NCBI GenBank assembly: GCA_951406725.2
Contig: OX597836.1
Location: forward strand, 13,764,001 to 13,828,000
Direction: 5' to 3'
Source of the DNA: Octopus vulgaris
Taxonomy: Eukaryota
Length of the DNA stretch: 64,000 nt
Part shown: positions 1 through 64,000 of the stretch, in pieces
Position numbering within the stretch: the first letter of the stretch is position 1
How the letters are laid out: the number at the start of each line of letters is the position of its first letter
Position numbers and translations under genes: made by a program
Notes under the pieces: generated by a model
Told to the model about the DNA's origin: nothing
What the model saw: the letters and a program-made list of their open reading frames with translations, nothing else
Database searches by the model: none

Positions 1-205
1 GCTGTTACTCAGAGTTTCAGGTTCCCGTTCGTTGGACAGTTATTTTTTTTTTCTAACAAAACTGTCCAGCGAACGGGAACTTGAAACTCTGAGTAACAGC
101 TTGTTATATTTCTGCTGCTTTTCAATAAAGCATATTGCTCTACCTCTGGTATTTGAGTACTCTTTTTTCCACCTTGTTTCACATTTATCTGCTTACTCTG
201 GTATA
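1..205. mobile_element. Fold-back (1-41 vs 60-100, cut by window edge) with hammerhead 3' half and pLTR-like tail
   Basis: Inverted arms; GAAACTCTGAGTA at 83-95 mirrors GAAACTCGGAGTT at 29511; the tail 155-205 recurs at ~59321-59372; ends in (TA)n. Confidence 0.6.
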
Positions 206-210
206 TATAG

Positions 211-252
<42 letters not shown>

Positions 253-907
253 AGGAAGTGGGGATACAGGAAATCCAGGCAAATACCACAGTCAGCACTC
301 TAGGCAAAAAAAAATAAACCTAATAAAATGTTATAAGAAAACCCAGAATCCATAGTCCTTTAATCCACAGGGCATTCCATACCAACTTTAAATCCAAGGG
401 TATTCACCAATTAAGCAACTGATGTATTTACTTCATCATACTATATCATTTGCTAAAAATACTAACAATTTACTAGGGTTAAAAGTAATCAAATGAAATG
501 CATCATTTTATCATCCACTTTTCCATGCTAGCATGGGTCAGAGGGAACTCATTGAGGCAGATTTTCTATGGCTGGATGCCCTTCCTGTTGCTAGCCTTCA
601 CCTGTTTCCAAGCAAGGTAATATTCACCCACCCCACCATTTTCTCATGGAAAGTTTGAAGTGAATAATGCTGCTTATATGCTGGTGACACTCCTTTTATG
701 ACCATCTCACAATATCAAGACACTCATACAAACATAACAGGCTTCTTTCTACCCACCAAATCACACTCACAAAGCTTTCGACAACACCCAAATTTGTAGC
801 TATTTCATCAAGCAACCCCCCTGGCCAAAACCCTTAAAACGGGGGCCATCCAATGTGTGCATGTATGGAGGGGATTTTCCCTTTTGCAAAACATTTTTTT
901 TCAGACA

Positions 908-1235
908 GTAGGGCATGATTAAGGAGGATTTGGCTGTTTTATCTAGCAGCTTGAGCTACCATTTAGAGGTACCTTATTGGCTAGGTTATGATTGAAGATT
1001 TGGCTGTTCTATCTAGCATTTTGAGCTACCATGTAGCAGTTGTTTCAATGGCTAGGACGTGATTGAGGAAGATTTGACTGTTCTATTTAGCATTTCGAGG
1101 TACCAAGGTGTGATTGAGGAAGATTTGGCCTTTTGAGCTACCATGTATATAAATTCCTTCATTGGCTAGGAAGTGATTTGAGGAAGATTTGACTACTCTA
1201 TCTAGCATTTTGAGAAACCATATAAAGGTTCCCTT
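908..1235. repeat. Degenerate ~65-bp tandem repeat (about 5 units)
   Basis: Recurring TGATTGAGGAAGATTTGGCTGTTCTATCTAGCA; the reverse complement resembles a dispersed motif (TAGAAATAGCAGCCAAATC) at ~2158, 4600, 46216 and 58165. Confidence 0.75.
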
Positions 1236-1304
1236 GTGTCCCTGACAATAATTTGGTTTTAATAAACTCTCCTTAAGCAGGTATTAAAGAATAAATAAAT
1301 TTAC

Positions 1305-1340
1305 CTGAAGACTAATCTCCAAGACTTTTGGTAAGCCCAT
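1305..1340 (-). CDS. Possible first coding exon (MGLPKVLEISLQ) of an unidentified downstream gene; exon 1406-1305 including 5' UTR
   Basis: gttttcag acceptor at 1407, CAG/gtaaat donor at 1304, ATG in good context (gaagATGG), unique sequence among repeats. Only 12 codons and no homology established. Confidence 0.3.
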
Positions 1341-1524
1341 CTTCCACCTTAACCCTTTGCAGCAGGTGAAAGGTTTGCACTAATAAAATAAGACTTCATA
1401 AATCCACTGAAAACCCAGGCCAGTATTATAATAAATAAATAATAAATATATAAATAAATATGTACAAATATTGATCTTTTAATAATATTGGCATTGGGAG
1501 GTCATGGCTTTGGTATTACAGACA

Positions 1525-1900
1525 AGTGGTTAGAATGTCACAGGAAAGAATTGCAAGACAGATTCTTCAAGCCAAACCAACTTGGTAGGAAAACTAAGGA
1601 TAGACCAATAACGAGATGGATGGATAAAGTTCCATAGCCTCAGCTGGTCTTGTTTTGGAATCCAACCAGAGGATCTAATGACAGTTGGTTCTGATAGGAC
1701 CCAATGGAGGAGGATCCTGAGGACTCTGTCTCCATGACTGGTAGGAGACTTAGGGGTAGGCCAAGAGTGAGATGGTTGGGAATCCGACTAAGAAGGGTAA
1801 TGACAGTTGCTTCTGATAGGACCCAGTGGAGGAAGGGCCTGAATTTGACTCTACACCCATGGCCCTTCAAGGAGCCATGGGCGGAAAAAAAAAATGGGTG
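1525..1900 (+). mobile_element. Decayed RTE-clade LINE C-terminal fragments, internally duplicated
   Basis: 'GRRLRGRPRVRWL...SDRTQWR' motif typical of the RTE ORF end; similar remnants at ~21200-21275, ~35405-35680 and ~58615-58695. Confidence 0.55.
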
Positions 1901-2449
1901 AATGGATGGAATATTGGAACAAGGTCATAAATTTATGTATAGATTGATTTGAGATGACCTAGTAGATGGACAGTACTTATTTCATTGAAGCCCCAGAAGC
2001 TGGGAAAGAAAGGGAAAAAGTCAACCCCAGCAGGAATTGAACTAAAAAACATTAGGAAGAGTTAAATAGCATCAACTACCAAACAGAGATAAATAAACAG
2101 AACATGATAAATACTATTGCCAATGAAGGAAGCAACTATATTGCATGATGACCTTCCAGAAATAGCAGCCAAATCTCATCTAACATCTTAAAAAATATAA
2201 TCATTCCTAACATAGGATACAAGACCACAAATTTGGTAGGAGGGGGTTAGTTAATTTGACTCAACCTCAGTAGTTAACAGGTACTTTATTTGATCAAAAG
2301 TGAAAAGTGAAGTTGACTTCAGATAGATTTGAACTTAGAATGTAAAAAAACTGGGGAAAATACCACAAAGCCCTTTATTTACTGGTGCTCTAATACTACT
2401 ACTGCTAATCTATTGCTTTGTAAGAAATAAACAAACAAATGGTGATAGT

Positions 2450-3606
2450 TCAAAATTTTTGACACAAGGCCAACAATTTTTGGGGAGGATGGTGAGTCAT
2501 TTACATCGACCCCCAGTGCCTGACAGATGGTTATTTTATCGACCCCTGAAAGGGTGAAAGACAAAGTCGACCCTGGTGGAATTTGAACTCAGAATGTTAA
2601 GATGGACGAAATGCTGCAAAGCATTTTGCCTGGCATGCTAACGATTCTGCCAGTTCACTGCCTTACCAACAAGTAATAAGAAGAATTGGAAGGAATCGTA
2701 GCTTCTCTGTGATACAACTGAATACAAACTTGTTGGCTACAGTCGACCACAAAATACATCGGATTTAGGACTTAACGAAATATAAGTTGTAGACTAGAGT
2801 GGTGCGTCCTAATTGTGTTTGACTTGGGGATAAACTGGAGAAGAAATTAAAAATTTTTTTTAAATGACTGACTCACTTTACAGGGAAAAATTTTTTTAAA
2901 TAAAACATTTTAAAGTTTAAAAATTGACAAAGAAGATATTAAAAAAAATCCCCTTTGTTTCCCTTGTTTGATAAATTGTACTTGCTTCTAACAAGATGAT
3001 AAACTTTCTAAAGCCGCAAATTATAAAATTTTGGCACAAGGCCAGCAATTCGGGATAGGGGAGACTAGTTGATTACATTGCCCCTAGTGCTTGACTGATA
3101 CTTATTTTATCGACCCCAAAAGAATGAGAGGCAAAATTGGCCCCAGCAGACAAAAGGCCATTAAGTATTTTGCTCAGCATGCAAACAGTTCTGCCAGCTC
3201 ACTGCTTTAAAGCTTTAGATATTAAATATCCTTTTTTACTCTAGGCACAAGGCCTGAAATTCTGGGGGAGAGGGCTAGCTGATTAGATCGACCCCAGTAT
3301 GTAACTGGTACTGAAACAATAAAAGGCAAAGTCGACCTTGGCAGAATTTGAACTCAGAATGTAAAAACAGACGAAATACTGCTAAGCATTTCGCCTGGCA
3401 AGCAAAATTAAATATTCTTTCCTACTCTAGGCACAAAGGCTGAAATTTTGGCAGAGGGGGCCGTCGATTACATCAACCTCAGTATGCAACTGGTACTTAA
3501 TTTATCGACCCCGAAAGGATGAAAGGCAAAGTTGACCTCGGCAGAATTTGAACTCAGAACATAAAAGACAGACAAAATACAGATAAGCATTTCACCTGGC
3601 GGGCTA
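2450..3606 (-). mobile_element. Cluster of four Nin/Deu-domain tRNA-SINE copies
   Basis: Minus strand reads GAGCTGGCAGAA...GAGTTCAAATTC...GTCGACTTTGCCTTTCATCCTTTCGGGGTCGATAAA.TAAGTACCAG (Nin-type domain); copies at ~2450-2665, 3025-3210, 3230-3400 and 3415-3606. Confidence 0.75.
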
Positions 3607-5069
3607 AATTAGATATTAAAAAGAAAAAAAAAGAAAAAATTCATGTTGCATCTAGATAATCCCTGTATTACACAAGTGCACCGTAGTGCACCAAATTAGA
3701 ACTGCTGGACAAGATAAAGATAATTTATAATCCAGTCACATGCAGCATACAGCTTAGTTAATCCTTAGATTATCATATTTCTGTTGAAATACACTACATT
3801 TGTTTTGGCTAATTTGGAAAGTATCATTAAGCTTTTGCTTGTTTCAGTCATTAGACTACGGCCATGCTGGGGCATCAACCTCAAAGAATTTTAGTCAAAA
3901 ACGAATTGACCCCAGAGCTTATTTTTTTAAAGCCTGGTAATTATTCTATTGGTCTCTTTTACTGAAACATTAAATTATGGGGAAATAAACAAACCAACAC
4001 TGGTTGTCAGGCAGTGGTTGTAGACAAACACAGACTCAAAGAGACACACACACACATACACACATGACGGGCTTCTTTCAGTTTCCATCTACCAAATCCA
4101 CTCACAAGGCTTTGGTTGAGCTGAAGCTATAGTAGAAGACATTTGCTGGAGATGCAATGCAGTACCGGTGCCTTTTGAAGAATTTAGTAAAATAACTTGG
4201 TCATTATTAAGTTAATATTTGGAACAGGAATCAACATGGAAATTTGATTGAAGGTTTTACTTTATAGCACTTTAAAAGAGGAAGTTTCTAACACAGAAAC
4301 AGGGCTGGTCTCAGATAGGTTGGTAATGAAAAGGGTTAAATTGTTCCATGTGTGTGTTGGACTAGACTGGGGTAAAAGCAGGGTCTGTATATCTGATGTA
4401 TGGGATCTACTTGTCTTTCCAGAATATTCTATATTCTATAATCTGTTTCTTTGTCTAGGTTAAGTCACATTATAAATATATATATCTCTATTTCATCAGA
4501 GCTTCCTGAATCAAACCATAAAGAACAAAAACCACAGTCACATCAATCATCAATGAACCAAAGAAGATGGCCTCTACATGGTCACTTGATCTGTTATAAA
4601 TAGCAGCTAAACCTCCGTGTTTTTTCAAACAAAAGAAGCAAGACATTAAATATTATACACCAAAATAAAAACTGTCTGAGATGGGAGGGGGGGGAGCGAG
4701 AAAGATGGGATCTAAGGCTCGACAGCAACTATGGTCAAATTGATGATCTAAAGGAAAAGGCTGCTAAGTAGTCAATCAATTTACTTGAAATAGCAACTAA
4801 ATCCCTTCTCGTTATCTTAAACAAGACATGTAAAACGTATTAAATAATGAAGTCCTACCTAAAACTATATTCATGGTGGGATGGGAGGAAAAAAAAGAAA
4901 AGGGACATGATAGTCACAGATGGAATGCTTTTTATCAGTGTGATTAAAGCTAACATGACACTATACAGCAACAGCAACAACAGCAGCAGCAACACCAAAT
5001 AACAACCACCAACACTACCACCATCACAACCACCACACAATTGAAAGCTCATAGAAGTAGTAGTACTAC

Positions 5070-5302
5070 CTATTTCTTTACTACCCATAAGGGGCTAAAC
5101 ACAGAGGGGACAAACAAGGACAGACAAACGGATTAAGTCGATTATATCGACCCCAGTGCGTAACTGGTACTTATTTAATCTACCCCGAAAGGATGAAAGG
5201 CAAAGTCGACCTTGGCGGAATTTGAACTCAGAACATAAAGACAGACGAAATTCCGCTTTGCATTTCGCCCAGCGTGCTAACGTTTCTGCCAGCTCGCCGC
5301 CA
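5070..5302 (-). mobile_element. Nin-domain SINE, young subfamily with GTAAAGAAATAGG tail
   Basis: Near-identical to the plus-strand copy at 27700-27930. Other copies at ~11665-11875, 14005-14390, 17927-18140, 18585-18795, 31660-31850, 35690-35955 and 53890-54115. Confidence 0.8.
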
Positions 5303-5419
5303 CCATCACTACCATGAAGTATAGACACAGTCCATGAGTTAAAGTAGTAGTACTACCAAAGCAATACAAGTGTTGTCACCTCTTAGATCAACATTCATAT
5401 AGATGTTATGATTTATAAC

Positions 5420-5457
<38 letters not shown>

Positions 5458-6328
5458 TTATAGAAAACTTTGCTTGGAAACAGGTGAGTGTTTGTGACAG
5501 GAAAGGCATCCAGTAGTTGAAGTCTGCCTCAACAAAAATTCTGTCAGCCCCATGTGAGCATGGAAAAGTGAATGTAAAATAATTATACATACATGTGTGT
5601 GTGAGCATGATTTATATATATATATATATATATATATACATGTGTGTGTGTGTGTGTGTGTGTATCATCATCATTGTTTAATATCTGCCTTCCACGCTAG
5701 CATGAGTGGAACGGTTTCACAAGAGCTGACCAGGCAGAAGCCTGCACCAGACTTCTGTGACTGTTTTGGCAGGATTTTTGTGTTCTATGCTGCCATAAGC
5801 TAAGTTTGATGGGATCCGAGGGGCCTAAAGATCTGCACTATGCTCCAGAGTTTGCTTTGACATGGTTTCTGCAGCTGGATACCTTTCTAGTGCCAACAAC
5901 TTTACAGAGTGTACTGGGTGCTTATTAATCCTATGATCAAACTTGGTCCCTTGGGAAAAATAATTGGACCCATATATCAGGTGGTGGTGGTGGTGGTGTT
6001 AGACTGAGCAATGCATTACATCCACCACCATCACTACCATGAAGTATAGACACAGTCCATGCAACTGACAGCAGGCTTCAGCACAGTTTCCACTCGTCTA
6101 TCAAGTCTCACTCACATGGCTTAAGTCACCCATCCCTACTATCCTACAGTCCTAAAAACACAGCCACTGGCTAAGAGGTCAGTAGTTTGTGTCTCCTGGG
6201 GTCAATTTGCTCAGCTAAAGGCGGTGCTCCAGCATGGCCGCAGTCAAATGACTGAAACGAGTAAATGAGAGTAATGAGTATATATATATGTGTGAGTGTG
6301 TGTGAATATATATATATGTGTGTGTGTG

Positions 6329-6390
<62 letters not shown>

Positions 6391-6882
6391 CATTGACACA
6401 CACACACACCTATGTGCATATGTTTATATATATATAGTTTCCAATGATTATATCGGTCTATCTATTTATCTACAGATAGATTCAAAGCTAAAAGCTTTTG
6501 TGAATCATTGCTCTGGATTTCCTGGAAAACTTAAAGCAGGAATGGAACAAAGCCTCAGCTTAGAACAACTGAATTCAGTTCATGATGTGAAATTAACTAG
6601 ATACCTTAACTTTCCCATAAAATTCCACAAACACACGTTCGCACACAATGGAATTTAGACTATTTTTCAGTTTTCATTCATAGAAATACAGGAGTTTCTT
6701 TCAGGCGGGTTTTACACAGAGAATTCATTTCAAAAAGAAATTTCACACACACATATATATATATAAACACATACACACATACAAACACACACACACAAAC
6801 TACACCTGATTATATATACACTTTAGATGAGTTGTAGTGCACCTGAGCACTGTACACAATTATTATTATTATTATTATTATA

Positions 6883-7112
6883 CAGGGTGTTCATAAATTA
6901 TCTTTACAACTTCTATAATTTATTGAATTTATCCAGGTTGGAATTCATCAATTTGCATGCAATCAATGGAACCCACACAGAAAAATTCTGACGTTCTTAC
7001 TTAAATTTGATTTCATTGTCTATGTTTTCCATTGAACTCTACTGAATTACTCTTATTTTTCACTTTTTTTCTTGAATTTTTAAAATTGTCAAGATAATTT
7101 ATGAACACCTTG
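6883..7112. mobile_element. Tc1/mariner-type MITE
   Basis: 27-bp TIRs (CAGGGTGTTCATAAATTATCTTTACAA, 2 mismatches), preceded by TA; no ORF. Confidence 0.8.
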
Positions 7113-7127
7113 CATGTATATACATAC

Positions 7128-7185
<58 letters not shown>

Positions 7186-7311
7186 AAATTAAGCTACTCT
7201 GCATAAACATGTCGGTGTATTAAAATACAATAGGTTACAAGCATTTACGTGTCGTGGTGGTGTAAACGTGTATTTGATGTGTATAAAGCACAGCCACACA
7301 TGCATGTGTGT

Positions 7312-7367
<56 letters not shown>

Positions 7368-7608
7368 ATGCAGCAATGGTTGCAGCATAAAGTTGTGAAT
7401 ATATATATATATATGTATGTATGTATATGTCTATAGTGTTATTGATTTTGCATTGTTGTTGTTGGTACCAATTACTTTAAGCATCAGAAATGTTTGGTTG
7501 GCATCTGCATGTATGTATGTGTGCACATTTATGCGAATATGTGTGTGTATATATATTGCTTGTAATTTTGTTTCAACAAATATACATGAAGCATTGTATA
7601 TAACTTCA

Positions 7609-7644
<36 letters not shown>

Positions 7645-7659
7645 GACCCTCCGGCCCCT

Positions 7660-7845
7660 GTGCAGGTGGCACGTAAAAAGCACCCAATCCACTCACGGAG
7701 TGGTTGGCGTTAGGAAGGGCATCCAGCCGTAGAAACTCTGCCAGATTCAGACTGGAGCCTGGAGCGGCCCCTGGCTTCCCAGACCCGGTCAAACCGTCCA
7801 ACCCGTGCTAGCGCGGAAAGCGGACGTTAAACGATGATGATGATA
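7660..7845 (+). mobile_element. Short high-copy retroposon with (GAT)n tail, RTE-associated motif
   Basis: GTTGGCGTTAGGAAGGGCATCCAGC...GGACGTTAAACGATGATG; copies at ~14460-14700 (-), 22180-22385 (+), 22530-22775 (-), 30157-30338 (+), 39930-40205 (+), 54455-54610 (-) and 59155-59322 (+). RTE link is from memory. Confidence 0.7.
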
Positions 7846-8029
7846 TATATATATATATAATCAGTTGTTCATGTATCCAAAAAAGAACGCTAAAACGTTA
7901 GAGCATTAATATATACTTTTTCGGAAGTAAATTGTTATGGTTGGTCATATACTGGTAAGTGCTTTACAGGTGTGAGACCAATGGTCACTCTATAAATGGC
8001 CATAACAATTAACTTCCTAAATTAAATAA

Positions 8030-8073
<44 letters not shown>

Positions 8074-8747
8074 TTTGCATACACACACATGTATATGTAT
8101 TGTACATTTTGCATACATACAGATTTATACATATATATACACACACACACACACATATATATTACTATACTTTTTGCCAGTAAACAAAGTAATAAAGAAA
8201 TGTGTGGTTTGCGTGTATATAGATGCGTATATTCTTAATCAGTTTCAATAACAAGAGCTTTCTTTGAATTAAATAAAAACCTATTTTGCATTGATATTCA
8301 AAGCATCCCATCTGCTCTCCAGACAGACAGATGTCGTCCAGACGGACAGATGACGTCCAGACATTCGGACATTTTGGGGAAGCAACTACATCGCATCTTT
8401 CTTCCACAGTGCCAACAAATGAATACAGTTAGATATTTGAAGAATTCCAAACAGCTGCAGGAACCCTTATTTCCATTCCCATCGATTATACTGAACAGCG
8501 CCCAGGCATAATTTCTTGAGGTCACCCCATAAAACCTCGAGCTGCGTTAACCGAGTAACTCAACGATTATCTCCCTTGGAAATGTTAAACAAAGCAGTGT
8601 ACTTACTTTTTATAAGCTCTGAAGTTGTGCATCAGCTGACCTTTGATTGAGGTCATATATTTTGAACTCACTGTACTGTCTCAGGATGTAAGAGTTACCT
8701 CAACACATGCACACACAGAGTTTGCTTTATGTGTGTGTGTGTGTGTA

Positions 8748-8799
<52 letters not shown>

Positions 8800-8843
8800 C
8801 ATTTATATATAGACATACATATATATATGTATACGTATATATG

Positions 8844-8884
<41 letters not shown>

Positions 8885-8902
8885 GTATACGTATATATGT
8901 AC

Positions 8903-8939
<37 letters not shown>

Positions 8940-8940
8940 C

Positions 8941-9031
<91 letters not shown>

Positions 9032-9310
9032 CATACATATATATATATACTATTATATATATATTATTTTCACACACACACACACACATATATATACAAA
9101 TATGGCTGAGTATGTGTGTACATGTGAGTGTATATATATCTATTAACTTTCACAAAGAAAAGGCTGATAGTCAATCTTTTCTTCGTCAAAGCTTAATAAA
9201 CATGTACTTAATTAAAAAGTATTGAGTAACCCTTCAGTTTAATGTTAAATTGTTTTTTTTCTTCTTATATATAACTTAACATCAAAAACATACACATATA
9301 TAAATTTATG

Positions 9311-9510
9311 TTCTTTATTCTTGTATTGAAGCTACCATTGGTTTCATGCTAAAGAATACATCAACAATTATCAAGCCTGTCCGATGGAACTCCAGTGATA
9401 GGCTTGATAACTTAAGTATTCTTTAACATGAAACCATCGGTAGCCTTAATACACAAGTAAAGAATTTTTATCCACCAATACAGAACTGAGCACTCATTCT
9501 CATTGTTTGA
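9311..9510. mobile_element. Fold-back with degenerate hammerhead motif
   Basis: Arms ~9311-9380 and 9398-9464; AGGC-TTGATAA...GAAA-CCATCGG-TA-GCCT; tail runs into (TA)n. A related single arm lies at ~41516-41640. Confidence 0.55.
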
Positions 9511-10216
9511 TATATATATGTATATCATTATCGTTTAACGTCCGCTTTCCATGCTAGCATGGGTCGAACGTAGTATATACTCACACACACACACACACAC
9601 ATGTAAATAATGTGTGTGTGGAGGTGTGTACATGCACAACAGTGCATATATTTAATAAATGTTGGTAATATTAAGATCAGTCTCTTGAGATGGGATTATC
9701 CAACTTGTTTCTGTTTTTGGCATTCGTGTCTGATAGACTAATTAATTAATTAATTAGTTAACCACTCATTCCTTTATTCCTGCTTAATTCCATCATTCTC
9801 AGACATTCCAAAACTCAAACGTGAAATATCCAAAGATTTAACCACATAAGTTATCCAAACAATATATCATCAGTTCAAAGTAATATCAAGGCTTTTTCAC
9901 AGACAAGAGGAGTGGCATCAAAGAAAGATTATATTATAATCATCATCATCATCATCATCATTATCATTATGACTATCGTTACCATATTTTCCTTTCTTCC
10001 TTCTTATGCTTCATACTGTTTAAGGTAAGGTAAGAGTACTGACGGCTGGCATTAGAGTTCTCAAAACCTCCAGTCTCATAGCAGCTGTTGCATTGGGTTC
10101 TTGGACAAAAACCTCAACTCTGTTTGGCAAATGGATTTGTGTCAAGGAAATATTTCTTCTTGATTTTTTTTCATCTGCATTTCTTCATCCTCTGATTAAC
10201 ATAACAATAATAATTA

Positions 10217-10251
<35 letters not shown>

Positions 10252-10523
10252 ATTACAGTCATTACTATTACTATTATCATTAGTTTAGTAGTTTTTCCTT
10301 CTTGAAAACGCAAGAGAAAAAAACTGCAGTCTTTTTGGTATATTTTACACATTTTGTGTCTTCAGAGGAAAAGTTTTTTTATTGTTGTTTTTGGATGATT
10401 GAAATACAATGGCAGAATTGATTCTTCACAGATTAGCATTACATTATCATCATCATCATCATCATCATCATCACCATATTATTCTTTGATCAGTTTGCAA
10501 GATGAAGGATAGAAGCAGAAACA

Positions 10524-10555
<32 letters not shown>

Positions 10556-10738
10556 CATACACACACACATATATGCATATATACATACATACATATATAT
10601 ATATAATATAAATACATACATACACTAAATGTATGCAAACATTACACACGGGCACAATTATGTATATATGTGTGTGTGTATGAATGTGTGTGTTGTAATT
10701 TGATTTAATTTTGCGGCTGTTGGCAATTGGTTTAATCA

Positions 10739-10886
10739 TCAGCTGTTCAAAGACGACAACGTGAAGTCATCACTGGAGAAAGAGCTTCCCACGTTGTTGG
10801 ATTCGTATATTTGCTGGAAATCTGTGGACTTTACTTCAGGAAACAGGTGAAGGAATATGGTGTCCAAGAGACAGAAGAGGAAATGC
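10739..10886 (-). CDS. SNX19: SNX19-like terminal coding exon: (R)HFLFCLLDTIFLHLFPEVK...LSSLNS*
   Basis: ttttccag acceptor, phase 2; 'NRH...CLLD.....LFPE' end of Nexin_C; TGA stop at 10741-10739. The nine exons total 1542 nt = 513 aa plus stop. Confidence 0.9.
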
Positions 10887-10905
10887 CTGGAAAATAACAA
10901 CAATG

Positions 10906-10938
<33 letters not shown>

Positions 10939-10949
10939 CTAGTAACAAC

Positions 10950-11008
<59 letters not shown>

Positions 11009-11019
11009 CAATAATAATA

Positions 11020-11605
11020 ATGATCCATTACCAGGCAGTAGCTCTCATGGCTTCTGATCTTAACTGATTGGAAGTGTTATCATGTATATTGTTTTGCCTT
11101 CGTATAAAAGATGGGCTACAGCAAATATTCTGCTCAATACCACAGATTTGCTTGTCAGTTGCTTGACCTTAACCGGTTGAGCATGTCCCTTGGTGGTTGA
11201 TGATATGTGTATCTCTGATCACGAGTGGAAGTAGTAGAGGAGCATCGTAGCCATGAGTTGAGAGGAATTCTTTGGGATTTGAATAATTCACCTCTGGAAA
11301 CATGGGTGTTTCATTAATCATCCTTAAACAACCCTTATTCAGGGACCTTTGGAGCAAGATGGGCTACTCAACCTGAAGAAAATTGTAACTGAGCCCCACC
11401 TGCAAGGTCATGTGTTGTTTATCTTGATATGAGAAATGTCACAGATATCAAGATATGTCACACACATACAGTTGTGATGCATGCGCTTGGTGTACCCTTA
11501 TCAGACAGGTAGGCATGATGAGTATACTGGGGGTTTTGTATATTCATACCCCAGTGTCAATTTGATGGAATGCGCTGCTCTCTCACTCAGTAATAATAAT
11601 AATAA
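11020..11605 (+). mobile_element. Non-LTR retrotransposon 3' UTR-like repeat with (TAA)n tail, copy 1
   Basis: 11160-11600 is highly similar to 18161-18580; both share the 3' end and (TAA)n tail and differ in 5' truncation. Confidence 0.7.
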
Positions 11606-11920
11606 TTATTATTATTATTATTATTATTGTGGAGGCATATGGCCTAGTGGTTATTATTATTATTTTTACTCTAGGCACACGGCCGGAAAATATTTGGAGG
11701 AAGGGGGCTAGTCAGTTGTATTGACATCAGTTTGTAACTGGTATTTATTTCATTGACCCCTAAAGGATGAAAGGCAAAGTCAACCTTGGCAGAATTTGAA
11801 CTCAGAATGTAGTGGCAGATGAAATGCCACTAAGCATTTTGCCTGGTGTGCTAACAATTCTGCCAACTTGCCTCCCTCAATAATAATAATAATAATAATA
11901 ATAACAATCATGATACAAAC

Positions 11921-12008
11921 CTGTTGAGCCTCTGACACTGGATAGCTGCAATGAGTTGTGAGATGGCATGTTGTACATTTTCTTCCCCAATGAACAACAC
12001 TAATAAAC
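11921..12008 (-). CDS. SNX19: SNX19-like exon (Nexin_C): (C)LLVLFIGEENVQHAISQLIAAIQCQRLN(R)
   Basis: ttttcttgcag/gtttgt sites; 88 nt, phase 1 to 2; 'IG.........Q....N(R/K)' Nexin_C pattern. Confidence 0.88.
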
Positions 12009-12214
12009 CTGCAAGAAAAATAGGGACCAATAAAATATCAAATCATGTCATGCCCTTAACATTCCTGTTGTATGGGGGCACTTGGTATATTTTCAAGACA
12101 ATCTTTTCCAATTTCTCTTGGGCTCAGTTTTGAGCTTTATGCATCCTCATATTCTAATCCCAGTCTGTAGCTCATAACAACTCAGAGCTAGCCTCTCCTG
12201 GGCTACTCTCTTCT

Positions 12215-12688
12215 CATTTATGGTTCTTTCCCTGGGCATGGACACATTGAAACTCCGACATCTGGCAGCTGACTTGGCAGACATCCATAAAATTATCAAC
12301 CATCGTACAAACAATAACTCTGAGCACCTTTTCAAACTCCACCCATCTAACACCCGTGGACATATTTACAAAGTCAGAAAACAGCACAGCTCCCATGACT
12401 TCAGGAAACATTTTTTCACGCTGAGAGTTGCTGAAGCGTGGAACAAACTGCCGGCATCAGTTGTTAGTTGTCGGAGCACTGCATCCTTCAAAACTTCCAT
12501 GCTTCCTGAGATTCGCCAACACTACACCTGATTTTCTCCCCTCCATACACACACAAGCATGTATCTGACTCATACATTGTTCGCTTTCCAGACATTTTTA
12601 CATTACTGCATATGCTTTATATGCACTTTCTGACAAGTTGTGGTGCACCTGAGCACTGTATACAATTAATTTCATTATTATTATTATA
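12215..12688 (+). mobile_element. 5'-truncated CR1/L2-clade LINE 3' end (post-RT ORF2 C-terminus plus 3' UTR)
   Basis: LGMDTLKLRHLAADL...TRGHIYKV...FRKHFFTLRVAEAWNKLPASVV...SFK matches 'TRGH..K...FF..RV...WN.LP..VV'; (ATT)n tail; short 3'-end fragment at ~6800-6880. Confidence 0.88.
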
Positions 12689-13183
12689 TACTGCCATAAG
12701 TTGGGCAGCTTGATGGGATCAGAAGGGGCCTAAGGACCTGCACTATGCTCTAGAGTCTACTTTGACATGGTTTCTGCAGATGGAGACCCTTCCTAATGCC
12801 AACAATTTTACAGAGTGTAACTGGGTGCTTTTCTATAGTGAAGTCAGCAGACAGCTTACAAGACTAAGGAGCCCAAAGGCGGGGAGGTGGCTTTGCATTA
12901 GGAGACGAGGGATTAAAGTATGAGGGGAGGAACCAGAATGGAACAGAGTCCATGCCGCAGAGACACTACATGACAACTCCCACTTTCGAAGAGGGGGAAG
13001 ATGGGGATGATTGGGTGGAGCTGGGAAGAGATGAAAATAGGGGTGATGAAGTGTCAGGATGGAGTTTCCACCCATCTCATGGTAGGCAGAAACAAACAGA
13101 GGAGCGGGACCAGCGGTAAGAGTGAGTAGAGGTTGCAAGGGAGTTTAGGGTGGGGTGAGAAAAAAAATCGAGATAAAACTCAC

Positions 13184-13368
13184 ATGGAAACAAGTCAAAA
13201 ATATATTGTTTGGCTTTTTCTTTGGTAGCTTCCATTTCGGCAGGGGTTTTCACAGGTGTCGTCTTGCATTCTGCTTTGGTATTGGGCCAGAGCTTCTCGC
13301 GTAGTAGTTGCAGATAGTAACGGCACTGAGTCTGTGAAGTGGCTTCGTGGAGTTTCTTCTGCAGCCAA
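13184..13368 (-). CDS. SNX19: SNX19-like exon (Nexin_C/PXC): (N)WLQKKLHEATSQTQCRYYLQLLREKLWPNTK...AKQYIFDLFP
   Basis: ctccacag/gtgagt sites; 185 nt, phase 2 to 1; 'YL.LLRE.LWP' hallmark of SNX13/14/19/25 Nexin_C. Confidence 0.92.
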
Positions 13369-15840
13369 CTGTGGAGTGAAACATATGGAGAAATGTTAAA
13401 TCAAGGGCACATTGCATGTGTGCGAGTGTATGAGAGAGAGAGAGAGAGAGGAAGAGTGTGTGCATGGAAAGGGGCAGGGATGTTATTATTGTCATTAATT
13501 ATAAGGGCTAGTGGAGGGGCATGGCTTAGTGGTTAGGGTATCAGCATCATGATCGTAAGATTGTGGTTTCGATTCTTGGACTGGGCAGTGTGTTGTATTC
13601 TTGAGCAATACTTTCATCTTTAAAAAGTGGAGGCGCGTGACTTAGTGGTTAGGGCGTCAGCATCATGATCGTAAGATTGTAGTTTCAATTCCTGGACCGG
13701 GCGACGCATTGTGTTCTTGAGCAAAACACTTCATTTCACGTTGCTCCAGTCCACTCAGCTGGCAAAAGTGAGCAACGCTGGGATGGACTGGCGTCCTGTC
13801 CAGCTGGGGAACACATACGCCATAGAAACCGGGAAACCAGGCCCATGAGCCTGGCTAGGCTTTAAAAGGGCGCATTTATTTATTTTTTATTAATTATAAG
13901 GGCTATACCATATTTGATGTTGTTTAAGTCTTCTGCCAACTACTCAACAGAGTTTACTGGGTGCTTTTTGTGTGGCACCAACATGGGTATGGCACAGTGG
14001 TAATAATCCTTTCTATTATCGGTACAAGGTCTGAAATTTTGAAGGACGAGTCTAACTGGTAACATCAACCCCAGTGCTCGACTGGTACTTATTCCAACAA
14101 CCTTTGAAAGGATAAAAGGCAAAGTCCACCTTGGCAGAATCTGAACTCAGAACATTAAGATGGACATTTTGTCTAGCATGCGAACGATTCTGGCACTTTG
14201 CCACCTTAATACCTTAATAATCCTTTCTACTAAAGGAACAAGGCCTGAAATTTTGAAGGAATAAACCAGTGTTTCAAAAAGATGAGAGGCAAAGCTGACC
14301 TTGGCAGAATTTGAACTCAGAATGCAGTGACGGATAAATGCCACTAAGCATCAAGCTTGGCATGCTAATGATTCTGTCAGCTCACCACCTTGTTATTATT
14401 ATTATTATGATTATTATTATTATTATTATCCTAAATAATAATAATAATAATAATAATAATCATCATCATTGTTTAACGTCCGTTTTCCGCGCTAGAACGG
14501 GTTGGACGGTTCAACCAGGGTCTGAGAAGCCAGGAGGCTGCACCAGGCTCCAGTCTGATCTGGCAGTGTTTCTACAGCTGGATGCCCTTCCTAACGCCAA
14601 CCACTCCGCGAGTGTAGTGGGTGCTTTTTACGTGCCACCGGCACAGGTGCCAGGGGAGTCTGGCAGTGGCCACGATCCATTGGTGCTTTTAACGTGCCGG
14701 AGGCACAAGACCTCAGATTTGTGGGGAGGGGCATAGATGATTACATCGACCTCAGTGTTTCACTGGTACTTAATTTATCGACCCCAAAAGGATGAAAGGC
14801 AAAATTAGATTATTATCCTGCTCCCAGCTTCAAGGTTGCTGCCAGGATTTGAAAAATAGGGCAGATTTTCCCCCACCTTATTTTGTGATTTAGGGGGTGG
14901 AATTTTGAAAAACAAGGAGGAATTCGCGGCGATGTTCAGTGAACAAATTAAACCCACTACCAATCGTGTTTATGCATGAATATTCTTTTTATAGGTTGGT
15001 TTTCTTTTACGCAATATTAAAACAATGGCTAAACATTTTCTGAAGCAACAGCTCCACTAATTTTATCTGCGAGCTGCCACTGATCACCATCATCATCATC
15101 ATCCTCATCACAATCAGGGTAGTTATTAGGGTAGGTATTCTAATTATCATTGTCATCACTACTACTGCCACAGTCATCCTCGTCATCATCATCATCACCA
15201 GTCAACCCTCCTTCTCTTCCTGCTCCTCATCATCATCATCATCATCATCATCATCTACACCATCAGTTTCATCACAATCATCATGACCCTCACTACAACT
15301 GTTATCCTCACCATCATCATCGATATCATCTTCATCAGTGTCACCCTGACAATCATCACCATCATCATCATCATTATTATTATCATCATCAACACTACTA
15401 CTACATCATCATCATCTATATCATCATAATCATCATCAGTATCATCATCGACAACCATCCTCATCAGCATCACCACCATTATCATCGTCCACCACCATCA
15501 ATACCCTTATCATCCTTTTCATTGTCATCATCATCGTCATCTTGCAGTCATTGATATCATGGTTGTCATGGAAATACGAAATGTCAAAACAGTATATAGA
15601 CAGATATTGATTTTGGGGGGGACTTTTTTTTTTGTGCGCATTGTCGTTTCTTTTTATAAAGTCAAAAGGCCACACATATGTAAAGGGGGGGAGGGCAGGA
15701 AAGTATAAAGGGCAGGAGAAGAGGAAAGGAGAAGAGGGGAGGAACAGGGTCAGAGAATCTAAATCAGTCCATGTACACATACACACACACACACACACAC
15801 ACATATATGTATATATATACACACACACACACACACACAT

Positions 15841-15901
<61 letters not shown>

Positions 15902-16589
15902 CACACACATATATATATATGAACTGACATTTTAATTTATTATTCTCACATGAGGACAGAAAGTAAATTTGAGCATAATGAGATCTGAAATCAGAACTTG
16001 AAGATTGAAACTATATTTCGTTGCCCTTTCAACGCCTCGGTAGAAATGGATAGCAAATTGGCAGAGACCAGCAAGGTCTTAATCTCACAACAACACATGA
16101 GTACAACTGCTAAATTCCATAGCATTAAGGAAACAGGGCCATCATTACTATAGCATCATCATCATCAGCAACATCACCAACAACTCATCATCATCATCAC
16201 CAACAACCATCATCATCATCATCACTGACAACCATCATCATCATCATTGCAATCATCATCTTCATCATCTTTATCATTGTCGTCGTCATCATCATTTGCT
16301 ATCGCCATCATCACTACCAACATCATCACCACCATCATCACTATCAACATTATCACCATCCATAGTGTATTATTGTTACTACCCCCATCTTCATCATCGC
16401 TTGCAATCATCAGTCATCACCACCACCACCATCATCATCATCATGTTCTCCATCATCATTCTCATCCATACCATCGTCATTGCTACTATCGCCGCCCTCA
16501 CAACCACCACCACCACCACCCTTATCCTCCTTCTCCTCTCCTCCTCCTCATCATCATCCATATCTTCAGTGTCATTACCATTATCACTC

Positions 16590-16992
16590 TCTTACTCTTT
16601 TACTTGTTTTAGTCATTTGACTGCGGCCATGCTGGAGCACCGCCTTTAGTCAAGCAAATCGATCCCAGGACTTATTCTTTGTAAGCCCAGTACTTATTCT
16701 ATCGGTCTCTTTTTGCCGAACCGCTAAGTGACGGGGACGTAAACACACCAGCATCGGTTGTCAAGCAATGCTAGAGGGACAAGCACAGACACACAAACAC
16801 ATACACACACATATACACATATATATATACATATATAGGACAGGCTTCTTTCAGTTTCCGTCTACCAAATCCACTCACAAGGCATTGGTCGGCCCGGGGC
16901 TATAGCAGAAGACACTTGCCCAAGATGCCACGCAGTGGGACTGAACCCGGAACCATGTGGTTGGTTAGCAAGCTACTTACCACACAGCCACT
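16590..16992 (-). mobile_element. tRNA-derived CORE-type SINE, near full length
   Basis: A/B-box head (TGGCTGTGTGG...GGTTCAGTCC), CORE-like 'CTTGGGCAAGTG', internal (TA/TG)n, AGTAAAAG tail; many copies in the window. Confidence 0.85.
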
Positions 16993-17148
16993 CACTGCCT
17001 GCGATATTAAAAAGAATATAGGTTAACTCAGCAAGGGTTCATACGGAGACAGAGATTAGAGAAACAGAAATTCGTGTAACATAGTGTAATATATATGGTT
17101 GCGATGAGTGGGAAAAGAAATGGGCAAAGAGTGGGTTAAGTCACTTAC

Positions 17149-17287
17149 TTGTTCAAGACAGTTCCACTAACAATCGCAAACGTCTCGTAAGCAGCTTCCT
17201 TGTTCAACCAGCTGTCGCATCCTTGCAGTGCCTGCACCGCAAAGTCGAGAATTGCAGACGTCAAGATTAGGTTGTCCTTCATCTCAA
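17149..17287 (-). CDS. SNX19: SNX19-like exon (start of Nexin_C region): (V)EMKDNLILTSAILDFAVQALQGCDSWLNKEAAYETFAIVSGTVLN
   Basis: tttctgcag/gtaagt sites; 139 nt, phase 1 to 2; resembles SNX19 'ALDL......W.WL......F....GT.V'. Confidence 0.9.
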
Positions 17288-17295
17288 CTGCAGAA

Positions 17296-17822
17296 ATAAT
17301 AATAATAATAATGATGATAATAATAATATGATGATGATGATGATGATGATAATGATGATGATGATGATGATAATAATATAATGATGATGATGATAATAAT
17401 AATAATAATATAATGATGATGATGATAATAATAATAATAATATAATGATGATGATAATAATAATGATAATAATTATAATAATAATAATAATGATAATAAT
17501 AATAATAATGATAATAATAATAATGATGATAATGATAATAATAATAATAATAATAATAATGATAATAATAATGATGATGATAATGATAATAATAATGATG
17601 ATGATGATGATAATAATGATGATGATGATGATGATAATAATATAATGATGATGATGATAATAATAATAATATAATGATGATGATGATAATAATAATAATA
17701 ATATAATGATGATGATAATAATAATGATAATAATTATAATAATAATGATAATGATAATAATAATGATAATAATAATAATGATAATAATAATAATAATGAT
17801 AATAATAATAATGATGATAATG

Positions 17823-17856
<34 letters not shown>

Positions 17857-17925
17857 TAATAATAATAATGATGATAATAATGATAATAATAATAATGATA
17901 ATAATAATAATAATGATGGTGATAA
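17296..17925. repeat. Compound (AAT/GAT)n microsatellite with an internal ~260-bp duplication
   Basis: Direct reading; the same interruption pattern recurs at ~17377 and ~17641. Confidence 0.95.
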
Positions 17926-18160
17926 TTCTTTCTACTAAAGGCACAAGGCCTGATATTATGTGGGGAGGGGACTAGTTGATTACATCAACCCCAGTGTTTC
18001 ACTGGTACTTAATTTATTGACCCGGAAAGGAAGAAAGGCAAAGTCAACCTTGGCGGAATTTGAACCCACGACGTGAAGACAGATGAAATACGGCTAAGCA
18101 TTTTGCCCGGCATGCTAATGATTCTGCCAGCTTGCCACCTTAATAATAATAATAATAATA

Positions 18161-18580
18161 GTTTGACTTTAACCAGTTGAGCATGTCCCTTAGTGGCTGA
18201 CGATATGTGCATCTCTGATCACAAGCAGAAGTAGTGGGGGAGCATCATAGCCATGTGTTGAGAGGGATTCTTTGGGGTTTGAATAATTCACCTCTGGAAA
18301 CATGGGTGGTTCTTTCAACATCCTTAAACAACCCTTATTCAGGGACCTTTTTGAGCGGGATGGGCTACTCAACCTGAAGAAAATTCTAACTGGGCCCCAC
18401 CTGCAAGGTCATGTGCTGTTTATCTTGATATGGGATCACCATGTCGCGCACACATGGTTGTGATGCATGTGCCTAGTGTACCCTTATCAGACAGGTAGTC
18501 ATGATGGGTATATTGGGCTTCGTATATTTTACCCCAGTGTCACTTTGATGGCATGAACTGCTCTCTCACTCAATAATAAT
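18161..18580 (+). mobile_element. Non-LTR retrotransposon 3' UTR-like repeat with (TAA)n tail, copy 2
   Basis: Similar to 11160-11600; flanked by TAA repeats on both sides. Confidence 0.7.
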
Positions 18581-19013
18581 AGTGGTTTCAAATTTTGCCA
18601 CAAGGGCAGCAATTTTGTGGGGTGGGGGTGAGTCAATTGCATCAACCCCAGTGTTCAACTGGCACTTACTTTGTTGACTCCATAACAATGAAAGGTAAAG
18701 TCGACCCCAGCAGAATTTGAACTGAATGTTAAGTCAGACAAAAAGTCAAACATTTTGTCTGGCATGTTAACAATTCTGCCAGCTCGTCAACTTAGTAAAA
18801 GGGTAAAGAGCCCCTTCAGTCATGAATGACAAGGGGATTGCACCTACAAAGGTCCTCTCCAAGGCACAAATCCAGGCAAGGTTGTTTATGGAAGACCAGC
18901 AGTAAATATTATAGACTTGAAATAACAATTCTGGTGGGAGGGTATAAACTAAAGCAAAAAAACAACCCTTCCCTTAAAACCACCACAACTGTTACCAACA
19001 TATGAATTTTTAC

Positions 19014-19431
19014 CTCTGACTGAATTTAATGGGTCTGTTTCTTGATCTGTGATGTGTGCCCTAAAAGGATCAGTGTTGTTTTCTGTGGCTTTGGTATCTG
19101 AAGATGTGTGTAAGGATGAATTGTTCTCATTGGTCAAAGGTAAGTTGGATGAAGAACAGCTGTCGATGGTCATTGAGAAACCATGTAAGGAAGAACTTGT
19201 ATTGGTCGTGTGCAAACTGTTCGAGGAAAAGGTCTGGTCAACTGATGGCAGATTACTCGACGAACAGCTCTGATTGGTCAAAGATGGAGTGTGCGAAGAA
19301 CAGCTCTGATTGGTCGAGAGTGGGCTGTGTGGCGAAGAGCTCTGATTGGTCACTTCTGTTGATGAATCACGACGACATTTTATGCTTTCAATGTGCTTGC
19401 TGACGTTAGCTTCCACAACCCGAAACCAACT
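19014..19431 (-). CDS. SNX19: SNX19-like exon (Ser/Thr-rich linker with 12-aa repeats): SWFRVVEANV...DPLNSVR
   Basis: ttttgttactcag acceptor and gtaaaa donor; 418 nt open, phase 0 to 1, exactly bridging the neighbouring exon phases. Confidence 0.82.
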
Positions 19432-20676
19432 CTGAGTAACAAAACAAAAAAACATACACAATAAATATGACAGAAAATGAGGTGATTCATTATGAATAAC
19501 CATCTCCCTCTAGCCGAAATTGCGAGGATGATACGGTTCTTGACTGAAGATTGAAGGCTTTGAATGTCCCGTCCGTGTTTTTTGTATCGTCTTCTAAATG
19601 TTTTGCATTCTTGTCTCAGTTTGTATTTTTTTACATATACATATATATATATATAAATAAGCTATAGTAGAAGACACTATATATATATATATATATAAAT
19701 AAGCTATAGTAGAAGACACTATATATATATATAGTGTCTTCTACTATAGCTTTGAGACAATGAAAGCCTTGTGATCAGATTTGGTAGATGGAAACTGAAG
19801 GAAGCCTGTCACGTGTGTGTGTGTGCATGCGTGTGTGTGTGTGTATGTCCATGTTTGTCCACCCAACTCTGCTTCACAACTGGTGTTGGTGTGTTTGCAT
19901 CCTCATAACTTAATGATTCAGTAAAAGAGATTGACTGAATAAGTACCAGGTTTTAAAAAATAAATCCTGCGGGTCGAGTTGTTCAACTAAAACCCTTCAA
20001 AGTGGTGCCCCAGAATGGCCATGGTCAAATGACAGAAATAAGTAAGAGATAAAAGATACAGTTTACAAGATGTAATCAGTTCATTACCTTCCCAGGTGTT
20101 TTCAATGGCTGATGACCGGTTGATATAACAATGTATAATATGATATAATGAACAGGTGAAATTGGCTCAGTGTTTGCACCTGCTCACATAATATGCACCT
20201 GCTCGTATATTATCAGCCAGTCACCGAGAGCAAAAAATGTCTGTTGAGATGTATCGTGTGAATTGTGTATGTTATTTTTCACATATTCCTTATGCCTGTT
20301 AACATGTCTTTCTATACCCTAGGATTCAAAATGCTGGACCCTAATCCGGTTTCTATGGCATATAAAGGCCTGATATTACAACAGGACACGGTTCTGTCTA
20401 TCCCAGGGTAAACTTACCGGCTATTGTTGGAACTCATTTACCACTGAGTGGACTGGAGTAATGTAAAATGAAGTGTTTTGCTCAAGAACACAACACACTA
20501 CACAGTCTGAGATTCGAAACCACAGTCTTATGATTGTGAAAGCAATACCCTACCCACTTAGGCAAGCGCCTTCATAAGACGTACACTAAGAGGTTGAGAA
20601 ATTTGGTTGCGGAAAGTAAGGCAAAGTTGATCCCAGCAGGATTTGAGATGAAGAAAAGAGAGCAAAGGGAACTTAC

Positions 20677-20883
20677 CTCATAATTTGGAATGTCTATATC
20701 AACTAGAATTTGATCCGAATCTTCGATGATCTTTACTTCTTCTTCTGTGGGTTTGTTGGGCGACAAGGAGTCTTTACGGTATGGAGAGTAGCCAGATGGG
20801 GAGGTCTTGTCTTGCGACAAACTTCGTGGAAGAACTGTTGTAGCTATCCGGTCCAGTACACCAGATACCGTTTTCACAAATGC
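20677..20883 (-). CDS. SNX19: SNX19-like exon (post-PX): AFVKTVSGVLDRIATTVLPRS...DIDIPNYE
   Basis: ttcttgtag/gtaagt sites; 207 nt, phase 0 to 0; open frame overlaps ORF 20572..20877. Confidence 0.88.
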
Positions 20884-21618
20884 CTACAAGAATAAGCAAA
20901 GTAATTAAAGTTAATAAGATTTCGTTACCGGTCCAAAACAAATACCAATACTAACTTGATGCCCGGTTTATGAATAACCAAACTGAATTGTTTATCATGA
21001 GGGTTAACAAGGGACACATTTGGATGTTATGTACAGGGATCCCTTCAAAAAAATATATTGTAGCCTCCACTCAATGCTAGTACAACCAGAATAAGCCTGT
21101 GACTTGTTATGGCAGCTGTGATATGGGAGCACAAAGGATGCATGTCTCAGGCCTCAAAGTGGGTCCAGGAGGGGGACAATCGTTAGTAATTGGGTAAGCT
21201 GAGCCAATTGGCAGAAGACTTAGCAGTAGACCAAGAATAAGATGGTTGGATAATATCCATAGCCTCAGTTTGTCATATATACGACGGGCTTCTTTCAGTT
21301 TCCGTCTACCAAATCCACTCACAAGGCTTTGGTCGGCCCAAGGCTTTAGTCGGCCCATGGCTTTAGTAGAAGACACTTGCCCAAAGTGCCATGCAGTGGG
21401 AGTGAACCTGGAACCATGTGGTTGGTAAGCAAGCTACTTACCACACAGCCACTCCTGTGCCTATATTTTAAAAATTAAAACTCTTCAATATTTTTTAAAT
21501 TAACTGAAAACAAGGCAGTGTAATTCCACAAAAATATAAGAAATGGGTTAAATAAATACATAAATACGTGTAAACGTGATGAAATGTAGAATTTTGTACA
21601 AAAATGTGTGTGGCTTAC

Positions 21619-21744
21619 TTTATCAATCCGTGGCATGTTGATTTCACGGGTACGCCGCACATAAGCGATGTGTGCATCTCCCTCATAGGCAAGGAATTCC
21701 CTCAGTTCAGGCCCATTGGAGATGCTTTCTTTCTTTATTAAGTT
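21619..21744 (-). CDS. SNX19: SNX19-like exon (end of PX): NLIKKESISNGPELREFLAYEGDAHIAYVRRTREINMPRIDK
   Basis: ttcttccag/gtaagc sites; 126 nt, phase 0 to 0; matches the SNX19-type 'EFLA...DA.IA(F/Y)V....RIDK' motif. Confidence 0.92.
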
Positions 21745-23399
21745 CTGGAAGAAATGAGTGTAGAAAAGAAGAAGTTAGATTGGTGAAACAGAAGGAAGGA
21801 AATTAATAAAGGGAAAGAGAAATATTATTAATATGAAGGAGAACGCTAACGAGGAAATGATGACAAAGAAGAAATAAAGGAGAAGAAGGAAGAATAATCA
21901 AGAATGACAAAAAGAAGAAATGAAAGAAAAGTATGCTTGACCAAGGTAGAAGAGGTTTGCCTAAGGAGTCACACAGTGGGACTGAACCTGAAACCATGTG
22001 GGTGGGAAGTGAACTTCTTAACCACACTGCATTAGTCCTTTAGCATTTAAACTGGCCATATCCAGCCAAAATAATCTACCTGTTTTATGTTCAAACTGGC
22101 CAGATCAGGCCTCTCACACCTACCTTATAATGTCATTGTAAAAATAATAATCATATTAAAATCTCGAAACTATGCAGTACCGCTTGACTGGCCCTCATGC
22201 CGGTGGCATGTAAAAAGCACCCACTACACTCTCGGAGTGGTTGGCGTTAGGAAGGGCATCCAGCTGTAGAAACTCCGCCAGATCAGAATGGAGCCTGGTG
22301 CAGCCATCTGGTTCACCAGACCTCAGTCAAATCGTCCAACACATGCCAGCATGGAGAACGGACGTTAAACGATGATGATGATGAGATGATGCAGGATTAA
22401 TTCAAAGCAATATGAATAAATAAGCTTTACATTTGACAGAATAATCTGAATGCTAAGGGCTTAATATTACACCTTAAATATAACTCTGTGTGTGTGTTTA
22501 TGTACGTATGTATGTATATAAATATATATATCATCATCATCATCATCGTTTAACGTCCGCTTTCCATGCTAGCATGGGTTGGATGGTTCAACTGGGGTCT
22601 GGGAATCCAGAAGGCTGCACCAGGCCCAATCTGATTTGGCAATGTTTCTATGGCTGGATGCCCTTCCTAACGCCAACCACTCCGAGAGTGTAGTGGGTGC
22701 TTTTTATGTGCCACCGGCACAGGTGCCAGACGAGGCTGGCAAACGGCCACGATTGGATGGTCCGTTTTACGTGCCATATATATATGATGGACTCTCCCAT
22801 CAAAGACGATATGTGAGCTTTCAGCTTTTGCCAAACAACCTGCACAAATGATTAGTTTATAGTGATCAAATGTTTGTGCCACACATGAGCTTACTCATGT
22901 ACATGCAGCACTCTAACCACTAAACCTTGTGCCCTCACTATAAATACACACACACACACACACACACATATATGCACACATATATATTACATCTGTTATA
23001 GTAAAAGTTAGTAATCTACAGTAAGTTTTGCCCCTGGGTAGGTTGTTTTTGTGTGTGTGTGTGCATGTGTAATACTGTCTCCTTGCCTTGACATAATATG
23101 ATGGTTGTAAACAAGCATCACTGTCATACAAGCAGTGTCTTTCGTTTTCTATCTTAAATGTCTGCTCATGGGAACGGGTAAAGGTTAGTGACGGGAAGGG
23201 TGCCCGGCTGTCAGAAATACACCTCAACAAATTTCCATCCAACCCCTGCAAGCAGAGAAAGATGGATGTTAAACTGATGATGCTGCTGATGATGATGACA
23301 ATGTCACATATACATGCACACACTTTGTGAAACAAAACACTGTTTCTAATTCTCTCTCTCTCTCTCTCTCTCTTCTTTCTCTCCCCACCCTGATCATAC

Positions 23400-23497
23400 C
23401 TTCAAGTAGTTGTCAAGAAATTTCCTCCGCTGAGTGACATTCTCCTGGTCCATGTTACCAAACAGCGAATGCTTCCATCCTTTTGGTCCTTTGATAT
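23400..23497 (-). CDS. SNX19: SNX19-like exon (PX domain): (D)IKGPKGWKHSLFGNMDQENVTQRRKFLDNYLK
   Basis: ttattcag/gtatga sites; 98 nt, phase 1 to 0; resembles SNX19 'VKGP..LF..LPFGNMD.D.VE.RK..LE.FLK' as I recall it. Not in the ORF track in this frame. Confidence 0.9.
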
Positions 23498-24644
23498 CTG
23501 AATAATTGAAAAAAGAAAAAAAAAATGAAAGAAAAAAATAATAAAAAGAGAAAAATCAGGAGTTAAATTTGAATAGGCGTGGCTGTGTGGTAAGAAGCTT
23601 ACTTCCCAACCACACAGTTCCAGGTTCAGTTCCATTGCATAGCATCTTGGACAAGTGTCTACTACTGTAGTTTCAAACTGACTAAAGACTAATGAGTGGA
23701 TTTGGTAGACAGAAACTGAAAGAAGCCTGTTTTTTGTGTGTGTGTGTGTTCACAAACCACCACTTGACAACTGGTGTTGGTGTGTTTACATCCCTATCAC
23801 TTAGCAGTTCAACAAAGGAGACTGATAGAATAAGTACCAAACTTTTAAAAAATAATACAAGTACTGGGTTCAATTTATTTGACTAAAATTCTTCAGCATG
23901 ATGCCCCAGCATGGCCAGAGTCTAATGACTTGAAACAAGTAAAAAAAAAAAAGAAGCTATATGTTGCTGTTGTGTCCCACCCACCCGAAGTGGGGTCTTG
24001 TTCAAGCTCATATGTCTATGGTGCATTGGTCAGCTAAGGTCAGTTGGTCAAACATTATAAACAATATACTTTAATGGGACCCTCTACTGCACACCACCAA
24101 TCTGATCAACTCCCCATCATTGCTCCTTTAATCCTTTGGCAGGGAGATGATTTCTTTAAAAAAGCCTTTTATCTTTTTACTTGTCTCAGTCACTGAACTG
24201 CAGCCATGCTGAGCCACTGCCTTGAAGGGTTTAGCCAAACAAATTGACCCCAGGACTTATTTTTAAAGTCAGGTACTTGTTCTAACAGTCTCTTACGCTG
24301 AGACCACTGTGTTATGGGGACATAAACAAACAAACACCAGTTGTCAAGTGGTGATGGAGAACAAACACAAAAACGCACTTTCCATTTACCAAATTCACTC
24401 AGAAGATATTGGTCAACTTGGAGCTACAGTAAAAGATATTTGTCCAAGGTGCCATGCAGTGGGATTGAACATGAAACCAAATCATTGCAAAGTGAGCTTC
24501 CTAACCAGAAAGCCATGCTGGTGGAGTGATTATTTTTAGAAAATTTACAAAAAAACACTACATGTTTAAACAAATCATTTAGTCATATACAAAAAGCAAA
24601 AAAAACATGATAATTTGCTCAGCAATTGTGTGTTTTAATATAAT

Positions 24645-25255
24645 CCCTTCTACTAAAAGCACAAGACCTGAAATTTGTGGGGAGGGGACGAGTCGATTAC
24701 ATCGGCTCCAGTGTTCCACTGGTGCTTAATTTATTGACCCCAAAAGGATGAAAGGCAAAGTCGACCTTAGCAGAATTTGAACTCAGAACGTAAAGACAGG
24801 CGAAATACTGCTAAGCAATGCTAGCTCGCCACCTTGTGTGTTATAATATAAGGGTTTCAGATTTTAGCACAAAGCCAGGAATTTCAGTGGTAGGAGATAG
24901 TCAATTATATCAACCCCAGCGTTAAACTTGTATATATTTCATTGACTCCAAAAAGAAGAAAGGCAAAGTCGACTTCAGTAGGATTTGAACTCAAAACAAA
25001 GCGCTAGAAGGAAATGCTGCTTAGCATTTTGTCATACGTGCTAACAATTCTGCCAGTTTACTGCCTTCAGTGGTTTCAAACATTTGCACAAGGCCAGCAA
25101 TTTTAGGGAAGAGGATTAGTAAACAGTAGATACATCAACTCCAGTATTCAACTGGTTCTTGCTTTATCAACTCTGAAAGAATGAAAGGCAAAGCCAACCT
25201 CAGAGGAATTTGAACTCGGAATGCAGAGAGTCATAAGAAATGCTGTAAAGCACTT
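24645..25255 (-). mobile_element. Three tandem Nin-domain SINE copies
   Basis: Repeated AAAGGCAAAGTCGAC...TTTGAACTC blocks about 210-230 bp apart. Confidence 0.7.
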
Positions 25256-26185
25256 TATACAACCCTCATATTTATCTCCTCTATGTACTGCATCACTGCG
25301 TCCACAATTTAAATGCGGTTGTTTTGCATACTATCTATATCTATCTCCATGCCTCATCTTTGCTCTAAAAACCCAAGCACATACTGCCATATGCTCTATT
25401 CTGTTCAATGGAGCATGTATCCATCAGTCACAAATTTTTCAAGCTTCTTCTTCAAAAAGCCTATTTTGCCTTTTGAAAAGGCAGAAGCAGGACAAATTCC
25501 TCCTGGTCCTTTCCAAGATAATTTTCTCAGGCAAGAAGGCAATCTCTTTTGTTACGCATGTCTTTCAATGCTTTTTCCTTTGTCTGGAATTGACCTGTAT
25601 TCTATTCAAGATTTCTTTTTGGCTAGTGACACTAGCAAAGGACCAATTACTGTTGTTGTAATTGTTGTTGGGGTTTTGGACAATGTTGTATATAAGTGTG
25701 CAGTTTTTGCTTATCACATAGTGAATTGCTTAAACTAATAATCCTATTCATTGAGTTATAATTTTTATTTTTGCCTTTCTCTTTTTAGGTTTTTCATCTG
25801 CTATTAAAAATTTTAGGTGTGCATTCATTACTGATGACCGAAGCATGTGACAGGCTGTGCTGCATTATATGTTACCAGTAGCACTCAAGAGCAACTTGAC
25901 ATAATGTGTGAATGTGCGTGTGAGAGAGAGAAAGAGAGAGGAAAAGTGAAAGGGTGTCTTGTGTGTGTGTATGCATGAATGCTTGTATGCATATGAGATG
26001 CATCAGAAGGCAAACAATACACAAACAGGCCTTGTACTAACTGCACTGAGCGAGAGAGATAAACAAGACATCGTCCTTCTTGAAGTTGACAAGAAACAAC
26101 GTCATCATTGTAGAACTGAAATAGAAGGAAAAAAACCAAAACCAAAACACTTCTAATGCATAAGGGAAAAGCATGAGAGAGAGAG

Positions 26186-26244
<59 letters not shown>

Positions 26245-26490
26245 ATGTGTGTGTGTGTGTGTGTGTTTTTGGGTGTGTGTGTACATGTGTGTGCATCTTT
26301 ATGGTGGGAATATATTACTATTTTTTCCTGTCTTTTTTCTCAGTGAGTGTCAGTCTAAATTGGTAACACACGAATACTTGTCACTTGTAATAATTTTATG
26401 TCCATGAAATAAGTGGAAAAGTAAAAATGAAAACAGGTCTTCTGTTCCCTGGAGGCTGCTACAGTGGCAGTGAGGAAGAGGTGATGAAAA

Positions 26491-26888
26491 CTAGCAGAAT
26501 CGCCTGGCGTTGCTCGGGTTTGTTTGTTTTTCGACCCTTTAGAATTGGAATTTTTGAAAAGTAAAACTTTTGCATTATGTTGCTTGTTATTCTCTTTCGG
26601 TGAACATTTTTCTGGTTGAAATACACCGAAAAATGGCAACACAGCAGTCAAAAAATCGTAAAAAATAGGGATTTTCATAGAAAAAAAGCACCCTTTTGAG
26701 GTAAATAATTTTTGGTGTTAACATGGTCCGATTTGAATTTTTTCTTCTAGAGAATGAAGAGCAAGCCTTCTTCTATCATGCTCTCAATTTTGGTCAACTT
26801 GCACAGAAGGGTCTCGAAGGAGATAGTGTTAGTTGAAGGCTACCAAACCTACCATACACAGACAACTTCAACTTTATATAGAGAGAGA
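26491..26888 (-). mobile_element. Non-autonomous Helitron
   Basis: On the minus strand: 5' TC start, subterminal GC-rich hairpin (CCCGAGCAACGCCAGG), 3' CTAG, inserted between A and T, no TSD. Confidence 0.75.
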
Positions 26889-27049
26889 TAATGGGGAGTA
26901 AAACACATAATTCAAAAGATGAAAAACATTTAATTACACAACATAAATAAGGGTGATCCATCCACAAAGAGTGTGGAGCTTCCACACCTTGTTATAATGA
27001 GGATATCCCATAGTTTTGATCACCTTTCCTCTCATCACCTTCTGCAAAA

Positions 27050-28795
27050 TGAAGTTCCAAGAATTTGCCCAAGAGGATCTTCAGGTGAACCACACAAAGC
27101 TTCTCACACCCAGTCAGGCCAGCAGTTCCTAATAGCTGGGTATATAGGCTTCTGGTGTTTGAATTTTGCCAAGCCAGCAATCTACCATTTCTACTTATTC
27201 CAGATAATCTTCTTCCAGGAATTTGTCCCTTATATTCTGTCAGGGTCAGTGGTTCTTAATACTGATGTGTAATAGACTAACAGTGCTTGTTTATTTTACC
27301 AAGCAAACAATTCACCATTTGTGTTTATTCCAGATAATTTTTCAGGAATTTCGCTGTGAGTATTTTCAGGTGAACCATGAAGTCCCCTATGTCCTGTTGG
27401 GCACGGGGGTAGGTAGTCGTTCTTAATATTGATGTGTAATAGACTCATGGTGCTTGTTTTTACCAAACCAGTAATCCACCATTTGTCTTTATTCCAGATA
27501 ATCTTTGCTTCTCTTTTCTTCCAGGGATTTGCCTGTAAGGGTCTTTAGGTGGACCATGAAGACCCCTATATCCTGACAGGGTTAGTGGTTTTTAACACAG
27601 CTGCGTATACAGACTTGTGGTGTTTGTTTTTACCAAGCCAGCAATCCACATAATTTTGGCTTTCTTCCAGGGATTTGCCTGTAAGGGACCATGAAGACGG
27701 GTTGAGCTGGCAGAAATGTTAGCACGCCAAGCGAAATGCTTAGCGGTATTTCATCTGCCGCTACATTCCGAGTTCAAATTCTGCCAAGGTCGACTTTACC
27801 TTTCATCCTTTCGGGGTCGATTAAATAAGTACCAGTTATGCACTGAGGTCAATATAATCGACTTAATCCGTTTGTCTGTTCTTGTTTGTCCTCCCTGCGT
27901 TTAGCCCCTTGTGGGCAGTAAAGAAATAGGTGAACGATCAAGACCCCTATATCCTGACAGGGTCAGAGGTTTTTAACACAGCTGCATATACAGACTTGTG
28001 GTGTTTGTTTTTACCAAGCCAGCAATCCACATAATCTTTGCTTCTCTCTTCTTCCAGGGATTTACCTGTAAGGGTCTTTAGGTGGACCATGAAGACCCCT
28101 ATATCCTGACAGGGTTAGTGGTTTTTAACACAGCTGTGTATACAGACTTGTGGTGTTTGTTTTTACCAAACAATCAATCCACATAATCTTTGCTTCTCTC
28201 TTCTTCCAGGTACTTGCGTTTAGCCCCTTGTGGGTAGTAAAGAAATAGGTGAACCATCAAGACCCCTATATCCTGACAGGGTTGGTGGTTTTTAACACAG
28301 CTGTGTATACAGACTTGTGTTTGTTTTTACCAAACCATCAATCCACATAATCTTTGCTTCTCTCTTCTTCCAGGTACTTGTGTTTAGCCCCTTGTGAGTA
28401 GTAAAGAAATAGGTGAACCATCGAGACCCCTATATCCTGACAGGGTTAGTGGTTTTTAACACAGCTGTGTATACAGACTTGTGGTGTTTGTTTTTACCAA
28501 ATCAGCAATCCACATAATCTTTGCTTCTCTCTTCTTCCAGGTACTTGCCTGTAAGTCTTCATGGTCCACCTAAAGACCCTTATATCCTGACAGGGTTAGA
28601 GGTTTTTAACACAGCTGTGTATACAGACTTGTGGTGCTTGTTTTTACCAAGCCAGCAATCCACACAATCTTTGCTTCTCTCTTCTTCCATGTACTTGCCC
28701 ATAAGGTCTTTAGGTGGACCATGAAGACCCCTAGTGGTTTTTAGCACAGCTGTGTATACAGACTTGTGGTGCTTGTTTTTACCAAGCCAGCACTC
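27050..28795. repeat. Tandem array of ~135-180 bp units (about 10), interrupted by a Nin-SINE at 27700-27930
   Basis: Recurring GACCCCTATATCCTGACAGGGTTAGTGGTTTTTAACACAGCTG...TCTCTTCTTCCAG; unit starts ~27373, 27553, 27932, 28085, 28251, 28414, 28567 and 28717, with degenerate units to the left. Confidence 0.92.
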
Positions 28796-29352
28796 AACTA
28801 TTTCGGGCTGTCCTATACAATCTGTACCTGTCACCTCAATCATTATCACAGTTATTTGTCTTGTCACCTGTCAAATTATGACTGTCCACTGTTAATAATT
28901 GTGTCTGATTAATTATCATAGTTTTTTTTTTGTTTTGTTCAACTGTTTATCTTTTATTCATTTATTGATAATTGCTTTTTGTGTTTACAGACATTTTCAA
29001 ACATCTTGCAACAATATAACCTTTGTGATTAGTACCTCCACCAGCTTCCTCTGAGGTGGCCACATAGAAACCATTAATAACAAACTGTAGCAAGATGGAT
29101 GTTTGTAATGGCTGTGTGGTTATGAAGCTTACTTTGTAACCTCATGATTTCAGGTTCAGTCACACAGTGCAGCACCATGGGCAAGTGCCTTCTACTATAT
29201 ACCCAGGTCAACCAAAGGTTTCTGAGTGAATTAGTTAGGCAGAAAATGTATGGAAGCCTGCCATGTAATATATATATATATATATTGATAAAACCGTAAG
29301 ACAACAAAAGAAAGAAAGAAACCTCGATATTATGTAAATAGAGGAATTTATC

Positions 29353-29560
29353 TGTAAATGTAATATGTGACAATTATTCGGTAGCCAAGATAAAACTCCG
29401 AGTTTCGGATGCCGAAGTGGAAATCCATGCAGCCATCTCTTCAGTTATCTGTCCATTCCGATGGCCAGATAACTGAAGAGATGGTGGCGTGGATTTCCGC
29501 CTCGGCATCCGAAACTCGGAGTTTTATCTTGGCTACCGAATAATTGTCACATATTACAGT

Positions 29561-29564
<4 letters not shown>
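29353..29564. mobile_element. Fold-back with 104-bp near-perfect arms and 4-nt loop, Penelope-like
   Basis: 29353-29456 is reverse-complementary to 29461-29564 with few mismatches; loop TCCG; (TA)n directly to the right. Confidence 0.85.
29464..29533 (+). ncRNA. Type-I hammerhead-like motif (mirror copy on the minus strand at ~29384-29453)
   Basis: GCCAGATAA-CTGAAGA-GATG...CATC-C-GAAA-CTCGGAG-TT-TTATCTTGGC: stem I AGATAA/TTATCT, stem II GATG/CATC with an extra C before GAAA, GUU triplet. Confidence 0.6.
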
Positions 29565-29602
<38 letters not shown>

Positions 29603-29832
29603 CCTTGCCTTCGAAACGTGGATTAGTTGAAAGAGGGACAACTGAAGAAGGGAATATTCTTTATGTTGTATGTTTCGTTTCTGTTTTTTTTTTTTCGTTG
29701 TTCGAAAAAAAGTTCGTTTTTCTGAGTTTTTGTTTCCATTTCTCATTGCGTTAAATGTTTCTTTGATGTCCTGTACCCATATATGCATGTATATATATGT
29801 ATGTATGTATATATGCATATATTTATGTTATT

Positions 29833-29868
<36 letters not shown>

Positions 29869-30909
29869 TTTAATATACATAATTATAAAAGAGCAACTAA
29901 TAGTTTCATGCTTTAACATACATTAAATTGGCAGATTTATATAACATACCATGTACCTTTTGTAATTATGTATATTAAATTATGTTTATCCTTCACTTTT
30001 TGGAGTATCTTGTTTGTTGATCCTTCCTATAATGGAACTGTAAACTCTGTGTGTGTGTGTGTGTGTGTAATGCTTGTTTTTATGTTCAGTTATAATAAAA
30101 ACAATTATACATTAATCTGATGAGTTGCCCCATGCTTTTGTAGAGTTCAAATTTATACGTAAAAAGCACCCACTACACTCACGGAGTGGTTGGCGTTAGG
30201 AAGGGCATCCAGCTGTAGAAACATTGCCAGATTAGACTGGAGCCTGGTGCAGCCTTCTGGCTTCCCAGAACCCCGGTCGAACCGTCCAACCCATGCTAGC
30301 ATGGAGAACGGACGTTAAACGACGATGATGATGATGATATACTAGAATGCTGTTGACTGACTTCAAATTTTGGGACAGTTAAGAGGGGAACATATAAACA
30401 TACAACCTTTACTCAAATACTTTTGTGAACATCAAAGCACAAGAAAAACTATTTCCAAAACTACTAACAAAGCCATGATGTGTTTTTTAAGTAATAACCC
30501 CCACCTTCACAAATGAAAATAAGCACATAAATGATCAACCTGAACTTACCTGCTACCTACATTCTTTTATGAAATAAAGCTGACACACCAAATTACTAAG
30601 GGCTTAAATACAGGGCTTCCTACCTTTGACCTTTACACTGTCAAAGCAAAAGATTAACTCCAATAATACCAAAAGCAACAAAAATACTGTCACACCTTGT
30701 GCCCACCTGATGAAAGAGAGACACCTACAGGCATGAATAAATTCTAAACAATATCATAACCCCAAAATTCAATCAATGAAATACTAAATACCCAATTATC
30801 ACCCCACTCAAAACCACACACCCAAAGATGATTTTAACTCGGAAGAGACTTACATAAGTCTCTTAGGCAAGTGCTTTGTACGTGATGCCAATATGGATGC
30901 ATTGTATGT

Positions 30910-31240
30910 GGCGCATGGCTCAGTGGTTAGAGCGTCGAGCTTACGATCGTGAGGTTGTCAGCTCGAATCCCAGACCAGGCTGCGCGTTGTGTTCTTGAGC
31001 AAGGCACTTTATTTCACGTTGCTCCAGTTCACTCAGCTGTAGAAATGAGTTGCAACATCACTGGTGCCAAGCTGTATCGACCTTTGTCTTTCCCTTGGAT
31101 AACACTGGTGGCGTGGAGAGGGGAGGCTGGTATGCATGGGCGACTGCTGGTCTTCCATAAACAACCTCGCCCGGACTTGTGTCTAGGAGGGTAACTTTCT
31201 AGGTGCAATCCCATGGTCTGTGTCGTGACCGAAGGGGGTC
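30910..31240 (+). mobile_element. tRNA-derived Meta/MESC-type SINE
   Basis: GGCGCATGGCTCAGTGGTTAGAGCG head; 'TGTGTTCTTGAGCAAG.CACTTTA' central domain. Related copies at 13511-13880 (+), 20340-20572 (-), 39075-39310 (-) and 48583-49180 (two tandem, +). Confidence 0.75.
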
Positions 31241-31326
31241 TCCGTATGTGGCACCAGCATGGGTGCTTTTTATATGGTACCAGTACCTGCCGAGTGGCCT
31301 GCAAGGCAAGGATGTCTCAACTGACA

Positions 31327-31690
31327 GAGGGAGAGGAACTGGGAGATGTGGCCATGTACCAGGTGAGAGATTGGGGTATGATAGGGAGTCGGGGGCAGCT
31401 GTCTTACTAGAGAGGAACTACATGGATGCTCCAGTTGAAAGATGGATGTGACCCGTGATATTCTGATGAAATGGGAGAAAGAAATGCCTGAAATTTTGGT
31501 GAGGTTATAGGTTGAGGAGGGAGAGGAACTTGGAGATGTGGCCATGTACCAGGTGAGAGATTGGGGTATGATAGTGAATCAAGGGTAGCTGTCTTACTAG
31601 GGTGGAACTACATGGATACTCCAGTAGGATAAGGTAGTGAAGGAAAGTGGGAGAAAGAAATGCCTGAAATTTTGGTGAGGTTATAGGTCG
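31327..31690. repeat. Tandem duplication of ~190 bp
   Basis: GAGGGAGAGGAACT...GAAATTTTGGTGAGGTTATAGGT occurs twice. Confidence 0.85.
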
Positions 31691-31870
31691 AGTACATCGA
31701 CCCCAGTGTTTCACTGGTATTTAATTTATTGACTCCAAAAGGATGAAAGGCAAAGTCAACCTTAGCGGAATTTGAACTCAGAACGTAATGCCGGACGGAA
31801 CAACGCTAAGCATTTCGTCTAGCATGCTAACAATTCTGCCAGCTTGCTGCCTCAACAACAACTACTACTG

Positions 31871-31914
<44 letters not shown>

Positions 31915-32789
31915 GCTACTACTATCACTACAGATTGTGCAGAATAAAGAACAGCTCAAGCAAAAAAAAAAAACAAAATGCTGTTATTAATGCATTTGGA
32001 AAATTGCCTCTTCTCTGACTCCTTCCTCATCTATCAGCTGGTTGGCCAGTTCTCCACCTGCCAGTCAGTCTGTCTGTCTGTCTGTCTGCCCATTCTATTC
32101 TATTCCATATTCCACAAATGCCCTTTCTACCCCTCTCTCTTCTCTCTCTCCCTCCCTCTCTCACAGCCATCCAAACCAAATTTTAATTGCTTGATGCAGA
32201 AAAAAACAAAAAACAAACAGGAAAAACAAGAGGAAAAAATACCTAAAAGATATATAAAAAAAAACAACAACACAAAAATAAAACCAAAACAGTAACCCAG
32301 AAATCTAGGTTAAGCTTACATGACAGATACTGTTGTTTTTGTGTGTGTGTAAGTTAGCTAGAGATAAGCTGAGAGACAACAGACTCTTTAGGGTAATGTC
32401 TATCTATTCCACTCTCTCCACACACCACACACACACCTTTAGTTACCCTTGGTAGTTTTTGGGTGGATGTTTATGGCTGGTTGGTTGGTTTGTTGGCTGG
32501 CTGACTGGCTCAGTTTGGCCTGGCTTGGCTTGGCTTGGCTTGGTTTGGCTATCACTAGTTGAGGATGATTGGTCTGGTGTTAGTTATATTTAGTTGATCT
32601 CTTAGATAAATAATTATCCCCACTCTCCACACCCCAATACAACTGTCTGGAATTAGCCAGAGAGAGAGAGAAGGAGAGAGATCTGCTCCCCGACAGCAGA
32701 AAATAGCCATTCCTGGTTACCCACTACAAGAAGGAGATTATTAACCATGGGTCGTTGAGCTGGCATTAAGGTGGTATGGTAAGCTGGCA

Positions 32790-33446
32790 TTGTCAGTGCA
32801 TCAGACAAAATGCTTAGTGGCACTATTTTCAGCTCCTTATATTCCGAGTTCAAATCCTGCTGAGGTTGGCTTTGCCTTTTCATCCTTTTGGGGGCAATAA
32901 AATAAAATACATGTCGAGTACTGGGGATGGATGTGTAATCGGCTTACCCCACCCTGCTAAAATTACTGGCTTTGTACCAAAATTTGAAACCATTAAGATG
33001 GCAAACTGGTGGGATTGTTAGTGCATCGAACAAAATGCTTTGTAGAATTTCTTCCAACTTTATGTTCCAAGGTTGATTTTGCCTTTCATCCTCTCAGGGT
33101 CAATAAAACAAGTACCCATTGAACACTGGGGTTGATGTAAGTGGCTTACTCCATCATGCTAAAATTACTGGCCTTGTGCCAAAATTGGAAACCACAAAGG
33201 CCCCGAACTGGTAGAATTGTTAGCACATCAGACAAAATGTTTAGCGACATTTCTTCCTGCTCTCTATGCTCTGAGTTCAAATCCTGCTGAAGTTGACTTT
33301 GCCTTTTATCCAAACATTCCTGAAAGTTTCATCTGAATCCATCCAGTAGTTCTTGAGATATCTTGTCCACAGACAAACAAACAAACAAACACAACTAAAA
33401 ACAATACCTCCACCTTCGCTAGGGTGGAGGTAATAACAATAACAAT

Positions 33447-33479
<33 letters not shown>

Positions 33480-33910
33480 CCTTTCTACTGGCAACACAAG
33501 GCCTCAAATTTGGGGGAAGGGATTAAGTCGATTACATCGACCCCAATGCATAACTGCCTTTCATCCTTTTGGGGTCGATTAAATAAGTACCAAAGTCAAC
33601 CCCAGTGGAGTTTGAACTCAGAACGTAGCGGCAGACAAAATACCACTAAGCATTTCACCTGGCATGCAAACGATTCTGGTAGCTCACCACCCTAATAATA
33701 ATAATAATAATAATAATGATAATAATAATAATAAAGGTGTTAGAGCACTGAAGGCCAGATGTAGTAACTGGGACTTTATTTAATTGACCCCAAAAGGATG
33801 AAAGGCAAAGTCAACCTCGGCAGAATTTGGAATCAGATCGTAAAGACAGACAAAATGCCGCTAAGTATTTTGCTCAGTGTGCTAACATTTCTGCCAGCTC
33901 GCCACCTTAA
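32790..33910. mobile_element. Nin-domain SINE cluster (plus-strand copies followed by minus-strand copies)
   Basis: Three partial plus copies at 32790-33310 and two minus copies at 33480-33910. Confidence 0.7.
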
Positions 33911-35077
33911 TAATAATAATAACAATAATAATAATTACTGATTTCACAGAATAAAGATTAGCTCAATAAGGAAAAAAGAAGAAATGCAATGTTATAATTG
34001 CATTTGGAAAACTGTCTTGTCTCCAACTGTTTTCCTTCTCTACTGGTCAGTTATCAGATAAGATCAAAGCAATTAAGACAAGGATTGGACAGGTCACAGG
34101 TCAGGACTGGCTGTTTATGGTGAAATCAAACATGCAACATCAAATTAAAAAAAAAAAACGTGTTATCCTCAGGGTAGTTACTGTAAGGGAGAAAATCATT
34201 TTTGTCAAGTCATGGGAAGGTTAGAAATTTGAATTTTCAATTGAATAAGCACAGAAATGGTTGTGTGGTAAGAAGCTTGCTTCCCTACCACATGGATCTG
34301 GGTTCAGTCCCATTGTTTGGTACCTTGGGCAAGTGTCTTCTACTAGTCCCACGCCAACCAAACCCTTGTGAGTGGATCTGGCAGATGGAAACTGAAAGAA
34401 GCCTGTCATGTATCTGTGTGTGTGCGTGTGTGTGCGTGTGCGTTTTTGTTTCACCACCACTTGACATCTTGTGTTGGTTTGTTTACATCCCCATAACTTA
34501 GCAGAATAAGTAACAGACTTAAAAAAACATCAAGTACTGGAGTTGATTTGTTTGACAAAATCCTTCAAGGCAGAGCTCCAGCTGGCCGTAGTCCAATGAC
34601 TAAAAATAATATAAAGCAGTAACAAAAATAATGATGCAGTGATTATTCTGTTCTTTTATTCTTTTACTTGTTTCAGTCGTTAGACTGCGGCCATGCTGGA
34701 GCACCGCCTCAACAGGTTTTAGTCAAAGAAATCAACCCAAGGACTTATTCTTTATAAACCTAATACTTATTCTATTGGTCTTTTTTGCCGACCCACTAAG
34801 TTACAGGAACATAAACAAACCAACATCAGTTGTCAAGTGATAGCGGGGGGAGGGACAAACACACACACACACACACAGATATATATCATCATCATCATCG
34901 TTTAACATCCATCTTTTATGTATGCATGGGTACAACAGTTGACAAGAGCTGGCCAGGTAGAAAATCTATCCTAGGCTATTGTGTCTGTTTTGGCAGGGAT
35001 TCTATGGCTGGAGGCCCTTCCAAACACCAACCACTCTGAAGAGTGGACTCAGTGCTTTTTACATATATATATATATA

Positions 35078-35136
<59 letters not shown>

Positions 35137-37358
35137 ATACAACAGGTTTCTTTCAGTTTCTGTCTACCAAATCCACTCACGAGGTTTTGGTCTGTCCAAG
35201 GCTAAGTATCTGGCCCCCAAGTGTTCTTGTGTAATGTTCAAACTGACCGAGTCTGGCCTTTCATACCTACCCTACAATGTCATTCTAAACGAAAACAATT
35301 ATACTGTTGAAATCTCAAAACTATGAGATAATGCATGATTAAGTCAAGATGATGTGAACAAATAAGCATCTCATTTGACAGAAGGATCTGAATGCTAAAG
35401 GGTCGTTAAAAGAACGCTGAAGGTGACTTATGTAGATAGAGTAACAAACAATTTGGTACTCAAATGAGCAAATATTACCAGTGATAAGGAGCCTTATCAG
35501 CTGGTTTCAGAAAGATCATCCCAATAATGTGCTATGTTGTGTAGGACAGATGGACATGGGGGCTTGTAATCACTGGTGCTTATAGACATGGTACATGACG
35601 AGGGAGGTTAGATATAATCAAAACTGGACACAGGCAGCTAGCTCGTTGAAACTGGTCCAAAGTAGTCAAACATTATTGGGATATAATTATCTGTTTCTTT
35701 ACTACCCACAAGGGGCCAAACATAGAGGGAACAAACAAGGACAGACAAATGGATTAAGTCGATTACATCAACCCCAGTGTGTAATTGGTACTTAATTTAT
35801 CGCCTCTTGTAGGTAGTAAAGAAATAGGTACTTAATTTATCGACCCCGAAAGGATGAAAGGTAAAGTCAACCTCGGCGGAATTTGAACTCAGAACGTAAC
35901 GGCAGACGAAATACGGCTACACATTTTGGCCGGCGTACTAACGTTTCTGCCAGCTTGTCTTGGGATATAATTATCGAGGCAAAAGGTGCCCAAATATAGG
36001 CAATATTGATCAGAGATAATGAGATAATGACTATCATTGGCCATGATAAATAGAGGTGGGTGTTATTGGCTTGTGTGAGCATCACTGATAACCACTAACC
36101 AAAGTCACTATTAGCTTGATTTAGCTACACAAAGATAACATTTACCAGAGATGGGTGTGTGGTCATCATTAGTCATTTGATTAATGATGCCACACATGAG
36201 ACAGAAGAGAAGTTCGCATTTTGGTGGGGAAGAGGGGTTGGGAATAGGTGTGAGAGCAGGGGCCCTGGAGGGGAAGACAGTATATGTAACACCAAGAGGA
36301 GTGACAGAAGTGTCAGATGATCCTAGGGGTCAGTAGTATGCAACTCCAGAAGATCGAAAACCATTACAATAGTAATGGAATAGGTAGAGGGAAAGGGCAG
36401 CAGAGTCTGTGGACCAAAAGTTGGTGTATGTTGCTGATTGGGGGAGCTTGTACTTATTCTATAAGTATCTTTTGTCAAACTGCTATGCTACAGGGATATA
36501 AACAAACCAACACCAGTTTTCAAACAGTGGGGGGGTGGGAGTCATATACAAGCAAAAGACACAACAGACTTTCACACAGTTTCTGGTCCACAAATTTACT
36601 CACAAGGTGTTGATCAACCAAAGGCTATAGAAGAAGACGCTTAACCAAAGTGCTGTGCAGAAGGACTGAAATCATCTGGTTGCAAAATGAACTTCTTAAT
36701 CACACAACCAATCCTGCATCTGCAGTGATTGTGTTGGTTTGTTTACATCCCCATAACTTAGCAGTTTGGTAAAAGAGAACAGCTGAATAAGTAACAGACT
36801 TTAAAAACATCAAGTACCTGAGTTGATTTGTTTGACAAAACTTATTATTGTGTCTTTATGATACTTTGTCTGTCATGTCTGACCACAGGGTTCCACATCT
36901 CTCTTCATGGACATTCCGAAGACTAGGAATGGTCAAAGACGGACAGTAAGGAATAAAGGTTAACCAGAAATGCCTTGAGATGGCTTAGTGAGCGAAGAAC
37001 AACCGAATAACCAACTACAGACATAAATAGTCAGAAATAATTGGGAAAGATTATCAGAGATAAACAGAACATATTTAGAGACAGCAATAGAAAAAAAAAA
37101 TATGAAATAAAAAAAAAATAGATAAATAAATCCTAATGATAAGCAATGTGAACAAGAACCAACCAGAAACATGAGTGGCATAAAAGGATAAACAAACAAG
37201 AAACAAGCAGAGAGTTGTTAATCAGATATAGCTGGAGATAAACAGGATCTTTGTTTGGAATAATTCATGGCTGTGTGGTTAAGAGGCTTGCTTTGCAATC
37301 ATTTTGTTTCAGGTTCAGTCTCACTGTGTGCCACCCTGGGCAAGTTTTTTCTACTATA

Positions 37359-37531
37359 GGCGCAGGAGTGGTTGTGTGGTAAGTAGCTTGCTTACCAGCC
37401 ACATGGTTCCGGGTTCAGTCCTACTGCGTGGCACCTTGGGCAAGTGACTTCTACTATAGCCTTGGGCCGACCAAAGCCTTCTGAGTGGATTTGGTAGACG
37501 GAAACTGAAAGAAGCCCATCGTATATATGTG

Positions 37532-37571
<40 letters not shown>

Positions 37572-37775
37572 AGTGTGTGTGTGTTTGTGTGTCTGTCCCC
37601 CCAACCAATGCTGGTGTGTTTACGTCCCCGTCACTTAGCGGTTCGGCAAGAGAGATCGATAGAATAAGTACTAGGCTTACAAAGAATAAGCCTGGGTTGA
37701 TTTGCTTGACTCTAAAGGTGGTGCTCCAGCATGGCCGCAGTCAAATGACTGAAACAAATAAAAGAATAAAAGAAT
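37359..37775 (+). mobile_element. tRNA-derived CORE-type SINE, full length
   Basis: Starts GGCGCAGGAGTGG; same family as 16590-16992. Confidence 0.85.
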
Positions 37776-38507
37776 ATAGCCCTGGCCTAACCGATGCCTT
37801 GTGAGTGGATTTGGCAGACAGAAACTGGAAAAAACCCACCATATCATTTCACGTCTGTCTGTCCGTGTGTGTGCGTGCGCGCGTGCATGTGTGTGTATGT
37901 GTGCATGCTTGTGTATGTCTGTGACTATCTGTGTGTGTTTGCCTTCATTCCCCACCACCGTCTGACAACCGGTTTTAATTTTTTTATGACATCATAACTG
38001 TTTTTTTTTTTTTGGCAGTTTGGCAAAAAAGATCGAAATAACAAATAGTAGGCTTAAAAATATAAATACTGAGGTCAACTCATTCAGTTAAACACTTCAA
38101 GAAGGTGCCCCAGCATAGCCACAGTCCAATGACCAAAACACATAAATGATAAAAGATAAAGAGATTAAAGTACACTTAAGGAGATGGTGATGAGATGTGA
38201 ACATAAATAAACATCAAATCAATAACACCATTTGTCGAAATTTAAAGAATAAACCAGCAGTCCATATGGCCCCTGGGGATCCATATAAAATTTTTGAGGG
38301 TCCATGTAACAAAATAGTAAACTGGGGATCCACAACAGCTGGGTTTCTTTTTCTATCGTTTTACATAGGTCAGCTTAACAGAAGTAAATGCGGGGAAAAG
38401 CAAAATAGGAATTTTGAAAGGAGTTTCTAAAAACCTAGTTTTCAAACATCGGATGGCTTTAAGGGTCCACCAGAATAAAATAGTAATCAAAGGGATCTAT
38501 AGATAAA

Positions 38508-38926
38508 CGCGCAGGAGTAGCTGTGTGGTAGGTAGCTTGTTTACCAACCACATGGTTCCGGGTTCAGTCCCACTGCGTGGCACCTTGGGCAAGTGTCTTC
38601 TACTATAGCCTCGGGCCGACCAATGCCTTGTGAGTGGATTTGGTAGACGGAAACTGAAAGAAGCCCGTCGTATATATGTGTATATATATATATATATATA
38701 TGCGTGTGTGTGTTTGTGTCTGTGTTTGTCCTCCTAGCATTGCTTGACAACCGATGCTGGTGTGTTTATGTCCCCGTTACTTAGCGGTTCGGCAAAAGAG
38801 ACCGATAGAATAAGTACTGGGCTTACAAAAGAATAAGTCCCGGGGTCAAGTTGCTCGATTAAAGGCGGTGCTGCAGCATGGCCACAGTCAAAGGACTGAA
38901 ACAAGTAAAAGAATAAAAGAATAAAA
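38508..38926 (+). mobile_element. tRNA-derived CORE-type SINE, full length
   Basis: Same family; AATAAAAG-repeat tail. Confidence 0.85.
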
Positions 38927-39887
38927 ATGGTTTAGAGTCCCTGCAATAAACAGTTGTAGTCATGTAGGACACAGTAAGATGAGCAAATATAACTACTGTA
39001 AATCCTTGAGTATAGTTCGCCCTTAAGTAAGAAATAAGGGTTAACTAGAACTGCCTTGAGATGGCTTAGTGAGTGAGGAACAAATATTCTGTAAGGAGCA
39101 TAGGGCCAGTTTCCTCGTTTCTCTGGTGTATATATTCCTTCCAGGATGGGATGCCGGTCCATCTCAGGATTACTCGTTTTCATCAGCAAAATGGTCTGGA
39201 GCAAACTGAAATGAAGTGTTTTGCTCAAGAACACGGCACACCACCGGTCCAGGAATCGAAACCACAATCTTACTATTGTGAGTCCAACACTCTAACCACA
39301 GCCATGCACCTCAAGATTTCCATTAATGTGGACCGGATTAATTAGATGTGAACAAAAAAACAAAAGAAAAATGGTATTTATATTTTTTTAAATGATTTGG
39401 TCTGGAGGCATTCCAGGAGACATGAAATCAACTCAACTAATAATCAATAAATTAATTAGAATAATAACGATAAGCAGCAGGGAAAACATGGCATAAGTAC
39501 TTTCTGAGGAAGATAGAAAGGACAACGGACGTAATGTGGTTGATAACGAGAGGAATAAGATTTGGGGAGGGGTGGGGTTTAAGTGGGGTGGCAACAAACT
39601 AGATGGTTCTGAGAAGCAGAGCCCCCTCTAGTTATCCTCCTCTGCCTCGTCCTCATTTAACCTCTTCTTCGCTATGCTTGCATAAGTCTGACAGGATTTT
39701 GTTGAGGTAGATTTTCTATGGCTGGATGCCCTTTCTGTCACCAACCCTGAACTGTTTCCAAGCAAGTTAATAATATTTCCCCGTGATCAGACATTTTTCA
39801 TGAGAGATTAGAAGCGAACAGCATCGCTTGTATAACAGTGAGGCTCACTTACAGCCAACAAGTGATGTCAAGACAGGTTTACACACG

Positions 39888-39938
<51 letters not shown>

Positions 39939-41474
39939 CATCCAGTCCACACTGTAAAGTGATTGGCATTCGGAAGGACATCCAGCTCTAAAAACATGCC
40001 AAAACTGACTTTGCCTGTATTGGTGCCACATAAAAAGCTCTCAGTCCACTCTGTGGGGTGGTCAGTATTAGGAAGGGCATCCAGCCATAAAAGCCATGCC
40101 AAAACAGACACAGAAGTCTGGTGCAGTCTTCTGCCTGGCCAGCTCTTGTCAAACTGTCCAACCCATGCCAGCATGGAAGGCAGACATTAAGCGATGATGA
40201 TGATGATATATATACACAATGAACTATCAGTTTCTGTCTACCAAATCCACTTACAAGGCTTTGGTCAACCCAGGGCTATAGTAAAAAGACACTTGAACAA
40301 GGTGCCGCACATAGGGATTGAGCCAGAGACCACATGGGTGGAAAGCGAGGTTGTCAACCACAGTCACACATGTGCATCAACATTCTCATGCCAGGAATTG
40401 AACTCGAGTTGCATGGGGTAAAGCCAAGAATCATGCGCAGGGGTCAATAAGTTTGACTAAAACCCTTCAGTGTGTTGCCCCAGCTTGGCTGCAGGCCAAT
40501 AACCGGGGGGGGGGGGAAGCTCATAGGTAAAAGAGAAACAAAATAACTGGGTGGTCTTCTTTTGAAATGTAATTTCGGGCCGTCAGCATATGTAACATCA
40601 ATTATACGCCAGTCAATTAGATGTAGGTTAATGAAAACGTAAGCGACATCGAAAATAGAAAATGGCCTAAACTGAAAATAACAGCTTGTTACTTTATTAC
40701 TAAAGTGCTACAGCAAAAAGAATGCTTTTATTCAATCTACATCATAGGAATACAATTATACCATATATGTATATATACGCTATATTTAAATTATATACAG
40801 TACATGCTTGCTTATATGTGACTTTTAAGAATATATACAAAACAAAAAAAGTAGTAGGTGTGAGTGAGTAAAACTGGTAGGAAAAAACAGCAGCAGACAG
40901 GAGTTTTATTCACCAATTGCCATGGCTAAATAAACAGTCCGCAGAAAATATATAAAAAAAGAAAAGAAAGCCACCCAAAAAAAATTAAAAAATAAAGATA
41001 AAATGAAAACTATCGCACTTCCACAGACTTGCCATAGCAACAAGTTCACAGAAGCCGAAACCAAAGTAACAAAATAGCAACAACAAAAAAGTCATTGTTT
41101 GCCATTTATAAAGACTTTTCTTAAAGATATAATTACTACGACAGGTGGTTGGCGGGGGGGGGGGCAGTTCGTTTGCTGGGTTGGTTTTTAAGATTTGCTG
41201 GGGGTTTTTGCAGTTGTTTTTCTTTTTGTTTAGCTTCCTTGTGGGAGAGTTTTCTTACATAATAATCCTGTACAGATTATCCTGCACCTCTGTAAGTGGT
41301 AATTCCCTTCTTGCTATTTCCATGAATAAAGTGAGTGCCTTAACCCTTTTCTTACCATATTTCTGTTCAAATAGACTGCTTTTGTTTTAGTTCATTTTCA
41401 AAAATAGGGACAGGCCAATCAAAGTTTAGTGAGTAGATTTGGTACACGGAAACTGAAAGAAGCCCATTGTATAA

Positions 41475-41515
<41 letters not shown>

Positions 41516-41520
<5 letters not shown>

Positions 41521-41640
41521 AAGATGCTGGGATATTTTCCAACATTTCTTAACATGAAACCATTGGTAGCCTTAATTTACAAATAAAGAACTGATATCCA
41601 CCAATGCCGTGTTGAGCACTCATTTTCATCGTTCGACATT
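41516..41640 (+). mobile_element. 5'-truncated hammerhead/pLTR-like fragment in (TA)n
   Basis: Stem II ATGTTAAGA/TCTTAACAT, then GAAA-CCATTGG-TA-GCCTT and a tail similar to 9430-9510. Confidence 0.5.
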
Positions 41641-41668
41641 TATGTACGCATATATATATGTGTGTGTG

Positions 41669-41716
<48 letters not shown>

Positions 41717-41718
<2 letters not shown>

Positions 41719-42100
41719 CTCTTTTACTTGTTTCAGTCGTTTGACTATGGCCATGCTGGCGCACCGCCTTCAGTCAAGCAAATCGACCCCAGGGCTTATT
41801 CTTTGTAAGCCTAGTACTTATTCTATCCATCTCTTTTGCCAAACCACTAAGTTATGGAGACGTAAACACCCCAGCATCGGTTGTCAAATGATGTTGGTGG
41901 GGGACAAACAGAGACACACAAACACATATATAGACATATATAAGACGGGCTTCTTTCAGTTTCGGTCTACCAAATCCACTCACAAGGCTTTGGTTGGCTT
42001 GAGGCTATAGTAGAAGACACTTGCCCAAGGTGCCACGCAGTGGGACTGAACCCGGAACCATGTGGTTCATAAGCAAGCTACTTACCACGCAGCCACTCCT
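41717..42100 (-). mobile_element. tRNA-derived CORE-type SINE
   Basis: Same family, reverse orientation. Confidence 0.85.
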
Positions 42101-42121
42101 TGATTAATATATATATATTAA

Positions 42122-42315
42122 TCAAAGTGTACAGTATTATATATCCATTATTGCTGATCTTACCAACTACTTTCACACTAGCGGCTCAGTTATGTAATCC
42201 TATGCTCATCGGAGATGGCCATTATGGAATGAAATATGGTGACTGTTAAACCCCTTGTGCAAAACTGATTGATATAATCAGCTGTAATGGGTATATAATA
42301 CTGTACACTTCGATG
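42122..42315. repeat. Imperfect fold-back beside (TA)n
   Basis: AAGTGTACAGTATTATATATCCATTA versus TAATGGGTATATAATACTGTACACTT. Confidence 0.65.
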
Positions 42316-43015
42316 TATATACTCATTCTGCTGACAGATATGAGAGCATTTTTTCTGTACTTAGTCACCTTACACACACACATATACTATGTATGTATGT
42401 ATTGTATTGTATATGTATGTATATATGGTATATGTATGTATGTATGTATTGTATATGTATGTATATATGGTATATGTATGTATGTATGTATTGTATATGT
42501 ATGTATGTATATCTATGTGTGTATGTGTGCCCCACCACCACCACCACTTGACAGCTGATGTTGGTGTGTTTACATCCCTGTAACTTAGCAGTTCAGTAAT
42601 AGAGACTGATAGAATAAGTACCAGGCTGAAAAAAATAAGAAGTACTGGGGTCAAACCATACGGCTAAAAATTCTTCAAGACGTGCCCCAGCATGGCCGCA
42701 GTCTGACGACTGTAACAAGTGAAAGATAAAAGATTGATTATTAAGCTGGGCTTTGGAAGAAAAATTAGCAGGAAATTTTGATGAAAGGTTTTAATTTTGA
42801 CCCCTTTTTTAAAGAAGTTTGTATTATAGAATCTGGGACAGTGATGAGCAGCTTGGGGTCAACAGGGTTTATTGATCTTTTAAGTCTTTTATCTTTCTTC
42901 GTGATAGTATCGAATGCGCTTTGTGTACTTTGAGTTCCAGAGTTAAAAACGGTTTATTTGTTATCTTTTGAAGTTGCTAAAATCAATATCTTATAATGTA
43001 AACGTAAGTATTTAC

Positions 43016-43148
43016 CTTTTAAGCATTTCTTATAGACGTTCCTTTCTTCAAGTTTCTGTTGTAGCGTGCAGAATTCTCGAAACCTGCGTTTCACTTTGCC
43101 AGTTTTTGTAGAAAGTTCCCCATTTTCAGACACATATGACGCATCATA
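43016..43148 (-). CDS. SNX19: SNX19-like sorting nexin, internal exon (PX domain): YDASYVSENGELSTKTGKVKRRFREFCTLQQKLEERNVYKKCLK
   Basis: ttttacag acceptor and gtaaat donor; PX 'RR(Y/F)REF..LQ.KLEE' motif; phase-1 end fits the exon at 23400-23497. Most 5' exon I could identify. Confidence 0.9.
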
Positions 43149-43237
43149 CTGTAAAAACAAATAAAAAAAGACACATATATATATTTAGATATTGAGATAG
43201 GATTTTGATACAAGCTATGACACACGACTAACATTAA

Positions 43238-43459
43238 CCCTTTCGTTACCATATTTATTTTGAGATGCTCTGTGTATCTTTTAATTAATTTTAAATATAA
43301 CAAAGAATTTAATAAAATAACATAGTTACCATTAAGCTAGTGTTAGGAACATAAACTGTGACTAAGGTTTGGTGGAAGATTTTAATGCAGAAGTTTTGAA
43401 AATAAGACATTTGTACTACAGAGCCAGAGGCGGTTTCAGGCAGGTTATTATCAAAAGGG
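43238..43459. mobile_element. piggyBac-like MITE
   Basis: TTAA target duplication; CCCTTT/AAAGGG termini; second copy at 50569-50790. Confidence 0.8.
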
Positions 43460-43863
43460 TTAAACACTATTTATTATAGTTCAATCCAATGTATATCTGT
43501 ATTATCACTTAGTCTGAAGAATTACTAATAGATGTCTTATATGTTTTTCTACATGTATACCTATATAACTCCTATTAGTAATGAAACATATGTGATGCAG
43601 AATAAATAATACCAACAATTTTTTCTAGTTATCTGTTAGGTGTGGCAATATGGTAAGAACTATACATATATATATATATGTATAAAAATTAGAAAAAACC
43701 CACCTATTATATACGTTTTTATTATTATCTTTTGCAATTTACTTAATCTTTGACATTTTATTGTTATTTTAATTTTAATTTTTCTATTATATGTAATTTT
43801 CTAGATGGTGTAATTTAATTGTTCATTTTGAATTGATAAAAAGTGTTTTTTTTCTAATTTTTT

Positions 43864-44023
43864 AGGAGTGGCTGTGTGGTAAGTAGCTTGCTAACCAACC
43901 ACATGGTTCTGGGTTCAGTCCCACTGCGTGGCATCTTGGGCAAGTGTCTTCTGCTATAGTCCCGGGCCGACCAATGCTTTGTGAGTGGATTTGGTAGACG
44001 GAAACTGAAAGAAGCCTGTCGTA

Positions 44024-44069
<46 letters not shown>

Positions 44070-44282
44070 TGTGTATGTGTTTGTCTCCCTAGCATTGCTT
44101 GACAACCGATGCTGGTGTGTTTACGTCCCCGTCACTTAGCGTTTCAGCAAAAGAGACCAATAGAATAAGTACTGGGCTTGCAAAAGAATAAGTCCCGGGG
44201 TCGATTTGCTGAACTAAAAGGCGGTGCTCCAGCATGGCCGCAGTCAAATGACTGAAACAAGTAAAAGAGAGTAAAAGAGAGA
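43864..44282 (+). mobile_element. tRNA-derived CORE-type SINE
   Basis: Same family. Confidence 0.85.
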
Positions 44283-44420
44283 ATATATTATATTGTGTGA
44301 AATTTGATTTAGTATTTCTAAATTGAATTTTTTTCCTTGTAAGTTTGGATTTTATTCCCTCAAATATATCATCATCATCATCATCATCATCATCGTTTAA
44401 CGTCCGTTGTCCATGCTAGC

Positions 44421-44453
<33 letters not shown>

Positions 44454-44989
44454 CCCATACACACACACATACATTTATGATGTTAGTCAACTCCTACAGG
44501 AGTATGACCATCACTGTGCAAAATTTTTAGGTCTAATAAGGCTTGTGCAACACCTCATAAACCTTCTCCACCCTAATGACATGGTCCAGAGACAAGCCAA
44601 GGCAAGATATCTGGTGCCAAAATGGGTTGCAGACTTAGGAATGTGGTTGCGAAATGAACCTTCACAGAACATTGAATGAGGACATGTTTTTGGTGGGGTT
44701 TTTGTTTTTTTTTTTTATCAGAGGTCTGCTGGATCAATACAGACTCAGAGTTAAACAACAATAACAACAACAACAACCTACATTTAAAACAAAAGATATA
44801 ATTCTGCTCTCCACAGGAGGACAGTGTAACTTTGTTTCCTGGTTGACCGACACGTCTGTCGCATCACTCACATCACTCACGTGTCTAATTAATGCAGTCT
44901 GGAATTGCAAATTGCGATGTGACAAGATTGTTTCTTCAAGATTGGATCTTTTCTTTTATTTTTATCCGACTTGTTTTTCCTGTACTGAA

Positions 44990-45965
44990 GGTATGATGAT
45001 GATGATGATGATGGTAGTGTGGGTGGTTGTGGTGGTGTGGGTGGTTGTGGTGGTGGTGGTGGTGGTGTGGGTGGTTGTGGTAGTATTAGTGTTTATGATG
45101 ATGATGACAATAAAGGTAGTGTCGGTGGTGGTGGTGGTGGAATTGAGGTTTACAATAGTGATCATAGTGGTGGTGATATTAATGCTTATGATGATGGTGG
45201 TGGTGGTGACAGTAGCGGTGGTAGAATTATTGATGTCTGTGATAGTAGTCATAGCAGTAATTACGTTACTGTTGGTGATGATGATGATTATGATGATGGT
45301 ATTGACAGTGGTGGTAGAGGGGGTAGTTGTTTGATGGTAGTGGTAGCATTGGTGTACAGATGATGATGATGGTAATGGTAGATATGGTGGTGTTGGTAGT
45401 GGTGGAGAGGGTGATAGTGGCAGTATTGGTTTTCATGATGGTGATGGTGGAGGTAGTGGTTGTAGTGAGGGTGGTGAGGGCGACAGTGGCAGTGAGAAAG
45501 ATAGTGGTGCTATTGGTGTTCAAGATGATGATGACAATGATGATGACAATGATGATGATGATGATGACGACGACGACGATGATGATGACGATGATGATGA
45601 TGACGACGTCGATGTTGACAATGATGACGATGACGACGACGATGATGACGATGATGACGATAATGATGATGATGACGACGATGAAGATGATAATGATGAC
45701 GATGAAGATAATGATGATGATGACGACAACGATGATGACGACGATGAAGATAATGATGATGACGATGACGATAACGATGATGATAATGATGACAATGATG
45801 TTGATGATTATGACAATGAAGATGACCGATGATGATGATGATGATGATGATGAAAAAGATGACAATGATGGTGACAACAACAGTGATAATGTTGATGATG
45901 ATGACAGTGAAAATGACGAAGATGATGATTATGATGACGACAAAGCGATAGTAATGATGATGGTA
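44990..45965. repeat. Degenerate (GGT/GAT/GAC)n trinucleotide tract
   Basis: Direct reading; similar tracts at 15085-15545, 16155-16590, 50110-50335, 51890-52480 and 52900-53140. Confidence 0.9.
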
Positions 45966-47055
45966 AAAACGCGGTGACATATGATTTAGACTAATTAAGT
46001 CTCATCAAAAAACCATTGTCCAATAAAAGCCTGTAGTCAGGAAATAGAGAAAAAAAGTTAATTAAACTCTCTTAATTGTTCTGTCGTAATGTTATGATTC
46101 CATTTATTGGTGTTGTTACTTTTCCCCAAATACAGAGCAAACAGCAGACAGACACACAGACAGATAGACAGACAAACAATCTGTTGAGGAAAGAGCTAGT
46201 GGTCAGACAGCATGTTAGAAATAGCAGCTAAATCTCGCTAGAAGAAGATTTGAAGAAGAAGAAGAAGAAGAAGAAGAAGAAGAAGAAAAAGAAGAAGAAG
46301 AAGAAGAAGAAGAAGAAGAATTGAAGAAGAATTGAAGAAAAAGAAGAAGAAGAAGAAGAAGAAGAAGAAGAAGAAGATGATGATGATAACAATGGCTTTA
46401 AATAATGTAGTTAGAGATAGGCTAAGACAGGATGGTCAAGATTAGAGTGCCCTTCATTACAGGTCTGCTCAGCCAGTACTAACCAGATGCTCAACAACAA
46501 CAACAGCAACAACAACAAAGGACAAACATACAGACAGACAGAGCCGGTCTCTAAGAAACGTTGCTGCCTACGGAGAATTTTCATAGCTTTGAGATTTCAA
46601 TGATATGATTGCTTAGTTTTAGAACGTCAAGAGGCCAGAACTGGTCAACTTGGACAAAAAACAGATAGAATATTCTAACCAGATATGCCTGGTTTAAATG
46701 CTAACAGGCTAAACAAAGGAAACTTGTGTGTGTATATGTGTGTGTGTGTATGTGTGTATAAATGTACCTGTTTGTATGGAGTCAAATGGCATGTATGTGT
46801 ACATATTAACTATATTTATATGTGTTCAAGTACATGTTTGCATGTAATCAATTATGTGTGTGTGATATCTATCTATTTATCTATCTATATATATATATAA
46901 ACAATACACACACACAATTATATTAACTATGATATCATTGTATATAACCACACATATACATACAAGTGTGTATAGATTGAAAGATATAGATATACATATT
47001 ATCTGAGTATATACATTACATACATAACACATATATAATAACTACATAAACACAT

Positions 47056-47105
<50 letters not shown>

Positions 47106-47224
47106 CATATACACATATATATATACAGACACACACACATATATACACATATATATATACATATACACACATATATACATACACACACATACATACATAC
47201 ACACATATATATATATACACACAC

Positions 47225-47255
<31 letters not shown>

Positions 47256-47610
47256 TATATATACACACACACAGAAGTATATATTTTATATACACACACA
47301 ACACTATATACATTGCTCACTTCCCACTCATTCCACCTCACACACACACAAACCGTATAGACACAGGCAGAACTGGTTTCTAAGAAACAAAGTTCCTAGT
47401 TGGAATTTACACAGAGACAAAAGCCAGCTTGAATTACATGCTGAACTTTGGAAAGGTCTTCTGTATATTTACTGTTCCAATGACAGCAATTTATACACGA
47501 TTTATCATTATGATTATTATTATTATTATTATTATTTTTATCTTTGCAACTGTACAAAAGCTTGATACTATCCGCGTAACAAACTTATCTTGAATATTAC
47601 CAGATGATAT

Positions 47611-47821
47611 ACTCTTTACTCTTTTACTTGTTTCAGTCATTTGACTGCGGCCATGCTGGAGCACCGCCTTTAATCGAGCAACTCGACCCCGGGACTTATT
47701 CTTTTGTAAGCCCAGTACTTATTCTATTGGTCTCTTTTTGCCAAACTGCTAAGTGACGGGGACGTAAACACACCAGCATCGGTTGTCAAGCAATGCTAGG
47801 GGGACAAACACAGACACATAA

Positions 47822-47873
<52 letters not shown>

Positions 47874-48036
47874 GACAGGCTTCTTTCAGTTTCCGTCTAC
47901 CAAATCCACTCACAAGGCATTGGTCGGCCCGGGGCTATAGTAGAAGACACTTTCCCAAGGTGCCACGCAGTGGGACTGAACCCGGAACCATGTGGTTGGT
48001 TAGCAAGCTACTTACCACATAGCCACTCCTGCGCCT
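47611..48036 (-). mobile_element. tRNA-derived CORE-type SINE, full length
   Basis: Same family; ends ...CCACTCCTGCGCC on the plus strand. Confidence 0.85.
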
Positions 48037-49235
48037 ATGTAGCAATTGTGTATATGTAATGAGTGTGCTTGTGTGTGTACGTGATTGCTTGTGCATGCAT
48101 GTGTGTGAGTGTGTGTGTATCAACCAAAGGCACACACACACCAGACCTTGGACAACCCACGTAATGAGACTAAACCTGGAATCATGTGATTGCAAAGTAA
48201 GCTTCTTCACCACACAGCCATGCCAGCATATCATCATCATCAGCATCACTCAAGCGTGTTTTCCATGCTGGCATGGGTTGGATGGTTTAACCAGAGCTTT
48301 TAAGGCCAGGGGCTGCACCAGGCTCCATTGTCTGTTCTGGAATGGCTTCTATGGCTGGATGCCCTTCTTAGCGCCAACCCCTCCACAGAGTGTATTTACA
48401 TATTGGCACATATTATCCATGTCAGTGATTCTTAACTGGGGTCCATATGACCCTTGGTGATCCATATGGCCCTTAGGGGCCCACACAAGATTTTGATGCT
48501 AAAGTTTATATGCAATAAATCAGTTATGCTTTTACAATACAAAAAATATTTTAACAATTTTTTTAATAGATAATTCCATCAGGCTAGCAATCATGAGGTA
48601 GTGTGTTCAATTCCTGGACTGGGTTGTGTGTTGTGTTCTTGAGCAAGACACTTTATTTCACGTTGCTCCTGTTTACTCAGCTGTAGAAATGAGTTGCAAG
48701 GTCACTGGTGCCAAGATGTATCAGCCTTTGCCTTTCCCTTGGATAACATTGGTGGCATGTAGAGGGGAGGCTGGTATGCATGGGCAACTACTGGTCTTCC
48801 ATAAAACAACCTCATCCGCACTTGTGCCTCAGAGGGTAACTTTCTAGGTGTAGGAGAAATCCCATGATCATTTGTGACCGAAGGTGGGGAGGTCTTTGTG
48901 AGTTCAATTCCTGAATCAGGCTGTGTGTTATGTTCTTGAGCAAGACATTCTATTTCACATTGCTCTAGTTCACTAAGCTGTAGAAATGAGTTGCAACGTC
49001 ACAGGTGCCAAGCTGTATCAGCCCCTTTGCCTTTCCTTTAGATAATATCAGTGGCGTGGAGAGGGGAGGCTGGTAAGCATGGGTGACTGCTGGTCTACCA
49101 TAAAACAACCCTGCCCACACTTGTGCCATGGAGGGGAACTACCTAGGTGCAATCCCATTGTCATTCATGACCAAAGGGGTAAAGGCTTTTTAGGGTAAAC
49201 CTTTTACCTTATAATATCTAATTATAAAAATAAAG

Positions 49236-49391
49236 TATTCTGTTGTGTCTGAAGAGAGTCATTTCCTTTCTGTGCCTTATAACACACGCACTGGTAAAAT
49301 TTCCACAGGAAATAAGTGGAAATTTTACCGGTGAGTGTGTTACATTATAAGGCACAGAAAGAAAACGACTCTCCCCAGACACAACAGAATA
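49236..49391. repeat. Imperfect inverted repeat, ~70-bp arms, 9-nt loop
   Basis: TATTCTGTTGTGTCTG...AAATTTCCAC versus GTGGAAATTT...CAGACACAACAGAATA. Confidence 0.85.
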
Positions 49392-50146
49392 TGCTTCAAC
49401 ACACAAACTCATACAAAGAATCTTGCAAAGCAAATCCCAAAACGAAAACTAAAGTATGACTTTTCTTTAAACATTGAATCGTTTATGAGGGTCCAGTAGA
49501 GCAAAAAAAAGGGAACCGAAAGTGAAAGAACAAAATGACTGAGAACCACTGAGTTATGCTTTTATTCCCATGCTGACCTGATCCACACAACCCTCGTGCT
49601 GTCGCTAAGGAAGTAGGAGATATACCAGATGACATTGAGGAAGTAAACCATTCAGGAACAGGTCTAAATCGAGGACTGATAAAAAAAAAATAGGTATAAG
49701 TCATAAGAATGTATTTTTAATGGGAGTTTAAAAACCATCATTAATGAAAATAATAATAATAATAATAAATGAAGAAGCAAAGTGCCTGCCTTCAGGGGTA
49801 GGCCATCATCAAAAATAGTTATTTCCACCCACCAGGTCAACAGTATAAAATAGAATGAAAATGAAAAAAAGAAATGAAACAAAAATAAATTGTGAGTAAA
49901 AATATTTTTTTAAAAATATCTTCTACAAGAGTAATAATACCTGTCACGCACACATACATACACAAACCACAGTCATGTACAGTAGAAATGCTCACATATA
50001 CATACATACATACAGTACATACGCATAGAGGAACGGCATGGCAGCTAAGTGGTAGTTTCCTTAGGTGTTATTAAGCATACACTTGAAGTATATTGCATAA
50101 AGTATAGAGTAGTGGTGGCAGATAATAATAATGATGATGTTGATGG

Positions 50147-50177
<31 letters not shown>

Positions 50178-50568
50178 AGGGATGGTGGTAGATGATGATG
50201 ATGATGATGGTGGTGGAGCTGGTGGTGGTGGTGGTAAATAATGATGATGATGGTAGATGATGATGATGTGATGGTGGTGATGGTAGTGATGGTGGTAAAT
50301 AATAAAGATGATGGTGGTGGTGGTGGTGGTGGTCGAAGAAAGAAGTGGATGTGTTAAAAAACAAAATCAGAATCACAAGACAAAACAACAACAACAACAA
50401 CAACAATTAGGTTTTAAGAGAGAGTATTAAGAGAGAAGAGTGGGGATGGGGGAAATGAGAAGAAGAGGGAGAGGAGGAGGAACAGGAGAAAGTCTTATTT
50501 TCCACTTTTGTATAACTGCATGAAGATATAATGAAGACAGTGGTGGTGGTTATACAGGGTGGTCTTAA

Positions 50569-50790
50569 CCCTTTCGTTACTGTATTTATTTTGAGATGTT
50601 CTCTGTTTCATTCAGTTAATTTTGAATATAACAAAGAATTTAGTAAAGGAACTTAGTTATCATTAAACTAGTATTGGTAACATAAATTGTGACTAAGGCT
50701 TGGTGGAAGATTTTAATTCAATACTTATGAAAGTAAGACATTTGTACTAGAGAGCCAGAGGCAGTTTTAGCCGGGTTGGTATCAAAAGGG
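50569..50790. mobile_element. piggyBac-like MITE, nested in a mariner TIR
   Basis: TTAA-CCCTTT...AAAGGG-TTAA; same length and similar sequence to 43238-43459. Confidence 0.8.
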
Positions 50791-51197
50791 TTAAAGTCTG
50801 GACACAGGCAAAATGTATATTTTCAAGAAATGCACATAAAATTTTCAACATTTTATTCAGTTGGAATCATCACCATCATCATCACCACATCATCATCGTC
50901 GTTTAACATCTGCTTTCCATGCTGGCATGGGTTGGAAGGTTTGACAGGAGCTGATGAGACCACTGTGTCTGTTTTGGTATGGTTTTTACACCTGGATGCC
51001 CTTTCTATCACAAACCACCCAGCAGTATGGACTGAGTGCTTTTCACCTGGCACAAGCACAAGTGAGGTCAGTTTTGGCACGGCTTTTACTGCTGGATGCC
51101 TTTCCAAATGCCAACCATTTTTACAGTATGAACTGGATGCTTTTTTAAGTGGCACCAGCATGGGATGGGTCACATGCGAGACAAGGAATTATAAGAG

Positions 51198-51468
51198 GGG
51201 AGGGGGCATTGGAGGAGGGGAGGGCCATTGGAGGAGGGGAGGGGCATTGGAGGAGGGGAGGGGCATTGGAGGAGGGGAGGAGCATTGGAGGAGGGGAGGA
51301 GCATTGGAGGAGGAGAGAGGTTGGAGGAGGAGAGAGGGCATTGGAGGAGGGGAGGGGCATTGGATGAGGGGAGGGGCATTGGATGAGGGGAGGGGCATTG
51401 GTGGAAGGGAAGGGCATTGGAGGAGGGGAGGGGCATTGGAGGAGGGGAGGGGGCATTGGAGGAGGGGA
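51198..51468. repeat. 18-bp G-rich minisatellite (GGCATTGGAGGAGGGGAG)n, about 15 units
   Basis: Direct reading. Confidence 0.92.
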
Positions 51469-51534
51469 TCTCATGTCAGAGGATGAAAGGTTAGAGTGAG
51501 ACAGCCACAGAGACAGAGAAAAAGGTGTCTTGCC

Positions 51535-51775
51535 AATAACAAATAACATCTTCAATATGGTTTCTACAATTTGTGATGCAGAGGTCAATGCACTTTGCAA
51601 GATTTATGAGAACGCAATGCAACAATCGCTCACTGGCCTCAATTTGAGCACATTCACTCTTTATGCGTTCCATCAAGTGTGCTGCATCTATGATTTTCAT
51701 TGAGTACACTTTCTCCTTTAGCGGACCTCAGAAAAAGAAGTCAAAGGGGCTGAGGTCTGGTGAGATTTCTAGCAA
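51535..51775 (-). pseudogene. Tc1/mariner transposase C-terminal remnant
   Basis: SPDLSPFDFFF*GPLKEKVYSMKIIDAAHLMERIKSECAQI...HIEDV fits the 'SPDL.P.DFF.WG.LK.KVY' motif with W mutated to stop; likely TIR TA-CAGGGTGGTC at 50554. Confidence 0.85.
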
Positions 51776-54252
51776 ATTAAGCGACCACATAAGGGTTCCC
51801 TTGTAACAGTTGGTGAGGGAGGTAAAAATAAATGTTAAATGCAATAGTATTAGAAGTAGTTTGGGGCGTAATACTAGTAGTATTGGTAGTAGTAGTGGTG
51901 GTGATGGTGATGGTGGGTTTAGGTGGTAGCAAAAGTTTCTTGGAATTCTACTAGATTATTCTACTAGATTATCTTATGATTATTAATAGTACTAGTGGTA
52001 CCAACAACGCCTATAGTAGGGTGATACTGGCGGTGGTGATGGTGATAGTGTAGTGTTGGGTGTGGCAGCAGTGTTGTGGTAGTAGCAAAGGAGGTGGTCA
52101 TAGTAGCGATGCCAGGTGTGGTCTGTCAATGGTGGAGGTGGTGGAGGTAGTGATATTGGTGGTGGTGTAGTGGCAGTGGTAACTGCTGGGTATGATGTGA
52201 TGGTACTGGCAACAGTGGTGGAGTGGTGTTGGTGATAGTGTAGAGGTGGTAGCACGATGGTGCAGTGTTAATGACAGCAATGCAACGCTGCTGCTGTGTA
52301 GTGTTGTTACTGTGGTGGTGGTAGTTGTGGTGGTGGTGGTAGTGGTGTCAATGGTGATGGTGACTGGTGGTGTTGGTGGAGAGGTTGTGTTGATGGTGGT
52401 GCTGGTGGAAGTGTCAGTGGTGGTGGTGGTGGTGGTGTCAGTGGTATTGGTGGTAGTGGTGATGGTAGTTGTGGCAGTGCTGGTTGCAGAAAATTTAGCA
52501 GAGGTCTACAATTAAAATTTAGTAGCAGGGTCAAGTTCCCGAATTTGTTAGACAGGAAGGTCAAAAGTGAGCAAGGGTCCCAACCCCAACTCCAGCCCCT
52601 TATGACATCTCTATCCCTCTCTATCAACACCTCCACTCCTACTACAACACCATTCCTCTTTATGGTGTTAATTATTTCATTCTTAAACATAAGACCTCTG
52701 TTGGTCCCCACACCAGTGAAAGATCACCTCAATGTACTCAACCATACCTGATGCTACTAAACCCGACCCCTAAGGATCAAACACCTCTACCACAATTACC
52801 ACCACCATCATCTATCTGCAAATATCTCCCCTACTCCTCCTGACCTCCCTGTTGACATCTTTCTTACTGTCTAATATTCATCCCCCACTCCTGCCACCTA
52901 TCTTCCATCACCATAACTACCATCACCACCACCAACAACATCATTACTACCACTACCACCATCACAACTACCATCACCACCAATACCATCATAACTGCCA
53001 TCCCCGCCACCACACCATCATTTCTACCACCATCACTACTACTGCCAACGTAAACCCCACCCCACCAACAAACTTTTCACCACACACAAACCTACCACCA
53101 CTACCATCCCTCCTCCCATACACAAACACTATCACTACTCATTTCCCCTACTTAAGGGCCCCTTAAATAAAAAATCCAAGTCACTGATGATGAAGGACCG
53201 CCGTTTTATTGTGCACTTTTCCACACTTGCCTAGGTTGGATGGAATTCAGTGACACAGATTTTCTATAGCCGGATGCCCTTAAAAACTTTCAGGGACACA
53301 ATGAGAAACGAAAACATAAAAACAAAAACATAGAAAATGAACCTTTTTTTCAAACAACGAGAAAAAAACAGAGAAACGAGACATGCAACATAAAGAACAT
53401 TCCCTTTATCAGTTGTCCCCTGTTTTATCTACTCCACGTTTCGATATACAATGGGTTTCTTTCAGTTTCCATCTACAGAATTCACTCACAAAGCTTTGAT
53501 TGGCCTAAGGTTATAGTAGAAGACTCTCGCCCAAGGTGCCACGCAGTGGGACTGAACATGGAACAACGTGGTCGAGAAACCACACCTGTGTCTATACACA
53601 CAGCCATATTTACACCTGACATAAAATAGAAAATAATTACAGAGAAAATGCCCCTGTTGTGATTAACAATAAGTTTCGTGAGTTAACCTGTTTAGAAAGA
53701 ATAGCAAACACACCTCTATTCCTTGGTCTAATAAATAGCTCTGTCATTGTGAAGAGAGGGAGAGAGATTTGATCCTTTCTTTTTGTCATTGGATATAGGT
53801 ACGTATATTATGTATGTAGAGGTGGGGTACAGGTTAGCTTGTAACCCATGCTAAACTGATATATCGTTTAATACTCTGCATGTGTGGAAGGCAGTGAGCC
53901 GGCAGAATCATTAGAGTATCATACACAAAAAAAAATGCTTTGTGGTATTTATTCTGATTCATTAAACAGTGAGTTCAAATTCCACCGAGGCCAACTATGC
54001 CTTTTATCCTTTCAGGTTCGATAACATCCTTTCAGGGTCAATAACATAAGTATAAGCTGAGCACTGGAGTTGACGTAATTGTCTTGTCCTCACCTCTAAA
54101 ATTGCTAGCCTAGTGCAACATTACAAAGAAATATTGTGTGTGCATGTGTGTGTGTGATTGTGCTTATACATGTGTCTGTACACACAAACACACACATATA
54201 TATATGTAGGTACATACATAAGCACATAGGAATTAATGTACATTTGCGTGTT

Positions 54253-54287
<35 letters not shown>

Positions 54288-55135
54288 ATAAAATACAAAA
54301 TGGGACAAGAACGCAAAATATCCGGGCAGCTAGGTGATACAAAAATGGGACAACAAAACATCCAGATAGACGATACAAAGAAAACAAGGACACGTCATTC
54401 GAAGCTTTCTTTCCTCAGTCAAACACCAGATTATCCTCGCAATTTCGGCTGATATCATCATCATCATCGTTTAACGTCTGCTTTCCATGCTAGCATGGGT
54501 TGGACGGTTCAACTGGGGTCTGGGGAGCCCGAAGGCTGCACCAGGCCAGTCAGATCTGGCAGTGTTTCTACAGCTGGATGCCTTTCCTAACGCCAACCAC
54601 TCCGAGAGTATATATATATGAATATATACACGCACACACATATACACATTTGGGTGTGTTTGTATGTGTCATCATCATCATCATCATTTAAGGTCAGTTT
54701 TTCCATGCTGGCATGGGTTGGACAGTTTGATAGGAACTGGCAAGGCCAAGGGCCACGCCAGGTTCCATAGTTTGTTTTGGCTTGATTTCTGCAGCTGGAT
54801 GCCCATCCTAACACCAACCACTTTACAGAGTGTGTCGAGTGCTTTTTACATGGCATCAACACCAATCACCATCATCATCATTTAACATCTGTTTTCCATG
54901 GGTGTAACAGTGTATGTATGTATATATATATATATATATATAAATAAAATATTAGGGAATAAATCCAAACTTACAGGGGAAAATCAGATTTAGGATTGAA
55001 TCCAATTTTATAGTATAAATATATTATATTATATTAAATTAGAGATAAAACCACTATTAGGCAAATCAAACAATGAAAAACATAAGCCAATACATAAAAT
55101 TAATTAATTTATATTATTTTAAATATATATCAAAA

Positions 55136-55179
<44 letters not shown>

Positions 55180-56027
55180 TATGGGCTTCTTTCAGTTTCC
55201 ATCTACCAAATCCACTCACAAGGCTTTGGTCAACCCATGGCTATAGTAGAAGACACTTGCTCAAGGTGCCACCCAGTGGGACTGAACCCAGAACCATATG
55301 GTTGGGAAGCAAACTTCTTACCACACAGGCATACTTGCTTATGTGAACTTTTTAATCCCAGCCAGGCCCATGTCACCACATAACAAATTCCCATGGCCAT
55401 TGCATACTGACACCATTCCCTGCATTCTTCCATCAATTTAGATAAAGCAAAATATTCCCAGTTCCATAAATCTAATTTAAATATCAACACTCACTCACCC
55501 ACCACCTCCACTACTGCCAACACCACCACCACCTCCACCACCACCACCACAAGTATTGCTGCCAGCAACAACACCCCCTCCTCGGTATATATCCTCATCT
55601 TCATTTATCATGAATGGTTGAATATTTCTGCTTTATGCATTGTGATATGATATGGAAAATCCAACACCACCTTCCTCTACCTGCTCTCTCTCTCTCTCTC
55701 TCTCTCTCTACCTATCACTCTATCTATCTATCTAGCTAGCTAGCTATCCATCTAACCATCTCTCTATCTATCTATCCATCCCTCTATCTATCTATCTATC
55801 TATCCATCCATCTAACCATCTCTCTATCCATCCCTCTATCTATCTATCTATCCATCCCTCTATCTATCTATCTATCCATCCATCCATCCATCTACCTATC
55901 TATCCATCCATCCATCTCTCTATCTATCTATCTATCTGCCTGTCTACCTATCTATCTATCCATTTCTCTATCCGTCTATCTCTCTCTCTCTTGTTCTCTC
56001 TCTCTATCTATCTATCTATCTCTCTCG

Positions 56028-56099
<72 letters not shown>

Positions 56100-56419
56100 T
56101 ATTTATTGCTCTAGCAGTCTATCTATCTATTGCTCTATCTTTGTGTCTGTCTATCTATCTGTCTATCCTCTTCCTGATTCTCAATGCTGAACATATGGAA
56201 ACATCATTAAAATTCTTTCATATTGTAAATGTGTGACATAAAACATACATGAATGCATGTATTCATGTATGCATTTGAGATAGTGTACTGAAACACATGT
56301 ACAAGTAATAGATGCAGACCCACATGTGTGTGCATATGCATGTGTGTATGTATGTATATGCTTGTGTGCAGGTTAATTTCTTTATAGATACTGACGCATG
56401 TGTTATAGTGTATATCTCA

Positions 56420-56907
56420 ATTCTATATATATATATATATATATATACATACATACATGTATTCATACATATATACATACATACACACACATATATATAT
56501 ATAAATATATACATACATAAATACACACACACACATATATATATACACACATGCATACACATATATATATACACATATGCATACACATATATATATACAC
56601 ATATGCATACACATATATATATACACATATGCATACACATATATATACACATATGCATACATATATATATACATACATATATATATACACATATGCATAC
56701 ATATATATATACACATATGCATACATATATATATACACATATGCATACATATATATACACACATATGCATACACATATATATATACACATATGCATACAT
56801 ATATATACATATGCATACATATATATATACACATATGCATACATATATATATACACATATGCATACATATATATATACACATATGCATACATATATATAT
56901 ACACATA

Positions 56908-56948
<41 letters not shown>

Positions 56949-57281
56949 CAAGCATGAAAGTATGTATAACAAGCATAAACAGAAATTAGAACATATTTTT
57001 TTACCCAATAAAGCTTAATATTAAAGGAGATAAACAGAGATAAACATAGACTTAGACAACCATCACATATTCTGAAAAAAAAAAAAGAAATCAAAAAACT
57101 ATATACAAGCATACATACATGCTTAAAGATACAAATACAAATTCACACAAACATGCACATTACACATACACACACATTATATATATATATATATATACAC
57201 ATACACAACTAGCTACTTTGTAATGCAGAGAGAGATACAAACACTTATATATGTATATATTTATATATGTATGTGTATATA

Positions 57282-57326
<45 letters not shown>

Positions 57327-57434
57327 TACATACATATATATATATATGTATATGTGTATATATATATATATGTATATGTGTATATATATATATATGTATG
57401 TATATGTGTATATATATACGTATGTATATGTGTG

Positions 57435-57465
<31 letters not shown>

Positions 57466-57620
57466 GTATGCATATGTGTATATATGTATGCATATGTGTG
57501 TATATATATATGTGTGTGTATGTGCGTATTTATGTATGTATATATCTATATATATATGTGTGTGTGTATGTATGTATATATGTATGTATACATGTATGTA
57601 TGTATATTTATATGTGTGTG

Positions 57621-57658
<38 letters not shown>

Positions 57659-57667
57659 CATATACAC

Positions 57668-57711
<44 letters not shown>

Positions 57712-57735
57712 ATATACACATATATATATACATAT
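56420..57735. repeat. Compound (TA)/(CA)/(TG) microsatellite region with 20-26 bp higher-order units
   Basis: ATATATACACATATGCATAC repeats at 56540-56910, then a TG-rich mirror tract. Other long dinucleotide tracts at 8730-9100 and 47000-47310; (GAA)n at 46240-46378; (CTAT)n at 55685-56165. Confidence 0.92.
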
Positions 57736-58086
57736 AAAACACACACAATTGTAGCATAAGCTCTGCCAGACAAACACAGGCAGCCAGTGTGCATAGTCTT
57801 GCATAAAGCAAACTACCAAATAATGACCCCCACTCCTCGCCACCACCACCACCAATGCCACTCAACCAAAATAAATGAGGAGAGAATATTAATGGAAGCT
57901 GGCCAGTTTCAGGTTTTTCTTCGTCATAGAAACAGTTAATTTTTATCAACTTTTCCAAAGATAATCACATCTTTTCATTACAGCATCACAAGTACGTAGT
58001 TTGTTTAAGAAGGCCAGCAAAAGGACAGAGTTAACAAGTGTATCAAAACCAGATATATATATAGAATGTCTGTATATGTGTGTGTG

Positions 58087-58593
58087 TGTGTGTGTAGAAC
58101 ACTATAGTACATTGTGTGCTAAAATGAGCCAATGATGGAGCCTCTGCATGGTTGCTTGACCTCCTAGAAACAACAGCCAAATCAGCTAAATTGCCCTCAG
58201 ATCATACTTTGTTCTTTAGAAAAAAAAAAGTGTGGACGGTCATGGCTAGAATGCCTTTGATCACAGGTCTGGTTTACTCAGTGAGAACTGATCTGGATTA
58301 ATAAGATTGTGTTTGTGTGTGTGTGTGAGAGAGCATGAGTGTGTGTGTAGAACACTATAGTACATTGTATGCTAAAATGAGCCAATGACGGAGCCTCTGC
58401 ATGGTTGCTTGACCTCCTAGAAACAACAGCCAAATCAGCTAAATTGCCCACAGATCATACTTTATTCTTTAGAAAAAAAAAGGGTGGATGGTCATGGCTA
58501 GAATGCCTTTGATCACAGGTCTGGTTTACTCAGTGAGAACTGATCTGGATTAATAAGATTGTGTGTGTGTGTGTGTGTGTGAGCATGAGTGCA
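58087..58593. repeat. Tandem duplication of ~253 bp bounded by (GT)n
   Basis: 58087-58340 is nearly identical to 58341-58593. Confidence 0.9.
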
Positions 58594-58729
58594 TGTGTAT
58601 ATGAAGGGTGAGCTCAAAACGCTGAGCCTTACAAAGGAGATGACAGAGGACCGAGATATGTGGCACACTGCTATACTCAAGAAGAACTGCCCACCACAAA
58701 AGCAATGATATCCTAAAAACAAAGTGTCC

Positions 58730-59165
58730 TATAAAAAGCACCAGTGTTGGTGCTGGTTTTACATAAGAAGCACTGATCATGGTGCCACTTAAAAAGCACT
58801 GGTCATGGTGCCACTTAAAAAGCACTGGTCATAGTGCCATGCAAGAAGCACTGTTGATGGTGCCATGCAAGAAGCACTGCTGATGGAGCCATGTAAAAAG
58901 CACTGGTGATGGTGCCACTTAAAAAGCACTGGTGATGGTGCCACTTAAAAAGCACTGGTGATGGTGCCACTTAAAAAGCACTGGTCATGGTGCCATGCAA
59001 GAAGCATTGCTGATGGTGCCACGTAAAAAGAACTGGTGATGGTGCCACATAAGAAGCACTGCTGATGGTGCCACGTAAGAAGAATTAGTAATGGTGTCAC
59101 ATTTGAAGCACTGGTCATGGTTCCACATAAAAAGCACTGGTGATAGTGTCATGTAAAAAGCAGCC
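58730..59165. repeat. 26-bp minisatellite (AAAAAGCACTGGTGATGGTGCCACTT)n, about 16 units
   Basis: Direct reading; runs into a (GAT)n-tailed retroposon whose 5' motif it resembles. Confidence 0.9.
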
Positions 59166-60385
59166 AATACATTCTGCAAAGTGGTTAGCATTAGGAAGGG
59201 CATCCAGCTGTAGAAACCAAGCCAGCACAGACTATGAAACCTGGTTCAGGCTCTGGTCATGCCAGTTCCTGTCAAGCTGTCCAACCTATGCCAACATGCA
59301 AAATTGACATTAAATGATGATGAGTACTCTTTTTTCCACCTTGTTTCACATTTATGTGCTTACTCTGGTATATACATACATACAAACATATATATATATA
59401 TTCATACACGCACATGTACAAGTTCATATCAAATGTGAGTGTGTGTGGATCTATATACATAAAAATTGCTCATATATATGTGTGTGTGTGAGTATGTTAA
59501 AAACAAAGGTATTTTAGGAGAGACATTCTGCCAATAAAATCACATGTATTGGCTTTATTTCACTTCTTTATTGACAAGTCAAGTATTAATCACAACTAGA
59601 TTAAGTCAATATCGTAAAAGAGTCAACCGAAACGGTTAATGTATGACGCATGATATAAAGGAAATATGATTTTAATTTGAAGCAAACCAGTTTGGGGATT
59701 GTATAATGAATTTTTAAGGTCGTCATCCCAGTAAAGTCCTCGGTTGATTTCAGAGAATTTAGTCTCTATTCTTAGTAGAGAAGCAATAATCCACTGAGGT
59801 TAAGTTCCAAACTCACTAACTGAATGACAACCAATCATGACGCCTACAAATAACCACTCCTTAGAGCAACTGTGCACCACAAAACTTGACCCAATTCCTT
59901 CTCGTAAATAAGTCATTGGAACCAGAGACATAGACAGCCTGTGACACACAATCCTACACTTTTTACACACATGGTCATTCAAATATCACACAAAGATTTG
60001 ATATGGCAACAAAATGGACATATAGACATTTAATCTGTCTCACTCTCTCTCTCTATCTCACTGATAATTTTTTTTTATAGTCTTTGTAAAAAAATATCTG
60101 GGCTAAAATATTTCTATGTTAACATTTTCAGTATCCTAGTTTCATTGATGCTTTTGATATTTAAACATTTTTATTCAGCCTTGCTATCATCTGAAGCAGA
60201 CTGATTTTCTATATATATTCCATGATGCTTCAAGCAATCTCCACAACACTTTCTCTCTCTCTCTCTCAATATATATATATACACACACACACACACATAT
60301 ATACACACATACACACACGCACACATATATTATATATATACACACATTTATTCTTTTATTCATTTCAATGTGTGTACACACACAC

Positions 60386-60425
<40 letters not shown>

Positions 60426-60499
60426 AATATAAATGAAGAAAATGCTGACAAAATAATTTAAGTAAGGGAGAGTGTATTTAATTAGGTGAAAGTTCTTTT

Positions 60500-60529
60500 A
60501 AAAATATGGAACGCTTCACGAATTTGCGT
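60500..60529 (-). pseudogene. U6: U6 snRNA 3'-terminal fragment (ACGCAAATTCGTGAAGCGTTCCATATTTTT), left arm of a fold-back
   Basis: Matches the conserved last 30 nt of metazoan U6 including the oligo-U end; the 5' three quarters of U6 and promoter elements are absent. Confidence 0.92.
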
Positions 60530-60554
60530 AATTCGTGAAGCGTTCCATATTTTT
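60530..60554 (+). pseudogene. U6: U6 snRNA 3'-terminal fragment (AATTCGTGAAGCGTTCCATATTTTT), right arm of a fold-back
   Basis: Matches the last 25 nt of U6; head-to-head with the minus-strand copy. Confidence 0.9.
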
Positions 60555-60691
60555 AAAAGAACTTTCACCTAATTAAATACACTCTCCCTTACTTAAATTA
60601 TTTTGTCAGCATTTTCTTCATTTCCTTTTTTTTTTATATATCACAACTCATGTTCCACATCCCCTTTTTTAAATATATATATATATATATT

Positions 60692-60735
<44 letters not shown>

Positions 60736-60816
60736 AAGAAAGAGACATGCATATACATACATATATATTTGTATGTCAATGTATTAGCGTTCTATAAATG
60801 TGTTGTCTACATATAA

Positions 60817-60869
<53 letters not shown>

Positions 60870-61319
60870 CGCGTGTATATACAAGCGTCTGTGAACGTGT
60901 GTACACAGGCTGTGTATAACTAAGTATATTCTTATTCATGTGAGTGCGTGCATATTTAGTTTCCATATGTGAGTTTATTACGAAAGAGATTGGTGCCTGT
61001 CATTTGTTAATTCTTCAACCAAACAAAAGTTTCATTGATAGAACAACTGATAAAATGTAATACTTTTTTTTAATTGTCATCAACAATGCAGATTGTGATG
61101 ACATTACATTAACAGATGGACACAAGACAAATAAATATATAGATGCATGTATTAATTACACAATATTACATACCACAGCACAGTATAGCACCATACACAC
61201 ACATATATATACAGGGGTTTGTCAATAGTCTGTTCAATAAATGCTAACACATGAAACTCTCAGTCCTTGAGTCACTCTGTTTTTTACTGCCAAATATTAA
61301 TTATATATATCTTTAAGTA

Positions 61320-61800
61320 CCGTAAATCCTCGTGTATAATCCGCATTTTTCCCCCAAACTTTAAAGGTCAAAATCCCTAGTGCGTACTATCTACAAGGTT
61401 AAAAATGAAAAATATTTTCTAAGCAATGTCCGAGTCTCTATTTGCTGTCCGGCAATGTTTATTCAAATGCATTTTGTGATGTTGGGCGCGAAAATACCTT
61501 AAGCTACGCCTGAAAGCTATAAAGTCATAAAAGAATCATCGATAACTTGCAGTAAGCAACATTTATTAAAATAAAAGTATTCAGAATACAGAATAACATG
61601 TAACAAAAACAATCTGCAAATATATTTACATTCCCATATAACAGTTAAGAACATCTCCATTATTGTATTATACATGCGTGGAAGTGTTTGTCCGACTAGG
61701 TGCTGCTGGCTTAATTATGCACAACTCAAGTTAGGGAAGGGGTGTGTATTGTACACAAGGTTTAGGTTTTTCAGATGTACAGCCCCCTAAAAATCCCCTG
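61320..61800. mobile_element. Possible Tc2/pogo-like MITE remnant
   Basis: TA-CCGTAAATCCTCGTGTATAATCCGCA start with partial inverted echoes at ~61380-61400 and ~61740-61760; right end not resolved. Confidence 0.4.
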
Positions 61801-61932
61801 GTTGGATCAAGGGATCCGTTTTAAGGTTCCATTATTGCAGGTATATATTGATTAGAGAGAAAATCAAAACCAAGGCAGAACGAGTATCTCAAGTCATTGA
61901 GCATAATTTAGTTAGGGTACGGTGAATTTGAA

Positions 61933-62008
61933 GTCTTACAGCCGTTTCTGGAATAACCCAAGCGATAGGTTAGCATGTACATGCACTGAGTATTCCATCA
62001 TCAGAGAC
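61933..62008 (-). ncRNA. Minimal type-I hammerhead ribozyme motif with intact core
   Basis: GUCU-CUGAUGA-[UGGAAUA...UAUUCCA]-GAAA-CGGCUG-UA-AGAC: stem I GUCU/AGAC, 7-bp stem II base, short near-palindromic stem III, GUA cleavage triplet. Confidence 0.8.
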
Positions 62009-62240
62009 AAGGTATGAATATTTTAGACAAGGAAAATTTACAGTTTACAAGAAATAAAATTCACAGCTTATAAGGAATAAAATAGAAGAATAAAGGAGTA
62101 AAATAGAAGAATATTGGCAGGAGAATAATGTAGTTCTTCCAACTACTTTTACTCTTTATTCTACTATTTCATTCTTTATAAACTGTGAATTTAATTTCTT
62201 GTAAACTGTAAATTTTCCCTGTCTAAAATATTCATACTTT

Positions 62241-62316
62241 GTCTCTGATGGTGGAATGCCCAATGCATGAACATGCTAACCTACCACTTGGGCTATCCCA
62301 GAAATAGCTGTAAGAC
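62241..62316 (+). ncRNA. Degenerate type-I hammerhead motif (mirror copy)
   Basis: GTCT-CTGATGG-TGGAAT...ATCCCA-GAAA-TAGCTG-TA-AGAC; the core has A9 changed to G, so probably inactive. Confidence 0.65.
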
Positions 62317-62400
62317 TTCAAATTCACCAAATTACCCTAACTAAATTATGCTCAATGACTTGAAATACTCGTTCTGTCTTGAATTTTTATTTTCCCTCTA

Positions 62401-62495
<95 letters not shown>

Positions 62496-62663
62496 ACACA
62501 CACACACACACATATATATATATAAACAGCTGTCATAGACTAACATTACTAGTTTGTGCTATATTTACCATTTGTTTGTAGCTAAATTTTTAGATTGAAT
62601 TAAATAAAATCAAACGTCCTTGTCCTGCCTTGACTAATTGTTTGCTTTTCCTTGGTACTTTGA

Positions 62664-62705
<42 letters not shown>

Positions 62706-62751
62706 GTACGCAGTTAAGGTGATACACAAGCTTTCCTTCTTCCTTTCTTAA

Positions 62752-63138
62752 TTACCTCTGCCATAGAAAAGAGGTTATGTTTTCATCAGCGTTGGTTTGT
62801 CCGTCTGTCGGTCTGTGTGCAAAATAACTCCAAAAGTTGTGAATGGTATTTGATGAAACTTGCAGGAAAAGTTAGTAATGACACAAGGAACAGATGACAA
62901 AATTTTGGTAGTGATCCAGGAATTTTTATAGATTCTTGAAGGATTTTTCATTTGTTATATTTACTTTACATGAAGTATTACAATGTTACGTTCTTTGATT
63001 ATCTCCCTTGAAAACACATTCATCGTTTCCATGTAACCTATGGTGGCGTTGCTGTTTCCAAAGTTTATTTTCGTTTCTCTATTAGCAATTTTACTTGCAT
63101 ATCTATCTTAAAATGAGCCGCTTGGCGGAGGTCTGCGG
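62752..63138 (+). mobile_element. Helentron-associated (HINE/DINE-1-like) non-autonomous element
   Basis: TTACCTCTGCC 5' end, GTCY-like microsatellite, 3' GGCGGAGGT subterminal inverted repeat. A 5' fragment of a related element lies on the minus strand at ~33310-33433. Confidence 0.6.
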
Positions 63139-63146
63139 AGGATGAC

Positions 63147-63470
63147 ATGACAAGCCTTGACTATTGGAATCAACTCAAAAAGCTCAGGCTCTGCTCCCTC
63201 CACCGCCACTGTGAGCTCTATATCATCTGTATGATGTGGAAAATATTCCATCAACATTGCCCATCTTTAAAATTCGTCCGAGGCTTGGCCCCTGTGCCAT
63301 CCGTCCACTATAGAAATGTTCATGTCGTATCAAAACACTATGACAGAACTATTTCACCTCAATTGGCCCTGCTCTCTTCAACATCGTGCCAGACACACAT
63401 AAAGGAGGAAAGTGACTTCACGGCATTCAAACGATCCCTAGATGATTACCCCCAACAAAAATACCAGATA
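63147..63470 (+). mobile_element. Decayed CR1-like LINE ORF2 3' fragment (second family)
   Basis: SLDYWNQLKKLRLCSLHRH...IICMMWKI resembles 'L.YW.RL..L.LYSL.RRRERY.II..WKI'; 'FKRSLDDY' downstream; frameshifted. Confidence 0.7.
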
Positions 63471-63582
63471 AACCACTTCCAGCTTCAGAGAATCCGACCC
63501 AATAAACTGTCTGACCATTGCAAGCATGGAAGAAAGGGGCATTTGAAAGAGAGAGAGAGAGTGTGTGTGTGTGTGTACATGT

Positions 63583-63811
63583 GTCTCTTTATCTCTTTTA
63601 TCTCTTTTACTTGTTTCAGTCATTTGACTGTGGCCATGCTGGAGCACCGCCTTAAGTCGTGCAACTCGACCCCGGGACTTATTCTTTGTAAGCCCAGTAC
63701 TTATTCTATCGGTCTCTTTTGCCGAACCGCTAAGTAACAGAGACATAAACACACCAGCATCGGTTGTCAAGCAATGCTAGGGAGACAAACACAGACACAC
63801 AGACATACATG

Positions 63812-63843
<32 letters not shown>

Positions 63844-63973
63844 CATATATACGACGGGCTTCTTTCAGTTTCCGTCTACCAAATCCACTCACAAGGCTTT
63901 GGTCAGCCCGAGGCTATAGTAGAAGACACTTGCCCAAGGTGCCACGCAGTGGGACTGAACCCGGAACCATGTG
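63583..63973 (-). mobile_element. tRNA-derived CORE-type SINE, head truncated
   Basis: Same family. Older diverged copies occur at ~3835-4165, 19735-20055, 23575-23945, 24170-24515, 34255-34860 and 42545-42735. Confidence 0.8.
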
Positions 63974-64000
63974 CATACATGCAATGTTATCGTTTCTTCC

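Follow-up and report, generated by a model that had tools for sequence, protein, structure and literature searches.

Architecture of the fold-back

How the 3′ end of U6 snRNA came to be joined to an AT-rich tail and to enter the genome as a perfect fold-back is the question raised by a locus in a 64-kb stretch of Octopus vulgaris DNA, referred to here as the window. The exact inverted repeat at 60431-60623 is the sole long complex one in the window and has the mismatch-free 94 bp described in the original prediction, with two 94-nt arms (60431-60524 and 60530-60623; 0 mismatches) on either side of a 5-nt centre. The composition of the arms, the terminal 25-30 nt of U6 followed by one and the same 69-nt tail, was likewise borne out. 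The left U6 piece (60500-60529, minus strand) comprises the last 30 nt and the right piece (60530-60554, plus strand) the last 25 nt, each including five U, and both agree with the 3′ terminus of L002, a U6 gene copy of this genome. The unpaired centre, 60525-60529, consists of the five most upstream nucleotides of the left U6 piece. By Rfam alone, the window U6 piece scores only 15.4 bits (E 4.2); at the gathering score Rfam has no match in the window, and this includes the hammerhead. MicroRNA matches in the window were rejected as hairpin or repeat artefacts.

The U6/Penelope junction on the plus strand lies at 60554/60555, has no added letters and coincides with the predicted hammerhead cleavage position in parent copies of the tail. 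The paired part of the long arm (60555-60623, plus strand) is 69 nt of Penelope sequence as judged from family matches. The short arm carries the identical sequence (60431-60499, minus strand), which comparison of the repeat with parent copies defines as the first 69 nt of the Penelope RNA 3′ of the predicted hammerhead cut, and it ends near the proximal end point of the window's Penelope family. The long arm continues as a one-sided extension of ~50 nt (60624-60673, plus strand), the Penelope "tail" signature also seen in family fold-backs, and runs to the family's distal end point, so that the insert reaches ~60673. The adjoining (TA)n tract that had been pointed out is present on both flanks. 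The left target (60391-60430) is formed by (TA)n at 60391-60422 and 8 AT-rich nt, and family copies likewise end in (TA)n; the right target is the (TA)n tract at 60674-60690. A separate fold-back in the window, built from a SINE fragment (20 bp) around a (TA)n centre, lies at 19659-19752.

A recent event had been proposed. The identity of the two arms agrees with it but the unpaired extension differs from the family copy at several positions; a recent age of the window insert is plausible. Among the Logan contigs listed, none bridges the fold-back centre and none contradicts the fold-back either, and in the contigs aligned to the window the parent hammerhead appears as loose contig ends at 60555. 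The window insert is non-coding and most likely represents an inert by-product, of value as a record of mechanism.

The parent Penelope-like element

Copies of the tail were counted by pattern matching in the 2.8-Gb genome (227 contigs). The 29-nt tail core has 1,114 matches at ≤2 mismatches and the reversed control has 0, which establishes the multicopy nature of the tail that the original prediction had put forward as support; the matches are often arranged as head-to-head pairs. The parent family contains a reverse transcriptase (RT) domain (PF00078, E 6.7e-08, locus L227) and a GIY-YIG domain (PF01541, E 1.4e-06, locus L226), both above cut-off. The ORF pieces with RT and GIY-YIG are located 5′ of both hammerhead and tail. 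In L225 the ORF also starts shortly after a 5′ tail copy, so that the tail would be the 5′ end of the cut element RNA. Every ORF copy seen in the parent family is truncated or interrupted. In the ORF translations a CX4CxxC motif precedes GIY-YIG and fits, by motif alone, the Neptune/Nematis linker, a CX2-5CxxC linker before the endonuclease being a trait of that group (Craig 2021, PMC8557442).

The features of EN+ Penelope-like elements are all found in the tail's parent family, namely an RT with C-terminal GIY-YIG, a terminal-repeat hammerhead, an inverted, 5′-truncated and tailed copy, and an AT-rich target. One long and one short arm are present in 27 of the 28 fold-backs of the window's family. 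On the evidence of its sequence, the window tail is assigned to a Penelope family with RT and GIY-YIG.

A second form of the window's family, in which a spacer of up to ~200 nt separates the hammerhead from the tail, was seen at L035, L045, L058 and L219. This spacer starts with GT, ends with a pyrimidine tract and AG and is intron-like. The common form is not a spliced product of the spacer form and resembles a deletion across A-runs.

The hammerhead of the window's family

Most of the 30 tail loci read carry TTGATAA, a 4-bp stem, GCAA, the palindrome CCGG and TA directly before the tail. This motif corresponds to a minimal type I hammerhead of the U3-A8 variant, with C at position 13 and a GCAA core; the U3-A8 variant is known from Penelope elements (Cervera and de la Pena 2014, PMC4209133). 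The expectation had been that the tail would follow a hammerhead of the form GAAA-stem III-UH. It does start right after UH, but the core is GCAA and is accompanied by the U3-A8 pair. In parent copies the first base of the tail directly follows the predicted cleavage site. Of 26 parent arms, 21 have an A-run of five at this point, and cleavage following TA would leave them with AAAAG, the start of the window's tail. The hammerhead is atypical in its GCAA core, which may already be described, and in having only 2 stem I pairs in its commonest form; as a monomer it has no favoured fold (z -0.49).

Many copies have G at the cleavage nucleotide (L159, L161-L165 and L218, and in a second family, B, for example L233, L250 and L291). 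Such a G would block cutting, and could reflect ordinary transitions or edited RNA copied back to DNA. In runs X1 and X3, which are RNA-like but not on record as RNA, family contigs show the A-runs as G over window positions 60555-60600. The change spans the cleavage site and the tail, as would be expected if double-stranded fold-back RNA had been heavily A-to-I edited.

The window also contains a hammerhead pair of another Penelope-like family, at ~61933-62008 (minus strand, with a canonical core) and 62240-62316 (plus strand, with G at position 9). The likeness between the tail and the sequence after the neighbouring hammerhead at 62313, remarked on in the original prediction, is present as a short match, but that pair belongs to a different family and was rejected as the source of the tail.

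Recurrence of U6 and U6atac joins

The exact window junction occurs at one further locus, L061, where the U6 piece is longer and the tail belongs to a different subvariant. Amplification of a single chimera as a family does not account for these data, as the exact junction is found at 2 loci only and their tail subvariants are unlike. The genome contains 474 U6 3′ ends at ≤1 mismatch; the arms read were the 100 listed of these 474 together with the 30 best Rfam loci. Most of them lead into tails that we take to be of SINE or RTE type. In 8 of the 100 listed arms, corresponding to six events, U6 leads into an AT-rich tail, mostly within a fold-back lying in (TA)n; extrapolated to all 474 ends, this share would amount to some tens of arms in the genome. 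Altogether, ten independent U6/U6atac joins were found in six Penelope-like families, all at the predicted cut base: the window, L061, L171 (U6atac), L019/L104 (counted once for their shared inversion point), L132, L247, L110, L116, L141 and L148. Each has a 5-nt U-tract and no added letters. The U6atac piece of L171 scores 80.6 bits and ends at the base before the tail.

The parents of family B are L090 and others, and family C has a single close parent, L067, with a 1-nt deletion. Families D, E and F have 692, 415 and 92 matches, respectively, and family F deviates at the third base after the site. Families B-F are called Penelope-like by their hammerhead, fold-back and (TA)n layout alone. 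In their parents the U6 junction coincides exactly with the end of a minimal hammerhead, the stem II of which is weak in families D and F by strict count. Among 301,196 background positions, 5 are preceded by a comparable core together with a stem II and a palindromic stem III.

A run of five T is found in 15/15 arms classed as exact joins, a class defined by the first letters after the T-run that left out three arms with a 5-nt tract and one substitution. The comparison class comprises U6 arms with what we take to be SINE or RTE-type tails; it has five T in 18/70 arms (some of them duplicates) and may have arisen differently. In these ~70 arms (e.g. L001, L015, L023, L071-L076) U6 is followed by a SINE 5′ end or the last ~50 nt of an RTE-type element, and both T-runs and linkers are variable. 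Of the 41 "other" U6 arms, none matched any of the retrieved loci of Penelope-like families at a position other than the site. The partner assignment of U6 copies leaves out L149, L128, L094, L086, L113 and L137.

A tandem array of at least 7 U6 gene-like copies with a variant 5′ stem, spaced ~1.1-1.4 kb apart, was observed at L009-L013 (C1:139.42-139.43 Mb).

Other RNAs joined at the predicted cleavage site

Arms with non-parent bases before the site number 213 in two families, 40 in the window's family and 80 + 93 in family B. The pattern used for the 40 arms excluded A at -1 and G at -2 and required four A, while the family B set of 93 was defined by VA, with A at -1 preceded by any base other than T; A-ending partners are accordingly listed in family B only, and TA-ending partners in neither family. 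Most of the 213 arms belong to parents that carry point changes or small deletions, to fold-backs turning at the site, or to copies that begin there beside (TA)n. The identified foreign partners amount to 16, in a count that leaves out L156, L182, L183, L230, L334, L425 and L433. They comprise five U6 events, one U6atac, six 5′ products of other hammerheads that end at their own UC (L154/155, L175, L253, L260, L288 and L303), three ends of one tRNA-like SINE (L177, L264 and L269) and one piece of 18S rRNA (58.1 bits). The partner hammerheads of L288 and L303 have an imperfect palindrome. Cyclic-phosphate ends are known or predicted for 12 of the 16 partners, the other four being the three SINE ends and the 18S piece. 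Neither poly(A) nor tRNA-CCA was found as a partner in the 93 family B arms with A before the site.

Two of the hammerhead pieces come from a ~358-bp tandem repeat that has 374 matches and is non-LTR-retrozyme-like. With its hammerhead product at the Penelope site, both sides of the junction are predicted ribozyme ends. Most copies read of this tandem hammerhead repeat (L186-L213) have a U3-G8 core. At L334, a GC-rich sequence of ~300 nt with no Rfam match occupies family B's site on both arms.

The rare partners are present on both arms in the window, L061, L110, L116, L141, L148, L177, L260, L269 and L334. Furthermore, arm subvariants agree in 30 of 32 fold-backs, against an expected fraction of 0.50. 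From the rare partners and the subvariant agreement together, we infer that both arms derive from one molecule.

A proposed course of cleavage, ligation and insertion

The observations to be explained are the position of the junction, the identity of the tail family, the recurrence of the joins, the list of partners and the layout of one long and one short arm. Hammerhead cleavage in the cell, followed by RtcB-type ligation and then Penelope insertion, provides the best reading of a junction known from genomic DNA, with a probability of roughly 0.7. The placement of the join at a ribozyme-cut end is, by itself, highly probable. The original suggestion that U6 was joined to a self-cleaved Penelope-like RNA is supported by the RT and GIY-YIG domains of the tail family and by the junction at the predicted cut site.

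For the cleavage activity, the end chemistry in Octopus vulgaris, the ligase and the two-site priming, we infer the following course. Self-cleavage of the Penelope RNA would take place in the cell, probably in dimeric form or with the help of the protein, as reported for other Penelope elements. An RtcB-type ligase would then join the 5′-OH end of the Penelope RNA to the cyclic-phosphate end of U6. The Penelope protein would nick (TA)n and prime at two sites, ~70 and ~120 nt downstream of the cut. Copying would pass through the junction and halt 25-30 nt into U6, and the ends would be joined head to head, such that the joined RNA enters its (TA)n target as an inverted pair. Several of these steps have precedents. 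In human cells RtcB joins the U6 cyclic phosphate to 5′-OH RNA, and mature U6 ends in five U, as does U6atac (Moldovan et al. 2019, PMC6789731). Hammerhead-cut retrozyme RNA is circularised by RtcB in vitro (PMC7229834), and two internal priming sites produce the tail of an Anolis Penelope element (Frangieh 2024, PMC11167929). For the same Anolis element, cleavage was dispensable in vitro and no RNA-seq reads ending at the site were reported (PMC11167929).

The closest rival retains the cut but dispenses with the ligase. Having run off the cut 5′ end, the RT would make an end-to-end jump to the 3′ terminus of U6 or of some other RNA, and the second arm would be copied from the first cDNA. We regard this as unlikely, though deserving more weight than the remaining explanations. 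It predicts an identical junction position, end-to-end jumping is known for the R2 RT (cited in PMC4494074), and copies that stop or fold back at the site do exist (L166, L176, L220, L221, L287 and L295). The agreement of subvariants in the fold-back arms is explained equally well by copying of a single cDNA and by two passes over a single RNA; the origin of both arms from one molecule, being compatible with ligation and with a template jump plus copying, thus does not separate the two. Nor can the five U, which are expected from any mature-U6 donor. In the window's family the U6 3′ end pairs with the tail at -10.0 kcal/mol, a value matched in 1/500 shuffles (in the other five families the corresponding pairing is matched in 83-448/500 and is not notable), and this pairing could guide either a template switch or a splint ligation. 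The list of partners, on the other hand, favours ligation: most have known or predicted cyclic-phosphate ends, poly(A) and CCA are missing from the 93 arms, and the junctions have no added letters. Ends with a 3′-phosphate hinder template jumping, and jumps often add letters. In the window and L061 more U6 is present on the short-tailed than on the long-tailed arm, which excludes a simple snap-back but stays compatible with one that then annealed to a second, short cDNA; the two-pass argument is weak, drawing on these two loci only, and other fold-back arms of the family carry internal deletions.

The joins might instead have arisen independently of ribozyme cleavage, at a hot spot of truncation or DNA recombination or by Penelope insertion behind U6 pseudogenes. 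The non-canonical hammerhead of the window's family would be in keeping with this, and A-runs and microhomology do produce other breaks near the site (the microhomology-like joins of L299 and L277, and TGA-CTG deletions). However, six families with unlike sequences after the site join at the same structural position, and each partner hammerhead stops at its own cut base with no sequence in common. Here U6 is internal to the inverted pair and (TA)n external to it, the opposite of what an insertion behind a U6 copy would give. We therefore consider such an origin very improbable. Least credible of all is read-through of a U6 gene, a duplication of the DNA flanking such a gene or a fold-back created in assembly. 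The identical arms and the lack of a bridging contig among those listed would suit an artefact, but the one-sided extension agrees with the family fold-backs and the arms of the sister chimeras L141, L148 and L116 are diverged. The mobilised U6 read-through transcript that had been offered as an alternative is contradicted by the U6 gene-like copies with upstream TATA boxes, the 3′ flanks of which are unrelated to the tail, and by the tail being Penelope sequence.

Cleavage, ligation and insertion thus remain the preferred reading. A more general proposal can be made tentatively, at somewhat less than even odds. Penelope hammerheads would cut in the germline, and their 5′-OH ends would routinely be ligated to nearby cyclic-phosphate RNA such as U6, U6atac and the cut ends of other ribozymes. 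Ligation, normally head-to-tail or circular, would then be part of the Penelope cycle, and joins between families would swap modules among ribozyme-bearing elements. The insertions might accordingly serve as a fossil library of the cell's cyclic-phosphate RNAs and active ribozymes.

Comparison with known systems

The accessible text of PMC8557442 calls the function of minimal hammerheads in animal Penelope elements unclear, and low in vitro activity of these hammerheads is reported (PMC4209133). No in vivo trace of cleavage is given for animal elements in the accessible parts of PMC4209133, PMC8557442 and PMC11167929. Whether these hammerheads cut in cells is the question that the present junctions address. 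Joins at the predicted cut base in six families constitute genomic evidence for cleavage and for insertion of the cut RNA, even with a GCAA core, and they point to ligation between different ribozyme RNAs. They also provide a cheap and repeatable test, which is to see what precedes the predicted cut base in any Penelope-rich genome. No published report of U6 joined to Penelope at a hammerhead cut was found in a search of mostly open-access papers; the main text of PMC11838501, as far as accessible, mentions neither Penelope nor ribozymes.

The elements described in the accessible text of PMC4209133, PMC8557442 and PMC11167929 share with the window's family the RT with C-terminal GIY-YIG, the minimal type I hammerhead with its palindromic stem III and U3-A8 variant, the inverted 5′-truncated copy, the one-sided extension and the AT-rich target. 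The GCAA core is absent from those descriptions. Unlike in the known elements, the half of the hammerhead upstream of the cut is here replaced by host RNA. Non-LTR retrozymes likewise have hammerhead ends that are ligated by RtcB (PMC7229834; bioRxiv 10.64898/2026.07.22.740005), and the ~358-bp repeat is a donor in the present system. In contrast to the retrozyme self-circle, the join described here connects different molecules or families and is fixed in DNA by Penelope. In SINEUs, too, a retroelement sequence is headed by an snRNA piece at its 5′ end (Kojima 2015, PMC4494074), but SINEUs amplify as families, whereas the present joins are one-off events that differ in tails, subvariants and U6 lengths.

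The closest likeness is to the chimeras of U6 with LINE-1 (and of U6atac, L2 and RTE) in the accessible text of Moldovan et al. (PMC6789731), in which the five-U end of mature U6 is placed on a retroelement RNA that is then retrotransposed; the use of U6atac is common to both systems. The direct join of the U6 five-T end to a retroelement is found in the window, but a LINE partner with poly(A) and a target-site duplication is not. The window chimera works like the U6/LINE chimeras and is not a member of that group, as its partner is not a LINE. Those chimeras involve variable L1 positions, whereas here the Penelope partner is joined at one fixed base that the ribozyme would define, without poly(A), as a short inverted pair in (TA)n, and the products of other hammerheads are captured as well. 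The capture of U6 is thereby extended from LINEs to a third class of retroelement, and what is new relative to the U6/L1 chimeras is a junction defined by a predicted ribozyme.

What the first reader, a model, noticed from the sequence alone, without database searches (positions are those of the whole stretch)
61851..62402. 550-bp fold-back with mirror-image minimal hammerhead ribozymes
Seen: ~250-bp inverted arms; the minus-strand arm has an intact type-I core (CUGAUGA, 7-bp stem II base, GAAA, GUA site, stem I GUCU/AGAC) and a near-palindromic short stem III (ACGGCUGU). Established: such minimal hammerheads are typical of Penelope-like element pLTRs and can act as dimers. Inference: the intact copy is on the SNX19-like sense strand, so if this position is intronic it could cleave pre-mRNA unless masked by arm-to-arm pairing.
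Basis: partly seen in the sequence, partly recalled or inferred. Interest (0 to 1): 0.72.

Follow-up and report, generated by a model that had tools for sequence, protein, structure and literature searches.

The report
Fold-back Penelope retroelement remnant in octopus
The hairpin and its hammerhead ribozyme motif are real, but they look like the usual head-to-head leftover of two truncated Penelope-like retrotransposon ends in an octopus intron, and the ribozyme is predicted to be locked inside the hairpin rather than cutting the host RNA.

Summary
Observation confirmed. 61851-62402 is a fold-back with ~260-bp arms (88% complementary). The minus-strand arm has a complete type I minimal hammerhead core (cut 61937/61936; 0 of 300 shuffled windows match as well). 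The other arm has A9>G and a broken helix II. The host is an octopus, and the site is most likely intronic in a minus-strand PXA-PX-Nexin_C (SNX19-like) gene. Contigs from three DNA runs show the arm is a dispersed family with clustered 3' ends, ragged 5' ends and other head-to-head junctions. This locus has a junction palindrome, a ~30-bp tail on one arm and (TA)n at the other end: the published 'inverted copy plus tail' Penelope-like insertion. No RT/GIY-YIG parent could be linked, so family membership is inferred. Pre-mRNA cleavage is unlikely: the two motifs lie on opposite strands, so no cis dimer can form; helix III barely forms alone; forcing the active fold costs ~100 kcal/mol in the hairpin. 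One weak lead: all 3 listed inverted junctions at other loci end one arm within 11 nt of the cut site. The scan noted the same pattern before in shark-type DNA. Ordinary; low interest.

The parts
61851..62129 (-). Arm A: 5'-truncated 3' end of a Penelope-like family (AT-rich leader, hammerhead, 67-82 nt to the family's common 3' ends)
   Evidence: family depth rises at 61851 and loose ends cluster at 61851/61860/61866; distances
61933..62008 (-). Type I minimal hammerhead motif with intact core: stem I 62008-62005/61936-61933, CUGAUGA 62004-61998, helix II base 61997-61991/61955-61949 with extended upper part, GAAA 61948-61945, self-complementary ACGGCUGU 61945-61938, predicted cut between 61937 and 61936
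61822..61850 (-). Probable optional PLE 'tail', on this arm only; outer limit not fixed (may reach ~61801 and include a GGATC/GATCC stem-loop at 61804-61817)
   Evidence: consensus of 36 loose ends before 61851 in run X1 matches 61822-61850 at 23 of 29 (counted by eye; binomial 2e-7 at p=0.32); row 61836 T>A in 5 contigs in each of three runs agrees; stem-loop
62130..62146 (.). Small palindrome at the head-to-head junction (6-bp stem, 5-nt loop)
   Evidence: junction palindromes are described for PLEs in PMC3846280
62143..62402 (+). Arm B: second 5'-truncated copy, inverted, no tail, running into (TA)n
62241..62316 (+). Defective hammerhead copy (A9>G at 62251, A.C mismatches in helix II, U15.2.G16.2)
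   Evidence: not found by the descriptor
62403..62482 (.). (TA)n microsatellite, likely target site
   Evidence: no non-AT target-site duplication of >=6 bp
10787..43154 (-). Host gene context: nine coding exon matches (residues 801-1300) of a PXA-PX-Nexin_C sorting nexin; the fold-back lies in the intron upstream of the exon at 43154

Best explanation
A dead-on-arrival insertion of a Penelope-like element (PLE) family of octopuses. Shown: two 5'-truncated copies of the same family end are joined head to head, 3' ends outward, one with a ~30-bp tail and the other ending in (TA)n, with a small palindrome at the junction; each carries the family's type I minimal hammerhead. Inferred: a PLE RT/GIY-YIG protein acting in trans nicked an AT-rich/(TA)n site and made both arms in one event from one donor lineage (priming on both strands, or self-priming at the junction palindrome); the two 3' ends reflect two RT start sites. 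The arms then decayed neutrally. In the parent the hammerhead would process tandem transcripts as a dimer or with protein help. At this locus it is a passenger: on the pre-mRNA it is buried in a ~260-bp duplex, has no sense-strand partner and should not cleave. The likelier RNA-level consequence is an intronic dsRNA (ADAR or small-RNA substrate; inference, untested).
For: Family: 10,612, 8,975 and 2,242 contigs were laid on 61300-62142 in three DNA runs of three organisms (most on a neighbouring repeat); summed depth over 61880-62082 is 14k-75k against 365-645 at 61822-61850 and 33-103 for single listed contigs; about 100 contigs per run differ at single arm positions. 3' ends cluster (loose ends at 61851/61860/61866), the 5' side fades over 62083-62140, and three opposite-strand joints with other breakpoints (61930>62113, 61940>62024, 61947>62058) occur in two runs. 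Both arms share four bases where 93-99% of family depth differs (61899, 61902, 61911, 62052), so one donor lineage. Listed majority letters at 61989 and 61963 turn two G.U pairs of upper helix II into Watson-Crick pairs. Literature: inverted 5'-truncated copy, optional 30-40-bp tail, (TA)n bias (PMC8557442); head-to-head junction palindromes and a 31-bp tail on one inverted pLTR (PMC3846280); paired min-HHRs 100-700 bp apart on opposite strands, helix I 4-5 bp, helix II 7-8 bp, palindromic 15.2-16.2, no monomer cleavage (PMC4209133); PLE protein cleaves and extends both strands at AT-rich DNA, two RT start sites define the tail (PMC11167929); Hydra-clade HHRs lie roughly 90-200 nt from the 3' end, with (TA)n targets and similar stem III (File S1/S2). 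Masking: stems I-III probability 0.0000 in context, ddG 100.5 kcal/mol; stem III 0.0004 even in isolated 62020-61920.
Against: No RT or GIY-YIG ORF could be tied to the family (no genome held; arms closed in all three sense frames). The majority letter at 61952 (C, ~92%) would leave an A.C mismatch in lower helix II unless its partner also differs; only 40 of 198 difference rows were shown, so covariation was not established. The 10.1-11.1 pair is U-A, not the conserved G-C. No target-site duplication was found. The tail match was counted by eye on a consensus with 0.55 agreement. Summed depth is not a copy number. The window holds at least four other fold-backs without hammerheads and unrelated to this one, so a more general fold-back process may act in this genome. 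Folding energies are predictions and ignore splicing, proteins and editing.
Confidence: 0.82

Rival explanations
1. A non-autonomous hammerhead-bearing retroposon (SINE-like or retrozyme-like PLE derivative) that is itself the mobile unit, with no ORF upstream; inverted pairs form as in PLEs.
For: Family depth fades near 62110-62140 and no ORF was seen. A preprint derives animal retrozymes from pLTRs (10.64898/2026.07.22.740005).
Against: No tandem direct repeat here. The 5' decline is gradual and loose ends continue behind 62095 with 0.63-0.70 agreement, as expected for truncation of a longer element; the laid stretch ended at 62142, so the 5' extent was not seen.
Confidence: 0.08
2. A MITE or foldback DNA transposon (two long TIRs), or a DNA-level inverted duplication of one solo copy; the hammerhead is incidental.
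For: Long inverted arms; TA-rich ends; both arms share donor-specific bases (also expected after a local duplication); other fold-backs in the window.
Against: Junctions differ between loci, ends are asymmetric (tail on one side), 5' ends are ragged, no TSD. The hammerhead is beyond chance (0 of 300) and oriented toward the outer ends as in PLEs.
Confidence: 0.07
3. One reading: the intact ribozyme cleaves the SNX19-like pre-mRNA or is a host-retained switch gated by arm pairing.
For: Intact core on the sense strand of an intron; the antisense-strand copy is the broken one; stem II forms with probability >0.9 in isolation; 13 of the 19 arm differences that give G.U do so on the sense-strand RNA versus 6 on the other (p~0.17, not significant).
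Against: No cis dimer partner; masking costs ~100 kcal/mol and the masking strand is made first. Even arm A alone (62130-61800) gives stem II probability ~0.03. Arms differ at 11 of 76 ribozyme positions versus 13 of 180 outside (p=0.10): no sign of extra conservation. Published metazoan min-HHRs are inactive as monomers and weak as dimers; the Anolis one needs protein and showed no RNA-seq ends at the cut.
Confidence: 0.03

Closest known systems
Complex insertions of EN+ Penelope-like elements (inverted 5'-truncated pLTR, junction palindrome, optional tail; Arkhipova et al. 2013 PMC3846280; Craig et al. 2021 PMC8557442)
   Same: Head-to-head arms, tail on one arm, junction palindrome, (TA)n end, ragged 5' ends across copies.
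   Different: Only the non-coding ends are present; no ORF, no direct pLTR, no TSD found.
Metazoan PLE minimal hammerheads (Cervera and de la Pena 2014, PMC4209133)
   Same: Type I, helix I 4 bp, helix II base 7 bp, palindromic minimal helix III; opposite-strand pairs 100-700 bp apart were already reported in Schistosoma.
   Different: 49-nt helix II insert with a structured extension (outside the 7-17-nt spacer descriptor of Craig et al. and missed by Rfam); U-A at 10.1-11.1. Long inserts have precedent (PLE-X1_sMoe).
Hydra-clade PLEs, incl. Hydra-1_Obim and Penelope-13_HM (Craig et al. 2021, Files S1/S2)
   Same: HHR close to the 3' end in AT-rich sequence, (TA)n preference, stem III of the acag..ctgt-a type in several, inverted copy carrying an HHR on both strands (Penelope-13_HM).
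   Different: The listed Hydra-1_oBim HHR has a different sequence and a short loop II; clade is defined by protein, which is missing here.
Naiad_Ovul / Naiad_Obim (octopus Naiads, 'HHR_half_core')
   Same: Same genus, (TA)n target, CTGATGA near the 3' end.
   Different: Their 3' ends do not resemble this arm (by eye); two arm motifs had 0 hits in the supplement.
Non-LTR retrozymes (Cervera and de la Pena 2020, PMC7229834)
   Same: Short, non-coding, AT-rich, type I HHR, molluscan examples.
   Different: Retrozymes are direct tandem repeats; this is an inverted pair.

Membership tests
EN+ Penelope-like element | Linked ORF with PLE-type RT and GIY-YIG endonuclease | not testable with these tools
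   No genome held; none in the arms; no true relatives in metagenome or viral scans
EN+ Penelope-like element | Type I hammerhead near the 3' end, sense orientation | tested here: met
   (sense direction inferred from the fixed versus ragged ends)
EN+ Penelope-like element | Dispersed copies with common 3' ends and variable 5' truncation | tested here: met
   tables 2, 5, 7, 8
EN+ Penelope-like element | Head-to-head inverted copy with junction palindrome | tested here: met
   other inverted joints
EN+ Penelope-like element | Optional 30-40-bp tail on one end | tested here: met
   61822-61850 matches the loose-end consensus at 23 of 29 by eye, minority depth; absent from the right arm; outer limit not fixed
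EN+ Penelope-like element | AT-rich/(TA)n target; TSD where discernible | tested here: inconclusive
   (TA)n at the right end; no non-AT TSD
EN+ Penelope-like element | Partial tandem pLTR-ORF-pLTR source copies | not testable with these tools
   needs an assembly
Type I minimal hammerhead ribozyme | Core CUGANGA, GAAA, NUH with stems I-III | tested here: met
   arm A; arm B fails at A9
Type I minimal hammerhead ribozyme | G10.1-C11.1 pair | tested here: not met
   U-A; can be read as G-C with one extra base on each side, as in several File S2 entries
Type I minimal hammerhead ribozyme | Covariation among copies | tested here: inconclusive
   two G.U to Watson-Crick changes and one A-U to A.C among listed majority letters; 40 of 198 rows shown; no per-copy sequences
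Type I minimal hammerhead ribozyme | Self-cleavage | not testable with these tools
   bench assay; only contigs, no raw RNA reads, were listed
MITE / foldback DNA transposon | Fixed two-TIR unit with constant TSD | tested here: not met
   variable junctions, asymmetric ends, no TSD
Non-LTR retrozyme | Direct tandem HHR repeats | tested here: not met
   (this locus only)
Published octopus PLEs (Naiad_Ovul, Naiad_Obim, Naiad_Omin, Hydra-1_Obim) | Sequence match of the 3' end | tested here: not met
   0 hits for two motifs in the whole supplement (line breaks or divergence can hide a hit); 3' ends of three Naiads and the Hydra-1_oBim HHR row read by eye; no alignment run
Hydra clade | RT/EN phylogeny | not testable with these tools
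   no protein linked

The most novel reading that the evidence does not exclude
This octopus family carries a long-helix-II hammerhead that standard descriptors miss, and its genomic copies record in vivo self-cleavage: cDNA often stops at the 5' end of cleaved RNA, so short arms end at the cut site. All 3 listed opposite-strand joints end one arm at 61930, 61940 or 61947 (cut 61936/61937), and 6 of 13 listed joints in the arm start within 61927-61947 (p~0.001 if uniform; post hoc, 15 of 67 joints shown plus some of table 5c, and alignment drop-off at arm A's own differences could mimic it). If real, hundreds of insertions would give genomic evidence on whether PLE hammerheads cut during retrotransposition.
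Probability: 0.12. Interest if true: 0.6.

Novelty: new member of a known kind. Interest (0 to 1): 0.18.

Why it matters
As a locus it matters little: it is the documented PLE insertion pattern, decayed, in an intron. Two smaller points have value. An abundant octopus hammerhead-bearing family with a 49-nt helix II is invisible to Rfam and to short-spacer descriptors, so such motifs are probably undercounted. And the family's many truncation points offer a cheap test of an open question: whether PLE hammerheads cleave in vivo (PMC11167929 found cleavage dispensable in vitro and no RNA-seq ends at the cut).

Tried and rejected
Rfam: 0 hits at gathering; at E<=10 only generic hairpin/miRNA matches and a weak U6 match, no hammerhead. 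Own genome not held. Metagenome pattern scan: 26 loci; 0 of 26 had stem I of 3 bp or more, best BLAST to the arm E=0.01, so all treated as chance. Viral scan: 0. Run search: no RNA holder listed; all 24 rows were contigs; X15 is only guessed to be RNA, so nothing is concluded on expression, cleavage or editing (its A>G excess comes with A>C and A>T excess). I laid 4 of 24 runs, on one arm plus flank only. Pfam on six ORF pieces: nothing significant. Similarity of the arm to five other fold-backs: none convincing (lowest 2 and 5 of 200 shuffles in 20 comparisons; U6 fold-back 84-168 of 200). Naiad 'HHR_half_core' lead rejected. Four inner helix II rows were mis-indexed by me and dropped; corrected (GC, CG, AU, UA, loop GUAC). 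Strand bias of G.U pairs and excess divergence inside the ribozyme: not significant. The missing right end of the flanking 61318-61800 repeat was not found to the right of the fold-back (best 15 of 28). Lunse et al. 2017 not held; known only through a review passage. Earlier-findings searches by sequence and place: nothing. Repbase and Dfam could not be searched, so the family may already be named. Paper searches were made; none listed a description of this family.

Full report
Observation. The fold-back is real: arms 61921-62106/62143-62328 (88%) and 61866-61919/62333-62386 (93%), one self-match over 61842-62412, 24 substitutions between the arms over 61851-62106, and a minus-strand fold of -365.6 kcal/mol, z -39. 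A type I hammerhead descriptor run on both strands of the 64 kb finds one hit, on the minus strand at 62008-61933: stem I 4 bp, CUGAUGA, stem II 7 bp, GAAA, self-complementary ACGGCUGU, GUA. 14 of 300 shuffled windows gave a loose hit and 0 of 300 one with stems as long as observed. The mirror copy on the plus strand has A9>G and A.C mismatches in helix II. Helix II spans 49 nt, which may be why Rfam finds no hammerhead. Both arms' helix III octamers are self-complementary through G.U pairs (duplex -9.7 and -7.3 kcal/mol), as a dimer would need.

Host. An exon fragment matched Octopus sinensis LOC115223689, with Pfam PXA, PX and Nexin_C; SNX19-like by domain content, since no RGS is listed (the naming rule is recalled). 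Residues 801-1300 map to nine minus-strand stretches at 43154-10787 with 86-100% identity. Residues 1-800 give only weak or low-complexity matches in the window, and the exon at 43154 is preceded by a pyrimidine tract and AG. The element therefore most likely lies in an intron of more than 20 kb, with the intact motif on the sense strand. The upstream exon itself is outside the window and was not seen.

The arm is a dispersed family. I laid 4 of 24 listed runs (three DNA runs of organisms A, B and E, one guessed RNA run; all contigs) on 61300-62142 at 80% likeness. In the DNA runs, summed depth over 61880-62082 is 14,000-75,000, against 365-645 at 61822-61850 and 33-103 for single listed contigs; about 100 contigs per run differ at single arm positions. 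Hundreds of copies is my rough inference; the tool warns that depth is no copy number. Loose ends cluster at 61851, 61860 and 61866, while the other side fades over 62083-62140: common 3' ends, ragged 5' ends, in the direction of the ribozyme. Three opposite-strand joints (61930>62113, 61940>62024, 61947>62058), each in two runs, show head-to-head pairs with other breakpoints at other loci. At 61899, 61902, 61911 and 62052 both arms carry the same base while 93-99% of family depth differs, so both arms came from one donor lineage. The consensus of 36 loose ends before 61851 matches this locus's 61822-61850 at 23 of 29 (by eye; binomial 2e-7), and a listed difference at 61836 agrees: a minority of copies carries this extension. 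The right arm lacks it and runs into (TA)n. A 6-bp palindrome sits at the junction, 62130-62146. No non-AT TSD was found. I looked for the tail after an earlier scan note used the phrase 'inverted copy plus tail'; the papers had already described it.

Structure across copies. Only 40 of 198 difference rows were shown. None of them is at a core position. Majority letters at 61989 and 61963 make two upper helix II pairs Watson-Crick, while C at 61952 would give A.C in lower helix II unless its partner also differs. Covariation is therefore not established.

How it most likely works. Shown: two truncated family ends joined head to head, a tail on one, (TA)n at the other. From the literature: this is the standard complex PLE insertion (PMC8557442, passages; PMC3846280, passages). 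The Anolis PLE protein cleaves and extends both strands at AT-rich DNA and starts RT at two internal sites that define the tail (PMC11167929, parts 1-2 of 4). Opposite-strand pairs of minimal hammerheads 100-700 bp apart were already reported, with the same helix sizes; the monomer tested was inactive and dimers weak (PMC4209133, parts 1-2 of 4; review passage PMC6765202). Inferred: one trans-mobilised insertion, by two-strand priming or self-priming at the junction, then neutral decay. The position of the motif 67-82 nt from the common 3' ends, the (TA)n end and the stem III resemble Hydra-clade entries (supplement Files S1/S2), but clade needs the protein. It is not the published octopus Naiads or Hydra-1_Obim (motif search and reading by eye, no alignment; I read 3 of 59 supplement parts).

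Would it cut the host RNA? Probably not. The two motifs are on opposite strands, so neither transcript holds a cis dimer, and no other sense copy is in the window. On the pre-mRNA the antisense of arm B is made first. Computed pairing probabilities of stems I, II and III are 0.0000 in the whole element and in a snapshot ending at 61923, at 37 and 20 C; forcing the active fold costs 100-117 kcal/mol. In the isolated 62020-61920 fragment stem II forms (six of seven pairs >0.9) but stem III does not (0.0004); in arm A alone stem II falls to 0.03. The ribozyme region is not better conserved between arms than its flanks (11 of 76 versus 13 of 180 differences). A long intronic duplex in a cephalopod is more plausibly an ADAR or small-RNA substrate (my knowledge; search listing only; untested).

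Rivals. A MITE or local inverted duplication (0.07) is disfavoured by variable junctions, asymmetric ends and ragged 5' ends, though four other hammerhead-free fold-backs in the window show that fold-backs are common here. A stand-alone non-autonomous retroposon or retrozyme (0.08; PMC7229834 passages; preprint 10.64898/2026.07.22.740005 parts 1-2 of 5) cannot be excluded without the parent, but there is no tandem repeat. A functional host ribozyme is least likely (0.03).

Novelty. The architecture is known; the scan noted it in shark-type windows (unchecked notes). The family was not found in seven paper searches or in one supplement; Repbase, Dfam and preprint supplements could not be seen and may name it. 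PMC6962438 (passages) reports 235 Rfam hammerhead_1 loci in giant squid; PMC8969392 (passages) gives the PLE and MITE criteria. The boldest reading left is that truncation points cluster at the cut site: 3 of 3 listed inverted joints within 11 nt, 6 of 13 listed joints within 61927-61947. The sample is small, selected by the tool, post hoc, and exposed to alignment artefact, so I give it 0.12. Verdict: new member of a known kind, interest 0.18.

Noticed in passing
window 60414-60641: Fold-back (93-96%) of a U6 snRNA 3'-end fragment (~30 nt) plus ~70 nt of downstream sequence. Same layout as the finding: 3' ends outward, left arm into (TA)n, right arm with ~50 extra nt before (TA)n. May be a U6 chimera inserted by PLE-like machinery, or a local inverted duplication. 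No significant similarity to the hammerhead arm.
   Followed up: partly
window 1-100, 29327-29591, 49236-49391: Three more single-copy (in window) fold-backs, 81-86%, without hammerhead; 29327-29591 has TA runs near both ends.
   Followed up: partly
window 22198-22719: Inverted pair of a common dispersed repeat around a unique spacer, 77%.
   Followed up: no
window 61318-61800: A far more abundant repeat (summed depth up to 1.7 million) with a sharp left end; it stops at 61800, where other copies continue. It looks like a truncated MITE (recalled resemblance), and its missing end is not to the right of the fold-back.
   Followed up: partly
joints at 61930-61948: Joints at other loci, including all three listed inverted ones, start close to the predicted cut site; some same-strand joints may be helix II length variants.
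   Followed up: partly
window 63117-63500 and 12178-12531: ORF remnants resembling LINE RT C-termini (recalled; no significant Pfam hit).
   Followed up: no
window 63573-63973 and at least seven other sites (e.g. 16586-16998, 38509-38931, 47607-48045): Abundant ~400-bp dispersed repeat, 80-92% between copies, SINE-like (label recalled).
   Followed up: no
window 58696-59214; 58083-58583; 27227-28812: 26-bp tandem array, a ~253-bp tandem duplication, and a longer-period tandem array.
   Followed up: no
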